Assembly: GCF_017348835.2 (NCBI RefSeq)
Contig: NZ_CP072315.1
Length of the DNA stretch: 64,000 nt
Source of the DNA: Escherichia coli
Lineage (GTDB): Bacteria > Pseudomonadota > Gammaproteobacteria > Enterobacterales > Enterobacteriaceae
Direction: 5' to 3' (one strand)
Positions 1 through 64,000 of the stretch are shown here, one piece after another (the first letter of the stretch is position 1; the number at the start of each line of letters is the position of its first letter). A program made the translations under genes and the position numbers. The notes below the pieces were generated by a model that was not told the origin of the DNA, did not search any database, and saw only the letters and a program-made list of their open reading frames with translations.

Positions 1-1362
1 GTTGAATCTTCTACAAATGCCTGTGTTGGCATGATCCCATGTTCTGGAGGAACATGCGAAACTGGGCCAAAGGAAGAGAACAACGATTTTGGAAAAGTTG
101 CGGCTTATTCAAACATGGTTCAGTACATGCAGGGCGAAGCCAAATGCGAAGACCCTAACGATGCCAATTCCTGTTCTGTCTTTGAAGGAAAACCTGAATG
201 GTGTGGTCGTTCAGTAGGCTTTGTAAATGGCCTGGCAAAGACGGACTGCTGCGAAGCACCGCAGGGAACCGCAGGAGCACTTGAAGGTATCATGCTTGCC
301 GGATCTATGATCAGAAACACTAACTGGACCAGAGTTAATGCTCAGCTAATAAAATGGACCGGCGGTGATACAGGTACATGGGCTTCTATGTCCAATGCGG
401 TCGGTGAGTGGACTGCATCAGCTGGTAAAACAGTAGGGCAAATGTGGAACAATGTCACGAGCTCCTTAACGAGCGTATATGAAAACGTCGCTGGTAATCT
501 AAGCAGGGCAGTTGGGTCTTCCGCAACTTCTGGAGGGGCAGGAGGTGCTGGCCAGTTGGCACAGGAAACAATGTCCAGCTTCGGTATAGGTCAGCTTAAG
601 CAGATGGCAATGAAGAAAGCCTACGAATTGCTACCAGATACAGTTCGAGACTTTGTCTTTAAGAACGTTGCTACTACCGGAGGAGAGGTTGTCTTCTCGG
701 CTGCGGTTCAAAACTTTATGCTTGCATTAAACGTGATCGGTTGGATTTATACAGCCTATCAGGTCACTAAAATGCTTTTAGAAATGTTGGTAGCATGCGA
801 CCAGAAAGAGATGGAAGCTTCTATTCATAAGAATCAAAAATCCTGTTTTACATTAGATACGGAACGATGCGTCAAATATCTGAATGTTGGTTTCACAAAG
901 AAATGCGTTAAAAAAGCAACAGACATGTGCTGTTATAATTCCATGTTGTCACGCGTTATTATGCAACAAGCTTATCCGCAATTAGGAATAGACCCTGTCG
1001 CCTCTAATTGCGTGGGGCTATCAATAAAGCAAATACAGCAACTGGATTTCGATAAAATTGATCTGACGGAGTGGATTAATGATGCAGTTCAGGTAGGAGA
1101 AGTTCCTGATCAATATTCAAAATTCTCCGAAGAATCAATTGTGGAAAACTTACCATTCCAGAATGAGAACTATCAACTTCCATCAGAACGTACCAAGGAA
1201 GCAATGGGCGGTGAAGAAAATATGATAAAGGCCAGACAAGAAAATGCTCAGGCTATAAAAGAGGAAAATGTAGATTGTAGCTATTTACCTCGACCGGCCA
1301 TATGTGAGGTAGGTTCAACTACGCTGGATCCGGTTACGGGCAAGCAGTTGCCGAAATATTGA
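1..1362 (+). CDS. Cysteine-rich conjugative transfer protein, TraN-like (C-terminal part; frame open to window start)
   Basis: No stop codon between position 1 and the track ORF at 31; many spaced Cys (CETG, TDCCE, CVKYL, KKCVKK, DMCCYN) as in TraN-type outer-membrane mating-pair proteins; family assignment from memory. Confidence 0.4.
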   Translation, partial: VESSTNACVGMIPCSGGTCETGPKEENNDFGKVAAYSNMVQYMQGEAKCEDPNDANSCSVFEGKPEWCGRSVGFVNGLAKTDCCEAPQGTAGALEGIMLAGSMIRNTNWTRVNAQLIKWTGGDTGTWASMSNAVGEWTASAGKTVGQMWNNVTSSLTSVYENVAGNLSRAVGSSATSGGAGGAGQLAQETMSSFGIGQLKQMAMKKAYELLPDTVRDFVFKNVATTGGEVVFSAAVQNFMLALNVIGWIYTAYQVTKMLLEMLVACDQKEMEASIHKNQKSCFTLDTERCVKYLNVGFTKKCVKKATDMCCYNSMLSRVIMQQAYPQLGIDPVASNCVGLSIKQIQQLDFDKIDLTEWINDAVQVGEVPDQYSKFSEESIVENLPFQNENYQLPSERTKEAMGGEENMIKARQENAQAIKEENVDCSYLPRPAICEVGSTTLDPVTGKQLPKY

Positions 1363-1366
1363 AGAA

Positions 1367-1388
1367 GGGGCCGTTAGGCCCCTTTTTT
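1367..1388. terminator. Bidirectional intrinsic terminator between convergent genes
   Basis: GGGGCC-gtta-GGCCCC stem followed by TTTTTT, between the 1362 stop (+) and 1391 stop (-). Confidence 0.6.
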
Positions 1389-1390
1389 AA

Positions 1391-2263
1391 TTACTTGGCT
1401 TTCAATGTTTTTTCTGGGAAGCCTTTTTTACCGTATTCACCGGTAAAGAGGTAATAATCTTTTCCGTTGATGGAGGCTGCAACACCCCCTGGAGTTGTTG
1501 TATTTGGGCTATCAGAACGGAAAATGATACCCGAAAAATCAGCGCTTGTTTCGTTTCCTTTAAATGGGATGAACACATAACGAATTACAGCGTAATCACC
1601 AGCGGGAAGGTTTAGCTGAGGAATTTCGGTTCCTGTTGCGGGGCGAATCGCCTGAAAGCTGTACATTGAATCTGTAGGGAAAACATCAGCATCAGGCTTA
1701 GAGGGCAGATCACAGGTACTCCATTTATTGACGACTGCCATATCAATTTTACATGTGGCCAGAGCTGCTTTCTGTTTTTCAGGGTTGTATCCAAATGAGG
1801 CCTGAGTTGCTTTTGTATGCTCAAAAACATACTTAGCTCCTTCACGTACCAAACTTTCATCATTGTAAGGCAATTTTTTTGGATTGGGGACGAACACTAG
1901 GTATTGATTGACCTGGATGTATTCGGCGTCAGAAGAACTGTACAAAGAGCCGAGGCTCATGATCCCAAAACCTTTTAGACCGCCTGTTACGTAGCCCATC
2001 GAACTATTGATGAGATACTTAGAAAGAAAGTTGTCGGCATCCCCTCCAGGAGTAACCTCTTGCTCCTTAAAATTAACGTCGAAACCAGCAAACGAATAGG
2101 CATTCTTGGCGACAGAATCATTTGCTTTAGCATGCCAGTACTGGCCGTGACTGTACGCATTCAGAGCGGTGCCTGGCGTAGTGCCGGTGTCACCGGCACA
2201 ACCCGATAGGGAAAAACCAATGACGACAGAAGAGACCAGAGATACTAAACGTAAAAGTTTCAT
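1391..2263 (-). CDS. Lipoprotein of unknown function
   Basis: N-terminal signal peptide MKLLRLVSLVSSVVIGFSLSGC with lipobox LSGC; no recognisable catalytic motif. Confidence 0.6.
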   Translation of the reverse strand: MKLLRLVSLVSSVVIGFSLSGCAGDTGTTPGTALNAYSHGQYWHAKANDSVAKNAYSFAGFDVNFKEQEVTPGGDADNFLSKYLINSSMGYVTGGLKGFGIMSLGSLYSSSDAEYIQVNQYLVFVPNPKKLPYNDESLVREGAKYVFEHTKATQASFGYNPEKQKAALATCKIDMAVVNKWSTCDLPSKPDADVFPTDSMYSFQAIRPATGTEIPQLNLPAGDYAVIRYVFIPFKGNETSADFSGIIFRSDSPNTTTPGGVAASINGKDYYLFTGEYGKKGFPEKTLKAK

Positions 2264-2442
2264 TTAAAGCCCTTTTTGTAATGTCTTTTGGAGATGGAAC
2301 CATTATTCCATAGTCACGCGTTTCACAAACAACCTGATTGCATAAAAAAGGAAAAAAAGTGATTTCCAGTAGAACCAGCAGTACACAAGAAAAGCGCTTT
2401 TATAAAAATGTATAATTATTAAAACGAAGTAATGAGGTTGAA

Positions 2443-4227
2443 ATGGGTAAGCCAACAGAAGAGCAAAGACCTGTTATCGAGAATGCTAGCGCAAACAATA
2501 TGGTGATAGCAGCGCCTGGATCAGGCAAATCATTCACCATGATAGAAGCGGTTATATCGATTCTCAAAAAGTATCCATATGCAAGAATCGGGATGGTGAC
2601 CTTTACTCGCGCTGCAACAAACGCACTTGCAGCAAAGTTACAAAAGCGATTGAGCAAGAAGGATCTTGACCGGGTGCTGGTGGATACTTTTCACGGACTC
2701 GTTAAGAAGCAACTGGACATGATTCGCTGGCCGGGAAAGATGTTGATAGGGCCAGCACAGAGATCTGTCATTCACCGGGCTTTGAAAGAATCCGGTGTAA
2801 CGATGAAGTTTGCTGAAGCTGAATTCGTTATTGATGCTATCGGCAGAGAAATGGATACGGATGTGATTTCAGTTCGGCATAACAGACAACAGATCCATTT
2901 ATTTAATACCTATCAGGCGTTATGCCAGAAAGACCATGTGGCGGACCTCAATGCTCTTTCAAAATTTGTTGTCGGTCAAATGCATTCGGGAAAAATGCGC
3001 ACGTTAGATTTGACACATTTGATAGTAGACGAAGTTCAGGATACTGACTCTATACAATTCTCATGGATAGCATTGCATACAAGAGCTGGAGTCTATACGA
3101 GTATAGTTGGAGACGATGATCAGGCCATCTACTCCTTCAGATCCTCAGGAGGAGTCAAAATATTTCAACAGTTTGAAAAACACTTCAGACCTAACATATT
3201 TTACTTAAACACATGCTTTAGGTGTGAACCTGAAATTTTAGAGGTGGCCGGAGCACTGATAGGAAAGAATGTTTACCGTTATGCCAAAGAGTTACGCTCG
3301 GCAAAAAAGGGAGGAGGAAAGGTCACTTTTCGTTCATATGTAGATATGGAGGAACAGATACAGGGTATTTTAAGCCTTATAAATCAGGATCCACATGGAT
3401 GGGCAATTCTAAGCCGCAATAATGCTCACTTGGATGAGCTAGAAAGTTTGATCGAACAGCCAGTAATTCGTTACGGAGGTAAATCATTCTGGGATGAAAA
3501 AGAAACAAGCGATGTGTTAAGCCTTATGGCCTTTTTCCGACAATCAAATGATCCTCGCTTAATGAAGAGAGTATTGGCATTGTTTGGAGAACAGGAATCA
3601 GTTTTGGATGATGTGGCATTGAGTATGAGAGGAAGAAAAGTTACTTTTGGCGACCTTGCCATCCCGGAGGACAGTTCTCTCGAAACAAAAACATTACATT
3701 CAAACTTCGTGCGCTTTACCCAGGAAAGTACTGATAAAGTTGAGATAGCAAAACGTTTCGCCAACCTTACGAAATGGATGGAATCGTCGTCAATCAAGAT
3801 GAGGAGTAATAAAGGTACAGCAACCTTAACAAAAATTGCTTTAGACACTTGTAAACAGTGGGCAGAAAAGACTGGTTGGATGAATATGATCAATCGTGCT
3901 GCTGCAATGTCATTAGGCCCTAGGAAGAAGGACGAGGAATACAGCCCAGAGAAAGTAGTCCTATCAACCTTGCATGGTTCAAAGGGTCTTGAGTGGAATA
4001 AAGTAATAATAATGAGTTGTAATGCGGATCAGATACCAAGTAAAAGATCAGTTGGGGAGGAGGCAATAGAAGAAGAAAGACGTTTGCTTTATGTTGGATT
4101 TACGCGTGCAGAAAAGCAACTTTTTGTAATGTGGTATGGTGACCCTTCTTTCTTTTTAAGAGAATGCAGTGAAGAAAAGATAAAAGAAGCAGCTAATATT
4201 CGAATTTCTCCAGTTTATACAGAATAA
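2443..4227 (+). CDS. UvrD/Rep-type superfamily-1 DNA helicase
   Basis: Walker A AAPGSGKS, DEVQDTD (motif II), VGDDDQAIYSFR, C-terminal LHGSKGLEW and LLYVGFTRA. Confidence 0.85.
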   Translation: MGKPTEEQRPVIENASANNMVIAAPGSGKSFTMIEAVISILKKYPYARIGMVTFTRAATNALAAKLQKRLSKKDLDRVLVDTFHGLVKKQLDMIRWPGKMLIGPAQRSVIHRALKESGVTMKFAEAEFVIDAIGREMDTDVISVRHNRQQIHLFNTYQALCQKDHVADLNALSKFVVGQMHSGKMRTLDLTHLIVDEVQDTDSIQFSWIALHTRAGVYTSIVGDDDQAIYSFRSSGGVKIFQQFEKHFRPNIFYLNTCFRCEPEILEVAGALIGKNVYRYAKELRSAKKGGGKVTFRSYVDMEEQIQGILSLINQDPHGWAILSRNNAHLDELESLIEQPVIRYGGKSFWDEKETSDVLSLMAFFRQSNDPRLMKRVLALFGEQESVLDDVALSMRGRKVTFGDLAIPEDSSLETKTLHSNFVRFTQESTDKVEIAKRFANLTKWMESSSIKMRSNKGTATLTKIALDTCKQWAEKTGWMNMINRAAAMSLGPRKKDEEYSPEKVVLSTLHGSKGLEWNKVIIMSCNADQIPSKRSVGEEAIEEERRLLYVGFTRAEKQLFVMWYGDPSFFLRECSEEKIKEAANIRISPVYTE

Positions 4228-4621
4228 TTCGATATGGGCATTTACTTATGCTTAAAGCTATAGTATAAAAACAATGAGCTTAAATATCAGCTCCCAAATT
4301 TGAGTAACTTTGCTTAAAGTTACTTTCGCGTTAAGCGTTGATTTAGCCGTGAAAAGCGGCCAGCTTAAACAAGCTGTAAGACACCACCGGCAAAATGTCA
4401 CCTTTGTCGCTGGTGCACTTCCCATGCCTGAAAAAGGCAATCTGAATTTACCAAACCGTAACTAATTTAGCTCCTCCTGGAGCTATTTTTGTTGCGTACT
4501 TCTAATGCCAGATAGTATAAATCAGGCGGTTCATAGCTTACGGGAGATGAATGACAGGCTTTGCCTTCGTGTTGAAACAAAAAATTGTTTCTTCCTTCTT
4601 ACTATATATAGGTGACCCCAA

Positions 4622-5494
4622 ATGTCTAAAAATAAAGCTCGCAGTAAAGCCCTTCATCAAACCTTTAGTGAAATTATTCCAGAGATGGATAAGGCGCTAA
4701 ACAAACAGCTCTTAGAAGTTCTGATGAAATATACAGAACGTGATAATGAACTGATTGTTATTTTGAATGAGGACGGCCCAAATATCATTGAACTTAAGTC
4801 TCTTAAGCCTGTGTCTTTGTTGGCCGAAAAGCTTTCTGCTTATTCAAGCTATTATCATGTGGATGTTGTGGAGCTCGTGGTCAAGAAAATTGATTTCGAA
4901 GGAGCTTATAAGCTTCTTAAAGCTTCCCCAGATGTACCACTTTTTAAAAGCTTAACTGAACTGGATAAATATCTTGTTGAGGAGTTTGAAAAATACGGAT
5001 TAAATTCATTTCTTGACGTGGATAATCTGGATTACTCACTTGAAAAAGCCAGTGAACTCAAAAATGAGCAGTTAATAAATTGGGTTTCGGACATCATTTG
5101 CAAACGTGAAAAATTAACTTTACGTAAGCGTTTTGATGTCGCAGTAAAGGCCCACTACGAAAATGTAGAAAAAATGTATGATACCATTCGTCCGTTAATG
5201 AAAAAACTGGGTTTCCCAGAAGATCTCATGACGCACACCTTTAGTGAGTTAAGCGTTTTTGAAACTAAAGGATGGGACCATGCAATAAAATCGAAAATTG
5301 AGACTCTCGCTAAGCGTGAAACTCAATATTTAGATGATGCGGCTAAAGCAGAGAATCGACGTCTTGTAACAGAGAAGTTGGAGAACTCTTTAGCGATTGC
5401 ACCAACTAAACCAACAAGAAATTGGTTACATATTGCCGGAATTGCCTGTTTGGTAGTCTGCACGTTCATGTATGTAACTAATAAATTTATTTAA
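4622..5494 (+). CDS. Hypothetical protein, helical with C-terminal membrane anchor
   Basis: 290-aa ORF; hydrophobic C-terminus IAGIACLVVCTFMYV; upstream RBS-like stretch. Confidence 0.5.
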   Translation: MSKNKARSKALHQTFSEIIPEMDKALNKQLLEVLMKYTERDNELIVILNEDGPNIIELKSLKPVSLLAEKLSAYSSYYHVDVVELVVKKIDFEGAYKLLKASPDVPLFKSLTELDKYLVEEFEKYGLNSFLDVDNLDYSLEKASELKNEQLINWVSDIICKREKLTLRKRFDVAVKAHYENVEKMYDTIRPLMKKLGFPEDLMTHTFSELSVFETKGWDHAIKSKIETLAKRETQYLDDAAKAENRRLVTEKLENSLAIAPTKPTRNWLHIAGIACLVVCTFMYVTNKFI

Positions 5495-5551
5495 TCCTGT
5501 TAAGGGGGAACCCTAACGGGGCTTCTCTTTGAACAAATCGAGGAGCGGAAA

Positions 5552-5929
5552 ATGTCATATCTTGAATATATCAATGAAGTAAAAGTGTCCGGGATAGTTA
5601 TCAGTGCTGTGGAGAAAAAAATGACTGACCAGAGTATAGGTTTGTTAATAAAGCTCAAAAATAGGATGAAGACAGAAGTTGATGGTGAAATCACTGAGAG
5701 AGAATTTTCAGTTCAAATCAAGGTGTCGCCTGAAATGTATTCAACCTGTTTCACTGGTATAAATCAGGGTGATGAGTTGATGGTCTCCGGTTATATTGTT
5801 GTCGATACTATTATGATTGAAGGGAGAGAACATCCTCTTGACTACATGAGAGTGGTAGCAACAAGTAAGTTGGCTCACATACCTAAACCTCTAAAAGGTT
5901 TTGGACAAAGTAGCTTTAATCAGATCTGA
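5552..5929 (+). CDS. Hypothetical protein (125 aa)
   Basis: ORF with GGAG-type RBS upstream; no motif recognised. Confidence 0.45.
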   Translation: MSYLEYINEVKVSGIVISAVEKKMTDQSIGLLIKLKNRMKTEVDGEITEREFSVQIKVSPEMYSTCFTGINQGDELMVSGYIVVDTIMIEGREHPLDYMRVVATSKLAHIPKPLKGFGQSSFNQI

Positions 5930-5949
5930 CATTAAACCCACCCTAAAGG

Positions 5950-5980
5950 GGAGAAATCCCTTCATGGGATTTCTCCTTTT
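5950..5980 (+). terminator. Intergenic hairpin + U-tract (terminator/attenuator-like)
   Basis: GGAGAAATCCC-ttcat-GGGATTTCTCC then TTTT, immediately followed by GGAG and the ATG at 5990. Confidence 0.55.
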
Positions 5981-5989
5981 GGAGTCCCC

Positions 5990-6967
5990 ATGAAACAAAA
6001 ATTTAGGGCTACTGCAATAAGTAGTAATCAACTTAGTTTTTTTTCTATACTCGATATAGATGAAGATGAAATAACGCAAATAGTTGATTCACCCAAAGAG
6101 CATTTAAATGATGCTTACACGTCCGGATTAAACTTTAAATCAGAAGAAAGTAACATTTCTGAGATAAATTATGATTCTGAAAGGCGTGAAAATCACCTTT
6201 ATGAAAAATCCAAATTACTTAAAAATCAGATTTTGCATACAATTAATTTTGCAGCAGAAACAGATTATCTATATACGGTTGAAGAATATAACCCAGATTT
6301 GGGTGGTCTGGTAATAGAATGGACCCCTGAGGATGTGTATGTTGTTTTTCTATCCGCTATGGAAGAGTCTTTGGAAATCATTAAAGAACTAGTGTTGAGG
6401 AGAAAGTTATTCTTCAAAGATGACAATGGTAATATCACAGTGAATCCACTTTTAGAAGCTGAAACACGGTGGTATATGTCAAAATCATTTGAATACACTT
6501 GTTTATGTCATGGACTTGATGCATGTGAATTTAGAGCGGAATTAAAATCATGGCTCTATTATCATTCGCATCGTTCGATTAGTGAAAACACGAAATTAGC
6601 TGAATGCAGGAATGATGATGAAATCATTTTGCATGATTGCAATGACGATATGGGCTGGGACATCTTCTTTGATCAGGATTATTTAATGTCAGAAAAAAAA
6701 CTGGCTGTTAAATGGACTGACAGGGAAATTATGGATGTTTACATAAAAGCTTTTAAATCCACATTAGAGTTGTTTGACGAGCTTGTTTCATGTGATCTGT
6801 TAACTAAACGAAACGCTTTTGGCAAGTTAGAAATCAATCCAATATTCGAAAATCATTTTGAATGGATCATGTCTGAAGCTTTTGAAATAGTGGGAAATCA
6901 TCTTGGTTATAATGTGCCTCAAATCAGGAAACTGATGGCAACTATTTGCCAAATGAATCTCAAATAA
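5990..6967 (+). CDS. Hypothetical protein (325 aa)
   Basis: Long AT-rich ORF with RBS; no motif recognised. Confidence 0.5.
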   Translation: MKQKFRATAISSNQLSFFSILDIDEDEITQIVDSPKEHLNDAYTSGLNFKSEESNISEINYDSERRENHLYEKSKLLKNQILHTINFAAETDYLYTVEEYNPDLGGLVIEWTPEDVYVVFLSAMEESLEIIKELVLRRKLFFKDDNGNITVNPLLEAETRWYMSKSFEYTCLCHGLDACEFRAELKSWLYYHSHRSISENTKLAECRNDDEIILHDCNDDMGWDIFFDQDYLMSEKKLAVKWTDREIMDVYIKAFKSTLELFDELVSCDLLTKRNAFGKLEINPIFENHFEWIMSEAFEIVGNHLGYNVPQIRKLMATICQMNLK

Positions 6968-7024
6968 AATGCCACTGGCAAACATCTGCCAGAGGGCGGT
7001 GTTTGCATTTTACCGGAGTTAAAA

Positions 7025-8083
7025 ATGTCTAATGCCGCTATGAAGTTAAATGAAACATCTTCTGATGCTTATGAAAAATTAGAAGCTCTTCTTTCCCCGG
7101 ATGTTATAAAGTTAAAACATTATGTGGATAAAGGTGAGTATCTTTTAGTTCTAGCAAAGGACCTTTTTGGTATTCCAGAAATGGATCCAAAGATGGCTGT
7201 GCCTGTTTTCAAAACTAAAACCTCGTATCGAGCTCCGCTGAACAAAGACTACATACCAAATCCCCGAATACTTGAACAAGTGGTTAAACTGCTTATCAGT
7301 CCGGATATAGATTTAAGTGTGTGTCTTAAAGGTGAGTCCGGTTCTGGCAAGACTGAAATGGTAATGTACATTAGCCACATGATGAATTGGCCGCTGACAA
7401 TTAAGCAGATCAACAGCAATATTCGAGTTGATGAGCTTGAAGGTGAGCGCAGTCTTAATGGTGGTAATACAGGTTTTGTACACAGCGATTTGGTAACGGG
7501 ATTTCGTAATGGTCACCTCATTCTTCTGGATGAAGTGGACAAAATCGATCCTGATACGGCAGCAAAACTTCACATGCCCATTGAACGTAAGCCCTGGTCA
7601 CTCAGTGCTAATGGTGGTGAGGTTATAACTGCTAATGGCTACACGCGATTTATTGGTACTGCAAACACAAACATGAGTGGAGGCGCTCGCCGGTTCGTTT
7701 CTTCTCAACGTCAAGATGCAGCTTTTATAAAGCGGTTCTTGATAGTTGAAATGGAGAAGCCCGACAAAGTTGCTTTAACCAATGTGCTTACTAAACGATA
7801 TAGCTCTTTGCCTTTTCAGGTCATTGAGAAGTTCGTAAGAGTAGCGATTGCAGTAAATGACTCTGGTACAGAAGACAGTGTGATGGATATTCGTCAATTA
7901 GTAGCTTGGGTTGGCACGTCGATGACGTTAAAAACCTTTAGTCTTCTTGACACTTTCAAAATAGCTTTTGCTTCTGCTTTACCTTTACATGTGGTCGATC
8001 TTGTTCTTCAAGCTATAGATCTTTCTCTTGGCGAAGACAAGGATAAATCGCTGGAGTATTTCACAGCAAAAAAGTCGAGTTAG
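7025..8083 (+). CDS. AAA+ ATPase, MoxR/CobS-like
   Basis: Walker A GESGSGKT, Walker B HLILLDEVDK; size (~350 aa) matches CobS/MoxR-type ATPases. Confidence 0.75.
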   Translation: MSNAAMKLNETSSDAYEKLEALLSPDVIKLKHYVDKGEYLLVLAKDLFGIPEMDPKMAVPVFKTKTSYRAPLNKDYIPNPRILEQVVKLLISPDIDLSVCLKGESGSGKTEMVMYISHMMNWPLTIKQINSNIRVDELEGERSLNGGNTGFVHSDLVTGFRNGHLILLDEVDKIDPDTAAKLHMPIERKPWSLSANGGEVITANGYTRFIGTANTNMSGGARRFVSSQRQDAAFIKRFLIVEMEKPDKVALTNVLTKRYSSLPFQVIEKFVRVAIAVNDSGTEDSVMDIRQLVAWVGTSMTLKTFSLLDTFKIAFASALPLHVVDLVLQAIDLSLGEDKDKSLEYFTAKKSS

Positions 8084-8418
8084 ATGGGATTTGTTATGAA
8101 ACCTCTGATATTTGTATCTCAGAGTTATCCCATCTTGAATTTAGTGCGTTTTTAAGTACGGATGGTGCTGCTACCATTGCTATAGCAAAAAACGGAACTA
8201 ATTTTACTGGACTTATGCAACTGAATAACGACTATTCTTTATTGTTTTATCATGATGGTAAAATAAATATGGAAGGTCTGATTAAACAAATGGAATTAAA
8301 AGGTTATATGTATCAGGGAGCAATGGGCAATGATGATGTTGTTGCTGAGTTTCCCGGTATTCTTTTAATTTCACCAGAGAAGCTTTAATATCAACCCTAT
8401 CGGGAAATCTTTCCCGTT

Positions 8419-8441
8419 GGGGAGGGTTTCCCCTTTTTTTT
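8419..8441 (+). terminator. Intergenic hairpin + U-tract directly upstream of an RBS
   Basis: GGGGA-gggtt-TCCCC followed by an 8-T run, then GGAG and ATG at 8452; an additional CGGGAAA/TTTCCCG hairpin at 8401-8416. Confidence 0.5.
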
Positions 8442-8451
8442 GGAGAAACCC

Positions 8452-9579
8452 ATGACTTTAAATACTTCAATGCTTAACAAAGTATCTGCAAAACAAATCT
8501 CTGAGAATTTTGCAAAATCATATCCAGATTTACTGGAAGGTGCAGTTATAACAAAAATTGAAATAAGTGGCTGTCAAGGATCGCGTCGAACCGATAAAAT
8601 CGATTTGTCTTATGATGGAGATGATATTACGGATCAAAAAAGCGTATCTAAAAGCGAAGTACGCTGGATTGACATAAAAGCCCTTAGCTTCAAAAGTACG
8701 ATTACCAGCAGAATATCAACTCTTTGCTCACGCTTGTGCATCCGCTATAGCAATATGTGGATTTTACCAGTATCCAGTATGGAAGAGTTTCTGGAAGGGG
8801 CCCAAGAGATTGAACGAGAGTTTCAGGCAGGTATTCAAAACGTTGTAGACAATTATGAGATGCATATTGAGGCTGAAAAAAATAGAAGCCCAAGAATGTC
8901 TTCTTTGATTGATCAGTTGAAATTAACTAAAGATGATTTCATAAAATCCTTTAGATTTAATATTGCTCACTTTATTCCTTTTACGCCTATTAGCGTTGAA
9001 GGTGATGAAACCCAGGACTACTATCAGGAACAATTGATAACAGATCTGGCAGAAGAAGCAATGAAGGTTTATGAAAAAATTAGCAAAAATAACAATTTGC
9101 GCTCAAGTACTATTGACCGACTGAAGCAAATGCAAAATAAGATCATTAGCTTCATGTTTATACATAAAGAGGCGGCAGTACTTGCAGAAGCTATAAAACA
9201 CATAATGAATAATTTACCTAAAGGTGCCATTTCTGAACCTCGCGACGTTGCGGTGTTACAGCAGTGGTTTTATTTCATGAGTGATGCTTCAATGTTAAAG
9301 CGTATTATTTCAGGAGAGCAAAAGGTTACTGACTGGTTGGAATCTATTACCAGATCATTTAATCAAAGCTCACAAACAGAACCGAACGCGCTACAGAACA
9401 CAGGTATTGAAGCTATTTTAGATTCAACAAATGTGTTCCAGGTTGAACCTGTCGTAGAGAACGATATAAATAACAGCACGTTTTCAAACACTGATCCTGT
9501 AGCTGAACCTGAGAAATCAGTTTCGCAACAGGAAGACAATGTTGAAAATGGTTTTGATATCGAGCTCAAAGGCTGGTAA
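8452..9579 (+). CDS. Hypothetical protein (375 aa)
   Basis: Track ORF starts at TTG 8440; ATG at 8452 has a GGAG RBS. No motif recognised. Confidence 0.5.
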   Translation: MTLNTSMLNKVSAKQISENFAKSYPDLLEGAVITKIEISGCQGSRRTDKIDLSYDGDDITDQKSVSKSEVRWIDIKALSFKSTITSRISTLCSRLCIRYSNMWILPVSSMEEFLEGAQEIEREFQAGIQNVVDNYEMHIEAEKNRSPRMSSLIDQLKLTKDDFIKSFRFNIAHFIPFTPISVEGDETQDYYQEQLITDLAEEAMKVYEKISKNNNLRSSTIDRLKQMQNKIISFMFIHKEAAVLAEAIKHIMNNLPKGAISEPRDVAVLQQWFYFMSDASMLKRIISGEQKVTDWLESITRSFNQSSQTEPNALQNTGIEAILDSTNVFQVEPVVENDINNSTFSNTDPVAEPEKSVSQQEDNVENGFDIELKGW

Positions 9580-9599
9580 CTGTTTGCTTTATTAAAAAC

Positions 9600-9641
9600 C
9601 CCAGATGGGTACTTCACCATCTGGGTGAGTACCCCTTTTTT
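9600..9641 (+). terminator. Intergenic hairpin + U-tract
   Basis: CCCAGATGG-(8 nt)-CCATCTGGG stem, then ACCCC and TTTTTT, 16 nt before the ATG at 9657. Confidence 0.55.
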
Positions 9642-9656
9642 ATAAAGAGGTATTCT

Positions 9657-11669
9657 ATGAAATTAGATCTTAAATCATCACCGCGCCATATTAAGCGTTT
9701 ACAGAATATAGCAAAAGTCATTAGCGGCTTAGGCGATGTAAGAGTTGTAATAGACGACAATACCAAAGGACCGTATTTTGATCCTGTAAATAAAGTTTGT
9801 GTTTTACCAAACGGCGATTATAGCGATGATGACTTTGTCAGTCTGATTGAAGGTTTTACCTGTCATGAAGCTGGTCATGGTCGCTATACCGACAGCGAGG
9901 TTTACAGTGACGCCTTTAATAGTGTTCTCAAGTCATCTGAAGGGTTTACACGCTTCGATGACGGAATGAATGCAGAGTTTGAGAGCCTCGCTGAGAAACG
10001 TAAAGCTTATAGCAGGGCAAAACGTCTTACCGGGCTTATAAATCTGTTCGATGATGTACAGATGGAAGAGAAGGTTGGTAACGATTATCCGGATGCAAAG
10101 CGGCGGCTTGCAGCCACTTACGCACTGATGGTTAAAGCCGGAAGGATGACTCCTGATATATCTTCTCGTCCGGAAAATCCTGTCCTATTTATTGAGTGGT
10201 ATCTGCTTAACTCATTGCGAGTAAAAGTCCTTCAGCAGGCAGGTCACAAAGAAACACTCGATCCGTTTTTTGACTATGCCCAAAAGATACTTTCTCCAGT
10301 AATTTCTGATGTTGAGGAAATTTTTCATGATGCTCTTGGTTGTGAAAATACTCAGGGCTGTGAATCCCTTGCTCGTAAGACCCTGGCTCTTTTAGAGAGA
10401 CTGCGGGATGAGGCAAGGGAACAACAGCAGCAGACAGAGCAGGAGGAGCAGGAGGCATATGATGAATCCGAGACCGATACCGATACCGATACCGAATCAG
10501 AAGATAAATCGCTTGAGTCGACTGATAGTCGTGAGGATGATTCTGAGGACGATAGTGAAGGTCAGGCAGATACTTCCGATAACTCTGATCTTGCTCAAGA
10601 GGGATGTTCTGAGCCTTCAGAACTTGCTGAAGATAACGAGGGAAATAATGAACCCACCGGTGGCAATCCCACAGGTGATAACATTATTGAAGACGATACT
10701 GATGCGATTAACCCTTCCGAGAGTGAATCAGATGAAGCCAGTTCGACTAACGTTGAAGATGAAAGTAACTTTTCATCGGCTCAATGGGAGATACTGGCAG
10801 ATTTGTTGGATGCCTTTCTTGGCAGTGATGAGGATAGCGAAGATTATCACGATGCTTTGGCTAAAGAGATTGAAGGTATTGCATCAAAAGTATCCGATGA
10901 CGTGAAAGCCGAATTCGGTGCTTCTGAATGGGATATCCCTGATCTCCTTATCGATTTGAATGTTTACAATGAGGCTTTGTCTCTGAGTCATTCAATCGGT
11001 AGCGACTTGTCTGTTTTACAGCAGGTTAAAATGCGTGGCCGAAACAAAACTCATGAGCGTGGAATTACCTTCGATGGAAATCGATTAATTCTGTCACCAA
11101 TGGGAGTTCGTGATGTCTTCAGAGCTCAAAGCGAATCTAAAAATAGAGGGCATGTTGGCCTCGTATTAGTTCGTGATATTTCAGCGTCAATGGCTAATGA
11201 TGAAAGATATATTCATGCCATTAAGTCAGATCTTGCTTTATCGATGGCCGCTGAAAGTTTGTCAAAAATGCATGTCTCCAATATAGTCTTTCCCTTCAAG
11301 GAAAGTGAATTTGAGATTATCAAAACGTTTGATCAAAGCGTTGAGGAATCTCTATCGAAATTCACTCTTGGATGTAAGGGTTATTATACCCCTACGGGAT
11401 CGGCTTTAATGGCAGCTGTTGATCTGTTACTTGACAGCCAATTCGATAGGAAAATAATTTTTCTTATAACTGATGGTTATCCGAATAAATCGGAATTTAC
11501 TATCGGCGAAGTTATGGAAAAGGCTAAATGTAATGGAATAGAAATCGTTGGTGTTGGTATTAAGACTGATGAAATAATTGGTTTTGAAACGGACACTTTC
11601 GTAACAGTTGATGATACTTCTTTATTGTCTATTGAAGTCAGTAAGCTAGTTCATCAAATACTTTCTTAA
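9657..11669 (+). CDS. vWA-domain protein, CobT-like, with acidic linker and N-terminal HExxH motif
   Basis: C-terminal vWA with MIDAS DISAS and ITDG; central highly acidic D/E/S/T-rich segment; HEAGH at residues 70-74. Architecture resembles CobT, the usual partner of CobS-like ATPases. Confidence 0.7.
   Translation: MKLDLKSSPRHIKRLQNIAKVISGLGDVRVVIDDNTKGPYFDPVNKVCVLPNGDYSDDDFVSLIEGFTCHEAGHGRYTDSEVYSDAFNSVLKSSEGFTRFDDGMNAEFESLAEKRKAYSRAKRLTGLINLFDDVQMEEKVGNDYPDAKRRLAATYALMVKAGRMTPDISSRPENPVLFIEWYLLNSLRVKVLQQAGHKETLDPFFDYAQKILSPVISDVEEIFHDALGCENTQGCESLARKTLALLERLRDEAREQQQQTEQEEQEAYDESETDTDTDTESEDKSLESTDSREDDSEDDSEGQADTSDNSDLAQEGCSEPSELAEDNEGNNEPTGGNPTGDNIIEDDTDAINPSESESDEASSTNVEDESNFSSAQWEILADLLDAFLGSDEDSEDYHDALAKEIEGIASKVSDDVKAEFGASEWDIPDLLIDLNVYNEALSLSHSIGSDLSVLQQVKMRGRNKTHERGITFDGNRLILSPMGVRDVFRAQSESKNRGHVGLVLVRDISASMANDERYIHAIKSDLALSMAAESLSKMHVSNIVFPFKESEFEIIKTFDQSVEESLSKFTLGCKGYYTPTGSALMAAVDLLLDSQFDRKIIFLITDGYPNKSEFTIGEVMEKAKCNGIEIVGVGIKTDEIIGFETDTFVTVDDTSLLSIEVSKLVHQILS
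10473..10493 (+). repeat. In-frame hexanucleotide tandem repeat (ACCGAT) x3.5 encoding TDTDTDT
   Basis: accgataccgataccgatacc read directly in the acidic linker of the vWA gene. Confidence 0.6.
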
Positions 11670-11685
11670 TAAACTCTACCCAATC

Positions 11686-11712
11686 GGGGCAAAAGGCCCC
11701 GGTGGGTCTTTT
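11686..11712 (+). terminator. Intergenic hairpin + U-tract
   Basis: GGGGC-aaaag-GCCCC then GGTGGGTCTTTTT, downstream of the 11669 stop. Confidence 0.5.
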
Positions 11713-11740
11713 TGCTCCATGAAGGAATAAGGAGCAAAAT

Positions 11741-11962
11741 ATGACTCAGATAAAAACTTACCGTGTAGAACATGAAAAAGTCGGTGCGATGCATAAAGTC
11801 CGTATTTTCGGACGTGTTGGTGAAGTTATAAGCAATGATAGCCCTCAGGAAAGAATCTTCCGCGAAGTCACTATAGCGGAGGGTAATAGCCAGCAGGCTG
11901 CGTTACTTGTAGATAACTACATACAGTGTCTTGAGAATAATGGCTTCACGACTGAAGCATAA
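11741..11962 (+). CDS. Hypothetical small protein (73 aa)
   Basis: ORF with AAGGAG-like RBS (aataaggagcaaaatATG) and its own downstream terminator. Confidence 0.45.
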   Translation: MTQIKTYRVEHEKVGAMHKVRIFGRVGEVISNDSPQERIFREVTIAEGNSQQAALLVDNYIQCLENNGFTTEA

Positions 11963-11967
11963 ATGTT

Positions 11968-11991
11968 GAGGGCCCCCGGGCCCTCTTTCTT
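11968..11991 (+). terminator. Intrinsic terminator
   Basis: GAGGGCCC-cc-GGGCCCTC perfect stem followed by TTTCTT. Confidence 0.55.
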
Positions 11992-12075
11992 AAATTCTGC
12001 GTTGTGGGTTTCTCCCTGTCTTCTGCACCGCAGAAGGCATTGAGAAACTCACAATGCCAGATAAGAGAGATCATC

Positions 12076-13308
12076 ATGACTTATGCATCCCCGGCTCTTC
12101 GTCGTAATCCACAGGAAGTATCTGAACACTTTATTAAACTCGTTCATGCTCGAATTGCTGAAGTGTCTGGCTGGAAGTATATATTCGAAAGAATACCTGC
12201 TTTCAAAGACGCTTGTGCAAAAGCCCCGAGCCAGGTTCCTTGCCCGTTTACTGGCGCAGGGAAATCGAAGTTTCGTTTCCGACAAAAAGACCTTTATACC
12301 GGATGTGCGATCCATAATGACTTTCCGGTAAATGAGTTTTGCGACGGAATTGATGTTCTGGCGAAATATTATGAATTAAGTAAAACGCAGACTTGCAAAA
12401 AGATTCTCTCAGATTTTTTCGGGATGGATCTGCATGCTCCGTTAACTGACGCCGACATTGAAAATGAACGACGCTATAAATCAGCAGTTCGTGCCACAGA
12501 AACTCTTGACCGAGAGGAAGTGGCAAAGCGAATGCGAAAACTTGATGTGATGTATCACTATACCGGTGAAATCAAGCCTAATACTCCTGTTGCTTTGTAC
12601 CTCCGTAATCGTGGGATCTCCCGCTTACTGAGTCACTTACCAAAGGATTTAGGCTTTAATAACCGGATCTACTATTGGGATAAAGATAAGCAGAAATCGA
12701 TTATCTATCCGGGAATGATTGCGATCTATCGTGACACCCGAGGTCGGCCTCTGACTATTCATAGAACATACGTAGACAAAAATGGTGATAAGGCACCTGT
12801 AGAAAATCCAAAGCTGATGATGAAGCCTCCTGCCGATATGACAGGTGGCTCAATTCAGTTGTTTGACCCTCACTATGATTCAGGTAGTTCGACCTGGACA
12901 CTGGGAGTGGCTGAAGGGATCGAGAACGCGCTTTCTGTTGTAGAAGCGACTTCAACACCATGCTGGGCAGCCAGCTCCGCATGGTGCCTTGAAAACGTTA
13001 CTGTTCCTGATTTTTTACTGCCTCCGCCGGATGTAAAATCTATAAACTTTTATATCTGGGCGGATAAGGATATTGCTAACTCACAAGGCACTCGTGCCGG
13101 TATTGAAGCTGCTCAGCGACTTCAAAGCCGCATGGTTGAGTTTTTGGCTAAACGATATCCCGCATCAAAGCTGACAATTGAAGTCTTCGAACCAGCACAA
13201 GATATTCCTGATGGGAAAAAGGGTATCGACTGGAACGATGTTCTCCAGTTAACAGGGCAGGATGGATTCCCGATTCACTGGGCTCCTGAATGTCTTAATC
13301 AGCTGTAA
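12076..13308 (+). CDS. Toprim-domain DNA primase-like protein
   Basis: Toprim signature (conserved Glu in LGVAEGIENALS, DxD in YIWADKD), N-terminal Cys cluster (VPCPFTG, CAIHNDF) suggesting a zinc-binding region. ATG at 12076 has an AAGAGAGA RBS; track start 12004 is GTG without RBS. Confidence 0.55.
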   Translation: MTYASPALRRNPQEVSEHFIKLVHARIAEVSGWKYIFERIPAFKDACAKAPSQVPCPFTGAGKSKFRFRQKDLYTGCAIHNDFPVNEFCDGIDVLAKYYELSKTQTCKKILSDFFGMDLHAPLTDADIENERRYKSAVRATETLDREEVAKRMRKLDVMYHYTGEIKPNTPVALYLRNRGISRLLSHLPKDLGFNNRIYYWDKDKQKSIIYPGMIAIYRDTRGRPLTIHRTYVDKNGDKAPVENPKLMMKPPADMTGGSIQLFDPHYDSGSSTWTLGVAEGIENALSVVEATSTPCWAASSAWCLENVTVPDFLLPPPDVKSINFYIWADKDIANSQGTRAGIEAAQRLQSRMVEFLAKRYPASKLTIEVFEPAQDIPDGKKGIDWNDVLQLTGQDGFPIHWAPECLNQL

Positions 13309-13339
13309 CAACGATAACTCCCCCGCTTTTTGCGGGGGG

Positions 13340-13387
13340 GGTTATCTTATCAATATTATATTTTAAAATTGTATTGATAAGATAACC
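13340..13387. repeat. Perfect 16-bp inverted repeat with 16-nt AT-only spacer
   Basis: GGTTATCTTATCAATA - ttatattttaaaattg - TATTGATAAGATAACC, directly after a CCCCCGC/GCGGGGG hairpin (13320-13338) downstream of the primase-like gene. Confidence 0.75.
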
Positions 13388-13578
13388 GCTTTCCTTCGTG
13401 ATAATTACCTGCCTTTAAGGTCTTTTCACGGCTGAGATGCTTGCTCAGTTAAATAAATGTGCGGTACTACTGGCTATGGTCGGTTGTATGACATGGTTAT
13501 TCCATAAACTATTAAAACCCATAACGGGAGTATTACCGTTATGGTGATGCTCGTCGTTTTACATCGGAGAGCATTTTA

Positions 13579-14100
13579 ATGAATTTTCAAATTAACGAAG
13601 TTTTTAATAAATTTGCTGCTGTTATAAAATCGCGCATCGTCAATGAACCATCGTCATGCTATTTGCTGCATGATAATGAGATAGATATAACGATTTTGAA
13701 ACATAGCATATTAGAAAATGACAGAAACCTGTTGTACGTAGTTCGTCCTTCAGGAACGTGTTTGTTGCGTTGTGACAAATATTTCTATCCGAAATATTAT
13801 CTTCGTTGCCGTGGAGATTATAAGTCATTCATATATGTCCATCTTGATCTACATAGTGGTGAAGCTAAAGAAATCACATGGGAGCAAGCAGACGATATGC
13901 TGTCTAGTCCAGGAAAACCCCCATTAAAAGGGAATCTTGGACGATTTGAGTATATAAAAGTTGTGGTTGAGGACCTTCGTATTCGAGGTTACGCTGATTA
14001 TCTTCCTGCGTATAATCTTGATGACCTTCGCCGTTTTGCCTTACAGGACGACCGCCCATCCCTTGTCAGATACATTGACAATGTCATGGCAACGGTCTGA
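13579..14100 (+). CDS. Hypothetical protein (173 aa)
   Basis: ORF with RBS (cggagagcattttaATG); no motif recognised. Confidence 0.45.
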   Translation: MNFQINEVFNKFAAVIKSRIVNEPSSCYLLHDNEIDITILKHSILENDRNLLYVVRPSGTCLLRCDKYFYPKYYLRCRGDYKSFIYVHLDLHSGEAKEITWEQADDMLSSPGKPPLKGNLGRFEYIKVVVEDLRIRGYADYLPAYNLDDLRRFALQDDRPSLVRYIDNVMATV

Positions 14101-14178
14101 TTGATTGCTAATTGATTTACATATTTTCCCTGATGGCCAACCTGCATCAGGGAGGCCTCAATAACGAATGGAGGCTGT

Positions 14179-15057
14179 ATGAAGTTAGCTACGGACCTGG
14201 TAAAAGCTATTTTGATTAGAAATGGCGTTGAACCAGTAAATATAAGCGAATCATCTAAGTTATCTTTGAAACAACCACTGACAGAACTTAAATTCAGTTT
14301 ATATTTGCGAACTGAGCATTTATCTCACTTCCTACCCGGTTATGTTTATTCTATAAAAGAATGTCCACTGTCATATGACATCGGGATCGAAATTCAGAAA
14401 ATCTTCGAAAGTTTACATTTGTTAAACGAAGAATTTGAATCCCTCGGTTTTGTTTCTGTATGGATAGAAATGCATCAAAGCATTTTTGAACAAAGTCGGT
14501 TTAAGAAAAGTAACTTTACTTTTCGGGAGGAAGAGGTCGAGCTTGCTAAAGGGCTTGTTTGTTCTCACAATTCACAAATAAGTAATGCGGCTTATTTCTG
14601 GCTTCAGCACTTTGAGGAGTTTATGATTTATGTTCGTAATAAGCTTATCGACCTCTTTCGAGAGGCCTATGACCTGATCCTTGGAATGCAGCAAGTATTT
14701 TTCATTCGGGAAAAGGAAGAGCTGTTGAAAACTATAAGTTATGGCGATGAGCTGTATGAGGTGAAATTCATGGCGGCTGAGCTTTACTCTATCGAACAGA
14801 ACTTAAAGTGTTCTGAATCGATAAGTACAAAATCTCAAGCTTCGGCATATATTAACCGCATCCGTGAGTTTGTGCGTTCGGGGTGGAGGCAGGGCTATAT
14901 AGTCTGCCATCATAAGCGAAGTAATCAAATTTCATCATTGTCATTACCGATGTACTTGAAAGATACGTCAGGCCGAAGTGCTCGAAAGCGAGTAAAACGT
15001 CTTATATCTTCTACAGTTTGTGGTAGAAATAAAGATTTAGGTCTTACAGATTTTTAA
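14179..15057 (+). CDS. Hypothetical protein, member 1 of a tandem array of ~300-aa genes
   Basis: 292 aa; same size class and N-terminal pattern as the next four genes; own RBS (ggaggctgtATG). Confidence 0.5.
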   Translation: MKLATDLVKAILIRNGVEPVNISESSKLSLKQPLTELKFSLYLRTEHLSHFLPGYVYSIKECPLSYDIGIEIQKIFESLHLLNEEFESLGFVSVWIEMHQSIFEQSRFKKSNFTFREEEVELAKGLVCSHNSQISNAAYFWLQHFEEFMIYVRNKLIDLFREAYDLILGMQQVFFIREKEELLKTISYGDELYEVKFMAAELYSIEQNLKCSESISTKSQASAYINRIREFVRSGWRQGYIVCHHKRSNQISSLSLPMYLKDTSGRSARKRVKRLISSTVCGRNKDLGLTDF

Positions 15058-15075
15058 TTAAATTATACCCATGTG

Positions 15076-15111
15076 GGGATCACACCCCATATGGGAGTGA
15101 TCCCTTTTTTT
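15076..15111 (+). terminator. Intrinsic terminator between array genes 1 and 2
   Basis: GGGATCAC-(13 nt)-GTGATCCC stem followed by a 7-T run, then GAGAGG RBS and ATG at 15128. Confidence 0.6.
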
Positions 15112-15127
15112 ATTGAGAGAGGATCAC

Positions 15128-16063
15128 ATGAAAATTATCGAAAAAATCATTAATGCCTTTTTGGTTGTTCAACATAAAAAAATACAGGTTAAAAACATTA
15201 CATTTTTAGACAATGGGCAGGGCATGTTCTCTGGTATGTCTTTTGATGCTGATGTTTCACTGGAGTTTATGTATGAATCAGCAAAAGCATATAGTTCTTG
15301 TTTCTGTGATATTCCCTTTCCAGGTTTTGAAGATGCAAATCTGGAGGAAATTACGAAATTTCAATTAGATGCTTTGAAGCAAAGAAAGAATCATTCTTTC
15401 TTTGTTAACCATTTGAGGTTTCCTATAGTTTTAAGGGAAGGGTGCAAAATCGAAAGAGGAGAAGTCTATTCAATTTCGAATTGCACTTATAATAAAGAAA
15501 GATTGCAGTATCTTTTTTCTCAGGATATTTACGGTAAGTTGTATAATTCCTTAGAGAAAGAATTAAGCTCGTTTTTCTCATTTATCAATGTTGAGGTGCA
15601 CGAGTTGTTAAAAGATGCTGTATGCTTTGCATTAAAAATCCTGAATAAGATATCTTTGGATACACCTGAAAGACTTATTAAAGCTTTTAATTATCGTGAC
15701 TGGTATTGTAGTTACGATGTTGAGCTTTTTAGGAAAGGCTTACCTGGTCATATTCTGGAAGAGCTCATTGCTCCAGATATCTTACTTTCAGACCTTAACG
15801 GTTGTAGAAAAATACTTAGAAATGCAAAACGAGTTCTAAATGGACATACACAAACCAATTGTGTTTATATTAAATATGAATGGTGGTTGGGGCCTGTTGA
15901 TACCTCACACTCAGCTAAGTTGATGTCTGACAAAGAAATTAATAACCGAAGTGACTTGAAGAATTTTTCAAAGGTCTTTTTCAAAGAGTGTTTAAGTTCT
16001 GGTAAGTCGGAATATGAAAACCATCTTAGTGAAAAAGAACATGCGCTTCGCTATAATTATTAA
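15128..16063 (+). CDS. Hypothetical protein, array member 2
   Basis: Track start 15113 is TTG; ATG at 15128 has a GAGAGG RBS. 311 aa. Confidence 0.5.
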   Translation: MKIIEKIINAFLVVQHKKIQVKNITFLDNGQGMFSGMSFDADVSLEFMYESAKAYSSCFCDIPFPGFEDANLEEITKFQLDALKQRKNHSFFVNHLRFPIVLREGCKIERGEVYSISNCTYNKERLQYLFSQDIYGKLYNSLEKELSSFFSFINVEVHELLKDAVCFALKILNKISLDTPERLIKAFNYRDWYCSYDVELFRKGLPGHILEELIAPDILLSDLNGCRKILRNAKRVLNGHTQTNCVYIKYEWWLGPVDTSHSAKLMSDKEINNRSDLKNFSKVFFKECLSSGKSEYENHLSEKEHALRYNY

Positions 16064-16084
16064 TTAAAATTATTTTCTCCCATA

Positions 16085-16111
16085 GGGATTTCTCCCTATG
16101 GGAGAAATCCC
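16085..16111 (+). other. Perfect 12-bp stem hairpin between array genes 2 and 3
   Basis: GGGATTTCTCCC-tat-GGGAGAAATCCC; no clear U-tract after it. Confidence 0.6.
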
Positions 16112-16131
16112 TCTATTAAGAGGGTATTGAA

Positions 16132-17052
16132 ATGAATGCTATACAAAAGTTAGTTGAATCTATTCTTGTTAAAATGGGTTTTGTTGGCGCTGTAGTGGAA
16201 AATATATATTTGGATTCAAAACCATTTCGGCATATTCGATTTGTGGCTGATATTCCAGTAATATCTTTTCTACCTCATTTGGTGAAATATCTTAAGGGTG
16301 CAGACCATCTTTACAGTGGTAACGATGATTTGCATCCTCTTTTCATTTATTTTTCCGAAGCGGCTACATTAAAAGCAGGTCCTGTAAATCTCGCGAACTT
16401 TCGTTTTGAAGTTTCTATAGCTTCAACTCATTTACGACTGGTCTCAGAGCAGCCTGATTTGCTTTTCAAAGGATTTAACCGGGATAATCTAGAATACGTT
16501 TATTACCGCTCAGATTTGGCCTCTAAGGATCTTATACTAGGCCTTGTTGAACACGGTTCTCCTTTCATAAAACATCTACATGGACTTATACAAAAGCGAA
16601 TTTTAAACGAGTTCTCTCTGATTTTTTCTGTTCTTGAAAAGATTTTAGAAAGCGCGAAGCCACAAATTCTTGCTTGCTTCCATAGTGTTGATTATGAAAT
16701 GAACGTAAAAATAATAGCCGAAGCTATACCTGAAACTGTATCTAATCAGATAGTCACATCTGATTATATAGTTAATTCTATATCAGATGCGGACAAGTTT
16801 ATAAATCATGTTCGTCGCTATTTAGCAGGCAGGGTAATGAAGAGGCGGATATACGCTGAATTAGATGTTTGTGAAGAAACATCAAGTATTTCACTAGTGA
16901 ACTTAGGATGCTTTACGTCTCCTCTGCTCGTTACGGAATATCAAATGTTTAAGCCACACTCTTCAGGGTTATATCGAAAAGCTATAAACAACTCCTTAAA
17001 ACAGTTCAAACCAGAAATGCATGTACCTTCTGAAGAACTCTTTTATAATTAA
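16132..17052 (+). CDS. Hypothetical protein, array member 3
   Basis: 306 aa ORF; RBS agagggtattgaaATG. Confidence 0.5.
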   Translation: MNAIQKLVESILVKMGFVGAVVENIYLDSKPFRHIRFVADIPVISFLPHLVKYLKGADHLYSGNDDLHPLFIYFSEAATLKAGPVNLANFRFEVSIASTHLRLVSEQPDLLFKGFNRDNLEYVYYRSDLASKDLILGLVEHGSPFIKHLHGLIQKRILNEFSLIFSVLEKILESAKPQILACFHSVDYEMNVKIIAEAIPETVSNQIVTSDYIVNSISDADKFINHVRRYLAGRVMKRRIYAELDVCEETSSISLVNLGCFTSPLLVTEYQMFKPHSSGLYRKAINNSLKQFKPEMHVPSEELFYN

Positions 17053-17062
17053 TCTAACCCAT

Positions 17063-17100
17063 CCGGGAACCTGCTTCCCGGTGGGAAGCACTTCCTTTTT
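17063..17100 (+). terminator. Double hairpin + U-tract between array genes 3 and 4
   Basis: CCGGGAA-cctgc-TTCCCGG followed by GGAAG-ca-CTTCC and TTTTT; then GAGGTAGTGTA RBS region and ATG at 17119. Confidence 0.55.
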
Positions 17101-17118
17101 AGTCATGAGGTAGTGTAA

Positions 17119-18057
17119 ATGTTTAAAGAATCTGACCACGTGGAATTTGTTAGTGCCTTTCTTTATCAAAATTTAGGCCTTAATGTTTCCGCTGACGATA
17201 TAACCGTTCAATTATCTGATACTTCGTTCGACAAAGTAACCTTTGATTACGATGTAGATATCGATAATTTAAATTGTATGTTGGATCTCTACATATCTGA
17301 GCTAATAAAGCACAACGCATCTTACTCCGATTCTATTCTTTTGAAACAAAAAATAATTTATTTTCTTGGAGTATTTAAGAATTTCGGATTTTTTACGTTT
17401 GATATTCGCGGATATAGTAATACTTTAAGCCCAGTTAAAGTTATTGATATTGTTTCAATGATTATTAATGACTGTGAAGAGTTATCTAAAGCTAATTCTT
17501 CTACTGATGCTATAAGAAATCTTTATCTCGATAAAATGAAGGTGGATGGGAAAGTGTTAGTTGCGAAATTTGCACTTAAACAGTTTTTTCATTCCGACTT
17601 TGGTGACTTTATCTCATTTGTCGAGAAAAGAATTACAGATTGTCTTAATGAAACTTTAAGGATTATCAAAGCTGTTGAACATGGCTTTGTACGTGTAGGG
17701 CAGCATAAGATTAATCGCCGTATTAATGATGACTTAAAGTTATGCATTGATTTCAATACTGATGATTATCCGGCAAATATGCCAGATATATATATTAAGT
17801 TTAACGATACATTTGATGGGAACGGGGCGTTATATTGTGACAATGATGCCCTCATATCCCTCTATACCGATGTTGCTTCAATTATCAATGTGCCGGTGAT
17901 GATGGAAGTAAGATTGATCAATAAAAGAGGGCGTGTTGTCTGTGATTCTTCGCATTCAACTTACGTATCTCTCGAAAGTAATGACCGATACAGAGTAACT
18001 GATCGCACATTACTAATAACTGAAGCTTTTGACGATTTTCGTAACGCGTCTCAATGA
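17119..18057 (+). CDS. Hypothetical protein, array member 4 (clear paralogue of member 5)
   Basis: Blocks shared with the next gene: KMKVDGKVLVAKFALKQFFHSDFGDFISFVEKRIT vs LMQVDGQVMIARFALQQFWDTHFIGLITFVSESIT, and HSTYVSLESNDRYRVTDR vs HTVYVSELTGGRIKIHDR. Confidence 0.6.
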   Translation: MFKESDHVEFVSAFLYQNLGLNVSADDITVQLSDTSFDKVTFDYDVDIDNLNCMLDLYISELIKHNASYSDSILLKQKIIYFLGVFKNFGFFTFDIRGYSNTLSPVKVIDIVSMIINDCEELSKANSSTDAIRNLYLDKMKVDGKVLVAKFALKQFFHSDFGDFISFVEKRITDCLNETLRIIKAVEHGFVRVGQHKINRRINDDLKLCIDFNTDDYPANMPDIYIKFNDTFDGNGALYCDNDALISLYTDVASIINVPVMMEVRLINKRGRVVCDSSHSTYVSLESNDRYRVTDRTLLITEAFDDFRNASQ

Positions 18058-18176
18058 TCCTTTTGCTTCAGTCCAAAAAAGTAACTTTGGTTGGCTGAAG
18101 ACACTTGTCTATGACAATGTAAAATCTGTCGCTGGCATCTTCTTTTAGCTTAACCAAATTTTTATCTAACCCAGTG

Positions 18177-18191
18177 GGGAAGTCGCTTCCC
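18177..18191 (+). other. Hairpin in 5' region of array gene 5 (copy of the gene-4 upstream element)
   Basis: GGGAAG-tcg-CTTCCC; followed by the same GAGGTAGTGTA-N-ATG leader seen upstream of gene 4. Confidence 0.5.
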
Positions 18192-18228
18192 TTCTGGGGC
18201 ACTTCCTCTCAAATTCGAGGTAGTGTAT

Positions 18229-19185
18229 ATGACACATTCATCTGATGATAAAAACTATGTCCGAGCAGTTCTGAGTTATCTTGGCATAGATTTTGATGAG
18301 GCGGATATAGTATTAAGTGTTTGCCATTGTCAAAGTGACGAGCTTTCTTTTACCTGTAATATCAAAGCTATTGAACTCAAGAATGTTGTTGATTTATATG
18401 TCGATAGTATCTCTGAGAATGAAATAGAAGCTTTAAACAGAGAATCTTTAAAATCGCGACTCTGTTACTTTCTTGAGGTGTTTGACGCAGTCTCTGGTCA
18501 GTACCTTGAAATTTCAGGAAAACACTTTGCAACTAGTCGTTTTGAATATGATGATGTTTGTAGTGAAGTTCTTAGCATGTCTAATGATGTTTCTCAGTCG
18601 AAAGGTTATGACCGGGATGAATATAACAGACTGATGCAGGTTGATGGTCAGGTTATGATTGCCCGTTTTGCTTTGCAACAGTTCTGGGATACTCATTTTA
18701 TTGGACTAATAACATTTGTATCTGAGTCTATAACATCGAGCCTCTATAAAGCTTATGAAACTTTTAGTGATATTAGTTTGGCTTGCTATAAACTGAGTGA
18801 ATATTCTTATTCACGCTCTATCAACAGTGAATTGACCCTTAATATTTCACTTAAAGAAAATGACTTCTGTGAGGACCTATCTGATTGCTATATGGAAGAT
18901 GAGGCTTTACCTTCTGGTAGGGTAATTTCTCGACGCAACAATGACTCCATAATAAGTATTTATGAGAGCTATGCTGCGGCTTCTTATATTCCGATGATTG
19001 CATCTTTGGAAGTCGTTGATGAATACGGCGAAGTGGTTACTGACCTCTGCCATACCGTTTATGTTTCAGAGTTAACCGGTGGGCGGATTAAAATCCACGA
19101 CCGTAATGACTTAGTATCTGAAGTTTTCGATAACCTAAGAAATTTAAATCTTGCAGTTGGAGATTCAGTTTCACAAGCTGCTTGA
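18229..19185 (+). CDS. Hypothetical protein, array member 5
   Basis: Track start 18223 is GTG; ATG at 18229 has a GAGGT RBS. Paralogue of 17119-18057. Confidence 0.6.
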   Translation: MTHSSDDKNYVRAVLSYLGIDFDEADIVLSVCHCQSDELSFTCNIKAIELKNVVDLYVDSISENEIEALNRESLKSRLCYFLEVFDAVSGQYLEISGKHFATSRFEYDDVCSEVLSMSNDVSQSKGYDRDEYNRLMQVDGQVMIARFALQQFWDTHFIGLITFVSESITSSLYKAYETFSDISLACYKLSEYSYSRSINSELTLNISLKENDFCEDLSDCYMEDEALPSGRVISRRNNDSIISIYESYAAASYIPMIASLEVVDEYGEVVTDLCHTVYVSELTGGRIKIHDRNDLVSEVFDNLRNLNLAVGDSVSQAA

Positions 19186-19224
19186 TTCTTTCCCTGATTT
19201 TGATTTTTTCTCACATACTCTTAT

Positions 19225-19249
19225 GGCACGGTTTCCGTGCCTTTTTTTT
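19225..19249 (+). terminator. Intrinsic terminator closing the paralogue array
   Basis: GGCACGG-ttt-CCGTGCC followed by an 8-T run. Confidence 0.7.
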
Positions 19250-19448
19250 GCCTCGCTTACAAGCGTCTACTCCTCTTCTACCTATCCCACCTTACATCAC
19301 CACTTAAAATCTATCTTTCTAATTCCATTATCCTTTTCGTAGCCTCTAATGCTCTGGTATGAACATACTCTTTAAACTCAAAAAAGTGCTATTAACGAAA
19401 AAAAATCCCTAAAGAGATTTGTATACTGTTCTCAACCAAGGAGAGCTC

Positions 19449-19724
19449 ATGAATGAACTAAAATCCAAAAACGAGAACAGTACCAAAAGCAACTTTCCCC
19501 CGGTTGATAATCAGTTTTGCTTTTACCATGTTGATTTCAGCATAGAACGACTACTTTCTACGGCCGAGGATCTCCAGCTTGAGTACATCTTCCAGAAACC
19601 TGGAAGTGAAGTAAGAAAGGATTTGGTTGAGCGATTCGAACGTGGAGAGCGCTTTGTTACAGCTTCACACTGTGACAATTTCTGTGAAATCCTTGGTTGT
19701 CAAGGCCATCAGGAAAATGCATAA
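19449..19724 (+). CDS. Hypothetical protein (first gene of an eight-gene operon)
   Basis: Track start 19419 is TTG; ATG at 19449 is preceded by AAGGAGAG. Confidence 0.45.
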   Translation: MNELKSKNENSTKSNFPPVDNQFCFYHVDFSIERLLSTAEDLQLEYIFQKPGSEVRKDLVERFERGERFVTASHCDNFCEILGCQGHQENA

Positions 19725-19768
19725 ACCCATAAACCTACATTTCCACTTTTAAGGATGTTCACTAAAGA

Positions 19769-20359
19769 ATGATTGGAGAAAGTATTTTTGACTGGGTAAT
19801 TTACGGAATATCCATTTTGATATTTGCCTCAGCACTAATTGAAGGAAAGACAACTCGCTACCCAGCACTTTTTTTCTATGGGAGTTTAATTTTAATGTTA
19901 ATCCTGATAGTTGCTGGAGGCCTTAACTGGTGGTTCTACAGGTCAAAATATGGCGCAGTAATCGTTATCTTCACAGTGGTTTCTTTACTGATGACTCGAT
20001 TCCGCCTGGTCATATATAAATTAAGATTAAGAAAGTTAGTTTCAGAGATCAGATTTCGTATAAAAACGGGTTTTCGTATAATTCTTGTTTTGTCGGATAA
20101 TGAGGATGAGCGTAATGTTCTGCTGTCTATGCTTAGCAACGTATTGCCAGAGCAAACGCTTATTCACACGCGTGATGCTCTCGGACCTCATTCAGGGCCT
20201 ATCCTAAAAGCTCTTGAGCTACATCATCAACAGGGAACAGGTTACATACTCGTCTGTGAACAACAAATCTCAGCGCGTACGTGGTTGAGTATCGTAGAAA
20301 ATGGGAAACCTGATACATCTATAGCTGTTAATTTTCATTCGATCCCAGAAATGGAGTGA
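19769..20359 (+). CDS. Membrane protein (three N-terminal TM helices + cytoplasmic domain)
   Basis: Hydrophobic segments WVIYGISILIFASALI, LFFYGSLILMLILIVAGGL, AVIVIFTVVSLLM; tightly spaced after the previous gene. Confidence 0.5.
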   Translation: MIGESIFDWVIYGISILIFASALIEGKTTRYPALFFYGSLILMLILIVAGGLNWWFYRSKYGAVIVIFTVVSLLMTRFRLVIYKLRLRKLVSEIRFRIKTGFRIILVLSDNEDERNVLLSMLSNVLPEQTLIHTRDALGPHSGPILKALELHHQQGTGYILVCEQQISARTWLSIVENGKPDTSIAVNFHSIPEME

Positions 20360-20366
20360 TTTTTCA

Positions 20367-20624
20367 ATGAGTAGAACCGTTTCACAAAGTGTCACAGAAG
20401 ATTGTCTTTTTGATACCCGCACACAAGTCAGATTACAACTAAGTCGAAGCGTTCATAAAACGCTGGCATCTGCTAAAGAAATTTTACAGGGAAGGGGGGT
20501 TGATTCGGTCTCTATTGAAGATCTTGTGCGAGCCTGTCTTGAAGAGAACCAGCCAATTGATCTCGCCTCACTTTACCTTGAAAATCTCTTAAAACAGAAA
20601 GGTACCAGCATTTGCGATTTTTAG
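20367..20624 (+). CDS. Hypothetical small protein (85 aa), possibly DNA-binding
   Basis: 8-nt gap from upstream gene; weak ribbon-helix-helix-like impression only. Confidence 0.4.
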   Translation: MSRTVSQSVTEDCLFDTRTQVRLQLSRSVHKTLASAKEILQGRGVDSVSIEDLVRACLEENQPIDLASLYLENLLKQKGTSICDF

Positions 20625-20697
20625 TGTTTTCAAACCTATTAGATAAAATGCCGGTTGTGTTTATATAACATCAATAATTTCATGCAACAGGTAAAAC

Positions 20698-21234
20698 ATG
20701 AGTACTCAAAAGCAACTTTCCAGAACAACCGGCACTGAACGTATGTTTAAGGAAGAGCTGGCGTTATCCTTAATTTGTTGGGTTTTCACCAGTCCATTTA
20801 CCAACTGGACCGATAAAGTCTTCAGTGGTATTGAAGTTCCGTCTGAAGGACCGTCAACATTACTGGGTGAGGCTGAAAAATTCTTTCGTTTTGTCGTTAA
20901 TGAAGAAGGCTACGACGCAGGAAGGGCTGCTCTTGGTCTTGACCTATGTTGTTTTTCACTTCCGTCGTGTTTGTTCCCGGACGCTGCCCTGTCTGAGGAA
21001 GAGGTTATGAGTAAGTTAACCGGAGAAGTTATCCATGGGATTCTTCTTTCCTTACCTGAATTTATTGATATGCCAGAAGTGCTCGCTTACCAGGTCAGGG
21101 ATGAAATTCTTGCTTTTAACACTCGCTGTGGAGACGGGATCTTTCATGGTTGGAACACGGCTTCAGAATTGTGGAAGTTTGAAATCTTTCCCCGCACCAC
21201 CATCATGATGCAGCATACTTCGGCAATACATTAA
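20698..21234 (+). CDS. Hypothetical protein (178 aa)
   Basis: ORF in the same operon; no motif recognised. Confidence 0.45.
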   Translation: MSTQKQLSRTTGTERMFKEELALSLICWVFTSPFTNWTDKVFSGIEVPSEGPSTLLGEAEKFFRFVVNEEGYDAGRAALGLDLCCFSLPSCLFPDAALSEEEVMSKLTGEVIHGILLSLPEFIDMPEVLAYQVRDEILAFNTRCGDGIFHGWNTASELWKFEIFPRTTIMMQHTSAIH

Positions 21235-21250
21235 AATTAGGCGGGGCAGA

Positions 21251-21697
21251 ATGCATAAAAAACTTTTTCTTCTCGAATGGAAACCCTGTCAGAGCCGCGT
21301 ATGGGCCGGTTGGATGGCCCTGTGGTTGACTATCAGTTTTCTGATGTTATCTGCCTTGCTTATGACAGATCATCTCCTGAACAAAGTCATCCTGCCGCCA
21401 ACATGGTTGTTGATCTGGTTTTCGCCAATGCTGGGGTTTTTGATAAAAGTTCGCGTCGTCGAAACTCAACATTTCCTGGAGCATGACCTCTGTGTTGCAG
21501 GTTTCTCTTTTTACCGCTGGAAGAGGTTAGTTTCTCCCGGGCTTTGGTCAGTTGACTGTATAAATGGTCGTTTTCGCCTCAATCGGATCACCCAGGTGGG
21601 TAAGACTATCCACTATCCATGGCGTCTCCATTATCATCCTTTGTTCATGAGCCCTATCGAACATAAATCGCATGCTGTGAAAGCTGTTTCAAAATGA
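21251..21697 (+). CDS. Hypothetical membrane protein (148 aa)
   Basis: Hydrophobic segments (WMALWLTISFLMLSALLM; LPPTWLLIWFSPMLGFLI). Confidence 0.45.
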   Translation: MHKKLFLLEWKPCQSRVWAGWMALWLTISFLMLSALLMTDHLLNKVILPPTWLLIWFSPMLGFLIKVRVVETQHFLEHDLCVAGFSFYRWKRLVSPGLWSVDCINGRFRLNRITQVGKTIHYPWRLHYHPLFMSPIEHKSHAVKAVSK

Positions 21698-21769
21698 CTT
21701 CTTTAGAGGTTTACATGACATTTATGTTCTGCAAGGTCAGCCAGGGCAGCAAAATTGATTTGAAATAAC

Positions 21770-22750
21770 ATGAGCCTGGAGAAACGTATGAGTTATGACG
21801 ATTTGCCCTATTTTCGTGACCAGATTCTGGAACGTATCGACTCGCTTAAGTGTTTTCTTTCGAACACCCCCCCGCTGATGGCAAACCTGATGACTGTCTC
21901 CACCGTATCTCGAACAGAAGAGCGACTGAAGCAGGTTAAACCCATCAGGGTTAGTGTTAAAGACGATGCTTCGGTTGAGGAAATTATTCAGGCACTTACT
22001 GACATCTGTGTGGATGACATAGAGTCATTAAGTCATGATTCCACCAAAGTGACCACTAAATACCCGGGTCTTATCATTGTCCCAGAAAGAGCAGATCTTC
22101 TCGAAAGCTTGATCACATCTATAAATGAAGCAAAAAATGATTTTGCTGCGGCAATGAGGCGTATCGATAATAAAAAGAATGTCCGTTTTGATAAAGTGCA
22201 CAAGAAGCTCCCGGGCCTTGTCGCTATGCACTCAACAAGAAATGTCCTTTTCATCAAGTCCCAGCTTAAAAAAGTTACTTTTTCATGGCGGCTAAACCGA
22301 AACCAGGAAGTTAAAACAGCAGAGCAACTTGTGAGTTTGTTGGAGCGCAGGAGAGCCTCAGAAGTAAAAAATGTAGCAACTACCAATTTGAATGTCGTGT
22401 CTAATATCGATAAGGCTTTACACCGTCTTGAATTTCACCCACTGAAGCAGGGCGAATCTTATCGCCTTTGTCGAACTAACTCTTTCCCTGTTCCGATTGC
22501 TCACATTTTTGCATTTAGGCCTGAAGGGCAGGAACGAAACGGGAATAAATATGCTGAGACTGATTATTCAGTAGTAAAAGCATCCTTGCCCATTTTCGCA
22601 GCAGGCAACATACCTCAATTAAAAACGCTCTCTGACTGGGCTCCTGAAAACAGCCAGGGCCCGTCCAACCAACGGAAGCTGAGCCTGAAATATACAGAAC
22701 TCGTGCCGGGGGCTGAGCTGGGCATTTTCATTGTCAGCCCCGAAAATTAA
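21770..22750 (+). CDS. Tus-like protein (replication terminus-binding family), tentative
   Basis: VHKKLPGLVAMHSTRNVLF...VTFSWRLNRNQEVKTAEQLVSLLERR resembles my recollection of E. coli Tus [52 protein letters not shown]; similar length. Not verified by alignment. Confidence 0.45.
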   Translation: MSLEKRMSYDDLPYFRDQILERIDSLKCFLSNTPPLMANLMTVSTVSRTEERLKQVKPIRVSVKDDASVEEIIQALTDICVDDIESLSHDSTKVTTKYPGLIIVPERADLLESLITSINEAKNDFAAAMRRIDNKKNVRFDKVHKKLPGLVAMHSTRNVLFIKSQLKKVTFSWRLNRNQEVKTAEQLVSLLERRRASEVKNVATTNLNVVSNIDKALHRLEFHPLKQGESYRLCRTNSFPVPIAHIFAFRPEGQERNGNKYAETDYSVVKASLPIFAAGNIPQLKTLSDWAPENSQGPSNQRKLSLKYTELVPGAELGIFIVSPEN

Positions 22751-22759
22751 GGAACAACA

Positions 22760-23665
22760 ATGCAATGGATTTCCACAGCCAGCCAGAAAATCGATGAGCG
22801 TCTCTATCGTGTCTGCGTCTGGGTAAAAAAATATCACGCTGATGCGATTAACCGCGTTGTGCTTACCGTTGATCTAAGTAAAGCCCGACATGACCCTGAC
22901 GAGGACCAGGTAAGAGCAGAGCTGCTGTGCGGCCATTATTTTTTGCTTCGTAAGGAAAACGCTTCGAACTCTGCGCCTGACGATCAAAAGTTTGCTTTCC
23001 TGCCTGACGGGCGCAATCTGTGTTGGCAGACCGCAACCCCGGTGCTTCAGCATCTCCTGCTCAATAAAAACGTTCCTGAGTCGCTGAGGTTGCTTACGGA
23101 CTACATACATATGCGTCTGGCCAGGCTGACAATGGTACCAATGTCCGGAACCATCATGAACGAGGCTCTGCTGGACAGCATCAGCTGGGTTAAGGTGGAT
23201 TTGACCTACTTCTGGCAGTACGAACAGCTCAGCTCTCATCTGGGACCCATCCAGATAACCCACAAGGCACTAGTACGCTTCGGGCATCTGGCAAAGAATG
23301 ATGAAAACTCCAGTGCCATAAGAATCCTGCGTCAGCGTCTGTCTTCAGAATTCTTACAAGAATTTCAGATGGCTGAGGATGAGCTAAAGCGCAAACAGTC
23401 GTTGATGGGCACCATGGACGTGAAAATGCTGTTTCATGCTCATTACCCCAGCCAGAAGATGCTGGTGGCTCGATATAAAAATGGTTGGGTAATGGTGGAT
23501 TGTTTTCTGTTTCATCATACCAAACCTAAGAAAAAAGCAAAAAACAAAACTACTGTGGCTAAGCCTCAACTTAAAGAGACTAAAAGAGAAGGGAGTGAAA
23601 ATGGAACTGGGCATTATGGTGTGCATCGTGTTGTTACTCTCCGTGGCGGCGGCGTGGATCAGTAA
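22760..23665 (+). CDS. Hypothetical protein (301 aa)
   Basis: ORF 10 nt after the previous stop; no motif recognised. Confidence 0.45.
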   Translation: MQWISTASQKIDERLYRVCVWVKKYHADAINRVVLTVDLSKARHDPDEDQVRAELLCGHYFLLRKENASNSAPDDQKFAFLPDGRNLCWQTATPVLQHLLLNKNVPESLRLLTDYIHMRLARLTMVPMSGTIMNEALLDSISWVKVDLTYFWQYEQLSSHLGPIQITHKALVRFGHLAKNDENSSAIRILRQRLSSEFLQEFQMAEDELKRKQSLMGTMDVKMLFHAHYPSQKMLVARYKNGWVMVDCFLFHHTKPKKKAKNKTTVAKPQLKETKREGSENGTGHYGVHRVVTLRGGGVDQ

Positions 23666-23945
23666 TAAGACAGTTGATTTGCTCGAAAGATTCTATTTCA
23701 AGCGTCCGCTGAGCATGGAGTACGCGGCATGGCTACGTGTAATGTGTGCAGGCTTGTTATTGGTTTTTATTCAGGTTGCTCCACAATTTACACTTCTGTA
23801 TACCCTTAAACTTGTCACGCTTATTAATCTTGGAATCCAGACAATGAAATTAAATGGCGTGTACAAATATAAAAGAACGGGAATTTTGCCTCCGGGAGGG
23901 GCACTCTCTAATCTCACCAGACTTAACCCGTTCAAGAAAAAATAA
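23601..23945 (+). CDS. Small membrane protein (114 aa)
   Basis: ATG at 23601 with AAGGGAG RBS; overlaps the previous gene by 65 nt in another frame; two hydrophobic helices. Confidence 0.45.
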   Translation: MELGIMVCIVLLLSVAAAWISNKTVDLLERFYFKRPLSMEYAAWLRVMCAGLLLVFIQVAPQFTLLYTLKLVTLINLGIQTMKLNGVYKYKRTGILPPGGALSNLTRLNPFKKK

Positions 23946-23951
23946 AGTTAT

Positions 23952-23967
23952 GCGCCCGTGAGGGCGC
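23952..23967. terminator. Bidirectional hairpin between convergent genes
   Basis: GCGCCC-gtga-GGGCGC between the 23945 stop (+) and the 23967 stop (-). Confidence 0.5.
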
Positions 23968-25151
23968 TATTCATCAAAGGCATTTCGCATAAGCTTGATC
24001 ATTGCTTTTTTACCAGCTTCAATATTACGAATGTAGCGCATAACCATTTCTTCATTCGACCAGTTCCCCATTTCCATAATCTGTGGTAGCGAGTAACCTT
24101 CAATATTTAGCTGTATCGCTCCGCCTACACGAACGCTGTGCCCTGTCCAGTAACGAGTTTTAGTCTCATTTGGATAAAGCTCATTCCACATCTCTTTAAA
24201 TGCTCGTAAAAGGGAATTTTTGCTGAGCATACCGGCATCGTCCACAGTGTCTTCTTCATCTTCATCGTTCAGAAGACTTTGCTTAGCACGATAGGGTAGG
24301 TTATGCCTTTTAAGAAGTTCAGATAGCTCATTCCCCTTACTCCGAAGCTTCCAGCCGGGTGGCATATAGCCTGTATCATGGAAATTTACGGCCTGGAAAA
24401 GGAATTCATCCGGATGACTGTGCTGATCCATTTTCACGAGGTTCATCAATCTCAAGAGGCAGTTAGTTAACTGACGTGTCAGCCGGTAGGTAAGAAGTGT
24501 ACTAATGTTCGTTTTTGTACGGTATACCGTCAGGTTAAATTCACCGGTCATACTATCCAGAGACAGATCTTTCAGACGTATACGTCGAATTTCGGATGAA
24601 CGGAGCAGTGTTTCAAAGCCTGTCCAGATCAGGCACAGGTCACGAAGTTTACGAACTGAGTTTGTAGTACTGCGTAACTTTATCAGAGCCTTGAGATCGC
24701 CAATAAGAAAGGGAGTTGCCTGTTTAGTCGTCTTTCGCTTCCGGGCTTCCGATTGTTTTAAGGCTTCCAGCATGTACCATGCTTCAGACGTAATAATCCC
24801 GGGCAGGTTAAGCCCTTTTTTATGGATACTATTTAAGGCCTGAAGACAGCTGTTTATGCTGCTTCGTGACAATTTGCCTTCAAGATGCCCCATAAACGCA
24901 AGCAGAGCGTCCTCAGACACGGGGAGCGAACTTACTGGCCAGTCTGTATGCAACCGGGCATTCGCCAGATACCATTCGTTCCATACTCGTAGCCAGTGCA
25001 GATAGGTTTTAGCAGTGTTGTATCTCAGATGGGAAAAGTAACGGATCAAGCGTGAAAGCTGTTTATCATGGTTGCCGAACGTTTCCAGCTGCTGATGCAA
25101 TTCGCTTTCCGAAAACTGTCTGATCACTGATTGATTCTTCATCCTGCTCAC
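23967..25151 (-). CDS. Tyrosine site-specific recombinase (phage-integrase family)
   Basis: C-terminal catalytic signature HSVRVGGA (H-x-x-R) and the Tyr in MVMRYIRN; upstream Arg in LRSSEIRRIRLKDL. Confidence 0.8.
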   Translation of the reverse strand: MSRMKNQSVIRQFSESELHQQLETFGNHDKQLSRLIRYFSHLRYNTAKTYLHWLRVWNEWYLANARLHTDWPVSSLPVSEDALLAFMGHLEGKLSRSSINSCLQALNSIHKKGLNLPGIITSEAWYMLEALKQSEARKRKTTKQATPFLIGDLKALIKLRSTTNSVRKLRDLCLIWTGFETLLRSSEIRRIRLKDLSLDSMTGEFNLTVYRTKTNISTLLTYRLTRQLTNCLLRLMNLVKMDQHSHPDEFLFQAVNFHDTGYMPPGWKLRSKGNELSELLKRHNLPYRAKQSLLNDEDEEDTVDDAGMLSKNSLLRAFKEMWNELYPNETKTRYWTGHSVRVGGAIQLNIEGYSLPQIMEMGNWSNEEMVMRYIRNIEAGKKAMIKLMRNAFDE

Positions 25152-25312
25152 CGGGATACACTGGTTTTAATTACAGGTCATTTTAGCACTCATGTACCTG
25201 GTTATGAACAGGGTGGAAACAACGAAAAAGGTTGTGAAATCGTTAGGCTTAAGTGAAAAATGATATTAAGATTATCCCTGGCCAGTTGAGGCCTGTCTAA
25301 AGAAGGTTGATT

Positions 25313-25525
25313 ATGTCTGACACAAAGCAGTCTTATTTAATGAAATTCCGTAAGTGTAGTTCGTTCGAAACGCTCGAAAAAGTATTTGAAAGGTTATGTG
25401 AAAAAAACTCGGGTGTCGCCTCTCTTGAAATTTCTGGTGCTTATGATCATCGTAAAGCCGAACTGACAATGAAAAAGTTATATGACAAAGTTCCTGCGAG
25501 TGTGTGGACCTTTGTTCGCGAGTAA
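25313..25525 (+). CDS. hha: Hha/YmoA-family modulator (H-NS co-regulator)
   Basis: YLMKFRKCSSFETLEKVFE...YDHRKAELTMKKLYDKVPASVWTFVRE aligns by eye with E. coli Hha (YLMRLRRCQTIDTLERVIE...[26 protein letters not shown]). ATG at 25313 with GAAGG RBS. Confidence 0.8.
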   Translation: MSDTKQSYLMKFRKCSSFETLEKVFERLCEKNSGVASLEISGAYDHRKAELTMKKLYDKVPASVWTFVRE

Positions 25526-25885
25526 TTATTAATATTGGCACAACAAAAAGACTGTGCCTAGATTTGAAAATAGTTTATGCCCCTTTCGGGGCTAAAGGCA
25601 TTGTAATAGCCTGTCTTTTAAAGTTGTTTATTAAGTTCGGAGAAAAACTTTAATCATAAGCCAAGCCCACTGCTAAATACATCCGATATTCTCCTTCATT
25701 TTATTAGAAGTGATAAAAGTTACTTTACCTAAACTTCTCTCTCAATATTTGTAAGGCTCTCATTTGATTTTTGTCAAACATTAATCTGGAAGACGGAAAA
25801 ATCATTTCTTTTAATACGTTTTACAGAAATCCTCCTCCGTTATTTCGGATATAGTTTGAATCATTATCAAAAACGGGGTGCAGCC

Positions 25886-26968
25886 ATGCGTAAGAGTTAT
25901 ACATTTGGTATTCCATTTGGACTCCAGCGAGAATCAGGACTCTTTTTAGATATTACAGAGGTCAGCCGGGGTATTGACTGTAACTGCATCTGCCCCGCTT
26001 GCAAAACTGATCTGTTAGCAAAGCAGGGGGAGGTCAAGCTTTGGCATTTCTCACACAGTACAGCTGTAGCCGGTGACTGTGATGGTCTGATGGAAGCCAT
26101 CCGGGGAAAGATTATTGAAGTCATCAACGAGCACCAGGTTCTTGGTTTCCCAAATCTTCTCGCTGGCGACGATGGTGGGCCGGTTTCACTGAATGAGGTT
26201 AGTGGAAGCGGCAGTATGTTCGGAGGCACAGCTGATCTGTTCGTAAAGGTTAATGATTTATGTGTGGCCGTCTTTCTGGACAGGGATCGCAGCATTTCAG
26301 AGAAGTTAACCTTTGACCATCTTCATCCTTCCGAAAGAGTTGCCGCATTGCGTATCGATCTTCCTGATATTGAATATGAAATCAGTCAGGTGCAGCTCGG
26401 GCGACGTAAAACAACATACAGTGAGTGCATTGAAAGCCTGATCATTGATGAGACCAGTTCCCGGGAATGGCTATATCATCCATTAATGCATGAACTTGAA
26501 TCTGAACCTCTTCAGGAGTATCGGGGACGGGAGCCTTCAGAGGAAGGGCCTCTTCTTCAGCGCCTTGCTGACTGTAAGATGAAATTGCCTGATATCCTTC
26601 CGGGCAGTCATAACGCGCTAGTCAGGTTACAGCAGGATACGATTGTATGTCTGTGTCGGTTAACGGTTCGGGCTTATGACATCGCTCAGACCGATGAATT
26701 TCCTTTGTTCCTTCGCTATTTCAGGTTGCACTGCCTGGAAAACAGCGAACATGTCAGTTACGAAAGACTGATCTGCTGGCAGGAAATGATTTCAAAAACC
26801 CAGGAAGGCCAGTCCTTGACACAAAACGAACTTGAATATCTTCATGAGATTGTCCGCATCGCCTTTTACAATCACCGGCTTAACAATGTCAGTATTTCAG
26901 ATGTTAAAAACCATGACACTGGAAAGAAGAGCGGCAGGGTAGAGTCACAAAATTATTCACTTTTATAA
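25886..26968 (+). CDS. Zinc-finger protein, possibly CoiA-like nuclease family
   Basis: N-terminal CNCICPACKTDL...KLWHFSH (Cys cluster + HF[AS]H) recalls competence protein CoiA; otherwise unassigned. Track start 25856 is TTG; ATG at 25886. Confidence 0.4.
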   Translation: MRKSYTFGIPFGLQRESGLFLDITEVSRGIDCNCICPACKTDLLAKQGEVKLWHFSHSTAVAGDCDGLMEAIRGKIIEVINEHQVLGFPNLLAGDDGGPVSLNEVSGSGSMFGGTADLFVKVNDLCVAVFLDRDRSISEKLTFDHLHPSERVAALRIDLPDIEYEISQVQLGRRKTTYSECIESLIIDETSSREWLYHPLMHELESEPLQEYRGREPSEEGPLLQRLADCKMKLPDILPGSHNALVRLQQDTIVCLCRLTVRAYDIAQTDEFPLFLRYFRLHCLENSEHVSYERLICWQEMISKTQEGQSLTQNELEYLHEIVRIAFYNHRLNNVSISDVKNHDTGKKSGRVESQNYSLL

Positions 26969-27134
26969 ATAACTTGGGCTTTGCGCATTAAACCCTTGCC
27001 GCAGGCGGTGTACCGCATATCCGGCACAGACAGTCAGTTTTTTCTGGCAGCTTAAATTTGACACTGCTTAATATAGTGATTCATTAAACAGGTTCAGTAT
27101 GCTGCCAGAACGTTTTAGTCGTAATGGGCGTCCG

Positions 27135-28688
27135 TTAGTTTTCAACTAACTGAACGACGACCAGCCTGCCGCCTTCCTCCTTTGACAGAACAAACTGAGC
27201 GTTATTCGTCAGTTCAATTTTTTCCCCAATGGCAATCTGTCGTTTATCCGGTAATGACATAAGCCCATTTATGCCTTCATTTACTAACCACCACTGATCG
27301 TTATGGAAAACAAAATACCCAACTCGTTTCCTTTGTGCATCGGTTGTGCGCTCATTTGGCGCAATGAGGCGATTCACATGCCACGCATAGATTGACTGCC
27401 CGCTCCACACCATCAACCGGTGGTCGTCAGGACGATAACTGCCTTCCTTTCGGGATGAATATAAATTTAGAACCGGTAATTTACCCTTGTATGGCGTACC
27501 GCAGTAGGGACAAACCGGCTTTGTCTTACCTGAGAAAACGTACCATTTCTGTTCACACGCCTTGTTCTGGCAGGGCTGTATCAGATCGACTGTTTTAACC
27601 AGGGCACTTTCCCACTCATCGGCGGTCGGGCGTTTATTGGCATCGTGTAAGCCATCAATAAAGGCGCGTTCAAACAAAGGCGTCAAATAAGGGCCCATGA
27701 TGGTGTAAGGAATTTTCTCCGGGTCAGCCCAGGGCAGTGAAAAGGAGGATAGCTGACTGACTTTGACTGCATTGCTTTTGTCTGTCGGATGTTCAATGAA
27801 GAGTGCCTTCTCACCCATAGATAAGGTCTCATCACGTACTTCATCCGACATGTCATGTATTTTTCCGCCACGTAGCGGATGACGGAAGAACAGATACATG
27901 TAGATAAGCACCGACAGCGCATGACGGTCAGTAGAAATGCTTGGCAATACGCGGTTCGGATCCTCTTTGGAAAGATGGCTGGTTTTCACCACTTCCGGAG
28001 CGATAAAATCCGGGGTGCCCACGACGTCGGGAGGATACTTTCCAGGGACAACCAGGCCGTCTACGTCAATGATGCAGGCATGTCCCATTTCTGGATCGAT
28101 AAGCACGTTTTTATAGCTTAGATCGCTGTGACAGAGACCTGCCGCATGCATCCTTCTGACGGCTCTTGTTAGCAGCAGACAGACCTTGAGATAGGTAAGC
28201 GTATTGCCTCGTTCACGTGGGTCGAGAAATTTATTCTGGTTGCTGGCGCTGGCAAACCATTTGCCTTCCTTTTCACGGCCTTTTATGCCAAGAAAATCAT
28301 CGTTTTTAGAGCCGTATTTAAAGAAAAAGTAGCTTTTGTAGGTTGGAACCACGATGCCGATTTTATCCCCATGCTCAACAACGTGGGTCGGCCAGCAAAA
28401 CAGGTCCTTCCAGTATTCACCTCCGGACTGGCCAAAAATGTTTTGCCTGTAGCGTCCGGTGATCATATCAATCCGATCCCGGGCCTGCTCGTTCTGCGGT
28501 TTATGATAAAAAGCGACGACGTATGATTTATCAGGCGAGAAGTAAACATCCTTCATCGAGCCCGAACCAATTACCTCGTCAACATACTGGACTGTTTCGC
28601 CGTCCTTTGTTTTGCACGTAACAATATTTGCCATATTGATCACCGAAGAAGCGTATCCCTTACCACAACACCGCAATAGTGCGGTCAT
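27135..28688 (-). CDS. Ser/Thr protein kinase of the TerY-associated triad, with C-terminal zinc ribbon
   Basis: Catalytic loop CHSDLSYKNVLID, DFG-equivalent IIDVDG, later CQNKACEQ...CPYCGT; last gene of the TerY operon. Confidence 0.8.
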   Translation of the reverse strand: MTALLRCCGKGYASSVINMANIVTCKTKDGETVQYVDEVIGSGSMKDVYFSPDKSYVVAFYHKPQNEQARDRIDMITGRYRQNIFGQSGGEYWKDLFCWPTHVVEHGDKIGIVVPTYKSYFFFKYGSKNDDFLGIKGREKEGKWFASASNQNKFLDPRERGNTLTYLKVCLLLTRAVRRMHAAGLCHSDLSYKNVLIDPEMGHACIIDVDGLVVPGKYPPDVVGTPDFIAPEVVKTSHLSKEDPNRVLPSISTDRHALSVLIYMYLFFRHPLRGGKIHDMSDEVRDETLSMGEKALFIEHPTDKSNAVKVSQLSSFSLPWADPEKIPYTIMGPYLTPLFERAFIDGLHDANKRPTADEWESALVKTVDLIQPCQNKACEQKWYVFSGKTKPVCPYCGTPYKGKLPVLNLYSSRKEGSYRPDDHRLMVWSGQSIYAWHVNRLIAPNERTTDAQRKRVGYFVFHNDQWWLVNEGINGLMSLPDKRQIAIGEKIELTNNAQFVLSKEEGGRLVVVQLVEN

Positions 28689-30300
28689 CGTGGTTCCCTG
28701 TGGAGAAAAAGTTAAGCCAGTCGCCTAACCTCTCAGGCGCAATACTGGCGTCTGTAAGGACAGGGATGAGCTCATCAAGGAGACGGGTCCATTTTTCGTC
28801 ACTGCGAAGCCCGTTATCTGTCTCAAACAGAGGGTCTGATACGCCATCTGTCATGAGGATCAAGTGAGATACATCATTCCATTTACCCACGCTGATGCGG
28901 CCGCTAAACGAGGGGTCTGCGATAATGCTCTGGTCAAGAAAGCGGGTTTGTCCTGCGTATTCTCCGCTATCGGGATTTCCCAGTATCCTGACTTTACCGG
29001 AAGGGCTGTATGCACCTATCGCACCATCACCAAGCCAGAATGCAGCCGCAAACAGCTCGTTATCAGTTCGTAGCGCTACAGTTGCCAGTAGGGTTGTTGA
29101 ATAGGATTTCACAGGTTGTTCTGCACAAATGGCTTCGTTCTGGATACTGTTGACCGCGAGCGTAGCTGCCTGTTTAAAATGATGAAGCATGGCGTTTATG
29201 GTTGCCTGCTGATCGCTCCCTTCCCACGCCGTGATGTGCTGCTTTAGATGGACGCCTTTCAAACCACTGAGCTGATTGAAAAGGTAATCGCCAGCCGTTT
29301 GGACTGCAATCCGGGAGCCTTCCCGGGAATTTACCGCACTACCGGCCCCGTCTGCGACCAGCATGACAGACCATCCTGTTTCCTGGCAGTGGTTGATATA
29401 GAAGTCGTCATCTCTGAAGCTCCCGGCATGCTCATGAGATCGTCCCCGGCGACTGGCGGCAGCAATACGTATGTCACCCCTGACCAGGCCAGCAGCGTCC
29501 AGATGGGACTTAGGGTAGGAAGCGTCTGCTGGTGGCTCTACCACCTTCCACAGGCTTCTCGGATCGGGATTGACTATAAAAAGCTGTTTTGTTTCGCATT
29601 CGTCGTGCGAAGCGCATGACCAGAGTACTGAAAGCTCTATATCGCCGCTTTCGGTGGGTGTACCTGTCAGCAACTTATGCTCTTTGTCAAAGGTCAGGCC
29701 AATGTTCCTGGGAAAGACAACGTCCCTGACAGTAGCCTGCTGGCCCTCATCCAGAACTATAGCAACCGGCGAAGAGAAACGTTCGCCTGCGCGGGCGTTG
29801 GGAATAACTATTTTAGCTCTCGGGGGAACGGCAGGTGGCACAGCTAATCCGGCCCGCTGCTGGCCTGTCGGTATCTGCCCGGGTTTTAATACCAGGGAAG
29901 ACAGGTTTTCGTCTTCCCTCTGTGCTGGTTTATCAAATTCGTAATAAGGCATCAGCTTCCAGAACGGAGGATGAGGTTCATTTTCTGGCAGGGGTTGCAG
30001 TAATGGTGTATCGGTAGCGTCAATGCCCGGGTTATCAGCATCACTTACGACCGTTTGTTGCTGATCGGAAAGGCTGGATGCTGACGAGGGGGCGATCTCT
30101 GCGTCGTTATAACCTTCGCTAACCCGCGCAGATAAACCCTGTGCAAGGCTCTCAATCCGCTCTTTAAGCCGCATAATCTCTTCAGTAAGGGAAGGGTCGT
30201 GCGATAGAAGAAAAAGCCGCTCACCTTCTACAGGGTGGCCCAGCTCAGACAGCACTAAGCGGATAATCTTCTCTTCAAGTAAAACATTTTGCGACATCAA
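28660..30300 (-). CDS. PP2C-family Ser/Thr phosphatase of the TerY-associated triad
   Basis: Metal-binding motifs LVADGAGS and LILMTDGVSD; start ATG overlaps the upstream stop (ATGA). Confidence 0.8.
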   Translation of the reverse strand: MMSQNVLLEEKIIRLVLSELGHPVEGERLFLLSHDPSLTEEIMRLKERIESLAQGLSARVSEGYNDAEIAPSSASSLSDQQQTVVSDADNPGIDATDTPLLQPLPENEPHPPFWKLMPYYEFDKPAQREDENLSSLVLKPGQIPTGQQRAGLAVPPAVPPRAKIVIPNARAGERFSSPVAIVLDEGQQATVRDVVFPRNIGLTFDKEHKLLTGTPTESGDIELSVLWSCASHDECETKQLFIVNPDPRSLWKVVEPPADASYPKSHLDAAGLVRGDIRIAAASRRGRSHEHAGSFRDDDFYINHCQETGWSVMLVADGAGSAVNSREGSRIAVQTAGDYLFNQLSGLKGVHLKQHITAWEGSDQQATINAMLHHFKQAATLAVNSIQNEAICAEQPVKSYSTTLLATVALRTDNELFAAAFWLGDGAIGAYSPSGKVRILGNPDSGEYAGQTRFLDQSIIADPSFSGRISVGKWNDVSHLILMTDGVSDPLFETDNGLRSDEKWTRLLDELIPVLTDASIAPERLGDWLNFFSTGNHDDRTIAVLW

Positions 30301-31337
30301 CCTCTCCCTCTGTTTACGTCGAAGTTAGTGTTTCCGCCATCATTGCTGAATGACAGACCTGTTTCACACCACGGGCAGATCACGTCATCCGGGCCGTCAA
30401 TGCACAGCAATTTTCCGCATGAGCACAGGGCAAACGCACTGGCATTACCGCAGTGAGGGCAACCCGGTACGCCATGCAGTTCGCTGGTGTTTACCTGCAA
30501 ACCGGTAGCGGTGGCATCTGACCATGCAAAATAGTCTTCATCGATGGGATAGCATCCGGCAATATTAAAGCTGTTCAGGTTCAGGCTGAAATCGAGCCCG
30601 GAAATCCTTGCTGGTGGCCGTTCATACTTCATCAGATACGGACGACGGGTCTTGCTGCAACGGCCGGTAAGCGTAACGCAGTTTTCGTCGTACGCTTTTA
30701 CTGGCTCGTCCTTGGCCAGCCGGACTATGTATTCAGTCTGGCTGAGCTCAGGTTGTTTGTCGTCTCCGACGCTGCGGCTGTGCGCCGTAACCGAGGCTGT
30801 GATCCATTTGATGAAGCGGGTAAAGTCCCCTTCCTGAGACTCGGTGAACAGCATGACATTCTCTGTCAGTTGCCGCAGGGTATTCAGGTCCGCTGACGGC
30901 CCCAGGCCAACGGCAATGAGATTCACTTTACTCGCGTAGTGATCCTTCCAGCGCTTCACTTCTGCGGTTGTGTCGTCAGTCGGACGTCCGTCGGTAAGGA
31001 GATACACGACGGGTTTCCAGTCGCCTTTAGCCTCATGAGTGGTTTTTCTGACCTGGGTATCAATTTGTACGGTCAGCTCACGCAATGCGGCCCCAAGGCT
31101 CGTACCGCCGCCAACGGGAAGGCGGGGAGGGTAGAACGAGGCAATTTCGTGAAGAGGTACAATCGTACGGGCTACACCGGCAAATGCGATTACCGAAACC
31201 CAGGCTGTTTCAAGTGCGTGTGGATCCTTTCTTAAATCTCCGATGATCATTTGCAGACCATCAGTCATTTTTTTCAGGTTTTCACCAATCATGGACTCTG
31301 AACAGTCCAGGACAAAAAACACGGGAAGGCGTCTCAT
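30297..31337 (-). CDS. TerY-like vWA protein with C-terminal Cys-rich zinc-ribbon region
   Basis: MRRLPVFFVLDCSESM (MIDAS DxSxS), YLLTDGRPTDD; C-terminal CPHCG...CSCGKLLC...CPWCE. ATG at 31337 with GAGGAAAA RBS; the track's upstream extension lacks an RBS. Confidence 0.75.
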   Translation of the reverse strand: MRRLPVFFVLDCSESMIGENLKKMTDGLQMIIGDLRKDPHALETAWVSVIAFAGVARTIVPLHEIASFYPPRLPVGGGTSLGAALRELTVQIDTQVRKTTHEAKGDWKPVVYLLTDGRPTDDTTAEVKRWKDHYASKVNLIAVGLGPSADLNTLRQLTENVMLFTESQEGDFTRFIKWITASVTAHSRSVGDDKQPELSQTEYIVRLAKDEPVKAYDENCVTLTGRCSKTRRPYLMKYERPPARISGLDFSLNLNSFNIAGCYPIDEDYFAWSDATATGLQVNTSELHGVPGCPHCGNASAFALCSCGKLLCIDGPDDVICPWCETGLSFSNDGGNTNFDVNRGRG

Positions 31338-31422
31338 AATTTTCCTCGTACGGCTGGTACGGCCAGCAGAAAACGTTGCTGTACAGAAAGGTGCTGCCCG
31401 GAAAGCAGCACCTTTCTGTCTG

Positions 31423-32064
31423 TCAGAGCACCAGCTGGATTTCTGGTGGAGGAGGGGGAAGGGTATCAGTTCCGTTATTGATCCCCGCGCTTGTGCTGCC
31501 GGAAGACACGCTGGCCGATACCCATTTAAAGAAACCTGCAAACGCGGTTGAATCTAGCGTCTCCAAAGACACAACCTTATCGGTGAGCTGTTTTAAGTGC
31601 TCATGGCCTGCTTTAGGACCAACGGCGCAGGCAATGATGGATCCGAATCCCCGGCCGCGAATCGCTTTTACCGCTTCACCGTACGCCAGGGCATCAGAAG
31701 GGGTTCCATCAGTCATCAGGAATACCAGAGGACGCCAGTCTCCTTTTGTATCACCATCTGAGCGACGTACATCCCGTTCAACACACTGCATCAGACATTC
31801 AAGGGCAGCACCGGTGAACGTCCCGCCTGCGCTTGGCACAACGATGTCAGAAAAGTGGAAGTCTTCCAGCGGCGTGAGAGGAATGAACTCACGCGCCTCA
31901 TTGTCATAGGTGATAATGGAGATATGAACGCTTTCGAGGGCGTAGGGATCCTGGCGAAGAGCGCTAAGCATCGCCTGAATTCCAACGTTAACGGAATGGA
32001 TGGACTCACCGCGCATCGAGCCGGATGTGTCGATAACAAGGTAAACAGGCAGGCGGCGCATCAC
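31423..32064 (-). CDS. TerY-like vWA protein
   Basis: MMRRLPVYLVIDTSGSM and FLMTDGTPSD MIDAS motifs; ATGA overlap with terX stop. Confidence 0.8.
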   Translation of the reverse strand: MMRRLPVYLVIDTSGSMRGESIHSVNVGIQAMLSALRQDPYALESVHISIITYDNEAREFIPLTPLEDFHFSDIVVPSAGGTFTGAALECLMQCVERDVRRSDGDTKGDWRPLVFLMTDGTPSDALAYGEAVKAIRGRGFGSIIACAVGPKAGHEHLKQLTDKVVSLETLDSTAFAGFFKWVSASVSSGSTSAGINNGTDTLPPPPPEIQLVL

Positions 32065-32702
32065 ATGTAATTCCTCAGGTGCGAGACAAACGAATCTGAT
32101 TCTGAAGGCTCACCAATTGCCCTGAGTTTCCAGCCTGTAGCCTCGCGTATCAGCTCGGCAAAAACCATGGAGCGCTGGCTGGCGAAGGCGGGTCCGCCAG
32201 AAAGATCGAATCGTGCCATTTCAATATTACGGGCATCTACTGCCCGGATGAAGGCATTCTGAACTTTACCAAAGTGCTGCTGGAGCTTTTCACCATTGTA
32301 GATCTGAACGATGAACACAATTTTCTCGTACTGAGCGTCAAGGGAATTCAGGCGCACAATAATTTGCTCATCGTCACCATCACCGGCTCCGGTTCGGTTA
32401 TCGCCCGTCAGCCAGATATTTCCTGACTTATGGCGAAGGCTGTTGAAAAAGATGATATCGCCATTCACAAGCGTTGGTTTACCATTTTCCACATTGCCGA
32501 GATCGGTCACCTTTCCGGCTGAATTACACAGGAAAGCGATCACATCAAGGTCGTATTCTTCTTCTTTTTTACCAAAGATCCCGCCGAGGAAACCTTTCTT
32601 TTCCTCATTAATATCCCAACCCAGGCCGATAGTAACGGACGAGAGATCGTATTCATTTTTTTTCAGGCTTACGCCCTGGCCTTTGCTCAGACTGACAGAC
32701 AT
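32061..32702 (-). CDS. terX: TerD-family protein TerX
   Basis: TerD-domain hallmarks: N-terminal SLSKGQGVSL, GLGWD, GDNRTGAGDGDDEQI; sits between TerY paralogues as in known ter loci. Confidence 0.75.
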   Translation of the reverse strand: MSVSLSKGQGVSLKKNEYDLSSVTIGLGWDINEEKKGFLGGIFGKKEEEYDLDVIAFLCNSAGKVTDLGNVENGKPTLVNGDIIFFNSLRHKSGNIWLTGDNRTGAGDGDDEQIIVRLNSLDAQYEKIVFIVQIYNGEKLQQHFGKVQNAFIRAVDARNIEMARFDLSGGPAFASQRSMVFAELIREATGWKLRAIGEPSESDSFVSHLRNYM

Positions 32703-32724
32703 GACATCCCCTTAATTAATAAAA

Positions 32725-33363
32725 TTATAAGACCACGTTTACTTCTGGCGGCGGCGGTGGCAGGTCTTCAAGACCGATCACTTCTTTTTTGCTGGACTCC
32801 ACTTTCTGACTGCCTACCGAAATGCTCGCACTGACCCATTTAAAGAAAGCTTTAATCGTCGAACTGTCAGCTGTATCGAGCTGAACCACGATTTCAGTGA
32901 TTTCTTTGAGGACGCTGGTATCGGCATCATGCCCGGCTGCACATGCCACAACAACGCCGGTTCTGGCCGCTTTAAAGTCATTCAGGCCTTTACGCCAGTC
33001 ATCATTCGGACTTCCATCCGTCATCAGGAATACAAGGGGACGCCAGTCACCTTTAGTGTCAGCCGTCGTTTTCTGTACTTCTTTGGCAATGGAGCTGGCC
33101 GTCAGGGTAAGCGCTTCGCCAAGAGAGGTGGTGCCGCTGGCTGTTAGTGCTGGCATCTGGAAACTCAGGAGGTCTGTCAGGGGGACTGCCTGTCGGGCTG
33201 AAGAATCAAAGGTGATCACTGACACGTAAGCCGTTTCGAGTGCATACGGATCCTGTTTCAGCGTGGTAAGCAGCGTCTGAACGCCATTCTTAACCGCTTC
33301 GATAGGCTCTCCGTGCATAGAGCCGGACGTGTCGAGTAGCAGATATACGGGTAAGCGTCTCAA
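32725..33363 (-). CDS. terY: TerY vWA protein (first gene of the TerY operon), TTG start
   Basis: RRLPVYLLLDTSGSM, FLMTDGSPNDD. Homology begins at a TTG (revcomp of caa 33361-33363) preceded by AAGAAGGAA RBS; the track's longer N-terminal extension is not supported. Confidence 0.75.
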   Translation of the reverse strand: MRRLPVYLLLDTSGSMHGEPIEAVKNGVQTLLTTLKQDPYALETAYVSVITFDSSARQAVPLTDLLSFQMPALTASGTTSLGEALTLTASSIAKEVQKTTADTKGDWRPLVFLMTDGSPNDDWRKGLNDFKAARTGVVVACAAGHDADTSVLKEITEIVVQLDTADSSTIKAFFKWVSASISVGSQKVESSKKEVIGLEDLPPPPPEVNVVL

Positions 33364-33825
33364 ATGTAATTCCTTCTTAAGAGATCGGAAGAGGAGAGTA
33401 GTTTCAGGAAGAGGCCAGAGTTTGTAGATTTGATAAAACGGCACGACATCTGTCGGGTGGAGATTAAATACTCAGAAGCGGCATTAAAGAAATAAGTTAA
33501 CCACCATTGAATTACCGACATGTGAATGGCCTCTTATCAGAGAAAAAAATTCAGACCGTACTGGAATATAAATTTCTGAAAAAAACTCCGGCAAAAATAA
33601 ACTTTCTTATGTATGAAAATCATCATACATCACAGATCTGCATGAATGGAGTGTAAATCGCCCAAAGATTGATGTGTAGCACAAGAGGATGTCAAGACAC
33701 CAGGTTTTGTAGGCAGAAAGGCGCTGCTGACATTGCGGGAGGAGAATAGATCAAAACTCCGTCACGCAGATACAGAGGTGAAATATGACAAAACCGGGGT
33801 TTTCACCCCGGTCTGAGATTTAGCG

Positions 33826-34293
33826 TCAGGACTTTTTAGCGCTGTATTCTTTTATCAGTTCATCAACGGAGTGCAGAGCCAGCTTCTCTACCGCTTCACT
33901 TCGGGTCGAGCCACTCAGCGCAGCCAGACGGTCAATTTTTCTTAAAATCCGCATGCGTAGCGATAATGACACGGCTGTTTTTTTATCCTTATCGAGTACG
34001 ACCTTCCCTGTGGACTCACCGGTTTTCAGTTCAGCATTCTGTGCGAGCGCTTCATTCATCCGGCGAAGGGTCTTTTTATCCAGCTGGCCCGGATTAACGA
34101 GATGGTAGGAATGACCTGCCTTGCTGTATTTGATCTCCGCAGAATATGACTCGCGTAGCTCTTTGAGTGCCCGGGTTAATGTCGGCTCTGAGCATTCCAG
34201 ACTGGTTATAATGTCGGCAGCGGAAACGGGCTTGCCGGTGCCCAGTAAGTTGGCAAGCTTAAAAATCCGGGCCTGTCTGGTATTTAATTGCAT
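33826..34293 (-). CDS. terW: TerW, winged-helix DNA-binding protein of ter loci
   Basis: 155 aa, HTH-like N-terminus (ARIFKLANLLGTGKPVSAADIITSLECSEPTLTRALKELRE); position upstream of terY matches the known terW location. Confidence 0.65.
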   Translation of the reverse strand: MQLNTRQARIFKLANLLGTGKPVSAADIITSLECSEPTLTRALKELRESYSAEIKYSKAGHSYHLVNPGQLDKKTLRRMNEALAQNAELKTGESTGKVVLDKDKKTAVSLSLRMRILRKIDRLAALSGSTRSEAVEKLALHSVDELIKEYSAKKS

Positions 34294-34310
34294 CGTAAGA
34301 TTTAGCCTGC

Positions 34311-35519
34311 TTAAAGGGTTAGTGGTTCAATAGGCTGAAAAATGAAGGTACTGCTCATCTTTCGAATAACCGGGTGATCGCCTAACGCTTCAACCGGATC
34401 AATGTGTTCTAAGCCTGCAAAATTTACTGACGACATCTGGCTGCGACTGCATTTGCAGGACAGGATATACTCATCCTCCAGATAGCCGGTCCGCTTACTG
34501 ACCCGTTGCGTAAAGCCTGACACAATCACGTTGTCGAACGGTAGCGTATGTAAAACGATACCGACCAGGCGGAACAAGCAGCCATGGACGTGGCGGGCAT
34601 AGTTTTCGCGTACGGCTTTTTGCGTCATGGCTTTTTCCGTCAGCTCCGTGCCCCGGGCATTAACGCCGTAAATCTTATCAGGGAAATCTTCAATCTCAGC
34701 TAAATCAACATCCAGCAGGACTGCTGATAGCTCCGGCTTTACTTCAAATGCAACAAGCGTTTCACGCGGCCATTCAGTTTCTGCCAGCACACCCGCCAGG
34801 TATGATTCGAAAAACGCGGCGTCTGTCCGGAACTGCTGCCGGGCATCTGCCTGAGCCGTGGCGAGCCGTTTTTCATGTTCTTCAGCCTCAAACTTCCAGT
34901 TTGCATACTGTTCGGCCCAGGCCGTCCGTTGTTGCTGGTACCGGTGCTGTCGAAGGGTATTCTCACGCTCCACATCAATCAGCTCCTGCTGCCACCGGCG
35001 AAGATTTTCGGCGTGGCGCTCAGCTTTAGCTGATTCCGATTCAAACCATTTACCCAGAAAACTAATGCCTTCGCTCTCGGCAGGCTTTTCCGGCAATGCA
35101 AGATAGTCTGGCTTTTCTGGACGCACCGGTGCCGGAACCTGAAAAGGCGACGTTCTGTTATGCAGGTATACTGCTTCCAGCTCTGCCCAGCTGATGCCTG
35201 TTTTAGGATCCGGCGTCAGCTCGTGAATATTACGGATTGCGGTCACCGCTGACATGAGATCAGCGGCTTCCTCCTCAAGCGCCTGTCTGAGCCCCGGGTC
35301 GGTAGCCGTCCGGTTCCCACCTCCGGAACGCGCGGCCCGATCAAGCCGGGTACGGTAACTCAGCCCGGTACCGGGCAAGCCCAGATTGGCATAGGTCCCC
35401 CGGCTTCCAAAAGAAACGGAAGCACCTCTCGGCCCGACACTCAGGCTCGGTGCACCGTTACTCAGGTTGAGGCGAACACCAGGAATAATGTTGATCGACT
35501 TTCTGAATCTGAACCCCAT
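34311..35519 (-). CDS. Hypothetical protein with DUF4236-like N-terminus
   Basis: N-terminal MGFRFRKSINIIPGVRLNLS typical of that uncharacterised family (recalled); coiled-coil middle; last gene of the biosynthetic operon. Confidence 0.5.
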   Translation of the reverse strand: MGFRFRKSINIIPGVRLNLSNGAPSLSVGPRGASVSFGSRGTYANLGLPGTGLSYRTRLDRAARSGGGNRTATDPGLRQALEEEAADLMSAVTAIRNIHELTPDPKTGISWAELEAVYLHNRTSPFQVPAPVRPEKPDYLALPEKPAESEGISFLGKWFESESAKAERHAENLRRWQQELIDVERENTLRQHRYQQQRTAWAEQYANWKFEAEEHEKRLATAQADARQQFRTDAAFFESYLAGVLAETEWPRETLVAFEVKPELSAVLLDVDLAEIEDFPDKIYGVNARGTELTEKAMTQKAVRENYARHVHGCLFRLVGIVLHTLPFDNVIVSGFTQRVSKRTGYLEDEYILSCKCSRSQMSSVNFAGLEHIDPVEALGDHPVIRKMSSTFIFQPIEPLTL

Positions 35520-35529
35520 TATGATTTCC

Positions 35530-36489
35530 TTAATGATGCTGGGTCACGGTAAGTAATCTGATTCCATCAGCGCTTTGCTCGTTCTGTAACCCATAAAAAC
35601 GAGCTCTGTCCAGAATGCCAGCCGCCCAGCGGCGATGTGTGGCGGGTTCACACATTGCTCCCTGCGACTTAAACACGGCCTGGGTAGAGTTCAGGATCCG
35701 CAGAGCGTCAGAATGCTCACCCTGAGTGACCATCAGCGCGTTTTGAATGACCTCTATCTGACCCGGGTGAATGGCCGTTTTCCCAACAAGCCCATGTGCC
35801 ATATCAAGAGCCAGCTCTCTGGCCATTACGGCATGATCGTCAATATGCTCACATACGGGCGCGGTCAGGGCAAAATCACGCGGGCCGAAGACCGAAACGA
35901 GCATTTTGATGACGTAGCCCATCGGGCTGTCATACAGCGTCAGGTCCCGGGGACGGCGAAGCGACACAACGTTCATAAGATCGTTGCCGCCGATTCGAAG
36001 CGCAATAATGCGGTCGTGGCAGGGATGTTCCACCAGACGGGTGGCCAGCTCCCGCATCTGAACCACGTCAAAGACGTCTTCTGTTTCCAGCGTTGGCATC
36101 ATGCACAGGTGAGTCCCGCCCATGATATCCCACCATTCAGCTAACGAACTGAGGGTAAATTTCGGCAACACAAACCCGTCGACAGCGGAAAGATCATAAT
36201 GCGCTTTTAACCATCTGCCCATTTCGGCATGCCGGGGGCGAATGAACACCAGAGGCCAGTCATTTTTACCCAGGCTATGCATGCTGTTACTGAGCTCGTG
36301 CAGCAGGTGCTCCAGATTTTTGAGGGCGACGGGGATGTCTGCTTCACTGACAGCATCCTCCAGGCAAATCACCAGAGAGCGCAAACCCGGGATTTTCCCG
36401 TGCAGGACGGCATCAGCAATATCTTCCCGTGTTGCAGGCATGTATAGCGTGGCTCCCAGATTCCAGGGAGAAAGACGATTTTTCATCAA
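35530..36489 (-). CDS. HpcH/HpaI aldolase / citrate-lyase beta (CitE)-like enzyme
   Basis: TIM-barrel lyase-like motifs (LRIGGNDL, GKTAIHPGQIEV); stop/start overlap with upstream gene. Confidence 0.7.
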   Translation of the reverse strand: MMKNRLSPWNLGATLYMPATREDIADAVLHGKIPGLRSLVICLEDAVSEADIPVALKNLEHLLHELSNSMHSLGKNDWPLVFIRPRHAEMGRWLKAHYDLSAVDGFVLPKFTLSSLAEWWDIMGGTHLCMMPTLETEDVFDVVQMRELATRLVEHPCHDRIIALRIGGNDLMNVVSLRRPRDLTLYDSPMGYVIKMLVSVFGPRDFALTAPVCEHIDDHAVMARELALDMAHGLVGKTAIHPGQIEVIQNALMVTQGEHSDALRILNSTQAVFKSQGAMCEPATHRRWAAGILDRARFYGLQNEQSADGIRLLTVTQHH

Positions 36490-37565
36490 AGTACCTTCTT
36501 GATAATGGTTACAGCCCGATACTGGCCGAGGGTTCCCCCCATTTCTGTAACAACTATTCCCTTTTCACGAGCAAGCCCTACAAGCAAGGCAACGTCCGAG
36601 TCGTCAATAGAACGCACAAATACATGGTCCGGTACCCGACGTAATACAGCCCGGGTTGCTTCAGCAATACCGGGTTTTATACGATTGACGCTGTCCACTT
36701 TAAATTCATCGGCCAGGAACGCGATAACGTCGCGACTTGTCTGCCATAAGACCCGGGCTGACTCCGTATTCCAGCTCAGGGGAGCGAGGGATGACGGGGT
36801 TAACTTCTTACGGAAATGAGCGACGGTATCGACAAGCATCCGGCTGCATTCGAATTCACTGAGATGCTCGCAAACCATGCACCCGTGTAATCCTTCAGAG
36901 GACCACACTGACCGGGAGATCAGGCCTGACACCGGCGCACCCATGATGCCAAAAGGAATGAGCCAGTCATCATCACTGGCTGCAAGCCAGGAGCAGCCAC
37001 AGGGATCGGCCAGGACAACCAGTCGCGGCTGCTCAGGATAGCCCGGGCGATCTTTCAGTGCGCGTACAAGCTCTCCGGTAATTGCGCCTTTACCTGTCCA
37101 TCCGTCAACAAAGACAATACCGCTGGTACCATGCCGCTCTTCAATGACGTCGAGGGCTGCACCGTCAATTCCACGATCCCGGATAATGCTGATACCGTAA
37201 TGCCATGAGGTTTTCCCCATGTCACGCAGGGCCTGGTGCAGCATAACGCCGAGCGGCACGCCAGCCCTGACAAGACTGGCCAGTACAATGGGCTCATCAC
37301 CAAAGCGTTTGGCCAGAGCAATAGCGAGCTGTGTGACTTCTTTTGCAAGTCTCTCTGCGCCCCGATCCAGCGCCCGGTGAAACAAATCAAGATGCCATTG
37401 TGTTGGCGCTGGCTCCTGACTGAGCATGTCCGAATAATGTTTCTTCCCTGACTGAATCAGCTCTTCTTTTTGCTCAACCGGCGTCATCTCAATGACAACC
37501 GGCTTTAGCAGAAATTCCACGTCACCGGGCTGGTATGAGCCGGTAAATGTGTCATGTGGCTGCAT
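36486..37565 (-). CDS. Ter-associated protein, phosphoribosyltransferase-like (annotated in databases, as I recall, as cysteine protease StiP family)
   Basis: VFVDGWTGKGAITG and DPCGCSWLAASDD; ATG at 37565 follows GGAG RBS and abuts the upstream stop. Family name from memory. Confidence 0.5.
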   Translation of the reverse strand: MQPHDTFTGSYQPGDVEFLLKPVVIEMTPVEQKEELIQSGKKHYSDMLSQEPAPTQWHLDLFHRALDRGAERLAKEVTQLAIALAKRFGDEPIVLASLVRAGVPLGVMLHQALRDMGKTSWHYGISIIRDRGIDGAALDVIEERHGTSGIVFVDGWTGKGAITGELVRALKDRPGYPEQPRLVVLADPCGCSWLAASDDDWLIPFGIMGAPVSGLISRSVWSSEGLHGCMVCEHLSEFECSRMLVDTVAHFRKKLTPSSLAPLSWNTESARVLWQTSRDVIAFLADEFKVDSVNRIKPGIAEATRAVLRRVPDHVFVRSIDDSDVALLVGLAREKGIVVTEMGGTLGQYRAVTIIKKVL

Positions 37566-37566
37566 T

Positions 37567-38340
37567 TTAATTTTCTCCAAAAATTCGCTGTGAAATGGCA
37601 TCTGCAAACTGACTCTGACGCGGGATGCCAAACCAGCTGCACAGTTTCATAAAACGATGATCGCTCAGGCTGTCGCCCAGGCCAATTACGGGGAAGACTC
37701 CGCGTTCAGCCCGAAGTTTTTCAAGCAGCCATCTGACTGCCAGCCCTTTCTCAACCGGGGTGGGAAGCCAGGCCACGTTATTACTGTTGCGGTGGATGTA
37801 GAAGCCCTCGGTCGGAAACACCGTTTCTATCTCATCTGCAATGGCATTAAGCTCGTCAAGGCGGGTGCTGTCGCGGTGCTTCATCACCATATAAACCGCC
37901 GTTTCACCGTATTCGAAGTTCAGCCTTGCCCAGGCATTGATCCCTTTTGCGTCCATCATTTCAGTGATCAGACGCTGCATCGATGTCAGCTTTTCCTGGT
38001 AGGGAGCCAGCTGGCCAAGCATATGGGCCTTCCACTCCTCGTCGGGTTTGCCTTCAGGCGTGAGAATGACGGCCCCGTGCGTGGTGATTGCCCAGGAGTG
38101 GAAAGGGATCCGGACGCGGCTGATTTCTTCAGTTCCCCGGGCGGTAACAGGTATGAGTTCAGCCTGCTCCAGGAGCCAGTCCACCAACATGGACTGTTCT
38201 TCCGTCATAAAGCTTCGTGGATTCAGGGTGCGATCAACGGCACCGGTACGGAATGGCTCCAGGGCCAGCTCGTCCACCATTTTACGACGGGTCTGAAAGA
38301 GCGTGTCGTCAAGGTCGCTCAGAACAACGGGTTTATTCAT
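37567..38340 (-). CDS. HAD-superfamily hydrolase
   Basis: Motif I VVLSDLDDTLF (DxD), C-terminal VIGLGDSLSD. ATG at 38340 overlaps upstream stop in the sequence ATGAATAAA. Confidence 0.7.
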   Translation of the reverse strand: MNKPVVLSDLDDTLFQTRRKMVDELALEPFRTGAVDRTLNPRSFMTEEQSMLVDWLLEQAELIPVTARGTEEISRVRIPFHSWAITTHGAVILTPEGKPDEEWKAHMLGQLAPYQEKLTSMQRLITEMMDAKGINAWARLNFEYGETAVYMVMKHRDSTRLDELNAIADEIETVFPTEGFYIHRNSNNVAWLPTPVEKGLAVRWLLEKLRAERGVFPVIGLGDSLSDHRFMKLCSWFGIPRQSQFADAISQRIFGEN

Positions 38341-39481
38341 AGGTAACAATCTCCACGACGGGCGCAACCTCAGCCAGGGCTTTAAGAAGCTGCGTGTCAA
38401 TACTTTCTGCGGGTGTCTCAGTACACACAAGAATACGGTCAAACTGCTGGTGGGCGACGTTATAGACAAAATTGGGGATGCCCAGCCCGTAGTTATCCGT
38501 AAAGGAAATGGCGGACTCAATGGCATAACCAACGGCGATAGGGGAGCGGGTGGTCGAACCATAAAGTGCCTGTGCTCCGGCAGCTTCGAGCCGTTCAGCA
38601 AGCAGGAACGGCTCCCAGACGAATTCCCCGGTCCCGAGAACCAGAATACGTTCCCCCTTGCGGACGGAGACCTCATGGCCGAGATCGGCCGCAGGTGCGA
38701 GCATCCCCAGTCGACCCCAGGACTGTTTTCCCAGGATGTCCCATTCTCCGCGTGAAGTTACGTTGACTTTCGGCATGTCCGGGACAGGTGCATCAGGTAA
38801 TGGGGTCCATCCCCACTGACCGCTTACAAGCGAAACCGAAGTGACGGGCAAGGATGTGCGCTCCGACAGGGCGTTGCTACTCCAGTCGGTAAGCGTAACG
38901 GCGATAACCTGTTCAATATGTTGAAGCTTGCCGGTATTACGCAGGGCAGAAAGCAGGTTAATAAAGGTATTACCGGTGGTTGCCTCGTCATCAATCAAAA
39001 CCAGCGTTCGTGCGTTGGTAACACGACGTCTTTTCTCTTCATCATCTGGCAGATAGATCAGATGATCGGTGGCGTGGCTGTGTTCTTCCTTGAACTCGCA
39101 AAGTAACGTGCCATCAACCGGGTGACGGGTAGAGGTCAGATAGACAGATTCACGATGCTGGTGGCGCACTTCATCAAACACACCGGCCCCTAGCCCAACG
39201 GCGGTTTCAGCCATACCGATAAAAAGTACGGGCCCTGTCAGCGTTGCGGGGAACTGGCTGGCAAGCTGTCTGTAGGCCTGCCGCATGACTGAGGGTGGCA
39301 CGGGAATGTGCCTGCCGAGTACTTTGCTGACAAACAGAAAGGCGCGTTTCGGGTTACGTCTTTCAGCGATATCAAACAGGTCATCGAGCGAAACATCACC
39401 CTGGTCGCGGGTTACCTGTATCGTACCGCATGAGAGGGTACGGCGATAAATCATATCTTCGAGGGTATCAGACATAAACAC
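38333..39481 (-). CDS. Phosphoribosyltransferase (PRTase)
   Basis: PRPP-binding loop TLVLIDDEATTGNTF. Confidence 0.75.
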   Translation of the reverse strand: MFMSDTLEDMIYRRTLSCGTIQVTRDQGDVSLDDLFDIAERRNPKRAFLFVSKVLGRHIPVPPSVMRQAYRQLASQFPATLTGPVLFIGMAETAVGLGAGVFDEVRHQHRESVYLTSTRHPVDGTLLCEFKEEHSHATDHLIYLPDDEEKRRRVTNARTLVLIDDEATTGNTFINLLSALRNTGKLQHIEQVIAVTLTDWSSNALSERTSLPVTSVSLVSGQWGWTPLPDAPVPDMPKVNVTSRGEWDILGKQSWGRLGMLAPAADLGHEVSVRKGERILVLGTGEFVWEPFLLAERLEAAGAQALYGSTTRSPIAVGYAIESAISFTDNYGLGIPNFVYNVAHQQFDRILVCTETPAESIDTQLLKALAEVAPVVEIVTYE

Positions 39482-39484
39482 GCC

Positions 39485-40543
39485 TTAATTCAGATGGTTA
39501 GAGAGTGATTCCGGGTAAACGATGACATCTGTGATGGATCTCACTGCAACCGGAGAAAAGGTATTTCTGGCGCTCTGGATCACCGCATCTTCAGACATCA
39601 GACCGAGCTTAAAGGCAGCAAACAACCCGGGAAGGTTCACCCCGCTGTGAAGGGTATAACCCACCCCGCCTGACGGACGCATGTTGGTTTCAAGCAGCAC
39701 CGGGTTGCCATTCACATCGTTTCGCGTCTGAACATTCACCAGCCCGTCGGCCTTCATAACCCGGGCGCAGTCACAAGCCAGTTCCCAGGCGCTTCCTTCG
39801 TTTACCAGATACTGGATAGCCCCTTCCTTACGGCGTCCCACGGCTGCGAGTATTTCGCCCTTATCCGCGAGGATATCGACGGAAAATTCCGGGCCTGGCA
39901 GGTACGGCATCAAAACAAGGGGTTTAAACGACTCAGAAGCCGATGCTGCTGCAATATACTGTTGCGGACTGACCAGACGATGTTCGGGATGATTAAAGAC
40001 GGCCATGGGCGAAGCACTGTCATCAAAGCGCCAGAATCCCATGCCATAGATACCCGTCACCGGCTTCACGCATACCGGGCTGTCCGAGAACGGCGGGGCC
40101 GCGAGGTGCGTCTTTAATTCTGCCAGCGTATTCACCCGCCAGGACGGTACGACCGGGAGCCCGTTTTGCTCCATAAACTGAGCAAAAGTAACTTTTTCGT
40201 CAGCCAGAGTTAACCAGTCGACGCCTGTTGCACCGGTAGTAAGGGTGGCTCCGGTCGATTCAATGGCTGAACGGTGTTCTTCAAACCACTGGCTGTTACG
40301 GCCAGTATGAATATGGTGGATGCCGTAGGTCTGAATGGTTTCCTGAATAAACTGAAGACGTTTTTGAGGATCTTCAGGTTCAGTCAAAGAATAATCGGCA
40401 ACGGAAAGAATTTCATGTCTTTCGTTACGGTGGGAGGCAAATACGGTAATAGCAAAATTATTTTTTTGTGCAAATGATTTTACCCCCTGAATAATATCTC
40501 GCTGGGAGGACAAACCTTCCATAAACCAAATTTTCTTGTTCAT
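39485..40543 (-). CDS. ATP-grasp enzyme
   Basis: ATP-grasp-like C-terminal motifs (VLLETNMRPSGG); first gene of the operon divergent from terZ. Confidence 0.7.
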   Translation of the reverse strand: MNKKIWFMEGLSSQRDIIQGVKSFAQKNNFAITVFASHRNERHEILSVADYSLTEPEDPQKRLQFIQETIQTYGIHHIHTGRNSQWFEEHRSAIESTGATLTTGATGVDWLTLADEKVTFAQFMEQNGLPVVPSWRVNTLAELKTHLAAPPFSDSPVCVKPVTGIYGMGFWRFDDSASPMAVFNHPEHRLVSPQQYIAAASASESFKPLVLMPYLPGPEFSVDILADKGEILAAVGRRKEGAIQYLVNEGSAWELACDCARVMKADGLVNVQTRNDVNGNPVLLETNMRPSGGVGYTLHSGVNLPGLFAAFKLGLMSEDAVIQSARNTFSPVAVRSITDVIVYPESLSNHLN

Positions 40544-40865
40544 TTTTTTTAATTATCCGGAACGCCATGCAAATTTATGATTGAGAAGTGAGTCTATGAG
40601 TGTCTACGCTACATGTCAATCATAATATGATTAATAACTTCAGTGGTTATGGAGTGCGTCAGTGTTTTTTTAGTGCCTTATAACGTATTGATATTTAAAT
40701 TAAAAATAGAAAAATGAACACCATGAAAAGGATTTATTTTTGTGTTTTTGAAGAAAACTACCAAAATTTCCCTTGTCAGAGAACTTCATCATGATATGAT
40801 TTTCTTCGTCAGTTACTAAATATACCTTTGATTGTCTCGGTCATTACCATTTTAAGGAATAAAAC

Positions 40866-41447
40866 ATGGTTTCATTAAGTAAGAACCAGACGGTATCACT
40901 CAGCAAAGAATCTTCAGCATTAAGCCAGCTTCAATTCGGTCTCGGTTGGGATCCGGTTAAGAAAAAAGGTCTTCTTGGAGGATTGTTTGGAGGCAACGAC
41001 TCAATCGATCTCGATGCTGGCTGCGTATTAATGGACAGCACCGGTAAAACAATTGACACCATCTGGTTCCGCAAACTGGAATCCACCTGCGGCGCTGTTG
41101 TGCACAGTGGCGATAACCTGACCGGTGAGGGTGACGGTGACGATGAGGTGATTAAGGTCAACCTCTCCCGACTGCCTGCAAACGTTGAATACCTGGCGTT
41201 TACGGTAAACAGCTTCCGTGGTCAGTCGTTCAATGACGTCGAAAACGCGTTCTGCCGCGTTGTCGATCAAACCGGCAAAGAGCTGGCTCGCTACAAGCTG
41301 ACTGAGCAGGGCTCACATACCGGGATCGTTATTTCTTCGCTGCGCCGTAATAACGGCAACTGGGACTTTACCGCCCTTGGCCATGCCTGTCGCGGCCGCA
41401 CAATTGACGATATGCACTCCGATATCGTTTCAGCGGTTATTCGCTAA
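40866..41447 (+). CDS. terZ: Tellurite resistance protein TerZ (TerD family)
   Basis: MVSLSKNQTVSLSK..., [20 protein letters not shown]; first gene of terZABCDEF. Confidence 0.85.
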   Translation: MVSLSKNQTVSLSKESSALSQLQFGLGWDPVKKKGLLGGLFGGNDSIDLDAGCVLMDSTGKTIDTIWFRKLESTCGAVVHSGDNLTGEGDGDDEVIKVNLSRLPANVEYLAFTVNSFRGQSFNDVENAFCRVVDQTGKELARYKLTEQGSHTGIVISSLRRNNGNWDFTALGHACRGRTIDDMHSDIVSAVIR

Positions 41448-42604
41448 TGAACCTGACGCCGGGGGGCAATGCCCCCGTTCCAGCCCAGGAGTTGCGGGTC
41501 CGGATCACCTCGGGCGGCCAGGTGGATGCTTCGGCGTTTCGCCTGTATGCCGACGGGAAGGTGCAGGGTGATGCGGACATGGTGTTTTATGGTCAGCCAC
41601 GTAACGATGATGGTACCGTCAGCCTGGTCAGTGAAGGCCAGTACTCAACCTTTACTGTCGCGCTCAACCGGCTGAAACCTGATGTCCAGAAAATTGCGTT
41701 CACCGTGACCTGTGACGGTGGGCAGACGGTGTCCGGTCTTCGTAATCTTTCCATCGACGTGGAGCAAGGGGCTACCGGCCTGGTTAGCGGCAGTGTCGAA
41801 CTGAGCGGCCGTCAGGAAGCAGCCTTAATTCTGGGTGAATTTTACCGTCGTAATAATGACTGGAAATTCCGCTTCGTTGCGCAGGGGTTCAACGGTGGAC
41901 TTAAACCGCTGGCAGAGCATTTCGGCGTAAATATTGCCGACGAACCGGCTCCCGCAGCCCCGACTCCTCCGGTTGTAACCCCTCCGCCAGTTGAGACAAA
42001 AATCAGCCTGAGCAAGGTATCGCTGACAAAAGAGAAGCCTGCAATCAGCCTGACCAAACGGGATAACTTCGGTGAAATCCGGATCAACCTGAACTGGCAC
42101 CGGGGCAGCGGCAAATCAGGCTTTGCAGGCATGTTCGGCTCCAAAGGAATCGACCTGGATCTGGGGGCCTTTGTTGAGCTTCAGGACGGGTATAAATCGG
42201 TCATTCAGGCGCTCGGTAATGCATTCGGTAATTATCGCGATGAACCGTATGTTCAGCTCAAGGGCGATGACCGGACGGGTGATGTATCAGACGGCGAGTG
42301 GCTGCATATCAATGGACGTGAATGGAAGCATATCCGCGAAGTGCTGATTTACGCCTTTATTTATGAAGGTGTTCCCAGCTGGGACAAGACTGATGGTGTG
42401 GTCACCATTCATGTGCCGGATCAACCGCCCATTGAGACCCGCCTGACCGAAGGTGAAAACCGTCGCACATTGTGCGCCATTGCCAGACTCGTAAACGAAA
42501 ACGGCGCAATTAAAGTCGAGCGAATTAACCAGTACTTCAAAGGCCAGGACGAAATGGACCGGGCATTTGGCTGGGGATTTCGCTGGAGCGCCGGTTCTAA
42601 ATAA
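41447..42604 (+). CDS. terA: Tellurite resistance protein TerA (TerD-domain containing)
   Basis: 385 aa, start overlapping terZ stop (TAATG); proline-rich linker PAAPTPPVVTPPPVE between TerD-like halves. Confidence 0.85.
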   Translation: MNLTPGGNAPVPAQELRVRITSGGQVDASAFRLYADGKVQGDADMVFYGQPRNDDGTVSLVSEGQYSTFTVALNRLKPDVQKIAFTVTCDGGQTVSGLRNLSIDVEQGATGLVSGSVELSGRQEAALILGEFYRRNNDWKFRFVAQGFNGGLKPLAEHFGVNIADEPAPAAPTPPVVTPPPVETKISLSKVSLTKEKPAISLTKRDNFGEIRINLNWHRGSGKSGFAGMFGSKGIDLDLGAFVELQDGYKSVIQALGNAFGNYRDEPYVQLKGDDRTGDVSDGEWLHINGREWKHIREVLIYAFIYEGVPSWDKTDGVVTIHVPDQPPIETRLTEGENRRTLCAIARLVNENGAIKVERINQYFKGQDEMDRAFGWGFRWSAGSK

Positions 42605-42626
42605 CACAGCAACAAAGGAAACAGGT

Positions 42627-43082
42627 ATGAGCTTTTTCGACAAGGTAAAAGGTGCCATTAACTCTGGCCGGGACGAACTGACCCGCCAGGTTGGTCGTTT
42701 CAAAAACAAAAAATTTATGCACGGCACCGTTGCTGTATGTGCCCGTATTGCCGTATCGAGTGACGGCGTGAGTTCGGAAGAAAAGCAGAAAATGATGGGC
42801 TTTCTTCGCTCTTCAGAAGAGCTGAAGGTCTTCGATACCAATGAGGTGATCGAGTTCTTCAATAAACTGGTTTCAAGCTTCGATTTCGATGTTGAAATCG
42901 GCAAGGGCGAAACCATGAAATACATCCTGGCGCTGAAAGATCAGCCTGAGGCCGCTCAGCTGGCCTTACGTGTTGGTATTGCCGTTGCGAAAAGTGACGG
43001 TAACTTCGATCAGGACGAGAAACTGGCCTCCCGCGAGATCGCTATCGCGTTGGGCTTCGACCCGGCTGAATTTGGCCTCTGA
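42627..43082 (+). CDS. terB: Tellurite resistance protein TerB
   Basis: 151 aa from ATG 42627 (RBS AAAGGAAACAGG); MSFFDKVKGAINSG N-terminus; track start is an RBS-less upstream extension. Confidence 0.85.
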   Translation: MSFFDKVKGAINSGRDELTRQVGRFKNKKFMHGTVAVCARIAVSSDGVSSEEKQKMMGFLRSSEELKVFDTNEVIEFFNKLVSSFDFDVEIGKGETMKYILALKDQPEAAQLALRVGIAVAKSDGNFDQDEKLASREIAIALGFDPAEFGL

Positions 43083-43104
43083 TCCACATCCCTAAGGGTA
43101 AAAT

Positions 43105-44145
43105 ATGGTTTCCACACACATCGGCTTCCCGACTGAAACGGTCATTGTTTTCATTGCGCTTTCAGTCGGTGCCATCTTTATTGACCTGTTTATGCACCGT
43201 GATGACAAGCCCATTTCCCTGAAGAGTGCGGCGCTCTGGTCCGTATTCTGGGTTGTGGTTGCGATGGCATTTGCCGGTTTCCTCTACATCCACCACGGTG
43301 CTGAGGTTGCCAGCCTGTTTGTAACGGGTTATGCGCTGGAGAAAGTGCTGTCGGTCGACAACCTGTTTGTCATGATGGCCATCTTCTCCTGGTTCGCCGT
43401 TCCTGATCGTTACCGCCACCGTGTTCTCTACTGGGGGATCATTGGTGCCATCGTCTTCAGGGGCATCTTTGTCGCCATCGGTACGAGCCTGCTGAGTCTG
43501 GGGCCGTATGTTGAAGTTGTCTTCGCTATCATCGTCGCCTGGACGGCGGTCATGATGCTTAAAAGCGGTGATGACGATGATGAAATTGAGGATTATTCCC
43601 AGCATCTGGCTTACCGCATGGTTAAACGCTTCTTCCCTATCTGGCCGAAGCTCAGAGGTCATGCTTTCCTGCTTAACCAGAAGGAAGTGGATGCCGAACT
43701 GGCGAAACCAGAAAACAGCGATGTCACCATTGGCCGTGGTAAAAAGGCGGCGCTGTATGCGACCCCTCTGTTCCTGTGTGTGGCCGTGGTTGAACTCTCG
43801 GATGTTATGTTTGCGTTTGACTCGGTACCGGCAATCATTGCCGTCAGTCGTGAACCGCTTATCGTCTATAGTGCCATGATGTTTGCTATCCTGGGCCTGC
43901 GTACTCTGTACTTTGTCCTTGAAGCACTGAAACAGTACCTGGTTCATCTGGAGAAGGCCGTTATCGTGCTGCTGTTCTTCATCGCGGCAAAACTGGGCCT
44001 GAATGCGACCGATCACATTTGGCATCATGGTTACAGCATCGCGGCGACAACCAGCCTGTATGTTGTACTGGGTGTTTTGGCGCTGGGCATTCTCGCAAGC
44101 GTCATATTCCCGGGCAAACCTGAATCTGAGGAAAAGGGGAGCTGA
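43105..44145 (+). CDS. terC: Integral membrane protein TerC
   Basis: Multi-pass membrane protein (~9 hydrophobic helices) in the canonical position. Confidence 0.9.
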   Translation: MVSTHIGFPTETVIVFIALSVGAIFIDLFMHRDDKPISLKSAALWSVFWVVVAMAFAGFLYIHHGAEVASLFVTGYALEKVLSVDNLFVMMAIFSWFAVPDRYRHRVLYWGIIGAIVFRGIFVAIGTSLLSLGPYVEVVFAIIVAWTAVMMLKSGDDDDEIEDYSQHLAYRMVKRFFPIWPKLRGHAFLLNQKEVDAELAKPENSDVTIGRGKKAALYATPLFLCVAVVELSDVMFAFDSVPAIIAVSREPLIVYSAMMFAILGLRTLYFVLEALKQYLVHLEKAVIVLLFFIAAKLGLNATDHIWHHGYSIAATTSLYVVLGVLALGILASVIFPGKPESEEKGS

Positions 44146-44193
44146 TCCCCTGAAGTGTTAACCTGAACAATTACTAATCGAAGAGGTTATTTT

Positions 44194-44772
44194 ATGAGTG
44201 TTTCTCTTTCCAAAGGCGGGAACGTCTCCCTGAGTAAAGCAGCTCCGTCAATGAAAAACGTCCTGGTGGGCCTTGGCTGGGATGCGCGTTCAACAGACGG
44301 TCAGGACTTTGACCTGGATGCTTCAGCATTCCTGCTGGCCGCAAATGGCAAAGTGCGCGGCGATTCAGATTTCATCTTCTATAACAACCTGACGTCATCT
44401 GACGGTTCCGTAACCCATACCGGTGATAACCGTACCGGTGAAGGTGATGGTGATGATGAATCGCTGAAAATTAAACTGGACGCCGTCCCGTCTGATGTTG
44501 ACAAGATCATCTTCGTTGTCACTATCCATGATGCTCAGGCTCGTCGCCAGAGCTTTGGTCAGGTATCCGGTGCGTTTATTCGCCTGGTCAATGACGATAA
44601 CCAGACTGAAGTCGCTCGCTACGATCTGACCGAAGATGCGTCCACTGAGACTGCCATGCTGTTCGGCGAGCTGTATCGCCACAATGGTGAGTGGAAATTC
44701 CGCGCAGTGGGCCAGGGTTATGCTGGTGGTCTGGCATCTGTATGTGCTCAGTACGGCATTAACGCGTCCTGA
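44194..44772 (+). CDS. terD: Tellurite resistance protein TerD
   Basis: 192 aa, [35 protein letters not shown]. Confidence 0.9.
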
Positions 44773-44839
44773 TCGAAAAGTAACTTTTCACCCGGGGCTG
44801 TTAATGCAGCCCTCATTCAACTGTTTGCAGGAGCTAAAA

Positions 44840-45415
44840 ATGGCAGTTTCTCTCGTAAAAGGCGGCAACGTATCTCTGACCAAAGAAGCACCAACCATGA
44901 ATATCGCTATGGTTGGCCTCGGCTGGGATGCCCGTGTAACTGACGGTCAGGCTTTTGACCTGGACGCTTCCGTGTTCGCAGTAGGCGAAGACGGTAAAGT
45001 GCTGTCAGATGCGCATTTCATTTTCTTCAATAACAAAACCAGCCCTGATGGCGCGGTAGAGCACCAGGGCGACAACCGTACCGGTGAAGGCGACGGTGAC
45101 GATGAGCAGGTCAAAATCGATCTGACCAAAGTCTCAGCAGATATCAAAAAACTGGTGTTTGCCGTTACCATCTATGATGCAGAAGCGCGTAAACAAAACT
45201 TCGGCATGGTGAGCAACAGCTTCATGCGCGTTTACAACAACGACAACGGCACGGAAATTGCCCGTTTCGATCTGTCTGAAGATGCCTCAACCGAAACCGC
45301 TATGGTCTTCGGTGAACTGTATCGTCATGGCGCTGAGTGGAAGTTTAAAGCTGTCGGTCAGGGCTTTGCCGGTGGCCTGGCGGCTCTTGCCTCCCAGCAC
45401 GGCGTTAACATCTAA
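44840..45415 (+). CDS. terE: Tellurite resistance protein TerE (TerD paralogue)
   Basis: 191 aa from ATG 44840 (RBS GCAGGAGC); [30 protein letters not shown]. Confidence 0.9.
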
Positions 45416-45432
45416 AACAACGCTGAATCATA

Positions 45433-45457
45433 CCCCGGCAATGCCGGGGTTTTTTTT
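45433..45457 (+). terminator. Intrinsic terminator after terE
   Basis: CCCCGGC-aat-GCCGGGG followed by an 8-T run. Confidence 0.75.
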
Positions 45458-45843
45458 GGTTGCGATCCGCTTTCAGGAGGGAGTAGTAGAAAGGGGACTG
45501 GAAATTTCAGAAAGCAGGTCATGTTAATTCAGACCTGAGCCTTTTAAAGGCAGGAAACGGATTTATCTCTGGTTGCTGGTTAAAGCCGGTATTCCGTGCC
45601 TTTTATCAACAGAATGCCCCTCTGATATATGTTACTTTTGCGGTTTATGAAGGAACGGGATCTGGAACATAAGATACCCGGTCAATCAAAATTCCAGTTC
45701 AACAGGTATAGAAACTTCAGCGTGATGAAATATGGTGTCACACCATATATACGCCTCACCAGAAATCCAGCGTCCTGAACTAAGCCTGGGGAACATATAT
45801 AAGCGCTGCGCTTTAAAAATAATCAAAAATCAGGAGAGTTAAT

Positions 45844-47085
45844 GTGAATCTACAATCCGGACAAAACATACCGCTTCAGCAATCTGCGATCAGGCTGAAT
45901 CTTCAGTACCCTGCCAAATCCGGCTTTAAAGGCGAACCCGATACCTGCCTCTTCCTGCTTAATGCTCAGGGAAAGGTAACCGGCGATTCTGACTTTATCT
46001 TTTATAATAATCTGTCTTCTCCTGAAGGGGCAGTAAAGCTCGTTACCGGTTCTCAGCAGTCCAGCATTGAGATAGCACTGGATCGTGTTCCGGCGAACGT
46101 CAGTAAGATTGCGATCACCGTTGTCATTGATGGTGAAGATACTATCAGTGGGCTCAGTTTATTGAGCATTCAGGCTCCTGGTATCGCTGATTTTCAGGCT
46201 GAGACTCAGGGCCGCAGTGAGAAAGCAATCATCCTGGGTGAAGTATATCGGCACAATGGCGCCTGGAAGCTTCGTGCGCTCGGGCAGGGTTTCAACGGTG
46301 GTCTTGAGCCTCTGGCCATTAGCTTTGGCGTTGATGTCGCACAGCCAGCTCCGCAGCCAGCAAAGCCTGCTCGTATCAGTCTGGAAAAGAAACTTGAAAC
46401 CAGATCTCCGCGCCTCGTAAGCCTCGCTAAAAAAGCCTCGGTCAGTCTCACTAAAAATAAACTGGACACCCTTGAGGCAGCGGTTGCATTTGTACTTGAC
46501 GCATCCGGCTCAATGAGTGGCCAGTTCAGTAAGGGCAACGTTCAGTCTGTGCTGGACCGCATCGCCGTTCTTGCCGCCCAGTTCGACGACGACGGTGAAA
46601 TGGATGTCTGGGGATTTGGAGAGAAGCACAAGAAGTATCCAAACGTCACACTGGACAACCTGGACACATATATTCAGTCCATTCGCGGGTCTGGAAAGCG
46701 TTCAGCCTGGGAGAACCTGCCGGGACTTGGTGGGACAAACAATGAGCCCCCTGTGATGGAAGAAATTGTCGACTACTTTAAGGACTCGAAAATCCCGGTA
46801 TATGTTGTATTTATTACCGATGGCGGGATCAGCAAGACCCGGGCGATTAAAGATGCAATCCGGCGTTCTGCCAACTACCCCATCTTCTGGAAGTTTGTCG
46901 GCCTGGGTGGTTCAAGCTACGGTATCCTCAAAAATCTGGATGACTTTACTGACCGCCGGGTTGATAACACCCACTTCTTTGCCATGGATGATTTCGGTTC
47001 GATCAGCGATGAAAAGTTATATGATAATTTACTGGAAGAATTCAGACCGTGGATCGATGAAACAAAAAGGTTAGGCATCCTGTAA
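45844..47085 (+). CDS. terF: TerF: TerD-domain + C-terminal vWA-like domain, GTG start
   Basis: N-terminal TerD-like region, C-terminal VLDASGSM and FITDGG; GTG at 45844 preceded by AGGAGA RBS; own promoter region after the terE terminator. Confidence 0.8.
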
Positions 47086-47113
47086 TACGCACAGTTTTCG
47101 CATGGTTAAAGGA

Positions 47114-47147
47114 GCTCTACAGCAGCTTAATACTGTAGAGCCTTTGT
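47114..47147 (+). terminator. Hairpin downstream of terF
   Basis: GCTCTACAG-(10 nt)-CTGTAGAGC then CTTTGTT; U-tract weak. Confidence 0.4.
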
Positions 47148-47175
47148 TCACTGGAAATCGTACAGGGAGGAGCAT

Positions 47176-47307
47176 ATGGACCGCATCAAGTACCTGAAAT
47201 GGATAGCTGAAGAATCACCAACTGATGATGAAATCGACAACTACGATAGTATCATTAGTCGGGGCGCAGAAAGGGCCGAGAAGGTTCAGTTGTCTTTAAG
47301 ACGTTAA
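47176..47307 (+). CDS. Possible small protein (43 aa)
   Basis: ATG preceded by GGGAGGAG at ideal spacing; below the 60-aa track cut-off; no homology recognised. Confidence 0.3.
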   Translation: MDRIKYLKWIAEESPTDDEIDNYDSIISRGAERAEKVQLSLRR

Positions 47308-47647
47308 TATACGGGAGTTTAAATGTTCGCAGAAATCAAAGATAATTATTCGTTAGGTGGATAAAGAAAGGTTGCCATTACCAGCTTTCGACGAGTCGAA
47401 AATAAAAACCTTATTTATAGTGACAGGGAGTATGAGCTGACGCTTGCCAATGGAACAATAATTAAAAATGTACTTAGAAAAGAAGAGTGGGAACTGTTAG
47501 AAAGCAATTCAATTAAGGTTATATTATAACGAAAATATATTTACAGTTTTGGATAGGTTTCAAACGAGTCCGGACATTTGTACCTGAAGTATCTGACATT
47601 ACAGTTAAGTGACGATTATGCCAGCACGTCTGTTGCTGGCAGCTTAG

Positions 47648-47929
47648 CTATCGGTCTAAAAGCTGATCCATTAATAATTCTTCGTAAAGCCCAGAGGTAT
47701 CGGGCTTTATTACAATATCCGTTATTTCGAAGCGTTCAAGTACAAATTGCAGATATTCCGGAGTAACGTAGTAGGGATCAGGTTCAGCCAGATTAGTATA
47801 GAGTGGGTCTTCTGCTGCATTAATGTCATAATCAATGCACATATGAAACCACTGCAAAGGTGGATCCCAGCCTAACATCACCTGAACAATTCCCTGATTG
47901 CTTTTCACCTCATACCAGTGCTGGCTCAT
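47648..47929 (-). CDS. Hypothetical protein (93 aa)
   Basis: ORF only; no motif recognised. Confidence 0.4.
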   Translation of the reverse strand: MSQHWYEVKSNQGIVQVMLGWDPPLQWFHMCIDYDINAAEDPLYTNLAEPDPYYVTPEYLQFVLERFEITDIVIKPDTSGLYEELLMDQLLDR

Positions 47930-47978
47930 ACTTAGTCCTTAAGAAAATTTGTCATCGGAAAATAACACGAAGCCTGCA

Positions 47979-48170
47979 TCATCGAGGCGCATAACCTTCT
48001 TCCCTTAACGCCTGTTGTAATTTATCAACTGCGCTTTTCATTACCCAGGCTTCTTCGTCACTCACAGCACAACCACGTAGATCGCTCCAGCTCAGACGTT
48101 TAACAAATTGAGCAAGGGCCATAGTTTCGTTCTCATCAAGCCGCAAACTCAGTGTCTCAATACCTTCCAC
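47979..48170 (-). CDS. Hypothetical small protein (63 aa)
   Basis: ORF with RBS (aaggaggttagattgtgg on the minus strand); no motif recognised. Confidence 0.35.
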   Translation of the reverse strand: MEGIETLSLRLDENETMALAQFVKRLSWSDLRGCAVSDEEAWVMKSAVDKLQQALREEGYAPR

Positions 48171-48261
48171 AATCTAACCTCCCTTATAATGAAAAATGGC
48201 GCTTTACTTCTGACCAGATGCCGAAGCCTTGAATGCAGCCGGAACTGTCGTTGTTTCTACT

Positions 48262-48633
48262 TTACAGAAATGGAATTAAAAAGTGGTGATGCTGGGCACG
48301 TTTCTTTTCCAGCCGGGGTTTAAGCCAGAGCTGAAACTCATTCAACTTCTCAGCAGCCAAAACCGCTTCAACGGGGAAAACTTTATATTTACCCTGTTGC
48401 TGAGGTTCACCCAGCCATCGCCTGATGGCTCCGTCAGTCCATAAACGAGTCTCTTTTAGCCTAGTTACAGTGACCCATTTTCTGGACCATTCATCAAATT
48501 GTCGCTGGCGATCCCGATAACGTTGTTCTTCCTGCTGCCGAAGCCACTCGCGATCAACAGCAAATTTTCGGTATCCAACAAAGAGCCCTTGTACTTTGGC
48601 CATGTCATATTCCGGTTGCTTAGAGTTACTCAT
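48262..48633 (-). CDS. Hypothetical protein (123 aa), basic/Arg-rich
   Basis: ORF only; Arg/Gln-rich helical central region. Confidence 0.4.
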   Translation of the reverse strand: MSNSKQPEYDMAKVQGLFVGYRKFAVDREWLRQQEEQRYRDRQRQFDEWSRKWVTVTRLKETRLWTDGAIRRWLGEPQQQGKYKVFPVEAVLAAEKLNEFQLWLKPRLEKKRAQHHHFLIPFL

Positions 48634-48975
48634 TCAACCAAAACCTAAACGTCGATACAAACTCTGTTTCATAACCAGGGTTTTATCCTTACCGCGACAG
48701 TAAGTAACAGGGGCTGCATAAACCGGTCATTTAGTCCGTTATGCAAAAATTATTGAGGATCCGGGCTGTTAAACTGTTCTTCCTCTTTCGCTTCCGGTGA
48801 AAAGGGGAGGTGTCACCCTGCGAGCCCGTGTAGTGAAAGGGATTCGTCGTAATACAGGCCAAAGGCTAACATGACCGCAAAGGACGCCCGGGCGACCGGA
48901 TACCTGCCGGGTTGTGCGATGTAAAATCCGGAAGCAGTGATAACACAAACAGGCCCCTACAGCGTAAGGATTGTG

Positions 48976-49368
48976 ATGGACGATAAAGAGCAGTTTACGA
49001 ATCTTGTGGCAAAGCATGCCTCCGGACTCACCGAAGAGCAGCTGGCCGGGTACGATGCCTGTTCCCTGGATGGTGAATGCGTCACGCCTTCATACGAGGT
49101 TTTCCGGGGGTATCGTACCCGCCACACACTGGATGAATTTCTGGAGATGGCCATATCGCTGAATGCCATCCACCCGGATGAATATTTAACGGATATGCTG
49201 CTGAAGCCTCATGAGGTGATCGGCGCTCTGGCCGATGAAGGCGACCAGCTGAACAACGCCACCCCGGTTTATTTCTTTCCGGATACCGGCGTCTATGCAG
49301 CGGCCGTTAGTGAAACCCGGGTGCTCGATGCCTGGCTTTGCTGGCCATGCTACCCGGCGAACTGGTAA
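48976..49368 (+). CDS. Hypothetical protein (130 aa)
   Basis: ATG at 48976 with AAGGA RBS; track start 48937 is GTG. Confidence 0.45.
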   Translation: MDDKEQFTNLVAKHASGLTEEQLAGYDACSLDGECVTPSYEVFRGYRTRHTLDEFLEMAISLNAIHPDEYLTDMLLKPHEVIGALADEGDQLNNATPVYFFPDTGVYAAAVSETRVLDAWLCWPCYPANW

Positions 49369-49436
49369 CGCGGCCGTTGGAATTGCACCGGCCGGATACG
49401 AATTTAACCGATCCCGTGGCGGGAAGGCTATCAGAG

Positions 49437-49689
49437 TTGCATGTCCTCATCCCTCAAGCCCCCTGCCAGGCCCCAACGTGCTGTCAGGCTTCGCCTGATT
49501 CCCGATCTGCGCCGATACTTCAGCCGATAACTTTTTGTTTTCTTTTTATTTTCTTCCCATTTCCTCAAAAATCGCGGGCGGCGTGGACAGGGCACCATTG
49601 CCGCATGTGGGGTCTTAATAAGGGCAGGGTGGTCAGTTTTGCTCGATGCCATGGGTAGGCCCTCCCCTTCATGGGATGAGGACATGCAA
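49437..49689. repeat. Element bounded by perfect 17-bp terminal inverted repeats (MITE-like or large stem-loop)
   Basis: TTGCATGTCCTCATCCC at 49437-49453 and its exact reverse complement at 49673-49689, ~220 bp apart, with no convincing ORF inside. Confidence 0.5.
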
Positions 49690-49842
49690 GTAAGCTAACT
49701 ATCTGAAATGACGAAGGTTCATTTGGTGAATGTCGCTTCATATTAATGTTGTGTCACTTATGATCGTATGTAGCTGGTTGCAAAGAGGAGCGATGAGACA
49801 ATAAAGTTGTATCGCTAACAAGATTTATGCTGCCACATAGTA

Positions 49843-49941
49843 ACAGCCTAAAAGTTGTACGCCCTATTTAACAGCTTTTAGGCTGTTAATTTGATATTAC
49901 AGCTTTTAGGGTGTATGTTTAGGAAACAGCCTGCAAGGTGT
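49843..49941 (+). promoter_or_regulatory. Four evenly spaced operator-like repeats upstream of hipB
   Basis: ACAGC-N6-GTTGT (49843), ACAGC-ttttag-GCTGT (49871, perfect palindrome), ACAGC-ttttag-GGTGT (49899), ACAGC-ctgcaa-GGTGT (49926); spacing 27-28 bp, ending 28 nt before the hipB ATG. Confidence 0.6.
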
Positions 49942-49968
49942 ATCAGAGGAAACTACTGAGGCCAGCTT

Positions 49969-50265
49969 ATGATCAATAATGATTACCCGTTAAACACGCT
50001 CAACCAGCTGCGTCCCTTGCTCATTGGTTTTCGCAAGGCGAATGGCCTGACGCAAAAAGACCTGTCCGAAAGGTTAGGCGTCACTCAACAGACATACTCA
50101 CGTCTGGAAGCCAACCCTGCCAGTGCGAGCATTGAACGGCTATTCAAGGTGTTTTCCATCCTGGGCGTAAAAATCAGCTTCTCCTCGGCAACCACCTCTT
50201 CAGAGAGGAAGCAGACGGAAGAAATGCTTAAATCAAACTCACCTGCACGACAGGAGGATTGGTAA
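49969..50265 (+). CDS. hipB: HipB antitoxin (XRE-family HTH repressor)
   Basis: 98 aa; LIGFRKANGLTQKDLSERLGVTQQTYSRLEANP matches HipB helix-turn-helix; 4 nt upstream of hipA. Confidence 0.85.
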   Translation: MINNDYPLNTLNQLRPLLIGFRKANGLTQKDLSERLGVTQQTYSRLEANPASASIERLFKVFSILGVKISFSSATTSSERKQTEEMLKSNSPARQEDW

Positions 50266-50269
50266 CGAT

Positions 50270-51595
50270 ATGAGCCGGAAACAGCAACGTCTGGTAATTT
50301 GGATGAACGGCATCAAAGTCGGGTACTGGGAAAAAAGCAAAGGGGTAGACAGCTTAGAATACCTTCCTGAATGGGTTGCTGACGAACAGGGAAGGCCGCT
50401 GTCATTGTCCCTTCCTTTTACTCCCGGGAACCAGGTCTGGCGTGGAAATGTGGTACGTGACTATTTTGATAATTTACTGCCGGACAGCGAAGGCATACGC
50501 AGACGTCTGGCAATGCGTTACAAGGCCGATAGCCTGGAGCCTTTTGATCTGCTGACGGAGCTGGGAAAAGACTGCGTGGGCGCGATACAGCTGCTTCATG
50601 ACGGAGATGAACCCACTGATTTATATTCCGTGAAGTATCACCCGCTTACTGAATCAGAAATTGCGGCAACTTTGCGTAATACCACGGAGACATTGCTACC
50701 GGGCAGGCCAGAAGATAACGACGACTTACGTTTATCTATTGCCGGTGCTCAGGAGAAAACAGCCCTACTGTGGCATGAAGATCGGTGGTGTATGCCGGAG
50801 GGTAATACACCAACGACGCATATATTCAAGCTACCGCTCGGACTTGTGGGGAACATGAAAGCCGACATGAGCTCGTCGGTTGAAAATGAATGGCTCTGCT
50901 CGGTACTTCTCGGCCAGTACGGGCTCCCCGTGGCAAGAACGCAGATTGCTCACTTTGAAGATCAGAAAGCGCTGGTGGTAGAACGTTTTGACCGAAAATG
51001 GTCAGGAGACGGACAATGGATCATTCGTTTACCCCAGGAGGATATGTGTCAGGCCCTGGGCGTTTCGCCATTACGAAAATATCAGGCGGACGGCGGGCCA
51101 GGTATATCGGAAATTATGGAGGTTCTGAGTAATTCAGACCGTGCTGAGCGTGACAAAGCGCAGTTTTTTATGACGCAGATAATTTTCTGGATGATGGCCG
51201 CAACAGATGGCCACGCTAAAAATTTCAGTATTTCTATTGGGCCACAGGGACGTTATCACCTTACACCAAACTATGATGTGTTGTCGGCATGGCCGGTGAT
51301 CGGTCATGGGAACAATCAGATATCCTGGCAGAAGTGCAAACTGGCGATGGCCGTACGTGGCAGTAGCAACTATTACCAGATATATCGAATACAACGACGC
51401 CACTGGATCAGGCATGGTGAGATAACCGGCCTGAGTAAACAGCAGACAGAGGCGATGATAGAGGAAATCATCGCCAGAACCCCGGGTGTCATTGAACGTG
51501 TTAGCGGGCTTCTTCCGGACCAGTTCCCCCAGCAGCTTGCGGAAAGTATTTTTGATGGAATGAGGCAGCAATGCAGGCGCCTGGCTGAGAAATGA
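50270..51595 (+). CDS. hipA: HipA-family Ser/Thr kinase toxin
   Basis: 441 aa; blocks shared with E. coli HipA (PLSLSLP, FDNLLPDS, SIAGAQEKTALL, ATDGHAKNFS, RLPQEDMCQ). Confidence 0.9.
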   Translation: MSRKQQRLVIWMNGIKVGYWEKSKGVDSLEYLPEWVADEQGRPLSLSLPFTPGNQVWRGNVVRDYFDNLLPDSEGIRRRLAMRYKADSLEPFDLLTELGKDCVGAIQLLHDGDEPTDLYSVKYHPLTESEIAATLRNTTETLLPGRPEDNDDLRLSIAGAQEKTALLWHEDRWCMPEGNTPTTHIFKLPLGLVGNMKADMSSSVENEWLCSVLLGQYGLPVARTQIAHFEDQKALVVERFDRKWSGDGQWIIRLPQEDMCQALGVSPLRKYQADGGPGISEIMEVLSNSDRAERDKAQFFMTQIIFWMMAATDGHAKNFSISIGPQGRYHLTPNYDVLSAWPVIGHGNNQISWQKCKLAMAVRGSSNYYQIYRIQRRHWIRHGEITGLSKQQTEAMIEEIIARTPGVIERVSGLLPDQFPQQLAESIFDGMRQQCRRLAEK

Positions 51596-51655
51596 CAGCC
51601 GCAATTTATAGTGTGCATGTTTTCAGAATAGCTGATGTAAGCGTGAGGATTCAGT

Positions 51656-51862
51656 ATGACTGAAGAACAAAAAAGAATAGAGCGGGCTATTGAGTTGGCT
51701 TGTCGTTACGGCGGAACCGATGAAATGCATCATCTGCAATGGGTCGTGGATCAGATGGTAAGAGAACTTGCTGGAGAACGTTATGCACAGATTGTAGCTG
51801 ATGCCACCAGCGGAGAAGATGGGCCTGATACTTACAAATGGAGTGTTGGGATCGCGCCTTAA
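51656..51862 (+). CDS. Hypothetical small protein (68 aa)
   Basis: ORF only. Confidence 0.35.
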   Translation: MTEEQKRIERAIELACRYGGTDEMHHLQWVVDQMVRELAGERYAQIVADATSGEDGPDTYKWSVGIAP

Positions 51863-51963
51863 CAGCTGTCGGTCTGGGGGTGAAAACGTATTCTTCATTC
51901 AGCGAATTCCCAGGCTTCACATTAAGACTAAAGCGGCGGCCGCAGTAACGTAAGAGAAAATAA

Positions 51964-52374
51964 ATGGCTATTTTAGCAATCATTGCAGTTATCGCCCTGG
52001 GTGGGTACGCCTACGGATTTATTAAAACCCGTGAGCTGAGCGCTTTGCGTAAAGAAATGAAACTATACGTGGATCGCATGGAAGCGGCGGAGCTGGACTT
52101 ACACGCAATCAGAAGTGTAGCGGAGCACCGGTTGCACGGTGCAGGTAAACAGTTTGCCGACCTTTACAGCCGTATCGACGGTGCAACTGTGACGCTGACA
52201 CCCGAAGATCAGCTGTTACTGGCAACGATGCCATTTAATATTCAGGATGTAGAAGACATCGTAAACGAGCGCGGTCCAAAGACAATTAGCGGCCGTCCAT
52301 TCTGGGAAGTTGAGCCAGGCCCGCATGATTATGAATATGGCCCGCAATATCCGTATTTCCCAGACCAGCGCTAG
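51964..52374 (+). CDS. Hypothetical protein with N-terminal TM anchor
   Basis: MAILAIIAVIALGGYAYGFI hydrophobic N-terminus; 12 nt upstream of the HNH gene. Confidence 0.45.
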   Translation: MAILAIIAVIALGGYAYGFIKTRELSALRKEMKLYVDRMEAAELDLHAIRSVAEHRLHGAGKQFADLYSRIDGATVTLTPEDQLLLATMPFNIQDVEDIVNERGPKTISGRPFWEVEPGPHDYEYGPQYPYFPDQR

Positions 52375-52386
52375 GAAGAGATCAAG

Positions 52387-53202
52387 ATGAGAGAGCCAAG
52401 ACCACGCCATACCTTGCAGGTCATTCGTGTACCTTCTCTGGAGGTTCAGGACCTGGGGCTGACCAGCTTTGATAGCTGGCTTGACGAGCACGGGTATGAC
52501 AAAACGAATGCCAGAAATAACCGTACCATCTGGGCGAGAGAAGGCGGATGGCATCTGAAACGTTGCAGAAATCTTGAAACTGGCACGGACGATTTCTGGT
52601 TTATCGCTTTCGATGGTAAAGGCGGGAAGATTTACCCGCTGAAAACCCAAAGAGACTACCGGGCTGCATATCGTAAGCTGGAAGCAGAAGGTTATGCGCC
52701 TGCGGTCATCGAGCAAATGACCACAGGCGCAGCATATAACCTGGCCTATCCACGTTCCATCCTAAAACAAGCTGAGACGGCCACCAGCGAGCCAATTCGG
52801 AAACCTGACGTAGATATCCAGGGTGAGCACTGCGAGCGCGTAGTGACGCAACGTAGTGGCGTGGCACAGGGTAAATTCAAAGCTCTGCTCATCGAGAATT
52901 TCGCAGGCCGTTGTGCGGTAACCGGTTGGGTTAATGGAGGTGTCCTGGATGCGGCACACATTGAACATGGAACCCGGTACAATCCGTCTAATGGCATCCT
53001 GATGACTCCAACAATGCATGCGCTGTTTGATGCCGATCTTATGGGCATAGATCCGGCCACCCTGACCGTTCATTTTAAGCCAGGCATTGAGGTGGGCGAG
53101 CTGTTTGAAGGCCGTAAAATCACACCGCTGGTGTACGATCTGGACTTAGAGCGGCTGGCCGTACGCTGGGCAGAATACCAGGGCCTTGCTCAGGACCAAT
53201 GA
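52387..53202 (+). CDS. HNH-nuclease-domain protein
   Basis: C-terminal HNH-like signature GRCAVTGWVNGGVLDAAHIEHGTRYNPSNGILMTPTMHALFD; N-terminal ~150 aa unassigned. Confidence 0.6.
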   Translation: MREPRPRHTLQVIRVPSLEVQDLGLTSFDSWLDEHGYDKTNARNNRTIWAREGGWHLKRCRNLETGTDDFWFIAFDGKGGKIYPLKTQRDYRAAYRKLEAEGYAPAVIEQMTTGAAYNLAYPRSILKQAETATSEPIRKPDVDIQGEHCERVVTQRSGVAQGKFKALLIENFAGRCAVTGWVNGGVLDAAHIEHGTRYNPSNGILMTPTMHALFDADLMGIDPATLTVHFKPGIEVGELFEGRKITPLVYDLDLERLAVRWAEYQGLAQDQ

Positions 53203-53485
53203 AGGGTGACAGCCAGGTTGTGCCTAAACCTGGCAGTAAAACCTGCATGCCACAAACCTTTAAATTCTGACTCAAGAGCCTGGCACAAGATAAAAGCGAA
53301 ATGAAAAGGTTAAAACCGGTGCACCAGACCTCTTAGGTTTAATACCTGAGCCAGTATACTGGCAGTCTCAGGTAAGTGGGTATCATACACTTCAGAAATA
53401 TCCACACCGAGATAACCGCAACAGTTAAAGGGTGATGCTGCCAACTTACTGATTTAGTGTATGATGGTGTTTTTGAGGTGCTCCA

Positions 53486-53761
53486 GTGGCTTCTGTTTCT
53501 ATCAGCTGTCCCTCCTGTTCAGCTACTGACGGGGTGGTGCGTAACGGCAAAAGCACCGCCGGACATCAGCGCTATCTCTGCTCTCACTGCCGTAAAACAT
53601 GGCAACTGCAGTTCACTTACACCGCTTCTCAACCCGGTACGCACCAGAAAATCATTGATATGGCCATGAATGGCGTTGGATGCCGGGCAACCGCCCGCAT
53701 TATGGGCGTTGGCCTCAACACGATTTTCCGCCATTTAAAAAACTCAGGCCGCAGTCGGTAA
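53486..53761 (+). CDS. insA: IS1 InsA
   Basis: [42 protein letters not shown]..., canonical InsA. Confidence 0.9.
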
Positions 53762-54183
53762 CCTCGCGCATACAGCCGGGCAGTGACGTCATCGTCTGCG
53801 CGGAAATGGACGAACAGTGGGGATACGTCGGGGCTAAATCGCGCCAGCGCTGGCTGTTTTACGCGTATGACAGGCTCCGGAAGACGGTTGTTGCGCACGT
53901 ATTCGGTGAACGCACTATGGCGACGCTGGGGCGTCTTATGAGCCTGCTGTCACCCTTTGACGTGGTGATATGGATGACGGATGGCTGGCCGCTGTATGAA
54001 TCCCGCCTGAAGGGAAAGCTGCACGTAATCAGCAAGCGATATACGCAGCGAATTGAGCGGCATAACCTGAATCTGAGGCAGCACCTGGCACGGCTGGGAC
54101 GGAAGTCGCTGTCGTTCTCAAAATCGGTGGAGCTGCATGACAAAGTCATCGGGCATTATCTGAACATAAAACACTATCAATAA
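53680..54183 (+). CDS. insB: IS1 InsB reading frame (expressed as InsAB' transposase by -1 frameshift)
   Basis: Canonical InsB sequence (...[36 protein letters not shown]...). Confidence 0.9.
53737..53743 (+). other. IS1 programmed -1 ribosomal frameshift motif A6C
   Basis: AAAAAAC inside the insA/insB overlap. Confidence 0.7.
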
Positions 54184-54226
54184 GTTGGAGTCATTACCGG
54201 AGAATTGTATCATTAACAGTCTAGTT

Positions 54227-54892
54227 CTAACGACTACCACTTTTAAGTATGTATTGAGCCAGTTTTATATTCAGGCACACCATATTGCACTCTAGCTCTT
54301 TCATCATTCTTGAAGAACTCTTAATTAAGTATTCTTCAAGTGGGCCAGCATATGCCCCTGATGTCACGATCGTTAGTTGCGTAAGAGGATGAGTCAAACT
54401 CTCAATGCCCTTCAGGATGTCATTCTGGACAGCAGCAATATAAACAGGCGAAGCCGCAATCAAATATTCATCATTCGGGCTGGACTGCATTAACTGGCTT
54501 ATAGTTGCGCAACGGTTATGCTTACCTAGTGATTTTGTGATGGCTTTCCACCAGAGATCATGCCTGAATGGTACTTGATGAAATGTCGCCTCGTAAGAGG
54601 GCACCCGATCTCGACTATTTAAAAACCCCATCCCGGCAGAGATTATCCACAACTCCAGATTTCTGGTTGAGTTTAAAATTTCCTTTGCCGTAGACCAGTG
54701 ATTACCTGAATACAAGGACAATGCCGGTACCGCCTGATTACTTCTGGCGTCGTCTACAATGTTACTCCAGGCATATGCTGCGTCGTCCGGGGTTTGTTTT
54801 GGATCTATGTCCAATGTCGGCCAGACGTGGCCCTGATGATTCTTGCCCTTTGTACAGGAAGTGATTAAGTGTACTGAGCGTTCAGAGAACAT
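54227..54892 (-). CDS. Hypothetical protein (221 aa)
   Basis: ORF only; no motif recognised. Confidence 0.45.
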   Translation of the reverse strand: MFSERSVHLITSCTKGKNHQGHVWPTLDIDPKQTPDDAAYAWSNIVDDARSNQAVPALSLYSGNHWSTAKEILNSTRNLELWIISAGMGFLNSRDRVPSYEATFHQVPFRHDLWWKAITKSLGKHNRCATISQLMQSSPNDEYLIAASPVYIAAVQNDILKGIESLTHPLTQLTIVTSGAYAGPLEEYLIKSSSRMMKELECNMVCLNIKLAQYILKSGSR

Positions 54893-54949
54893 TATCTTCC
54901 TTACATACCCATAGAACAGCTTTCTAAGAACGGTGGGCTCGCCTGAAAA

Positions 54950-55330
54950 TTACAAATCAGCCCCTTTCACGGCATCATTTTGATTCTTCGCGTCTGCCCC
55001 CAGTAAGATGACCGGTTTTCTGCATGACAGTGTTATTCCTAACAAACGCAACACAAAACCACGCCAGCCAGAGCAAATTTTTTCATTTGCTGCGTAAAGC
55101 CTATTGTTTTCTCTTTTAAGCTTCGCCCACTCGTTACAGAGGGTAACATCATCAAGCGCTGTTATATGCTTCGCCTCACCTTCGACGATAACGGTATGGA
55201 TACCGTATGCTGTAAATCTCATACTATTTTCCAGAACCCAGTTGCGGTATTCGTCGAGTCCACCTTCGGAACCGGTAGCTCTGCGCCACATTTCAATTTG
55301 CTTGTGTGATGGGTCAAGTGTACTTGTCAT
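54950..55330 (-). CDS. Hypothetical protein (126 aa)
   Basis: ORF only. Confidence 0.4.
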   Translation of the reverse strand: MTSTLDPSHKQIEMWRRATGSEGGLDEYRNWVLENSMRFTAYGIHTVIVEGEAKHITALDDVTLCNEWAKLKRENNRLYAANEKICSGWRGFVLRLLGITLSCRKPVILLGADAKNQNDAVKGADL

Positions 55331-55960
55331 TGAAGCCTCGTCTCAGCGATAACGCTTGAAATAGCCCGCTTTGGTCATCATGAAATTAGCCATCTGACTG
55401 GCGATTTGATTGTATCTTACTCATAGTGCCCTACCTATAGGTTAAAAAGGGGCATTTTCGCTTTATAGCGTGTTCAGCAGCATCAATCCTCCCAAGAAAG
55501 GCTGGCTTATTAAGCCGGTCCATCATTTTCTGTATATCTCTCATCAATTTTTATATCCGCCCTGGAGTGCACCGTTCAAGCACACCGATTAGGCAGATAG
55601 TCACTAGTTAACTCTTTACTAGTGACTAAATTCCATTGATATACGTGACAACGTCACGTCATGAAAGCTTATAAATGCCTATTTTTCATACAATGGGATT
55701 TAATTAGGAGTAAATCCCATAGGCTTACATAAGGATGACAATTAAAAGCGTTAAATATCAACCAGATAGAATGATTACCCCCAATTAATGGGCTCATCAC
55801 ATTATTTCACTGGCTGGGGTTATTGCTGGCATATCTGAAAGTGCTAATATGTTAGTCATTAGTAATTAGTAAAGCCTTTACTAAACGCGTTTCTACGTAA
55901 ATTCTATAGGTTTTATAGTGTCCTACCTTTGCTCAAATCAAAATGTTCTGACATACCAAA

Positions 55961-56791
55961 ATGGAGTGTAAAATGACTCAAAACCAGGGTTCTGAGCCAG
56001 TACCGGCGAGCCGGACAGGGCAGCTCATCAGCGCCCGGGATATGGCCATGCAGAAATTCGAAGAAGGGATGCGGTTAATCTCGGAAGCGTCGGAACTGTG
56101 CGGTCTCTCTCTCTTCACCAGCAGAATTATGCAGCCCAACGCATTTGGTCTTCCGTCGTCACTGGATCGCACCATCGAGGAGGGGCGTAAGGAAATTGAC
56201 CGTAAAACGTGGAAAAGGCTCTTTGAAGAAACAGGTATGGACCGGTACTGGAACCATAAGCAAAAAGAAGCCTTTAACGAATCCCTTCGTACGGATCCGC
56301 CCGTCGCTTCCCTGGAGATTGTTAAGGGAACATTACAGCATGCACTGGCTAACAGACGAGACACCCTTGCAGAAGGTTTCGTTGATGTTCTCAACAAGCT
56401 TGACCGAAGTTTCAAAAGCAATGCCAGGCAATATACAATGCCAAAAAAGCTTGTTCTTCGGGGGATTTTTCCTGGTGTGAACGTGCTGAGGTACAACGGT
56501 TTCTCGCAGGACAATCACTTTTGTTTACGCGACTTTGAGAATATTGTATGCATCTGTTCTGATACTCCAACACCTGCAACCGGCGGTGGGCTGAGTATGG
56601 TCGACAGGCTGACGGCCATGAGAAATACAGAATTCACAGGCGAGGTCAGTGATGAGAATGGCTGGCGGTGTCGCCTGTTTGAGAATGGAAACGTTCATAT
56701 TTGCATCGACAGTATCTCGCTTCTGAATGCTCTGAACGATCTTATCAGCATATATTTTGCAAACCAGCTTCCGGCCGCAGGAAAAAAATGA
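55961..56791 (+). CDS. Hypothetical protein (276 aa)
   Basis: ORF whose stop overlaps the start of the next gene (ATGA); no motif recognised. Confidence 0.5.
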   Translation: MECKMTQNQGSEPVPASRTGQLISARDMAMQKFEEGMRLISEASELCGLSLFTSRIMQPNAFGLPSSLDRTIEEGRKEIDRKTWKRLFEETGMDRYWNHKQKEAFNESLRTDPPVASLEIVKGTLQHALANRRDTLAEGFVDVLNKLDRSFKSNARQYTMPKKLVLRGIFPGVNVLRYNGFSQDNHFCLRDFENIVCICSDTPTPATGGGLSMVDRLTAMRNTEFTGEVSDENGWRCRLFENGNVHICIDSISLLNALNDLISIYFANQLPAAGKK

Positions 56792-57993
56792 TGATTGAAA
56801 ATGATAAAGAAAAAAGCCTGAACGATGCTACCCCGCCAGAGGTGCAGAATGACATCCGCAGCGAATCCACTGAAAAATCAAAGGAAATGGGTCGTTCAAG
56901 GTACTCATCTATCGCGATGATCGATTACTTCAATGCAATCGAACGTCTGTGCAAAGAGAAAGAAATTAACCCGGAAAATATCGATCTGAGCTTCAAAGTT
57001 CACTGGCTCAGAAACGCTGTTGGCGGCTCGTTTGCAAGGTCACAGGAGATGTTCGCGGAGTACCAGAAGTATGTTAAAGAGGTTCCTGAAGAGGCCCGTT
57101 ACCTGGATATACCCGATGAGGTAAAGGTTGCACTCGGCGATATTATCTCGTACATCACCTGGCACTACCGTAGAAGCTATACCGCAATACAGAATGATAG
57201 TGTTAAAAAAGCTGAAGCACGTAGCATGCAGCTGGAGGAGGAGGTAACGCAGCTGTTACAGCGGCTTGAGCAAAGCGCTACCGATATGGATGAGCTGAAA
57301 CTTGAGAATCAGGCACTACAGGGTCGATTAGAGATCCGGGACAGTACCGTCAAGGAGTTAGAAACAAGGCTGAATGTTGCCGAAGCAGAACTCGAAACCT
57401 GCCATCACCAGTTAGATAGCACACGGCATGAATTGAGCCTCGCACAGCAGTCAAATGACTCACTCTCCCAGCAACTGGCTGAACGTAAAACAGAGATCGC
57501 TGGTCACCTTGAATATCAAAAAAAGCTGAACGAAGAGATCAACACGCAGCGTTCTGATAACGCCGGTCTTTCCAGACAATGCGACCAGTTAAGTCAGACT
57601 GTGTCAGATACAAAGGCAGAGAGGGACAGGTTTGAACAGGAATTGATTGCTGCACAGAACCTTTGTACTGAGCTGAAAAGTGCACTGTCCGGGAAAGAGG
57701 GTGACCTGGTGGCGGTGAATGCCGAGCTTACTGAACTCCATAAACTAAACGAGTCGCTGAGCGCCGACCTGAATAAAGTAACTTTGGTCAGCCAGGGCTA
57801 TGAAGCGGAAGTGGCTGAACAAAGCAATGAACTCAAAACGCTCCAGGCCAAAGTAATGAAGCTGGAAGCTACCCTGGAGGCGGAGAAAACAATCTCAGAA
57901 TCCCTAAAAGGCACCATTGATACATTAACTGGTGCAATGGCAGGGGGAGGTACTGGAAAGTCAAAACAGCCGCGTAGCAGAAAAACATCATGA
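56788..57993 (+). CDS. Coiled-coil protein, KfrA-like (tentative)
   Basis: N-terminal globular region followed by ~250 aa of heptad-like Q/E/L-rich sequence and a basic tail (GKSKQPRSRKTS); resemblance to KfrA is architectural only. Confidence 0.4.
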   Translation: MMIENDKEKSLNDATPPEVQNDIRSESTEKSKEMGRSRYSSIAMIDYFNAIERLCKEKEINPENIDLSFKVHWLRNAVGGSFARSQEMFAEYQKYVKEVPEEARYLDIPDEVKVALGDIISYITWHYRRSYTAIQNDSVKKAEARSMQLEEEVTQLLQRLEQSATDMDELKLENQALQGRLEIRDSTVKELETRLNVAEAELETCHHQLDSTRHELSLAQQSNDSLSQQLAERKTEIAGHLEYQKKLNEEINTQRSDNAGLSRQCDQLSQTVSDTKAERDRFEQELIAAQNLCTELKSALSGKEGDLVAVNAELTELHKLNESLSADLNKVTLVSQGYEAEVAEQSNELKTLQAKVMKLEATLEAEKTISESLKGTIDTLTGAMAGGGTGKSKQPRSRKTS

Positions 57994-58056
57994 TAAATGA
58001 AGCCAGGTTGATACACTTCTCTGCATCCCCTGGCACATAAGAACTTCTGCGGACAT

Positions 58057-58260
58057 TCAGCCCGTCCGCAGGAGTTTTCGTCCTTCAGTCAACAAATGCA
58101 CTACCTTTTTTGAGTCTCCACTTTCCAGAGCAGAAAACACGTTACCGATTCTACCAACAGCTTGTATCTGAGTGATAACCCCAGTCTTGTAATCATCTAG
58201 GATCCCTGACAGGAAAGCGTTCAGTTTTGTCTGTTCGCTTAGCGAAAGCATGTAGGACAT
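58057..58260 (-). CDS. Hypothetical small protein (67 aa)
   Basis: ORF only. Confidence 0.3.
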   Translation of the reverse strand: MSYMLSLSEQTKLNAFLSGILDDYKTGVITQIQAVGRIGNVFSALESGDSKKVVHLLTEGRKLLRTG

Positions 58261-58272
58261 TTTTTCTCCATT

Positions 58273-59592
58273 TTAAGCAGGTGTGTCAGTTGAAAGAGGT
58301 TTGCGTGATTCTGGAAAATGAGGCAGCACCATAGTTTCAGATGCTGTGGTCGCATCCCAGTGCCACCATCCATAAGGCCCATATTCACGGTTGTAATAAT
58401 CTTTTTTGAGTTGCTTTCGGGCCAGATAAGCAGGAGTGGCCATACCAAATACTTCCATCGGGAACGGCTTATCGCTTTTTGTGTCGAGCAGGTAGAAGTC
58501 AGGGAACACCTCACTAATACTCGCATCATAACGCATGGGCTTAACGTACTGCCGGTGCTCTGCATCCAGCTTTTCTGCAACAACCGCCTCATAGGAGGAG
58601 TCCAGAGGTATCCAGTTCTCGCTAACGTGCATCAGCACAATTTGATGAGCTCTTACAGAAGGGCCTCTGCCGGTTACCACAGCTGGTGACGTCAACGCAA
58701 AGACAACTATTTTCGCCCCGGATTTCCATGCTGCGTACTCCGATGAAAATCGTTTCTTTACGCTATCCCAATGGACTTCTGAATTGAAAAAAATCAGCGG
58801 TAGCCCCCCAAAATTCCGCAGGGGTAAAAATTTAAGTGGCTTCTCATGCTTTTCAGCATCGTAGCGAGGTAAAACTGACAGGAGCATGAGACGTTTATCA
58901 CTCATCGCCTGTGATGAAAGACGCTGAATTTGCGACTGAGCGACAGGTTGTTTCGGGTCAGGTACACCAATGAATAAATGGTCACCTATGCAGGCTCTGC
59001 CGGTACGAATTTGTTTAGCGGTTTCAAGCAGACGATACCGTACCAGTGAATCGTTACGTTTCCCTGCCATTTTCGGGTACCAGACATTCAGACCAGACTC
59101 TGTCCACAAAAGACTAAGCAAGCCCAGGAGGGTCATTGAGGCCTGACCTCCTTCTGGTCGCTGAACATGGGGCAGGGGAGGCACTTCTGATTTTTCAGGA
59201 GGATCTTTCTCTGTCATACCGATACCGAGCCTTACAGCCATATCACCTTCGGTTGTAATCCGGACCACACCACTCGCATATCCTTTCAGGCCGGTATGCC
59301 GGGCATCAAGGGAGAAGAATACACAGGAAGGATCATGCTCAATGCCCGTGTTAGCGGCTTTGACGAGAATAAAGGCATCACCGTTCGGTAAAGCACGAAC
59401 ATAAAGTCGCTTTTCTCCTTTTCCACGACATCCGCAGGTGATGACTGATTTTTGACCTGAGGTGTGGTGTGCCTTTTTAAGAGCCGACTGCCACCCTTTA
59501 GCAAACTCATCCTGCGTTTGAAAGTCAGGTGAATACCTTTTGACGTTTGGATCGTCGTCGTAAGCAATCATCACTGCGAATTTTTGGCTCAT
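58273..59592 (-). CDS. Hypothetical protein (439 aa), downstream of dcm on the same strand
   Basis: Large ORF with good start context; no catalytic motif recognised. Confidence 0.5.
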   Translation of the reverse strand: MSQKFAVMIAYDDDPNVKRYSPDFQTQDEFAKGWQSALKKAHHTSGQKSVITCGCRGKGEKRLYVRALPNGDAFILVKAANTGIEHDPSCVFFSLDARHTGLKGYASGVVRITTEGDMAVRLGIGMTEKDPPEKSEVPPLPHVQRPEGGQASMTLLGLLSLLWTESGLNVWYPKMAGKRNDSLVRYRLLETAKQIRTGRACIGDHLFIGVPDPKQPVAQSQIQRLSSQAMSDKRLMLLSVLPRYDAEKHEKPLKFLPLRNFGGLPLIFFNSEVHWDSVKKRFSSEYAAWKSGAKIVVFALTSPAVVTGRGPSVRAHQIVLMHVSENWIPLDSSYEAVVAEKLDAEHRQYVKPMRYDASISEVFPDFYLLDTKSDKPFPMEVFGMATPAYLARKQLKKDYYNREYGPYGWWHWDATTASETMVLPHFPESRKPLSTDTPA

Positions 59593-59614
59593 AGTAGTCT
59601 CCTAAACAGGAAGT

Positions 59615-59782
59615 TTAATATCCCAACCAGAGCAACACTTCCTGAGCGTCATACTGTTCCTTTACGCCCATGTCGCTAAAGAATTCTTCGAAATCTGTTT
59701 CGGGAACGCAATGCCTGGACAGTTCTTGTAATGCTCGTTCTTTAGATACCGTCTCACCTTCAGCTGATTCGAAATACGTCAT
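59615..59782 (-). CDS. Possible small acidic protein (55 aa) between dcm and the 439-aa gene
   Basis: Translation MTYFESAEGETVSKERALQELSRHCVPETDFEEFFSDMGVKEQYDAQEVLLWLGY; acidic; not in the track (<60 aa). Confidence 0.3.
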   Translation of the reverse strand: MTYFESAEGETVSKERALQELSRHCVPETDFEEFFSDMGVKEQYDAQEVLLWLGY

Positions 59783-59842
59783 GGTTGACCTCTGACATTA
59801 TTACAACAATCTTAAGCATTTAAATTGATGAAGGAGCTCAGG

Positions 59843-61312
59843 TCAGCTGACTTCGTCGTAAAACTGCCGCAAGCGCTGGGAGGCTGCAAATTCAATTCGT
59901 GACTTCAGCAGTTTGGCGACGGCCGCAAAGACATCAACGACCACGGAGTTCCCAAACTGTCTGTAAGCCTGTGTATTGGACACAGGGATACGGAAAACAC
60001 TTTCCCCGGGTTTATCGAAGCCCATTAGCCTGCTGCATTCACGTGGCGTTAGCATGCGTGGCCGACGGTCCATGTTGTATGTGTTATGGAAATCAGTTTC
60101 TCCCAGTTCATGAGACCAGCCCCGATCAATAAGAATTTCAGATCCGTCTTTCATATAGCGGCTTGAGAGGGTTCTGGTGACACTATTAACATTGGAAGGA
60201 TCTACTAGTCCAAAACCAAAACCATTGCCTTTTGCCGCATGTTTCTTTGCATAGTTGTATAAGTACTCCCAGAGTTTAGGGGAGAGGATGTATTTACTAT
60301 CTACGCTCGGATCCAGTAAATCTGAGAGAGAAGGGCGCTTGTCCGGATAAAAGTCTTTAATGTCTCTCAGAGTAAAACCGTCTTTCAGACGTAGGTCGCG
60401 GCGAAAACCAATAAGGACGATACGTTCACGGTGCTGGGGTCGGAAATGACGGCCATCGATGACTTTAGGATCATCCGCGCCCGTGCTTTCGCTGTTTGCG
60501 ACGTCGTAGCCAAGCTCATCGAGCGTTTTCATGATGATGTTAAAGGTATTACCCTTATCGTGACTCTTCAGATTTTTTACGTTTTCCAGAACAAAAATTG
60601 CAGGTTGTTTTGCCCGGATGATCCTGGCCACATCAAAGAAGAGCGTACCCTGAGTGTCGCACTCGAAACCGTGTTTGCGACCCATAGAGTTCTTTTTACT
60701 GACACCGGCGATGCTGAATGGCTGGCATGGAAATCCCGCAAGAAGAACATCATGATCCGGGATAGAGGCATCGATAAATTTGTATGCCTCGTCATCAGTA
60801 ACCTCGGGCCGGTTGCTAAGAGTGATGTCACGGATGTCTGAATTGAAGCGGTGCTCGTTCTCATCGCAATACCAGTTCGCCCGGTAAGTACGGCTGGAAT
60901 AAGTATTCCATTCGCTCGTGAAAAGACATTTACCACCGATGGCATCAAATCCGCTTCGCAGTCCACCTATCCCTGCAAACAGATCGATAAAGCTAAAGTG
61001 CCTGTCCTCATAATCAGCAGGTCGTGAAGGTATTAAAGTCTGTAGATAGCGTCCATCTGCGATACTCAGCTCACAATGCTCAGGTATGCATGTAACCTGA
61101 CGTTTAAGGGATGCACGGGACCAATTACTGCCATTTTCATCATTTAATACCTGAGCCAGATATTTCAGGTCATAAATGGTCGAAGCTGTTAACAAAGTTT
61201 TGTGGATCAGAGATGGTGTTTTATCCACATCATTCAGGTCTGTCTCAAGATCATGAGTGTAACGTTTCATCCAAACTCTCTCAGGAATAATATCTTTGAG
61301 ATAGATTAACAC
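59843..61312 (-). CDS. dcm: DNA cytosine-5 methyltransferase, Dcm orthologue
   Basis: Motif [11 protein letters not shown], motif [10 protein letters not shown], motif VI ENVKNL; long stretches near-identical to E. coli Dcm (recalled) including C-terminal RLMGF...QFGNSVVV. Confidence 0.9.
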
Positions 61313-61481
61313 GCTTAATTTGGATTATTTTTTGGTTCAGGTTCTAAATTTATTGTGATTATTCTGCCTTTAAGTTGCAAAAAGATTGGTTTTAAGCCCG
61401 CCCATGAAATAATGACTTGTTAAAATACTGCCTGTAAATAGGCTTGTGGATACATGTCTGTACTCAACAAATCAAGGTGAA

Positions 61482-62000
61482 ATGATGTTTTTTTTAACAA
61501 AGTTACTTTTGCCCATCATGATTGTTGTATTCCCAGTGGCGTCCTGGGGGAACTCAACAACTTTTGAGGCAAAGGTGGTTAAGATTGTTGACGGTGACAC
61601 CATAACTGCGTTGGATGCTCAAAACACAACCATCAAAATACGGATGTATGGTATAGACGCTCCTGAATCTAAACAGGCTTTTGGCCAAAAAGCAAAACAG
61701 GCCTTAACCACAGCTATAGCAACTAAAATCGTTACCGTGATAGACCATGGTACGGATATCTATGGCCGTATGTTAGGTACCATCTGGTTAGATGGATATG
61801 ATATCAATGCCTCTATGGTGGACAGTGGATATGCGTGGGTTTATCGGTTCGAAGATAACGCCATTGTCCCTGGCTATATCAAATATGAATCCGCAGCACA
61901 AAAGGAGGCAAAAGGGTTATGGGCAGACACCAACCCTGTCCCACCATGGCAGTGGAGACAGGCAAACGAAAAGCCCAGAAAGGTGAAAGAGAAGAAATAA
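61482..62000 (+). CDS. Secreted thermonuclease (SNase-like) homologue
   Basis: Signal peptide MMFFLTKLLLPIMIVVFPVASWG; SNase core VDGDTI...RMYGIDAPE. ATG at 61482 with AAGGTGA RBS; track start 61446 is GTG. Confidence 0.75.
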   Translation: MMFFLTKLLLPIMIVVFPVASWGNSTTFEAKVVKIVDGDTITALDAQNTTIKIRMYGIDAPESKQAFGQKAKQALTTAIATKIVTVIDHGTDIYGRMLGTIWLDGYDINASMVDSGYAWVYRFEDNAIVPGYIKYESAAQKEAKGLWADTNPVPPWQWRQANEKPRKVKEKK

Positions 62001-62002
62001 CC

Positions 62003-62899
62003 ATGATGAAAGAGCCTCATCCGTTACTTCAGTTGGTACTAAACGATTCCGGTCGTCTAACCATGCCTGTTTATTATAGAGATCAACAGTATTGCCCGAC
62101 TTGCCTTACAAAGGTGTTGAAGAGTGAGGATGGAAGTTTGGCGCACCTCGGGGAAATAAATCAAAATACATGTAGACCTTCTATTTCAGTAGTTGTGACA
62201 AAAGCAATTATTGAAATGTTATGTGACGGGGAAAAAATATATGTAAATCCAATACGACACCGAGGCCGGGTGCTGGCACCCTCAGTAATTTTTTCTCCCG
62301 ACACTCACACTTTCAAACCGTTTATAAATACAGACTATCAGCCTGTGGGAGCAAACTGGAAAAGTGAAAAGGGATATAAACTCGGTCTGTTTTATCTCAA
62401 AGATCGAGCCAACTCTATCAATAAAGAGGAATTTGATTTCATTGCCGTTATAGACCCTGAGGCAATGCAGAAAGAATTTATTTCGGCCTGGTCTGAGGTT
62501 GATGAAAAAAATCCATTGGAAACGCTGAAGCAGATCTTACGATCTAAAAACAACTCTTCTTTATGGGTAAAATGGCCTGGCAAAATTGAGCATGCGCAAA
62601 AAGGAAATTACAACGAAAATTACTGGTTCGATTATCAATCTGATAATCAGGAAGTGAACTGTACGGTCTCTGTTGTAGGTATCGAAGGTAACAGTTCCGG
62701 TGAGACAATTTATAGATTGCAAACTTTGCTAAAGCGTAAGCTCAATGAATATCAACTGGTTCGGTCTTTAGGGACTATTATGCTTCTTGATAATACCGGG
62801 AATATGATTCCATCAAACCATCCTTATTTTGAAGTCATCTCAAAAGCATGTATAAATGGAGTGCGTGACTTTGTTCGTCAAAACCCGTGGGTAGTCTGA
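62003..62899 (+). CDS. Hypothetical protein (298 aa)
   Basis: ATG 62003 immediately after the nuclease stop; no motif recognised. Confidence 0.5.
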   Translation: MMKEPHPLLQLVLNDSGRLTMPVYYRDQQYCPTCLTKVLKSEDGSLAHLGEINQNTCRPSISVVVTKAIIEMLCDGEKIYVNPIRHRGRVLAPSVIFSPDTHTFKPFINTDYQPVGANWKSEKGYKLGLFYLKDRANSINKEEFDFIAVIDPEAMQKEFISAWSEVDEKNPLETLKQILRSKNNSSLWVKWPGKIEHAQKGNYNENYWFDYQSDNQEVNCTVSVVGIEGNSSGETIYRLQTLLKRKLNEYQLVRSLGTIMLLDNTGNMIPSNHPYFEVISKACINGVRDFVRQNPWVV

Positions 62900-62946
62900 C
62901 GGTCAACTATAAAGCATAATATAATTAGTAATAACAAGGAACAGAC

Positions 62947-63354
62947 ATGAATGAAAACTCAGTAATCTTAATAAGTTTATTTTGGTTTTTTTTGGGATCG
63001 AGTGTTGTAGCTGGTTTTATGGATGCATCATTATATTGCTGGATTTTTGCAGCCATAAGCGCATTGTTTCTTCTTTCGGTGATACAAACACCAAAGGAGT
63101 TAACGGTATCTATTAGTCATATGACAAGCAAAACGCTGATCTCAAAGACAGATGATGGATACACATTTAGCATTTCACCTTACGGAGACGGGTACCGCTT
63201 ATCAGTCTCGCCTGAAAATCGTCACAATGGTACCCAAAGCTTTGACGGCTGGTTCCCACGTTTTTTTTCCGAACCACAGTATGCCAAATCATCTTTAACT
63301 AAATTTCTCGGTGAGTCCTTAGTATGGGAAGAAGATTCAAGTAATGCTCTATGA
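62947..63354 (+). CDS. Hypothetical membrane protein (135 aa)
   Basis: Two N-terminal hydrophobic helices. Confidence 0.45.
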   Translation: MNENSVILISLFWFFLGSSVVAGFMDASLYCWIFAAISALFLLSVIQTPKELTVSISHMTSKTLISKTDDGYTFSISPYGDGYRLSVSPENRHNGTQSFDGWFPRFFSEPQYAKSSLTKFLGESLVWEEDSSNAL

Positions 63355-63399
63355 GATTACTTATTATAAATTTTTCTATTAATCTCCATGGAGTGATAT

Positions 63400-63654
63400 A
63401 TGAATTTGGCCTATTTTTTATTTTTGTCTATAACTGTTATGCTTACGAGCTTTATTATTAAATCACTTGTCGTATTGGTAAAGTTCAAATTACTTCGTGA
63501 TGAACGTCTCGAATATACCAGCAATAAAAATATTGATGAGATGTACGATTTAATGAATGCGAAGGAAGAAATCCTCATAAGGCATCATAAGCAGATGTTG
63601 GCATTGCATCTTTCACTATTAATATTCGTTCTATTTATTGCTTACATTTACTAA
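63400..63654 (+). CDS. Small membrane protein (84 aa)
   Basis: Hydrophobic N- and C-terminal helices. Confidence 0.4.
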   Translation: MNLAYFLFLSITVMLTSFIIKSLVVLVKFKLLRDERLEYTSNKNIDEMYDLMNAKEEILIRHHKQMLALHLSLLIFVLFIAYIY

Positions 63655-63691
63655 AAATAATTTTATTCAACATTTCAACAAAGGGTTTTCA

Positions 63692-63979
63692 ATGGAAAGC
63701 TTCGAAACTGAACAAATGATTCAATATGCTTTCTACATAAATATCGTAATAACGACTGGTTTGGCATGGTTTTGCTTGCGGTCAGGATTGCATTACAATT
63801 TTTTCAGAAAAGCAGAGAGTGCCAGAACAAAAGGGCTGAGTAGTACCTCTACTGAACACGGTCCAGCAATAGTGAGACTAAAGAAGCTACAAGCATTAGT
63901 AGATTTTATTAGTAACTGTGCTTTTCTAATCCTTTCAATTGGCACAGCTTATATTTTGTATGTTTGGAGCCACAGTTAA
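63692..63979 (+). CDS. Small membrane protein (95 aa)
   Basis: ATG 63692 with AAGGG RBS; the track's upstream extension overlaps the previous gene. Confidence 0.4.
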   Translation: MESFETEQMIQYAFYINIVITTGLAWFCLRSGLHYNFFRKAESARTKGLSSTSTEHGPAIVRLKKLQALVDFISNCAFLILSIGTAYILYVWSHS

Positions 63980-64000
63980 CTCATACGAGGTAACTTCGGC

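Follow-up and report, generated by a model that had tools for sequence, protein, structure and literature searches.

A strongly conserved non-coding element with covarying terminal arms in IncHI plasmid backbones: a candidate RNA domain behind ORF143

Introduction

Long-range, full helices that bracket a segment of RNA are found in RNase III stems, such as those flanking the 16S and 23S rRNAs and the intercistronic stems of phage T7, where the helix shows compensatory change and coincides with the boundaries of the unit. The plasmid element described here is alike in all of these respects. However, its predicted helix has 15–17 bp, against roughly 20 bp for strong RNase III substrates, and the 219 nt inside it correspond to no known RNA and are not detectably structured. 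The fold-back (tac-fbi) of the hok family offers a second resemblance, since it is also plasmid-borne, extends over a few hundred nucleotides and relies on covarying end-to-end pairing, whereas the present element follows a gene and has neither a conserved toxin ORF, nor an antisense promoter, nor an Rfam hok/sok match. A third comparison is with the Frpo and ssi sites of the leading regions of IncF and IncI plasmids, which are likewise non-coding, a few hundred nucleotides long and of inverted-repeat character, and which lie on conjugative plasmids upstream of co-oriented accessory or anti-defence-type genes. In contrast to these sites, the element has no sequence similarity to them, no extended stem and no −35/−10 boxes, its folding energy is weaker, and it is single-copy and far from oriT.

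Several systems that act as double-stranded DNA also share features with the locus. The Tus-bound Ter pair of the R6K terminus consists of two inverted copies of ~20 bp, and the plasmid studied here encodes a Tus-family protein; however, the match of the arms to the Ter consensus is insignificant and the conserved core would be left unexplained. Invertible segments of the fimS type resemble it in comprising 250–300 bp between short inverted repeats, in being intergenic and in sharing their replicon with a tyrosine recombinase, whereas the element occurs in one orientation (in more than 1,400 assemblies) and lacks an internal promoter. Miniature inverted-repeat transposable elements (MITEs), both of the ERIC/IRU type and derived from insertion sequences (ISs), are alike in their size of ~250 bp and their perfect terminal inverted repeats. 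Unlike them, the element is single-copy, lacks a target-site duplication and is inherited vertically at a single locus, and its interior is asymmetric and strongly conserved. Integron attC sites, finally, have R''/R' core sites of the form RYYYAAC ... GTTRRRY and a length of ~57–141 nt.

Plasmids of the IncHI1 and IncHI2 groups are major carriers of multidrug resistance, including the typhoid multidrug-resistance plasmids such as pHCM1, and their backbones consist largely of genes annotated as 'hypothetical'. The element is a single-copy, unannotated and strongly conserved non-coding part of this IncHI resistance-plasmid backbone.

Position and Geometry of the Element

The window, that is, the whole stretch of 64,000 nucleotides that was analysed, belongs to an IncHI2 plasmid and contains at positions 49437–49689 a 253-bp element whose arms are complementary at 17 of 17 positions and enclose 219 nt. 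The original prediction had described perfect 17-bp terminal inverted repeats with precisely this extent, around ~220 bp without a credible ORF and between an unknown gene and the hipBA promoter, and this description holds in full: the candidate ORFs of the element are broken or frameshifted in relatives, ORF143 lies upstream and hipB/hipA lie downstream. A perfect inverted repeat with arms of 17 nt or longer inside a 500-nt span is expected ~0.002 times per 64 kb and, in a scan of the whole window, the arms are the sole inverted repeat of at least 14 nt with arms more than 12 nt apart. The parts of the element are as follows.

49437..49453, + strand: left (5') arm TTGCATGTCCTCATCCC, the perfect complement of 49673–49689, invariant in 9 variants of IncHI1/HI2 type
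49454..49595, + strand: conserved, C/T-rich loop core, in which the blocks listed below are invariant in 12 variants
49461–49465, + strand: CCCTG block of the loop core, invariant in 12 variants
49483..49499, + strand: small hairpin GTCAGGC-TTC-GCCTGAT, with a stem of 6–7 bp and a TTC loop, found by RNAalifold in both alignments
49531–49557, + strand: T-rich tract CTTTTTGTTTTCTTTTTATTTTCTTCC of 27 nt, an invariant block of the loop core
49588–49595, + strand: CAGGGCAC block, invariant, at the end of the loop core
49596..49672, + strand: variable part of the loop, free in sequence and nearly fixed in length (77–79 nt in nine variants)
49673..49689, + strand: right (3') arm GGGATGAGGACATGCAA, the complement of the left arm

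Homology with IncHI2A, IncHI1 and other lineages ends exactly at the last base of the right arm. In the hairpin at 49483–49499, the six inner pairs are invariant, so that covariation speaks neither in its favour nor against it.

Distribution and Copy Number

The element matches, at 100% identity, unannotated DNA of many conjugative plasmids of 200–370 kb, whose hosts are Escherichia, Salmonella, Enterobacter, Klebsiella and Citrobacter; most of the plasmids that bear it are typed as IncHI2, IncHI2A or IncHI1 and carry a MOBH relaxase. A blastn search of 72,556 plasmids located it at 1,451 places in 1,451 plasmid records, that is, in a single copy per replicon, and the matches are limited to IncHI-type plasmids and their relatives. 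In NZ_CP032993.1, it occupies the IncHI backbone between a hypothetical gene and hipBA, downstream of a tellurite-resistance cluster, and no second copy of an arm was found in the ~175 kb of this record that were examined. Moreover, no resemblance was detected between the element and the plasmid's own oriT or other regions of the plasmid. Although better conserved than the genes that surround it, the element carries no annotation in any of the records examined.

Beyond plasmids, the arm 17-mer gave 17 single hits, in unrelated taxa and never paired, among 100,044 species-representative genomes, where a few tens of matches are expected by chance; around the one enterobacterial match, the sequence is unrelated and has no similarity to the element. 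A scan with the core pattern returned 19 metagenome contigs, all with the same family in the same orientation, and zero matches in the species genomes or in IMG/VR. A full-text literature search yielded no mention of the arm sequence, no Rfam family matched the element at E <= 1 in a search of positions 48500–50500 and, among the motifs that were looked for by eye (sigma-54, RfaH ops, DnaA box, IHF, Xer/cer core and enrichment of the CsrA GGA motif), none fits or is conserved. The element is undescribed in the annotation, in Rfam and in the literature searched, and its kind, a cis-encoded and covarying long-range helix, is already known.

Conservation of the Parts

When other lineages are compared with the window, the parts of the locus differ sharply in identity. 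In lineages whose ORF143 is 69% identical in nucleotides and 59–62% in amino acids, the left arm and the next ~142 nt (159 nt together) retain 86–89% identity, while the spacer in front of them falls to 54–60%. The same 159 nt of arm and core retain 74% identity in L013, the most distant variant, which is partial. The variable ~78 nt of the loop show 50–63% identity, approximately the level of unrelated sequence, and the right arm is 100% identical despite this variable neighbour; the DNA past it drops to ~50%. Ten variants of the element have a total length of 252–254 nt, whereas the related L063 and L066 reach 258 nt. The conservation of the core is independent of reading frame, and the element is under purifying selection.

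ORF143 and the Flanking Regions

The neighbourhood of the element in the window comprises the following features.

48661..48975, + strand: conserved leader preceding ORF143, where the conserved module has its left edge
48976..49368, + strand: ORF143, annotated with 130 aa (a GTG at 48937 gives 143 aa), the constant upstream partner of the element
49369..49436, + strand: spacer from the ORF143 stop to the left arm, 67–68 nt in every lineage, with identity down to 54–60%
49412–49424, + strand: small GC-rich spacer hairpin TCCCG-TGG-CGGGA
49969–50265: hipB, downstream of the element
50270–51595: hipA, downstream of the element

The element is always found on the ORF143 strand, 67–68 nt past the stop codon in every lineage, and this fixed place holds even where the ORF143 protein is only 52–62% identical. 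The conserved module starts ~275 nt upstream of ORF143 (48661) and terminates at the 3' arm; between the window and the IncHI2A plasmids L002 and L005, homology extends from 48661 to 49689 or 49600 and is broken on both sides. Past the 3' arm, the flank varies by lineage and contains hipBA, a protease or small ORFs; in the window, the hipBA promoter and its operator repeats also lie downstream of the element. No terminator was found between ORF143 and the element or past the 3' arm, and the ORF143 leader shows no match to the sigma-70 consensus and no significant fold. In plasmid L005, an ORF143 of the window type is joined to an element of the Citrobacter type and, thus, recombination occurs between the two.

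The ORF143 protein is acidic (pI 4.3) and has no family assigned. Its relatives form a small group of 25 representatives at 50% identity, confined to mobile elements. The distant members adjoin ArdC, an RNase_T exonuclease, a TraI_2 (MOBH) relaxase or F-type transfer genes, and the element is absent there; relatives with 53% identity in another plasmid group (L009–L012) are also without it. The genes downstream of ORF143 in these element-less relatives are unrelated and, therefore, no empty site is available for comparison.

Covariation of the Arms

Diverged complete elements were recovered by searching with a distant ORF143 relative, and in the four listed here the left arm changes jointly with the right arm.

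L064: left arm TTGCATGCCATCATCCC; right arm GGGATGATGGCATGCAA
L063: left arm CTGCATGTCATCATCCC; right arm GGGATGATGACATGCAA
L061 (Lelliottia): left arm TTGCATGCCATCATCCC; right arm GGAATGATGGCATGCAA
L066: left arm CTGCATGTCATCATCCT; right arm GGGATGATGACATGCAA

Covariation was counted in an alignment of 12 sequences, in which five cells have changed on both sides. Two pairs of the arms have been switched on both sides and still pair, from U–A to C–G in two sequences and from C–G to A–U in three. In the same alignment, 98% of the helix cells pair, against 29–40% when the partners are slid, and the covariation score was reached by none of 500 shuffles; the thirteenth variant, L066, is consistent with the pattern. 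Since the changes on both sides keep the arms complementary, this comparison shows that complementarity, beyond mere sequence, has been selected. The covariation probably represents just two events within one clade. Five helix cells are unpaired, three of them as C·T at the innermost pair (L005, L006 and L024), a combination that is unpaired on either strand. Moreover, three one-sided changes occur near the helix ends, two in the alignment and one in L066: two of them read as C·A on the + strand and as G·T on the − strand, and one reads as G·U on the + strand, so these changes favour neither strand.

Folding of the Interior

Folded at minimum energy, the window's copy of the element gives a long imperfect hairpin (z = −4.2 for RNA and −4.5 for DNA). 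RNAalifold keeps nothing beyond the terminal helix, the small hairpin and a 5-bp pairing of CCCTG with CAGGG, which is invariant; the covariation terms are about zero. Without their arms, the 12 interiors all fold no better than dinucleotide-shuffled sequences, whichever strand is taken (z between −2.5 and +1.6). The long imperfect hairpin spanning the element was consequently rejected: its pairs are unconserved, its G-rich partner blocks are lost in the Citrobacter-type variant, and the interiors are about equal to shuffles. The comparison points to an architecture in which a closing helix of 15–17 bp bounds a loop that is mostly without structure and whose sequence is conserved over its 5' two-thirds. 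A long structured RNA had been among the original proposals, and it is supported only as regards the terminal helix, where compensatory changes are found, and not for the interior, which is no more structured than shuffles.

A Candidate RNA Domain at the End of the ORF143 Unit

We tentatively read the element as a cis-encoded RNA domain located 3'-terminally in the transcription unit of ORF143 on IncHI plasmids, a reading that seems plausible and still falls somewhat short of probable. We infer RNA as its identity, the + strand as its sense, processing at the helix and a loop that acts by its sequence. Transcription from upstream of ORF143 would read through the 68-nt spacer and the element, and the 17-nt arms, pairing across 236 nt, would form a perfect helix of 15–17 bp around a 219-nt loop with little structure. 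In its first ~142 nt, this loop carries invariant blocks (a C-rich stretch, the small hairpin and a U-rich tract) whose sequence could be read by a protein or by a complementary nucleic acid, whereas the helix could function as a processing or stabilising stem, in the manner of RNase III stems or of a 3' stem that blocks exonucleases. The helix might also govern what becomes of the ORF143 message, free the loop RNA and keep the message apart from the downstream cargo.

A 17-bp stem over a 219-nt loop would not readily extrude from a duplex and would, thus, need a single strand. Moreover, the conserved module looks like one transcription unit ending at the 3' arm, and an RNA from the minus strand would lack a conserved promoter, since the right flank differs between lineages. 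These three considerations together favour an RNA made by read-through from ORF143. The conservation of the loop as primary sequence, the lack of a conserved internal promoter and the lack of inversion also speak for an RNA. Against it count that no sigma-70 promoter was found for ORF143, that Rfam holds no match at E <= 1, that only the terminal helix covaries, and that the ORF143 relatives of similar divergence (L009–L012) do without the element. In addition, a symmetric DNA-binding protein co-evolving with its half-sites would give the same pattern in the arms, and the near-fixed length of the sequence-free spacer is more typical of DNA geometry.

A broader extension is possible and leans towards the doubtful: the element could represent a new family of plasmid-backbone non-coding RNAs or, just as well, a signal acting as a single strand, in either case restricted to IncHI (MOBH) plasmids. 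In such a case, the helix would present ~140 nt of invariant, unstructured and pyrimidine-rich sequence that acts in trans (as antisense, sponge or protein-binding site) on targets of the host or the plasmid, and would insulate ORF143 from the cargo.

A Possible Signal on Single-Stranded DNA

The arms could also pair in single-stranded DNA, with the element folding on the strand transferred in conjugation or on the lagging-strand template, where it would serve priming (as an ssi) or early expression; in function it would resemble Frpo and ssi, to which it is unrelated in sequence. We consider this unlikely. The setting is suggestive: the host is a conjugative MOBH plasmid, and the element lies, directly upstream of variable + strand cargo, within an extended series of genes that share an orientation pointing to the presumed oriT, which is placed at ~146.5 kb of NZ_CP032993.1, with the trh genes on one side and mobI/mobH on the other; umuDC, a DNA methyltransferase, HNH nucleases and hipBA belong to the same series. 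The ArdC, RNase_T exonuclease and TraI_2 relaxases beside distant ORF143 relatives fit the same picture. The selected complementarity of the arms is what pairing in single-stranded DNA would need, and two of the three one-sided arm changes are G·T on the minus strand. However, the presumed oriT is 83 kb away (~31 kb without the resistance insert), and the element is single-copy.

The energetics also argue against such a signal. A mapping study of single-stranded DNA promoters used a hairpin criterion below −75 kcal/mol (PMC12672017), whereas the folding energy of the element as single-stranded DNA is only −50.9 and −51.2 kcal/mol. Moreover, only 15–17 bp are reliably paired, a length that could not reconstitute −35 and −10 boxes, none of which is present on either arm. 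Similarity to Frpo-bearing IncF or IncI plasmids is lacking, all 1,451 matches being IncHI-type plasmids and their relatives. A Frpo-like promoter was, thus, rejected on folding energy, promoter boxes and sequence similarity, and the ORF143 leader is no such hairpin either.

A Possible Site in Double-Stranded DNA

Another unlikely reading, with a comparable chance of being right, is that of a site in double-stranded DNA, where the arms would be half-sites for a symmetric DNA-binding protein or a recombinase and the core an accessory platform; such a site could be a switch that undergoes inversion, a place of resolution, recombination or looping, or an opposed pair of fork-arrest sites for the plasmid's own Tus-like protein, on the pattern of the R6K terminus. 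The arms are invariant in nine lineages beside sequence at random level, their spacing is nearly fixed (252–258 nt), and the homology breaks off precisely where the right arm ends on its outer side, which resembles a recombination junction. IncHI backbones also supply candidate proteins. One is a tyrosine recombinase (window positions 23967–25151), which is generic and lies ~24 kb from the element, or a few kb in IncHI1 when inserts are discounted. The other is a divergent Tus-family protein (window positions 21788–22750; Pfam Ter, E = 4e-19), for which phmmer finds no solved chain at E <= 0.001 and, hence, no structure of E. coli Tus. Against a protein-bound site stand the stepwise, compensated changes at two arm positions, which base pairing explains more simply than a protein that changes its specificity twice. 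The ORF143 protein, for its part, is an unlikely binder of the arms because it is acidic.

The more specific forms of this reading fare worse. In-silico constructs carrying the inverted segment, of IncHI2 and of IncHI1 type, were searched with a match required over at least 80% of their length, and the inverted orientation was found in none of ~1,450 plasmid records (1,167 and 1,166 per construct), in none of 284 E. coli genomes and in none of the 19 metagenome contigs (19/19). No conserved −35/−10 candidate for an internal promoter was detected on either strand in nine variants. An inverton was rejected on this basis, with one orientation in more than 1,400 assemblies and no internal promoter that reads out over a repeat. 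As for fork arrest, aligning the arms by eye to the E. coli Ter consensus, with its G–C pair at position 6, gives agreement at no more than 8 of 16 positions in the most favourable register, which is not significant given the freedom to pick register and orientation. The window contains no significant Ter-like site, a canonical Ter-like core sits elsewhere on the plasmid, and GC skew does not switch at the element. A Tus–Ter trap was rejected on account of the insignificant likeness of the arms to Ter and the unswitched GC skew.

Mobile-Element and Coding Readings

Perfect terminal inverted repeats that enclose a short non-coding segment, and a break of synteny at the right end of the element, are what a MITE or a decayed IS remnant would show, and both had been suggested originally, together with checks that included copy number and flanking duplications. 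Such an origin fails these checks and is now very improbable. In the search for additional copies of the 17-mer, the only hits outside the family were the 17 unpaired chance matches in the 100,044 species genomes, with one pair per plasmid and no match of the core pattern in IMG/VR, and no other copy of the element exists in any replicon. The search for a flanking target-site duplication was equally negative: the window element is flanked by ...ATCAGAG and GTAAGCT... (CAGAG and GTAAG at the junctions), and the flanks of other lineages differ and show no direct repeat. Furthermore, the element keeps the same locus and orientation where the neighbouring gene is only 52–62% identical, its arms are kept up by compensatory change instead of decaying, and no transposase remnant is present, as no ORF in the element is conserved. 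The MITE architecture was abandoned because of the single copy, the fixed locus and the lack of a duplication, and the IS remnant because neither a transposase remnant nor a repetition of the arm sequence elsewhere was found. The single copy, the lack of a duplication and the fixed place behind ORF143 indicate that the element has been inherited vertically at one locus and not by transposition. An integron attC site was also rejected, since the element ends in TTGCATG...CATGCAA and has 253 nt.

A small protein gene starting at the TTG of the left arm (49437) is just as remote. Its frame is free of stops for 43–85 codons in all 12 variants, through the conserved core, and in the window the TTG is preceded, at a distance of 9 nt, by an AAGG. 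However, stop codons are rare by chance in a sequence of this C/T-rich composition, the C-termini of the frame are unrelated and of unequal length, and the codons of the window and IncHI1 differ (by eye) by ~14 non-synonymous to 5 synonymous changes, a near-neutral ratio. In a diverged clade, two compensating 1-nt indels shift the frame over the invariant GTCAGGCTTCGCCTGATT block, whose nucleotides translate as CQASPD in one clade and as FRLRLI in the other. Indels that shift the frame over invariant blocks place the conservation at the level of nucleotides and, thus, the element is non-coding. An 84-aa ORF on the minus strand and a 29-aa ORF on the plus strand were discarded because of stops in relatives. 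A hok-like type I toxin was discarded as well, since the hydrophobic run of the T-tract has ~12 residues and is flanked by prolines, with no conserved start codon and no Rfam match.

Relevance to Plasmid Biology

The element marks the exact point at which lineages differ in their cargo, be it hipBA, a protease or small ORFs. If it were a functional RNA or a single-strand signal, it would provide a new handle on plasmid establishment or regulation, a sharp marker for typing and a candidate for RNA-family databases; if it were merely the stabilising stem of the message of one small gene, its interest would be local. Plasmids carrying mcr-1 are among those that match the element.

Probable recombination at the edges of the ORF143 module

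The 253-bp conserved non-coding element (window 49437-49689) lies downstream of ORF143, and the two do not always share the same ancestry type. When compared with the window and the relative L006, the stretch 2558-3310 of the IncHI2A locus L005 is a mosaic, in which ORF143 is of the window type, with 98% identity, but is followed by a Citrobacter-type element whose right part shows about 50% identity to the window. This combination therefore places a recombination breakpoint within or beside the element. At the left end of the conserved module, homology is lost or interrupted in three relatives (L002, L005 and L022), which looks like a second hot spot for recombination or insertion.

Window 48633-48660: left boundary of the conserved module around ORF143, just 5' of a divergent 123-aa gene
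Window 49369-49436: spacer from the ORF143 stop codon to the left arm of the element, with equivalents in L007, L013, L061, L063 and L064

In the window and these five loci, the spacer keeps a constant length of 67-68 nt and retains a small GC-rich palindrome or hairpin, while the rest of its sequence cannot be aligned across lineages.

The family of ORF143 (window 48976-49368) is small and unnamed, consists of acidic proteins of about 130 aa and is carried only by mobile elements; ORF143 itself has a confident fold with no known structural relatives. In one ICE-like locus, a homologue lies 4 nt 5' of a TraI_2 (MOBH) relaxase gene and is itself preceded by ArdC and an RNase_T exonuclease.

The region upstream of hipB

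Window 49836-49942: clustered overlapping palindromes and repeats (ACAGCCTAAAAGTTGT / ACAGCTTTTAGGCTGT), immediately 5' of hipB
Window 49891-49919: sigma-70-like promoter, inside this cluster

The palindromes and repeats are probably operator sites for HipB.

Tus-family protein, Ter-like core and presumed oriT

The plasmid itself encodes a Tus-family protein (window 21788-22750; Pfam Ter, E = 4e-19), which is highly divergent. A phmmer search with this protein matched no solved protein chain, and thus not the solved E. coli Tus either. Versions about 59% identical to it occur in IncHI1 plasmids, and versions about 25% identical in some 1,300 Klebsiella plasmids.

Between tus and the element (window ~22750-49400), the offset of window coordinates relative to the related mcr-1 plasmid NZ_CP032993.1 shifts by 4,751 bp, which fits the ISApl1-mcr-1-pap2-ISApl1 insert of the latter; therefore, the window plasmid appears to lack this transposon at that insertion site. 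Two further features lie outside the window, in the stretch L043 of NZ_CP032993.1.

L043 19798-19820 (NZ_CP032993.1 144798-144820): canonical Ter-like core AATATTTAAGTTGTAACTAATAT, in a gap between genes of the Tra1 region
L043 21210-21969 (NZ_CP032993.1 146210-146969): presumed oriT region, flanked by divergent trh genes and mobI/mobH

Roughly 1.5 kb separates the core from the presumed oriT, and at position 6 the core has T, whereas E. coli Ter sites have G. In the presumed oriT region, a CATAGGGTCAC(T)-type repeat occurs five times or more, with copies in both orientations.

Follow-up and report, generated by a model that had tools for sequence, protein, structure and literature searches.

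The hipBA operon of IncHI2 resistance plasmids is preceded by four evenly phased palindromes predicted to be HipB operators

The closest solved relatives of the proteins described here are HipB (2WIU_B) and HipA of Escherichia coli K-12, encoded by the chromosomal hipBA genes (b1508/b1507). In K-12 a Cro-type HipB that ends in Trp is encoded ahead of a two-domain HipA kinase, and four 18-bp palindromic operators, TATCC-N8-GGATA, overlap the promoter. These operators stand in two pairs with an uneven spacing of 28/39/28 bp (PMC4150777), and their 5-N8-5 geometry is seen in the K-12 HipB–DNA co-crystal (PMC4150777, PMC3376134). The C-terminal Trp of K-12 HipB closes the Lon-degron tail (PMC3376134). 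The kinase residues comprise a Gly-rich loop with an autophosphorylated Ser, an ATP-binding Lys, a catalytic Asp, and a Mg-binding Asn and Asp (PMC11717353).

A four-operator array with half-sites different from those of K-12 is not new. HipBA of Shewanella oneidensis MR-1 (PDB 4PU3–4PU5) likewise has four palindromic operators at equal intervals, and their half-sites are not those of K-12; there the operator is GTGTA-N6-TACAC, the sites are 34 bp apart, and the fourth lies inside hipB (PMC4150777). The Shewanella HipA is, however, a distant relative of the HipA described here (E = 3e-21, compared with 1e-100 for K-12 HipA). Another plasmid-borne module, HipBA of Klebsiella michiganensis pPSKoxy4_2 (IncA/C), has a HipA approximately 44% identical to that of K-12; it is toxic, is neutralized by HipB expressed from the native promoter, and stabilizes its plasmid, but this HipA belongs to a different cluster, nearest to Xenorhabdus HipA, and its operators are undescribed (PMC11487325). 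The hipBA module of IncHI2 plasmids is itself already known, being annotated and cited as a stabilization module; in the IncHI2 literature, hipA or hipAB is simply listed among the "stabilization" genes. In the literature searched we found no description of the operators of IncHI2 or Burkholderia-type HipB, and a published gel-shift study of Acidovorax HipB did not define a binding site.

The locus analyzed here is a hipB–hipA toxin–antitoxin operon of the IncHI2 resistance-plasmid backbone. It was present, at a coverage of at least 80%, in 1162 plasmid records, mostly of conjugative IncHI2 plasmids; the records were typed IncHI2A/MOBH/MPF_F, and the ter operon adjoins hipBA. IncHI2 plasmids are important vehicles for mcr-1, mcr-9, blaCTX-M, and oqxAB, and hipBA is regularly entered among their stability genes, a role assigned so far by annotation. 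Gene calls, a domain search, and alignment to K-12 showed that the whole module is complete, with hipB followed by hipA in the same orientation. Its features within the window (the whole 64-kb stretch of DNA analyzed) are as follows.

49842 to 49859, no strand: candidate operator O1, AACAGCCTAAAAGTTGTA, found by pattern search; 21.8 bits, the top match in 64 kb.
49870 to 49887, no strand: candidate operator O2, AACAGCTTTTAGGCTGTT, with perfectly palindromic half-sites; 20.5 bits.
49891 to 49919, plus strand: predicted sigma-70 promoter, with TTGATA as −35 (49891–49896), TATGTT as −10 (49914–49919), and a spacer of 17 nt.
49898 to 49915, no strand: candidate operator O3, TACAGCTTTTAGGGTGTA, filling the predicted promoter spacer; 20.5 bits.
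49925 to 49942, no strand: candidate operator O4, AACAGCCTGCAAGGTGTA, beginning 6 nt past the −10 hexamer; 14.2 bits, the weakest of the four.
49958 to 49961, plus strand: Shine-Dalgarno-like GAGG, 7 nt before the hipB ATG, read from the sequence.
49969 to 50265, plus strand: hipB, encoding an HTH antitoxin/repressor of 98 aa whose tail after the HTH ends in Trp98 (the RefSeq start is 3 nt downstream, at 49972).
50270 to 51595, plus strand: hipA, encoding a Ser/Thr kinase toxin of 441 aa and beginning 4 nt past the hipB stop codon.

The products and their arrangement have the traits of a HipBA module. A gene for a Cro/C1-type HTH protein (HTH_3 domain, 4.5e-15 in the domain search) lies immediately upstream of hipA in the same orientation, and beyond the HTH domain HipB has a tail that closes with a conserved Trp; the C terminus is ...ARQEDW, and the terminal Trp was found in 79 of 80 family HipBs. 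Both HipA domains are present, with scores above the gathering score (Couple_hipA, PF13657, 3.7e-21; HipA_C, PF07804, 3.6e-51), and HipA scores 93.5 bits with TIGR03071. Over 425 residues the protein and K-12 HipA share 41% identity. In that alignment S156, K187, D313, N318, and D336 correspond to K-12 S150, K181, D309, N314, and D332, bearing out the earlier description, made from the sequence-only reading, of a full-length HipA with conserved kinase blocks. These catalytic residues showed little or no variation among 17 relatives of 61–83% identity, and the kinase motifs are intact.

At the sequence level, the palindromic repeats also overlap the best predicted promoter, which has 9 of 12 consensus matches. 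O3 lies inside its −35/−10 spacer, the final two O3 bases open the −10 hexamer, and O4 is expected to cover the transcription start, predicted near 49926. Among the relatives described below, a −10 beginning at the operator-terminal TA, the same arrangement as in the window, was the commonest best match (25 of 67), and the place of the best match with respect to the operators varied. Because several positions in such AT-rich repeats fit the consensus equally well, we claim no conserved promoter–operator register. A terminator scan flagged the O2 hairpin, but all it detected there was a palindromic operator followed by T's; O2 sits upstream of the promoter and was rejected as a terminator. The array sits at one end of 470 bp of non-coding DNA that varies in sequence from one of the two IncHI2 lineages to the other. 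An Rfam scan of 47000–54500 at a permissive threshold gave no RNA family, and the non-coding stretch upstream of hipB is therefore not a known RNA.

We consider it very probable that the locus is a functional, autoregulated hipBA type II toxin–antitoxin operon, with HipB operators, on the IncHI2 conjugative backbone. HipB dimers would occupy the four 18-bp operators, (T/A)ACAG-N8-NTGT(A/T), between 49842 and 49942. With O2 abutting the −35, O3 within the spacer, and O4 over the transcription start of the predicted promoter, occupancy would exclude RNA polymerase. HipB-bound HipA would act as co-repressor, as in K-12, and since the 27- to 28-bp interval is that of K-12 O1–O2 and O3–O4, HipA molecules on neighboring operators could touch along the array. 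Loss of the plasmid, or degradation of HipB through its presumably disordered, Trp-ended tail, would free the stable kinase and arrest growth, and this toxicity would favor retention of the plasmid.

hipBA belongs to the conserved backbone of a conjugative plasmid kept at low copy number, a trait of plasmid addiction. Its main selected role could instead be phage defense by abortive infection, host persistence, or that of a selfish passenger with a weakened toxin, and for such a role one might cite the weak matches of HipA to the candidate defense family PDC-M03A (E = 4e-5), the HNH endonuclease gene nearby, and the possible loss of hipA in two records. We regard this as unlikely, although by no means negligible: the module is intact at 98–100% identity in more than 1100 plasmids of two IncHI2 lineages, the catalytic residues are intact, and the PADLOC hits of HipA to the defense family are marginal and do not support a known defense system. 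The HNH endonuclease gene lies 0.8 kb downstream of hipBA. In two IncHI2 records no HipA protein is listed under the hipBA match, and hipA may therefore be a pseudogene there.

The operator array was examined by a pattern search of the whole 64-kb window. ACAGC-N6-GNTGT occurred at 49843, 49871, 49899, and 49926 and nowhere else in the window, with start-to-start spacings of 28, 28, and 27 bp; the last palindrome ends at 49941, leaving 28 nt before the hipB ATG at 49969. Shuffled sequence was expected to give 0.34 matches in 64 kb, and none of 100 shuffles reached 5; the site at 49871, being a perfect palindrome, matches on both strands. O1 is an inverted copy of O2, whose reverse complement matches O1 at 15 of 16 core bases. 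The four ACAGC-type repeats previously noted at 27- to 28-bp spacing, 28 nt before hipB, are thus confirmed. The right half-site, given earlier as G(C/G)TGT, is GTTGT in the first site, which that pattern misses; the conserved register is the 18-bp TACAG-N8-CTGTA and not ACAGC-N6-GCTGT.

The better parse came from the consensus and the 27-bp period of relatives, a set of 79 hipB loci from Gamma- and Betaproteobacteria of other genera and classes. Arrays of 3–4 boxes precede hipB in 72 of the 79, with the consensus TACAGCCTATAGGCTGTA; 258 sites were found in 18.4 kb upstream of hipB, compared with 11 in 102.6 kb of hipA coding sequence. The ACA and TGT triplets were fixed by the pattern in the first pass over the relatives, whereas in the second they were scored by a weight matrix and not required. 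Spacing was exactly 27 bp in 167 of 191 intervals, so that even spacing belongs to the HipB-box family at large. A Cronobacter IncFIB plasmid, approximately 70% identical in the coding region, has four sites spaced 28/27/28 bp whose inner bases differ. A family weight matrix built without the window sequence was then run over the 64 kb, giving the bit scores listed above, and the four sites ranked 1st, 2nd, 3rd, and 5th. Conservation of the box before hipB in relatives and this ranking support the earlier suggestion that the repeats are HipB operators; the four palindromes are almost certainly the binding sites by which HipB represses its own promoter.

Burkholderia, Paraburkholderia, and other Betaproteobacteria have HipA proteins 55–62% identical to that of the plasmid and share its box, 27-bp period, and TQQ helix. 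Their hipBA is, in contrast, chromosomal, their arrays usually number 3 or 4 sites, set exactly 27 bp apart, and the low-complexity linker of their HipB is far longer, up to approximately 200 aa. This subfamily appears to include the HipBA of B. pseudomallei K96243, which has been tested; the link is through PMC11487325.

The plasmid and K-12 modules share their gene order, the two HipA domains and catalytic residues, and four 18-bp operators of 5-N8-5 geometry with neighboring sites 28 bp apart. They differ in half-site (TACAG vs. TATCC), in recognition helix (TQQTYSR vs. KQATISN), in spacing (an even 28/28/27 vs. 28/39/28), and in gene junction (a 4-nt gap vs. coding sequences overlapping by one base); the plasmid HipB is 10 aa longer, and it is encoded on a conjugative plasmid, not the chromosome. 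The likeness to K-12 previously drawn is correct as to the K-12 motif and the number of sites, but does not extend to even spacing. TATCC-N8-GGATA, with up to two mismatches, was not found at 49700–49970. Over the whole window there were 34 matches of this type, compared with 22.4 ± 5.3 in shuffles, of which 2 of 100 reached 34; with none in the promoter region and only this modest excess, K-12-type operators were rejected. A search of the K-12 hipBA promoter for the plasmid-type box found nothing meaningful.

The box was present if and only if the HipB recognition helix, which in the plasmid protein opens T39-Q40-Q41, begins with (T/S/A)QQ. Where QQ is absent, in K-12 (KQA) and three relatives, other palindromes are found. 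A Gln-Gln helix start and ACA outer triplets co-occur, and independent support for the association comes from these four HipBs, without QQ and without the box. The HTH of HipB aligns with that of the phage 434 repressor at 35% identity, placing Q40-Q41 on Q28-Q29 and T39 on T27. The operator of phage 434 repressor and Cro is ACAA-N6-TTGT, and Gln28 and Gln29 contact ACA. Both operators have invariant ACA...TGT outer triplets, although in the HipB box (ACA-N10-TGT) they are 2 bp farther apart than in that of 434 (ACA-N8-TGT), and HipB differs from 434 repressor in dimer interface and partner protein. The likeness lies in how the DNA is read, not in family membership. By analogy with 434 repressor, HipB probably recognizes the triplets through its Gln-Gln pair.

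Because the box tracks the QQ helix and the K-12-type operator is absent from the promoter, the proposal that this HipB has a specificity unlike that of K-12 HipB appears sound, and we infer from sequence that the two would be orthogonal. It is rather improbable that the sites are HipB operators and yet the plasmid and K-12-type chromosomal modules cross-bind or cross-neutralize. Both operators are 18 bp long, 5-N8-5, with outer TA...TA, the first helix Gln is common to both HipBs, and K-12 HipB neutralizes the paralogous kinase YjjJ according to a review (PMC7180214). Against this, the half-sites TATCC and TACAG differ at 3 of 5 positions, and neither promoter holds the other's box. The HipBs are 32% identical, and the plasmid HipB falls short as a K-12 HipB orthologue, scoring 41.5 bits against the cut-off of 79 of the NCBIfam K-12 HipB equivalog model (NF007271) and lacking TATCC-N8-GGATA operators.

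We suggest tentatively, as something that may well prove otherwise, that the TQQ-helix HipBs are a class of their own, with TACAG-N8-CTGTA arrays of 3–6 sites at 27 bp, insulated from K-12-type hipBA, and with one continuous HipA–HipA filament. If so, an enterobacterial host could harbor both the plasmid and the chromosomal module free of regulatory or neutralization cross-talk. Uniform phasing would let HipA–HipA contacts span the array, as opposed to the two separate pairs of K-12, and the stoichiometry of the filament and the threshold for derepression could differ from the K-12 model. The defined operators, consensus box, and predicted promoter are ready reagents (probes, point mutants, and reporters) with which to examine whether hipBA confers stability on the plasmid and whether the host's own module is insulated from it. 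The 27-bp phasing and the link between Gln-Gln and ACA offer natural data on the way in which an HTH antitoxin shifts its specificity while keeping the geometry of its sites. The findings leave the current picture of HipBA biology unchanged.

A fixed 27-bp period makes the junction between repeats, CTGTA-N9-TACAG, as palindromic as TACAG-N8-CTGTA itself, and the TGTA...TACA orientation of that junction is found in the Shewanella operator GTGTA-N6-TACAC (PMC4150777). That the junction is the binding unit is nevertheless very unlikely. Arrays open with a left half and close with a right half, orphan half-sites occurring in 4 of 74 and 1 of 74 arrays, so that arrays are built of whole units. The inner N8 shows the palindromic preference CCTATAGG, whereas the N9 between boxes is merely T-rich and then A-rich, and 5-N8-5 fits the geometry of the K-12 HipB–DNA co-crystal (PMC4150777, PMC3376134).

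Large plasmids carry phased repeat arrays, and this one borders a non-coding stretch that differs between lineages, but it is scarcely credible that the repeats serve the plasmid as iterons, a partition centromere, or the sites of another regulator, and lie beside hipB by chance, given that hipB is preceded by this box at this period on chromosomal contigs from many genera (Burkholderia, Paraburkholderia, Duganella, Yersinia, Rahnella, Citrobacter, and others), that a different HipB recognition helix goes with a different box, and that only one further strong copy occurs in the window. Alignment of the two IncHI2 lineages over 49820–49968 showed 8 differences, none of them in an ACAG or TGT core, a comparison that is weak alone since the chance of such a result is approximately 0.08. 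The single other strong box in the window, at 63943, is a possible second HipB target and is noted as a lead only.

Four near-palindromes, the proposed HipB operators O1 to O4, were found within 49842-49942. O1 is a copy of O2 in inverted orientation, and successive sites start 28, 28, and 27 bp apart. The locus corresponds to the hipBA genes of the IncHI2 backbone, which already carry annotation: RefSeq names the products 'helix-turn-helix transcriptional regulator' and 'type II toxin-antitoxin system HipA family toxin'.

Features of the hipBA locus
49842 (start), O1, AACAGCCTAAAAGTTGTA
49870 (start), O2, AACAGCTTTTAGGCTGTT
49898 (start), O3, TACAGCTTTTAGGGTGTA
49925 (start), O4, AACAGCCTGCAAGGTGTA
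49969-50265, + strand, hipB, 98 aa
50270-51595, + strand, hipA, 441 aa

The sequence-only reading had described four ACAGC-N6-G(C/G)TGT repeats at 27-28 bp spacing, the last 28 nt before hipB. All of this was seen at O1-O4, apart from a minor slip: the right half as written misses O1, where it is GTTGT. The relaxed pattern ACAGC-N6-GNTGT matched only at the O1-O4 positions in the 64 kb (0.34 matches expected from shuffles). A weight matrix built without the window ranked O1-O4 1st, 2nd, 3rd, and 5th among the 64,000 positions; matches of at least 18 bits arose 0.043 times per simulated 64-kb sequence. Ranked 4th was a lone additional box-like site, CACAGCTTATATTTTGTA, at 63943-63960 (18.4 bits, with the same chance expectation of 0.043). 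Located at the 3′ end of an ORF without annotation (63638-63979), this site precedes by ~106 nt a hypothetical gene (198 nt) in pEGY1-MCR-1; HipB may have a second target here, or the match may be due to chance. A weaker site, TACAGCGTAAGGATTGTG (48958-48975, 14.1 bits), just within the start of hypothetical ORF 48937-49368, is probably noise, because chance should give about 0.44 matches at that level per 64 kb.

The hipB ATG at 49969, with GAGG 7 nt upstream, looks to be a better start than that of RefSeq (PGAP), an ATC codon at 49972 giving 97 aa; 4 nt separate the hipB stop from the hipA start. HipB has a Cro/C1-type HTH domain (PF01381, 4.5e-15), and HipA has the HipA N-terminal and C-terminal kinase domains. 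The closest solved structures were those of E. coli K-12 HipB (E = 1.4e-6) and K-12 HipA (E = 1e-100), the Shewanella HipA structure being much further from the window HipA (3e-21). Identity to the K-12 proteins was 41% over 425 residues for HipA and 32% across the HTH for HipB. Because the best NCBIfam match of HipB, the K-12 HipB equivalog model, reached 41.5 bits, below its cut-off of 79, we consider it a relative of K-12 HipB and not an orthologue. HipA is full length with conserved kinase blocks, as had been proposed: K-12 S150, K181, D309, N314, and D332 align with S156, K187, D313, N318, and D336, of which the last four were invariant, and S156 nearly so, among 17 aligned HipA relatives (61-83% identity). 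The hipA7 positions G22 and D291 are also kept, as G25 and D295.

The last residue of HipB is Trp. In K-12 HipB, the terminal Trp ends a 16-residue disordered tail that is a Lon degradation signal (PMC3376134). A C-terminal Trp was present in 79 of the 80 HipBs from related loci. HipB length in the relatives L011-L069 was between 83 and about 200 aa, with the differences residing in a low-complexity Ala/Pro/Lys/Ser-rich linker between the HTH domain and a terminal ...(K/R)(E/K)xW.

These 80 loci, with HipA identities of 50-79%, were taken from a one-genome-per-species collection and came from Citrobacter, Rahnella, Cedecea, Yersinia, many Burkholderiaceae and Oxalobacteraceae, Rhodocyclales, Alteromonadales, and Xanthomonadales. 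The motif ACA-N10-TGT occurred 258 times in 18.4 kb of upstream DNA (230 bp upstream of hipB, 79 regions) and 11 times in 102.6 kb of hipA coding sequence from the same loci. By weight matrix, 36 loci had three sites and 36 had four, and 167/191 neighbor spacings equaled 27 bp; spacings of 28 bp were few and mostly those of Enterobacterales relatives and the window. The family consensus is TACAGCCTATAGGCTGTA, and the 9 bp between sites are T-rich, then A-rich. An IncFIB plasmid of Cronobacter sakazakii has a hipBA with ~70% identity in coding DNA and four sites 5′ of hipB (in order, TACAGCGTTCAGGCTGTA, AACACCCTTTATGCTGTA, TACAGCCTGAAGGGTGTA, and TACAGCTTATCGTATGTA) spaced 28/27/28 bp, in which the outer bases are conserved and the inner bases vary freely. 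The longest array seen, in Yersinia thracica (locus L010, 1009-1162), has six operators, all at 27-bp spacing; most relatives have three or four.

The most conserved family positions were T-ACA-G ... C-TGT-A, or TACAG-N8-CTGTA, and the inner C and G of ACAGC/GCTGT were not constant. We therefore take the site to span 18 bp in a 5-N8-5 layout, as in K-12 TATCC-N8-GGATA. A unit of CTGTA-N9-TACAG across the junction of neighboring sites is unlikely, since arrays open with a left half and close on a right one, and only 4/74 and 1/74 arrays had orphan halves. The hipBA module of the sequence-only reading stands, and its interpretation of the repeats as operators is supported, with the half-site register corrected to TACAG-N8-CTGTA.

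The HipB recognition helix starts with (T/S/A)-Q-Q in every box-bearing locus (GVTQQTYSRLE in the window HipB), and the box-less loci are those without the second or first Gln. A zero count for one locus, L018, was an artifact of a wrongly extended start codon. Because the box co-varies with the helix, we link it to HipB and not to any plasmid function.

HipB recognition-helix starts and upstream sequences
Pigmentiphaga (L074): SQNRL, palindrome TATCG-N8-CGATA
Xanthomonas (L083): TRQAV, palindrome GCAAC...GTTGC
Ramlibacter (L085): SQKRI, TTTACCC-type repeat
E. coli K-12: KQATI, palindrome TATCC-N8-GGATA

The L074 locus is from Pigmentiphaga humi. Its half-site differs from that of K-12 at 1/5 positions, and its HipA falls in the window's subfamily (54% identity) despite the near-K-12 box.

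HipB was 35% identical over 46 residues to the N-terminal domain of phage 434 repressor, with T39-Q40-Q41 on T27-Q28-Q29; the 434 query matched PDB 1R69, 1PER, and 2OR1 (all 63 residues, 123 bits). The 434 operators are ACAA-N6-TTGT, and in the co-crystals of Anderson, Ptashne and Harrison in 1987 and Aggarwal et al. in 1988, Gln28 and Gln29 reportedly read the invariant ACA. Because a Gln-Gln pair goes with an invariant ACA in both systems, a 434-like reading of ACA by HipB is plausible by analogy.

K-12 hipBA has four TATCC-N8-GGATA sites with starts 28, 39, and 28 bp apart (gaps of 10, 21, and 10 bp), and Shewanella oneidensis has four GTGTA-N6-TACAC sites with 34-bp gaps (PMC4150777). The proposed likeness to K-12, four operators with other half-sites, was borne out. 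Varied half-sites and even spacing were already on record from these two systems; the four TACAG-N8-CTGTA-type sites of the window add a third operator type, which a large subfamily shares and which recurs at a constant period of 27 bp. No K-12-type box was found in the window hipBA promoter and no TACAG-type box in the K-12 hipBA promoter; because the half-sites also differ at 3/5 positions, the two HipBs likely have separate specificities. K-12 HipA molecules at neighboring operators reportedly dimerize, which blocks the active sites, and hipA7 G22S weakens this (summarized in PMC7180214). Because the K-12 within-pair spacing nearly equals the 27-bp period, HipA contacts could by analogy extend along the whole window array.

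The predicted promoter is TTGATA-17 nt-TATGTT at 49891-49919, the top sigma-70 match of the region. Its −35 lies between O2 and O3, O3 occupies the spacer with its terminal TA opening the −10, and O4 begins 6 nt past the −10, across the expected start site; HipB binding would therefore shut out RNA polymerase. Among relatives, this arrangement was the commonest best match (25/67), usually at the second-to-last operator, and alternative placements scored equally in the AT-rich repeats.

In the literature searched, no description was found of this operator box, the family-wide phasing, or the Gln-Gln/ACA link, which extend a well-understood scheme and do not change it. HipB binding and repression, HipA toxicity, the degron, and plasmid stabilization at this locus are putative, as read from sequence. 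IncHI2 plasmid papers list hipA or hipAB among backbone stabilization genes by homology only (PMC4855149, PMC6617520, PMC11271444). The first experimental proof of plasmid stabilization by a plasmid-borne HipBA came in 2024 from an IncA/C plasmid, whose HipA is in a different cluster from the window's; other plasmid HipAs were placed nearest B. pseudomallei HipBA (PMC11487325). The 55-62% identity of the window HipA to Burkholderia/Paraburkholderia relatives fits that placement.

Large plasmids of E. coli, Salmonella, and E. fergusonii carry the 2-kb hipBA segment, which lies just beyond the ter tellurite-resistance operon, at 100% identity. The segment was present in 285/5426 complete E. coli genomes, nearly always plasmid-borne, and in 1162 PLSDB plasmids (coverage at least 80%); those checked typed as IncHI2A, MOBH, MPF_F, and conjugative. 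Identity was at least 99% within the window's lineage and 97.9% to a second lineage, found in plasmids of Enterobacter, Klebsiella, and Citrobacter. Homology between the lineages starts exactly at 49820, 22 nt before O1. By alignment count, none of the eight inter-lineage differences in 49820-49968 falls in an ACAG or TGT core, a result with a chance of ~0.08 by our own arithmetic that slightly favors the operators. The ~450 bp upstream (49369-49820) have no annotated gene, and an Rfam search found no family there.

Two IncHI2-lineage records, H48 (NZ_CP008899.1) and H49 (NZ_CP133352.1), had the HTH regulator alone under the match; because PLSDB omits pseudogenes and neither lists a HipA protein, a few plasmids may have an inactive hipA. 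Downstream of hipA, at 51656-53202, are three genes in the same orientation with no predicted terminator between: 68-aa and 136-aa hypotheticals, both kept in both lineages, and an HNH_2 endonuclease of 271 aa. Their transcription may continue from hipBA or start at a weak CTGAGA-16-TATAGT match at 51585-51612. Farther downstream are ORFs that, from their translation, we take to be IS1-type insA-like (53486-53761) and insB-like (53680-54183). In pMS8345A, this place after the HNH gene is taken by a hypothetical gene; we therefore read this backbone copy as carrying an inserted IS, or as rearranged, downstream of the hipBA region.

Follow-up and report, generated by a model that had tools for sequence, protein, structure and literature searches.

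Do three small genes that lie close together between a toxin-antitoxin operon and an insertion sequence form a single defence module, built from an HNH nuclease and a membrane-anchored partner, or are they neighbours with separate histories? The genes encode proteins of 68, 136 and 271 amino acids (aa) and lie on the plus strand of a 64,000-nucleotide stretch of Escherichia coli DNA, hereafter the window, between hipBA and an IS1 element, separated from one another by 101 and 12 bp. The initial annotation had pointed to three closely spaced, co-directional reading frames at this place, and its coordinates proved exact (Table 1). We refer to the 271-aa protein as HNH-A. All three frames are annotated coding sequences in RefSeq entries of identical plasmids, each has homologues of constant length, and pairwise comparison with divergent homologues revealed purifying selection on every one of them, with dN/dS values between 0.05 and 0.12 (the 68-aa gene gave 0.05-0.06, the 136-aa gene 0.12 and HNH-A 0.08, the last at a dS of about 1.8 against its IncHI1B-type orthologue). 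Taken together, constant length, selection and RefSeq annotation indicate that these are real genes and not chance open reading frames.

Table 1. Features of the locus, in window coordinates.
Feature	Coordinates	Strand	Description
Non-coding element, ~253 nt	49437..49689	.	Conserved; closed by a perfect 17-nt inverted repeat
hipB	49969-50265	+	Pfam HTH_3; RefSeq annotation
hipA	50270-51595	+	Pfam HipA_C/Couple_hipA; RefSeq annotation
68-aa protein, WP_000134171	51656..51862	+	Acidic (pI 4.7), soluble
136-aa protein, WP_000985911	51964..52374	+	N-terminal membrane anchor, aa 2-20 (predicted, hydropathy)
HNH-A, WP_053276223	52387..53202	+	271 aa; two-domain HNH_2 nuclease (by homology)
HNH-A N-domain, aa 7-125	52405..52761	+	Basic, pI 9.1; alignments A4, A8
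HNH-A C-terminal module, aa 158-271	52858..53199	+	Helix (QGKFKALLIENF), HNH_2 core, C-terminal extension
HNH_2 core of HNH-A, aa 176-222	52912-53052	+	Beta-beta-alpha-Me; H191, N202, H211
IS1 (IS1B-like)	53431..54198	+	Without 9-bp target-site duplication; flanks cagttaaag and ggagaattg differ

The window is the backbone of an IncHI2 conjugative plasmid, and the locus adjoins the ter cluster. The neighbourhood had been described as typical defence-island content; this holds insofar as relatives of the HNH gene occupy defence-type settings, but the region itself is plasmid backbone and not a chromosomal defence island. Over 1,100 sequenced plasmids carry the block, as do about 5% of complete E. 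coli genomes, and the host range of the plasmids takes in E. coli, Salmonella, Enterobacter and Klebsiella. On the 5′ side of the trio, hipB and hipA (49969..51595, plus strand) form a type II toxin-antitoxin operon, with operator-like repeats nearby at 49836-49914. A promoter scan carried little information, with seven promoter-like sites against 4.2 expected, and within the trio the sole such site lies 5′ of the 68-aa gene; scanning between the genes detected no convincing terminator, and an Rfam search of positions 48000-56000 returned zero families. The same plasmid also encodes a Dcm-like cytosine methyltransferase, on the opposite strand at about 59843-61270, some 7 kb from HNH-A. Literature searches on these protein accessions, and on IncHI2 together with HNH or defence, returned no mention of the trio and no experiment.

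In IncHI2 itself, the arrangement of the genes lends some plausibility to a single defence module whose membrane-anchored component, the 136-aa protein, would detect infection or else tether and regulate the nuclease. The three genes are tightly spaced, a promoter-like site stands 5′ of the first of them only, no convincing terminator separates them, and the hipBA-68aa-136aa-HNH-A block is 97% identical across IncHI2 lineages up to the site of the interruption in the HNH gene (97-100% among the plasmids that carry it). Moreover, the Shine-Dalgarno sequence of HNH-A (AGGAAGAG) sits within the 3′ end of the 136-aa gene; given the 12-bp gap, translational coupling is possible in IncHI2, and there may be a lineage-specific functional link. 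As in the known defence systems that pair a membrane protein with a nuclease, a small, predicted membrane-anchored protein is encoded directly 5′ of the nuclease gene. Unlike those systems, the pair is not conserved beyond one plasmid group, and neither small protein has a PADLOC model.

The distribution of the genes speaks against such a module. Using tblastn we inspected the surroundings of HNH-A orthologues of 79-82% identity in three backbone types (IncHI1B-type, L007-L010 and L014; L026/27; L028-30) and of a 42% identical paralogue (P0017), and no homologue of the 68-aa or the 136-aa protein was found near any of them. Conversely, homologues of the 136-aa protein (82%, 62% and 44% identity) were located on an IncFII plasmid, on a phage-like contig and in a chromosomal island, in each case with no HNH gene, while homologues of the 68-aa protein (75-85% identity, three contexts) adjoin pemIK, Rep3 or a methyltransferase and are accompanied by neither an HNH nor a 136-aa gene. 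Outside IncHI2, the components were therefore together in none of the four HNH-A, three 136-aa and three 68-aa contexts examined. The family extents of all three proteins were bounded by searching 5.8 billion proteins and, exhaustively, 1.84 billion representatives. Their representation in PLSDB differs as well: the N-domain of HNH-A is present in 1,296 plasmids (195 of them at 60-90% identity), the 136-aa protein in 1,141 (all at 90% identity or above and all IncHI2-type) and the 68-aa protein in 1,248 (90 of them below 90% identity).

Even within IncHI2 the genes part company. About 330 IncHI2 plasmids, mostly from Enterobacter, hold only part of the block, and in the one that we examined, pEC-IMP, both small genes are kept while insertion of a mobile element has cost the HNH gene its catalytic domain. 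These partial blocks imply that HNH-A is dispensable for plasmid survival. Since each gene occurs elsewhere without the others, the sequence comparisons indicate that the trio is not a conserved three-gene defence system. The initial annotation had itself named a complete lack of co-occurrence in other genomes as refuting its proposal, and beyond IncHI2 this is essentially the pattern observed. The membrane-anchored partner proposed in the initial annotation is thus largely refuted as part of a module, and we regard the single-module explanation as highly improbable.

The two small proteins are better viewed on their own. The 68-aa gene is preceded at about 10 nt by a GAGGA Shine-Dalgarno sequence, and its product has 49 homologue clusters, from Yersinia, Serratia, Leclercia and Enterobacter, most of which have the very same length of 68 aa. 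Searches of Pfam, NCBIfam and PADLOC gave it no match, and by these homologues it belongs to a widespread plasmid-borne 68-aa family. For the 136-aa protein, an N-terminal transmembrane helix had been suggested, and the prediction stands: residues 2-20 are strongly hydrophobic (Kyte-Doolittle 19-residue mean 2.23) and are followed by K/R residues. In the alignment of its homologues (A2), the motif RMEAxELDLHxIRSV is invariant and lies in a helical segment, and the C-terminus (YEYGPQYP) is rich in Pro and Tyr. A PADLOC search matched no model to this protein.

How, then, did these genes come to be adjacent? At the nucleotide level, the window is homologous to IncHI1B-type backbones over 49002-49689 and again from 52388, the start of HNH-A. 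The conserved non-coding element forms the left edge of a slot that in IncHI2 holds hipBA and the 68-aa and 136-aa genes, and in other backbones (L026, L028) the slot 5′ of HNH-A is filled by different genes. On the other side, identity to IS1-less IncHI2 plasmids ends at the left end of IS1, and the segment that IS1 replaces encodes, in those plasmids, a 141-aa protein, a 102-aa protein and a second HNH nuclease, HNH-B (WP_000784387). The ends of this comparison, together with the unlike flanks of the IS1 copy, indicate that HNH-B was removed here by IS1-mediated deletion. We propose, with roughly even confidence, that the trio consists of separate accessory genes of the IncHI2 backbone, made adjacent by the history of one variable slot, and that HNH-A is a stand-alone, type IV-like nuclease. 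IncHI-like backbones would carry a conserved orf143 and a hairpin-like element, then variable cargo, then HNH-A and usually HNH-B; in IncHI2 the cargo would be hipBA with the two small genes, and the lineage of this window would have lost HNH-B through the IS1-mediated deletion.

HNH-B is 285 aa long in IncHI2 and 236-291 aa in other backbones. It is encoded on the same strand as HNH-A and within about 0.6-1.6 kb of it, and in IncHI2 the gene for the 102-aa, Cys-rich protein precedes it. A repeated cassette of a small protein followed by an HNH gene was considered and rejected, the 136-aa protein having no similarity to either of the proteins (141 and 102 aa) encoded ahead of HNH-B. The proximity of the two nucleases suggests another possibility, namely that they form a conserved IncHI pair with complementary specificities, or a heteromer, of which the window retains a remnant crippled by IS1. 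HNH-B orthologues (53-55% identity) do follow HNH-A in IS1-less IncHI2 (L001), in IncHI1B-type backbones (L007/L014) and in S. diarizonae contigs (L028-30), and one protein, P0214, joins the N-domain and two HNH_2 domains in a single chain. However, HNH-A occurs without HNH-B in the L026/27 and P0017 contexts, and it is intact in the lineage of the window, where at least 262 plasmids match at least 80% of an 18-kb query spanning the IS1 junction. In addition, the proteins have in common just the HNH_2 module, at 27% identity, their N-termini differ, and the genes that separate them vary among backbones. We therefore consider such a pair to be quite unlikely and keep the stand-alone nuclease as our working model for HNH-A.

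The C-terminal HNH motif reported for the 271-aa protein, the one member of the trio whose function can be read at all, was borne out. Residues 176-222 match Pfam HNH_2 (PF13391) over the whole profile (positions 1-66 of 66), the score of 30.5 bits exceeding the cut-off of 21 (E-value 3e-7), and precomputed PF13391 assignments are carried by all HNH-A homologues. Residues C176, G180, H191, N202, H211 and D215 are invariant across the homologues (alignments A1, A7 and A9); the H-N-H residues and the motifs of the N-domain are invariant even among proteins that are only 33-79% identical. By homology, HNH-A accordingly belongs to the HNH_2 beta-beta-alpha-Me nucleases and has its catalytic residues intact. 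Its core matches only generic PADLOC models ('HNH', PDLC04132, E 2e-8; 'Type II restriction enzyme', PDLC03546, E 4e-3). An NCBIfam match to 'phosphorothioated DNA-binding restriction endonuclease' is weak and limited to the HNH region (E 0.022, far under the cut-off), and PHROG families match aa 118-266 alone. The single chain comprises the N-domain (aa 7-125), a linker (aa 126-157) and the helix with HNH_2 (aa 158-271). An NTPase domain was found neither in HNH-A nor in the proteins encoded by adjacent genes, and no methyltransferase gene adjoins HNH-A in the IncHI2, IncHI1B-type, L026, L028 or P0017 contexts. A scan of one genome per species returned zero relatives of HNH-A.

The N-terminal half is the unusual part of the protein. 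The initial annotation had left about 150 residues of it unassigned, and they remain so after our searches, with aa 1-150 matching nothing in Pfam, NCBIfam or PADLOC and the N-domain having no sequence match in the PDB. By sequence the domain falls into none of the known modification-reader families (PUA/EVE/SRA/YTH/ASCH, SBD, wH, NEco, DUF3427). Its invariant residues include TLQ, DLG, WL, YD, GWH, FW and GxGG. An AF2 model of full-length HNH-A built from 17 sequences had a mean pLDDT of 58, with the HNH part below 50 and most of the N-domain at 70-87, the latter being laid out as beta-beta-alpha-alpha-beta-beta-alpha3; modelling the N-domain alone from six sequences was worse (pLDDT 48.6). 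Fold comparison with a model of this weak quality (mean pLDDT 58, or 48.6 alone) gave no significant match. An exhaustive phmmer search of the 1.84 billion representatives with the N-domain yielded 27 matches; the domain always precedes HNH_2 in the chain, the proteins being 268-540 aa long, and HNH_2 is present in every full-length carrier. This constant partnership with a nuclease domain is in keeping with a role as a DNA or target sensor, which we presume for it, although it may just as well bind DNA in a sequence-specific or structure-specific manner, or sense a protein.

The closest relative of known structure is the modification-dependent enzyme VcaM4I (PDB 6yex), which the C-terminal profile of HNH-A matches with an E-value of 6e-13. 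In VcaM4I, a sensor (1-147), a linker helix (148-178) and an HNH domain (179-309) follow one another; the enzyme dimerises via the HNH domain, which is toxic unless the linker helix restrains it (PMC7897488). HNH-A shares with the EVE-HNH enzymes VcaM4I and TspA15I (PMC7897488, PMC6765204) a single chain of about 270-310 aa, the order sensor, linker helix, HNH_2, and the lack of an adjacent methyltransferase or NTPase partner; with VcaM4I it further shares the 'RxGQGxFR...CxVTG' helix, a general-base His and a structural Asn. Residues H191, N202 and H211 of HNH-A align with H224, N241 and D250 of VcaM4I, so that the metal ligand of HNH-A is, by alignment, the canonical His where VcaM4I has Asp. 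HNH-A also differs in its N-domain, which is not of the EVE/PUA type and for which searches of Pfam and the PDB gave no sequence match, and in that its gene is part of a conjugative plasmid backbone.

The combination of a reader with an HNH domain recurs in the SRA-HNH and SBD-(SRA)-HNH type IV enzymes (ScoA3IV/Sco5333, TagI, ScoMcrA, SprMcrA and EcoWI; PMC6765204, PMC7461809), but unlike in these, no SRA or sulfur-binding domain was detected in HNH-A. SRA-HNH enzymes that depend on 5mC are toxic in Dcm+ E. coli (PMC6765204). Dcm-type 5mC is unlikely to be the target of HNH-A, since its gene is stable in E. coli and Salmonella, and the plasmid that carries it has a cytosine methyltransferase gene of its own. 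EcoKMcrA, a NEco-HNH protein of 277 aa from the e14 prophage (PMC6182155), resembles HNH-A in its near-identical size and in being borne by a mobile element in Enterobacteriaceae. Kinship between the two was rejected: hhalign gave a probability of 15% over 51 columns of the HNH core only, and the N-domains are unrelated by sequence. The McrA core matches PF01844 at 56 bits and HNH_2 at just 19.9 bits, under the cut-off, and McrA was absent from the matches of two PDB fold searches with the weak model of the HNH-A N-domain.

The genomic settings of the relatives have a restriction-like flavour. The P0017 paralogue (42% identity) lies behind a regulator that matches the PADLOC restriction-modification model 'Control_protein' (E 8e-19) and near an integrase and Lamassu-like genes, while proteins sharing the C-terminal module of HNH-A are found in a P4-like satellite and next to Lamassu-like genes. 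A 389-aa gene 5′ of both P0017 and P0027 was rejected as a shared partner, the two 389-aa proteins being unrelated.

A sensor, linker and nuclease in one chain, with neither an NTPase nor a paired methyltransferase, is the architecture expected of a type IV enzyme, and HNH-A would most likely be a stand-alone, NTP-independent, two-domain endonuclease of this modification-dependent kind. Its basic orphan N-domain would recognise some feature of foreign DNA, and the linker and helix (aa 126-172) would couple that domain to HNH_2 and probably restrain it. The HNH_2 domain would dimerise and cut, with H191 as the general base, H211 as a metal ligand and N202 in a structural role, as mapped from VcaM4I (PMC7897488); its role would be an anti-phage or anti-plasmid one. 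A more specific version of this proposal, in which the N-domain is an unrecognised reader of DNA modification or structure and HNH-A, with HNH-B where present, makes up a type IV-like restriction battery in IncHI backbones, is tentative and falls well short of an even chance.

Alternatively, HNH-A could be a sequence-specific or structure-specific nuclease that serves plasmid biology (competitor exclusion, recombination or repair, or selfish, 'homing'-like maintenance) and not defence. In line with this, its position is syntenic across IncHI-type plasmids, consistent with vertical inheritance, its N-domain is not a recognised modification reader, and type II enzymes also belong to HNH_2, as the match to PDLC03546 illustrates. 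Such a cutter would nonetheless be toxic across a broad host range if it had no cognate protection, and the gene is dispensable in the roughly 330 plasmids with partial blocks. Neither a comparison of HNH-A with 50,697 phage genomes nor a scan of viral contigs with the N-domain alignment produced a match, unlike what is seen for many homing enzymes, and the paralogues and module-sharing relatives reside in integrase, satellite and Lamassu-type islands. A phage, intron or intein homing endonuclease setting was likewise rejected, given the lack of a phage match and the syntenic position in the plasmid backbone at 75% nucleotide identity. We judge a role in plasmid biology to be unlikely. That HNH-A is an inactive or decaying relic carried along by the backbone deserves hardly any weight: while the gene is lost or truncated in many plasmids with no obvious consequence, and the literature reports no function, the low dN/dS of 0.08, the invariance of the H-N-H residues and N-domain motifs, and a full-length frame in about 830 plasmids all argue against decay.

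The type IV-like nuclease thus remains our preferred interpretation, and what would be new about it is an orphan N-domain on an HNH_2 nuclease that is laid out like a modification-dependent restriction enzyme. The supposed module of membrane sensor and nuclease is a juxtaposition in one plasmid group, and HNH-A, alone or with HNH-B, is the proper experimental target. If HNH-A is active with a new specificity domain, it would add a further reader domain to the toolkit of modification-dependent enzymes. Among the main carriers of mcr-1, mcr-9, ESBL and heavy-metal resistance are the IncHI2 plasmids, and an active HNH-A would be a barrier encoded in their backbone, with possible consequences for phage therapy or for competition between plasmids in resistant Enterobacteriaceae. 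A restriction battery, if there is one, would shape which phages and rival plasmids can establish themselves in plasmid-bearing Enterobacteriaceae, including those with mcr- and ESBL-carrying IncHI2 plasmids.

We recovered, at the same coordinates, the three closely spaced, co-directional ORFs that the initial annotation had placed between hipBA and IS1: all lie on the + strand, with gaps of 101 bp (68-aa/136-aa) and 12 bp (136-aa/HNH-A, the 271-aa protein), hipB and hipA being upstream and IS1 downstream. The transmembrane helix proposed for the 136-aa protein agrees with strong hydrophobicity at aa 2–20. The C-terminal HNH motif proposed for HNH-A was matched by Pfam HNH_2 above cut-off (aa 176–222) as well as by generic PADLOC ‘HNH’ models, and its N-terminal ~150 aa, described as unassigned, had no match in Pfam, NCBIfam or PADLOC. 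Each gene of the trio has homologues of constant length with conserved motifs, and pairwise dN/dS is 0.05–0.12; judged from these comparisons of sequence, all three are real genes. Existing annotation goes no further than ‘hypothetical protein’ and ‘HNH endonuclease signature motif containing protein’; the literature has no paper that discusses these genes. The palindromic boxes preceding hipB are presumably HipB operators; they differ from the operator consensus of hipBA on the E. coli chromosome.

Positions of features in the window and of HNH-B regions in comparison loci
Feature	Coordinates	Strand	Remarks
Non-coding element	49437–49689		~253 nt; perfect 17-nt inverted repeat at ends
Palindromic boxes, ACAGC(C/T)TTTAGGCTGT-like	49836–49914		3 copies in 80 bp, directly upstream of hipB
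hipB	49969–50265		upstream of trio; Pfam-confirmed
hipA	50270–51595		upstream of trio; Pfam-confirmed
68-aa ORF	51656–51862	+	recognisable Shine-Dalgarno
136-aa ORF	51964–52374	+	hydrophobic N-terminus
271-aa ORF (HNH-A)	52387–53202	+	recognisable Shine-Dalgarno; Pfam HNH_2
IS1	53431–54198		downstream of trio
DUF6884 protein	54227–54892	−	
DUF4942 protein and 430-aa coiled-coil protein	~55961–57993		overlapping
DUF1173 protein, 55-aa ORF, DNA cytosine methyltransferase	~58273–61270	opposite	
Staphylococcal-nuclease-like (SNase/thermonuclease) protein	~61485–62000	+	
HNH-B region, L001 (IncHI2, p14EC029b)	14831–16012		
HNH-B region, L014 (IncHI1B-type, pSE81-1706)	8379–9455		
HNH-B region, L028 (S. 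diarizonae)	7640–8934		

IncHI2A/MOBH/MPF_F conjugative plasmids, pAMSH1 among them, match the window at 100% identity; the window extends from trhN across the ter cluster and into the accessory region. The 1.7-kb block carrying the trio occurs in 284 of 5,426 complete E. coli genomes (on plasmids in 291 of 295 places) and in 1,163 PLSDB plasmids from Escherichia, Salmonella, Enterobacter, Klebsiella and Citrobacter, about 330 of them without full coverage of the block; a search of phage genomes gave no match. Elsewhere in the window, parts of the region ~55961–61270 are conserved in IncHI1B-type backbones, and its cytosine methyltransferase is an orphan, no restriction gene adjoining it. The DUF6884 and SNase families, both present in the window, also adjoin each other beside a 136-aa homologue on an IncFII plasmid (L011 6129–7420) and constitute a recurrent group of uncharacterised accessory genes on plasmids.

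Co-occurrence, whose absence from other genomes the initial annotation had named as refuting a nuclease module with a membrane-anchored partner, was assessed on loci carrying homologues. HNH-A orthologues of 79–82% identity lie on IncHI1B-type plasmids (L007–L010, L014), on an unplaced contig type (L026/27) and on S. diarizonae contigs (L028–30), and a full-length paralogue of 42% identity (P0017, L003–L006) is flanked by an XRE regulator on one side and an integrase on the other; tblastn detected no 68-aa, 136-aa or hipBA homologue at any of these loci. Homologues of the 136-aa protein adjoin an SRAP gene on the IncFII plasmid (62% identity), occur on a phage-like contig (44%) and adjoin a KAP NTPase in an Enterobacter chromosomal island (82%), with no HNH gene nearby in these three contexts, and 68-aa homologues (75–85%) in Serratia, Yersinia and Enterobacter have pemIK, a Rep3 replicon or a methyltransferase as neighbours, without HNH-A. 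The PLSDB counts differ as well: 1,141 plasmids for the 136-aa protein (every one at ≥90% identity), 1,296 for the HNH-A N-domain (aa 7–125; 195 at 60–90%) and 1,248 for the 68-aa protein (90 below 90%). Furthermore, in the Enterobacter IncHI2 plasmid pEC-IMP HNH-A is broken near codon 143 with IS4321 directly downstream, so that the catalytic domain is gone while both small genes are retained. The trio is therefore an IncHI2-specific juxtaposition and not a conserved module: outside IncHI2 the genes separate in all examined loci, and the membrane-partnered nuclease idea does not survive. Very probably the trio does not work together as a module, and a three-gene module, for which the tight spacing in IncHI2 would speak, is very improbable; the two small proteins behave like part of the stock of small accessory genes circulating among enterobacterial plasmids. 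In pEC-IMP (L015 5001–6711) cadR and a P-type ATPase lie beyond IS4321, and what remains of HNH-A is an N-domain-only ORF of 174 aa; many database ‘hypothetical proteins’ of 154–203 aa (P0011, P0012, P0015) may represent this same truncation.

The recurrent neighbour of HNH-A is a second HNH_2 gene, HNH-B, present in IS1-less IncHI2 (p14EC029b, L001), IncHI1B-type plasmids and the S. diarizonae contigs, its orthologues having 53–55% identity. Identity between the window and L001 ends at the IS1 left end, 26 bp short of the next gene, and IS1 stands in place of L001 13831–16012, which holds a 141-aa gene, a 102-aa Cys-rich gene and HNH-B (285 aa). Since this IS1 has no 9-bp target-site duplication (flanks cagttaaag vs ggagaattg), HNH-B and its neighbours were lost by IS1-mediated deletion; an 18-kb query across the junction found at least 262 plasmids matching ≥80% of it. 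That HNH-A and HNH-B constitute a pair, as their recurrence together could suggest, is quite unlikely. HNH-B is uncharacterised and has an N-terminus unlike that of HNH-A, and the small ORFs flanking it vary by backbone (in IncHI2 one of 102 aa upstream, elsewhere one of 98 aa downstream).

Upstream of HNH-A, nucleotide homology to IncHI1B-type backbones covers 49002–49689 (the region of orf143, a conserved backbone gene, plus the conserved non-coding element) and restarts at 52388, one base inside the HNH-A start codon; the 2.7 kb between comprises hipBA and the 68-aa and 136-aa genes. This slot holds ~0.7 kb with tiny ORFs in L007/L014, five unrelated genes in L028 and a 463-aa gene on the opposite strand in L026. 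The element forms its left edge, homology to other IncHI backbones stopping exactly at the right arm. The repeat arms of the element (TTGCATGTCCTCATCCC ... GGGATGAGGACATGCAA) enclose a T-rich core that is invariant, and 1,451 PLSDB plasmids (228 at only 60–80% identity) each carry a single, unannotated copy; the + strand fold of the element has −106.8 kcal/mol (z = −4.2), and no Rfam family matches. Variation among the four sequences compared was too small for covariation; the element may represent an ncRNA or a site of recombination. Compared with window ORF 49338–49658, the N-terminus of the 426-aa protein P0214, GELVTRSLELHRQDTSLTAPRAGRLIQLHVLIP, is the translated left part of the element, LHVLIP corresponding to the left arm; this N-terminal part passes without a gap into an HNH-A-type N-domain at residue ~25. 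Read from the protein, this join implies a deletion with its endpoint at the repeat arm, and the fusion point would thus be a second rearrangement endpoint coinciding with the element.

In alignments of full-length homologues and of proteins sharing the C-terminal half alone, Q161, F164, C176, G180, H191, N202, G203, H211 and D215 of HNH-A are invariant, and an inactive relic is highly improbable. The C-terminal module profile found one solved relative, VcaM4I (PDB 6yex, E 6e-13), an EVE-HNH modification-dependent restriction enzyme with a sensor (1–147), a linker helix (148–178) and an HNH domain (179–309), which dimerises via its HNH domains and whose linker helix restrains the otherwise toxic domain (PMC7897488). 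Its H224 (general base), N241 (structural) and D250 (metal ligand) (PMC7897488) map onto H191, N202 and H211 of HNH-A, and its domain plan onto the N-domain/linker/helix-HNH order. EcoKMcrA was rejected as kin, being alignable with HNH-A only over the minimal HNH core (hhalign, probability 15%).

The N-domain is basic (pI 9.1) and had no hit in Pfam, even at E ≤ 10, or in the PDB by sequence or profile. Exhaustive phmmer against 1.84 billion representative proteins gave only 27 hits, restricted to Enterobacteriaceae-type sources; all full-length proteins among them carry HNH_2 C-terminal to the N-domain, as 268–285-aa forms, 464–540-aa forms with a Lys-rich N-terminal extension (P0210–P0213) and a single 426-aa form, P0214, in which the HNH_2 domain occurs twice. 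The N-domain is therefore a dedicated partner of the HNH-A-type nuclease module.

Around the relatives, the regulator ahead of P0017 matches the PADLOC R-M ‘Control_protein’ (E 8e-19), with a P4-type integrase and Lamassu-like genes (CTD7, MC3, LmuB_C) downstream; P0020, which shares the C-terminal module, belongs to a P4-like satellite that also carries T5orf172 and a primase/DUF927 gene, and P0027 adjoins MC5, CTD9 and AAA_23 genes. Beside these neighbours, a non-defence plasmid nuclease is an unlikely reading of HNH-A. None of the HNH-A or relative contexts examined has an adjacent methyltransferase, and the cytosine methyltransferase of the IncHI2 plasmid lies ~7 kb from HNH-A. A reader domain fused to a nuclease and acting alone is expected to have modified DNA as its target, as it would otherwise harm the host (PMC11037411). 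Because SRA-HNH enzymes that depend on 5mC are toxic to Dcm+ E. coli (PMC6765204), HNH-A by analogy probably does not target Dcm-type 5mC; if modification-dependent, it would probably target a mark missing from its enterobacterial hosts.

HNH-A would accordingly resemble a stand-alone, NTP-independent, two-domain nuclease whose N-domain may recognise some feature of incoming DNA and whose HNH_2 domain would be gated by the linker and helix, dimerise and cut nearby. We advance such a type IV-like nuclease tentatively, with less than middling confidence; the combined explanation, in which the trio is not a module and HNH-A is type IV-like, stands about evenly balanced. From its sequence, HNH-A is best filed as a sensor-plus-HNH restriction-type nuclease with an unrecognised sensor domain, of moderate interest and relevant to restriction-enzyme and plasmid biologists.

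Follow-up and report, generated by a model that had tools for sequence, protein, structure and literature searches.

A deletion that starts exactly at the terminus of an insertion element, has a variable far end and leaves the element itself in place is by definition a transposition-driven adjacent deletion, and adjacent deletions mediated by IS1 were reportedly described by Reif and Saedler in 1975. Inversions and cointegrates can likewise be made by IS1. In section 5.2.1 of a review (PMC9330008), adjacent deletion by IS1 is presented, on the basis of the work of Turlan and Chandler (1995), as having been characterised as replicative intramolecular transposition, and IS1-flanked composite resistance transposons are among the elements treated in a bioRxiv preprint (10.1101/334409). 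The event considered here is of a known type: it corresponds to the IS1 adjacent deletion of the textbooks, the plasmid family in which it is found has been sequenced extensively, and the arrangement is annotated in dozens of public records. Our literature search found no published description of this specific IncHI2 deletion, and returned nothing more specific than general remarks on IS1 as a border of the IncHI2 resistance region.

The locus of interest lies in a 64-kb stretch of DNA (the window), where a complete IS1 stands between an HNH endonuclease gene (HNH1) and a gene for a DUF6884 hypothetical protein. The most likely reason why this IS1 has no target-site duplication is that, after inserting, it deleted neighbouring backbone in the lineage to which the window belongs. 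The probable route is an IS1 adjacent deletion by intramolecular (replicative) transposition, to which we assign a probability of about 0.7.

The window can be assigned to an IncHI2 plasmid backbone. A 4,001-bp query (window positions 51900–55900) is 100% identical to plasmid pAMSH1, which is typed as IncHI2A/MOBH, and over the first 44 kb of the window the ORF coordinates agree with the gene coordinates of this plasmid. Genes trhN and trhI and genes of the terZABCDE type are present inside the window, and repHI2 is found elsewhere on pAMSH1. The order of genes in the window is trhN, trhI, a Tus-like gene, an integrase gene, hha, the ter clusters, hipBA, the HNH gene, IS1, the DUF6884 gene, a DUF4942 gene, a DUF1173 gene, dcm and a thermonuclease gene. 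Elsewhere on pAMSH1, ~13 kb downstream of this IS1, the resistance region of the plasmid begins. Outside the window, at least five copies of an ISCR1-qnrB6-qacEdelta1-sul1 unit stand in tandem (about 219–257 kb and 1–12 kb of the pAMSH1 record), and the intI1-aac(6')-Ib-cr-arr-3-dfrA27 cassette array is duplicated; the resistance array looks amplified.

The ~4-kb region around the IS1 is found at 100% identity in 17–18 complete RefSeq E. coli plasmids and in about 27–31 plasmids of PLSDB. The carriers belong to Escherichia (E. coli), Salmonella and Klebsiella (including Klebsiella aerogenes), and they come from humans, cattle, sheep, chickens or chicken farms and a giant panda, and from different laboratories. 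Copies of insertion sequences are classic break points of assemblies, and a mis-join through a repeated IS1, in which two copies were collapsed and the DNA between them was dropped, would also bring the two flanks together; however, the occurrence of one and the same arrangement in about 27 PLSDB and 17–18 RefSeq plasmids from different laboratories, hosts and genera makes such an artefact extremely unlikely.

The element in the window is a complete IS1 of 768 bp and of the IS1B type (Table 1). Its left terminal repeat (IRL), GGTGATGCTGCCAACTTACTGAT, and its right terminal repeat (IRR) are both exact matches to the IS1 consensus, each is the sole match in the window, and none was expected by chance as judged from shuffled sequences. 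The product of insA is matched by the Pfam families Zn_ribbon_InsA (3e-21) and HTH_Tnp_IS1 (1.7e-30), and that of the insB frame (53680–54183), which overlaps insA in the −1 frame, by DDE_Tnp_IS1 (2.3e-78); the complete Pfam set for the element consists of PF03811, PF12759 and PF03400, with E-values from 3e-21 to 2.3e-78. The coding content of the IS1 is intact, and the formation of insAB' by a −1 frameshift at an A6C slippery motif is predicted. The same sequence in identical plasmids is labelled in RefSeq as an IS1B-family transposase with a programmed frameshift.

The length of ~768 bp, the imperfect terminal inverted repeats of ~23 bp and the succession of insA (zinc ribbon and HTH) and insB' (DDE) in the −1 frame are those of the IS1 family, whereas the 9-bp direct target-site duplication that flanks members of this family is missing from the window copy. 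This lack is secondary and provides no argument against membership in the family, because the same element at the same site is flanked by a 9-bp duplication in another plasmid, pCFSAN061772_02. In the window, the bases outside the two IS1 ends are different 9-mers, viz. CAGTTAAAG on the left and GGAGAATTG on the right, and no direct repeats of 7–14 bp were visible when the junctions were read for other duplication lengths. The boundaries of the IS1 are unambiguous in the alignment to IS1-free backbone. An earlier note on this DNA had described an intact IS1 with unlike 9-bp flanks and no duplication; both observations are confirmed here by the exact 768-bp ends, the intact insA and insB frames and the absence of any misread repeat. 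On the two sides of the element, the stop codon of HNH1 is situated 228 bp upstream of IRL and that of the DUF6884 gene 28 bp from IRR. Farther upstream, ~1.8 kb from the IS1, a hipB-like HTH gene and a hipA toxin gene (49972–51595) form a type II toxin–antitoxin pair in which both genes are intact. Downstream of the IS1, a DUF4942 gene, a coiled-coil ORF of 430 aa, a DUF1173 gene and a DNA cytosine methyltransferase gene (55961–61312) make up an uncharacterised backbone cluster that is conserved in all inspected relatives.

Table 1. Features at the IS1 locus, with coordinates in the 64-kb window.
Feature	Position	Strand	Evidence
Complete IS1	53431–54198	+	Exact IRL and IRR matches; Pfam InsA and DDE_Tnp_IS1; 768/768 identity to same-site copies in sibling plasmids
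IRL, IS1 end with the novel (probable deletion) junction	53431–53453	+	Consensus match; backbone alignment
IRR, IS1 end retaining the original insertion junction	54176–54198	+	Consensus match; backbone alignment
insA (53486–53761) and predicted insAB' transposase, −1 frameshift at A6C (53737–53743)	53486–54183	+	ORFs; Pfam; RefSeq annotation
CAGTTAAAG, backbone adjoining IRL; probable deletion endpoint and putative 9-bp target of intramolecular transposition	53422–53430		IS1-free backbone alignment
GGAGAATTG, surviving right copy of the original 9-bp target-site duplication	54199–54207		GGAGAATTG IS1 GGAGAATTG in pCFSAN061772_02; outer sides of the IS1 pair in pCE2050_B and probably of that in pEco_M21816_274
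HNH1, HNH endonuclease gene, left neighbour, intact	52387–53202	+	Pfam HNH_2; WP_053276223.1
DUF6884 hypothetical gene (221 aa), right neighbour, intact	54227–54892	−	Pfam DUF6884 (marginal); WP_000490638.1

The state of this region without the IS1 is seen in plasmid pKL53-L, where both flanks of the window's IS1 are present, collinear and in the same orientation, and are separated by 4,454 bp (the left breakpoint falls after position 15546 and the right one before position 20001 of the extracted locus L002). At the left site of this plasmid, CAGTTAAAG continues into AGCTAAAAAGGACGG (also read as AGCTAAAAAGG), 25 bp upstream of the ATG of a gene for a 141-aa protein, and at the right site AAATAACA stands directly before GGAGAATTG. 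The interval contains six genes, which encode hypothetical proteins of 141 and 102 aa, a second HNH endonuclease (HNH2), an H-NS-family protein and hypothetical proteins of 78 and 151 aa. Among PLSDB records, 876 have the left site uninterrupted and 546 the right one. When the two flanks were joined without the IS1 and used as a probe, they were adjacent in no plasmid, and the two halves matched as separate places in relatives without the window arrangement. In NZ_MT929288.1 (36195–41697), both flanks of the window are matched with no IS1, and ~2.3 kb of DNA including ISApl1 lies between them, which is possibly another rearrangement of the interval.

These comparisons bear upon an account of the locus as a simple insertion, according to which the IS1 inserted where it now stands without making a duplication, or with an atypical one. 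IS1 duplications of unusual length have reportedly been seen, which would be in keeping with this account; however, the flanks are adjacent in no IS1-free relative, being at least 4.45 kb apart, and it has next to no chance of being correct. Simple insertion is refuted by the collinear, separate flanks of pKL53-L.

The original insertion can be recognised in other IncHI2 plasmids. A probe of 900 bp, consisting of backbone, GGAGAATTG and the head of IS1, was searched against PLSDB, and eight plasmids (pCFSAN061772_02 and seven others) matched it at 100% in a single piece. In pCFSAN061772_02 (NZ_CP042895.1), which was read directly, the order is AACA GGAGAATTG, IS1, GGAGAATTG TATC, i.e., there is a perfect 9-bp duplication at the site of the window's right junction. 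The IS1 of this plasmid is identical to that of the window in 768/768 positions and has the same orientation and the same IRR junction, and the plasmid shares its HNH1 allele (WP_053276223.1) with the window type. What remains of this duplication-bearing form when all of the DNA that runs leftwards from IRL as far as CAGTTAAAG is taken away, the left duplication copy with it, is the window arrangement. Relative to pCFSAN061772_02, the window lacks positions 146–11891 of the extracted locus L010, so that the loss between its two breakpoints amounts to 11,746 bp; relative to the shorter form of the backbone it amounts to 4,463 bp. Between HNH2 and the H-NS-family gene of pCFSAN061772_02 (about 2500–9700 of L010) there is a block of ~7 kb with genes for a resolvase-family recombinase, an HTH regulator, two MBL-fold hydrolases and an MFS transporter; this block is absent from pKL53-L, and the backbone interval itself is hence polymorphic.

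The polarity of the two junctions is indicated by their distribution. In PLSDB, 223 records contain the junction of IS1-IRR with GGAGAATTG and about 27 contain the IRL junction of the window, and the former is on this account the older, ancestral junction and the latter a derived one. The original left junction is retained in only 9 of the 223 IS1-bearing plasmids.

The sequence of events that we propose would have consisted of two steps. In the first, IS1 would have inserted into the IncHI2 backbone at GGAGAATTG and made a 9-bp duplication, arriving either alone or as an arm of an IS1-flanked resistance transposon with Tn21 mercury-resistance genes. In the second, the transposase would have attacked a new target close by in the same molecule, namely CAGTTAAAG (228 bp downstream of HNH1), and IRL would have been joined there. 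One product of this reaction would keep the replicon, the IS1 and its unchanged IRR flank, and CAGTTAAAG would be that copy of the new 9-bp target which stayed in it; the other would be a non-replicating circle with the deleted DNA (including the left copy of the duplication) and a second copy of IS1, which would be lost. The anatomical features of an adjacent deletion are observed at this locus: the novel junction falls at the terminal nucleotide of IRL and brings together sequences that lie apart in relatives, the IRR junction is unchanged with half of the duplication, the two flanks are collinear and keep their relative orientation, and neither the window nor pAMSH1 contains a further IS1 bearing the reciprocal half-duplications. 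The size of the deletion depends upon its parent and may have been 4.46 kb, 11.75 kb or larger, as the parent may have been a form with a solo IS1 or one with a resistance region at IRL. The lost genes include HNH2 and the H-NS-family gene. HNH1 and the DUF6884 gene are now neighbours because the DNA between them was lost, exactly at the IRL terminus.

It had been suggested in the earlier note that the IS1 mediated a deletion, an inversion or the resolution of a cointegrate, and that the HNH module and the downstream genes may have been juxtaposed by its activity. The deletion is upheld by the position of the flanks in relatives, and so is the juxtaposition, in view of the DNA lost at IRL between HNH1 and the DUF6884 gene. 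The comparison with IS1-free relatives that the note had proposed, as in pKL53-L, and that with the duplication-bearing pCFSAN061772_02 both support the deletion. The second IS1 with matching half-duplications that it had envisaged was found neither in the 64-kb window nor across the whole of pAMSH1, for which seven tiling loci were scanned for IS1 ends, and most of the complete plasmids of the window type have an IS1 in one place only. The inversion and cointegrate parts of the suggestion are therefore rejected. An absent duplication would be compatible with an inversion endpoint, or with a junction left by an inter-replicon cointegrate and its resolution; however, the two flanks come from one IncHI2 backbone and have one orientation, the surrounding gene order is unchanged, and together with the lack of a second IS1 in the window and pAMSH1 this makes either of these origins very unlikely.

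The site occupied by the IS1 of the window has several other arrangements in sibling plasmids. In pEco_M21816_274 (NZ_CP133924.1; L007, 7288–33417), two direct copies of IS1 surround a 24.6-kb unit at exactly the target of the window's IS1. The unit contains a Tn21 mer module, tni, mph(B), IS1326, an integron, sul1, ISCR1, blaCTX-M-2 and a truncated aadA, and the matches at its outer IS1 junctions are consistent with GGAGAATTG on each side. In pCE2050_B (NZ_CP073623.1; L009, 3451–4994), two identical IS1 copies are in tandem with the 8 bp CCCCGGAC between them and an outer 9-bp duplication of GGAGAATTG. As CCCCGGAC corresponds to the 8 bp with which the interior of the IS1-Tn21-IS1 composite begins next to its left IS1 (in pEco_M21816_274 and pM172-1.2), the IRL of the right IS1 in pCE2050_B has deleted almost the whole interior, and the tandem pair is the remnant of a near-complete adjacent deletion. 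The IRL of the same IS1 adjoins a fragment of the Tn3 family in p1585m1_A and the interior of IS26 in pHS13-1-IncHI2. In pM172-1.2, the IRL of the composite's left IS1 adjoins backbone between the genes for the 141-aa and 102-aa proteins, with an endpoint ~1 kb from that of the window, and this arrangement is another leftward deletion. Lastly, in NZ_CP117034.1 (L005, 3668–4435), NZ_OY754830.1 and NZ_CP122769.1, both IS1 junctions are unlike those of the window, the hns-containing stretch is replaced and there is no duplication. The junctions in NZ_CP117034.1 are CAGCCTTCC followed by G on the left and GGCAGCATC on the right, its IS1 differs from that of the window only by C8A in IRL, and in this type the stretch of backbone was replaced independently, in association with IS1. 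The IRL-side junctions of the siblings represent several deletions, each of which begins at the IRL of an IS1, and the window is one of several products of IS1 at this locus.

The siblings also have a bearing on a different route to the arrangement seen in the window. A second IS1 could have inserted in the same orientation at CAGTTAAAG with a duplication of its own, and RecA-dependent homologous recombination between the two direct IS1 copies could then have excised the intervening DNA and left one hybrid IS1 with a half-duplication from each. The product of this route would be exactly the one observed, and direct pairs of IS1 do exist at the locus in pEco_M21816_274 and pCE2050_B. Among ten IS1 copies that were compared, all are identical except for one SNP in one plasmid (eight same-site copies in siblings have 768/768 identity), so that a hybrid IS1 would leave no trace and polymorphism is uninformative. 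As the products of the one-step and the two-step route are identical, sequence alone cannot separate them. The two-step route, however, calls for two events instead of one, and the intermediate that it needs, an IS1 at CAGTTAAAG with the backbone continuing beyond it (the junction of IS1-IRR with CAGTTAAAGAGCT), was found in none of the 72,556 plasmids of PLSDB and in none of the 20,395 records of complete E. coli genomes. Some apparent full-coverage matches to an IS1 insertion at the left site were rejected, each consisting of two non-contiguous pieces of other arrangements (those of pM172-1.2 and NZ_CP117034.1). The varied IRL-side endpoints in the siblings are better accounted for by repeated one-step deletions. 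Parsimony and the absence of the intermediate junction from the databases are the only grounds on which recombination between two copies is disfavoured, and it is a possible, though unlikely, origin of the locus. Joining driven by the transposase, rather than recombination between two IS1 copies, is most likely the step by which the deletion was formed.

The deletion explains the adjacency of the HNH and DUF6884 genes in this sub-lineage of IncHI2 plasmids, and the junction of IS1-IRL with CAGTTAAAG provides a clean marker for the lineage, to which about 27 publicly available plasmids of Escherichia, Salmonella and Klebsiella belong. Beyond such bookkeeping, the loss of genes is the one consequence of biological relevance. 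No H-NS-family gene is annotated anywhere on pAMSH1, and hha (Hha/YmoA family) is kept (window positions 25313–25525). H-NS and Hha are mentioned as implicated in the thermoregulated conjugation of IncHI plasmids in PMC6764697, which cites Forns et al. (2005) in this regard. As the H-NS-family gene has been lost, hha has been kept and both have been implicated in this process, the regulation of transfer or the fitness cost could differ in the lineage of the window type. At least four independent IRL-side junctions (those of the window, pM172-1.2, NZ_CP117034 and p1585m1_A types) lack the H-NS-family gene. It is conceivable, though in our view unlikely, that the IS1 site acts as a recurrent deletion engine that removes the plasmid's H-NS-family gene and keeps its Hha partner. 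If true, this could reflect selection in epidemic IncHI2 lineages against the plasmid's own H-NS paralogue, or a preference of IS1 for this AT-rich region of the H-NS type, and not neutral clonal inheritance.

Of the arrangements to which that of the window can be compared, the solo IS1 of pCFSAN061772_02 and seven other IncHI2 plasmids is like it in the 768-bp element, its orientation, the IRR junction and the allele of HNH1; unlike the window, these plasmids have kept the left copy of GGAGAATTG and 11.7 kb of DNA with the hns-family, HNH2, MFS/MBL-fold and resolvase genes. The unit in pEco_M21816_274 presumably resembles the IS1-flanked composites of the Tn9/Tn2670 type (the r-determinant of R100). 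In pEco_M21816_274, IS1 copies in direct orientation surround Tn21 mer and integron sequences, whereas at this site the window contains one IS1 only and lacks resistance genes. The adjacent deletions that IS26 mediates in multiresistance plasmids share with the window the retention of the insertion sequence with one half-duplication, the loss of neighbouring DNA and the setting in the remodelling of resistance plasmids, although IS26 belongs to another family (IS6/IS26) and makes an 8-bp duplication. With the IS1-mediated adjacent deletions the window shares the start at an IS1 terminus, the retained IS1 and other flank, a distal endpoint at a new target and the lack of a duplication. Its anatomy is no different from theirs; the difference is that they were obtained by laboratory selection, whereas the deletion in the window is a natural event, fixed in a plasmid lineage, of which the replicative step is putative.
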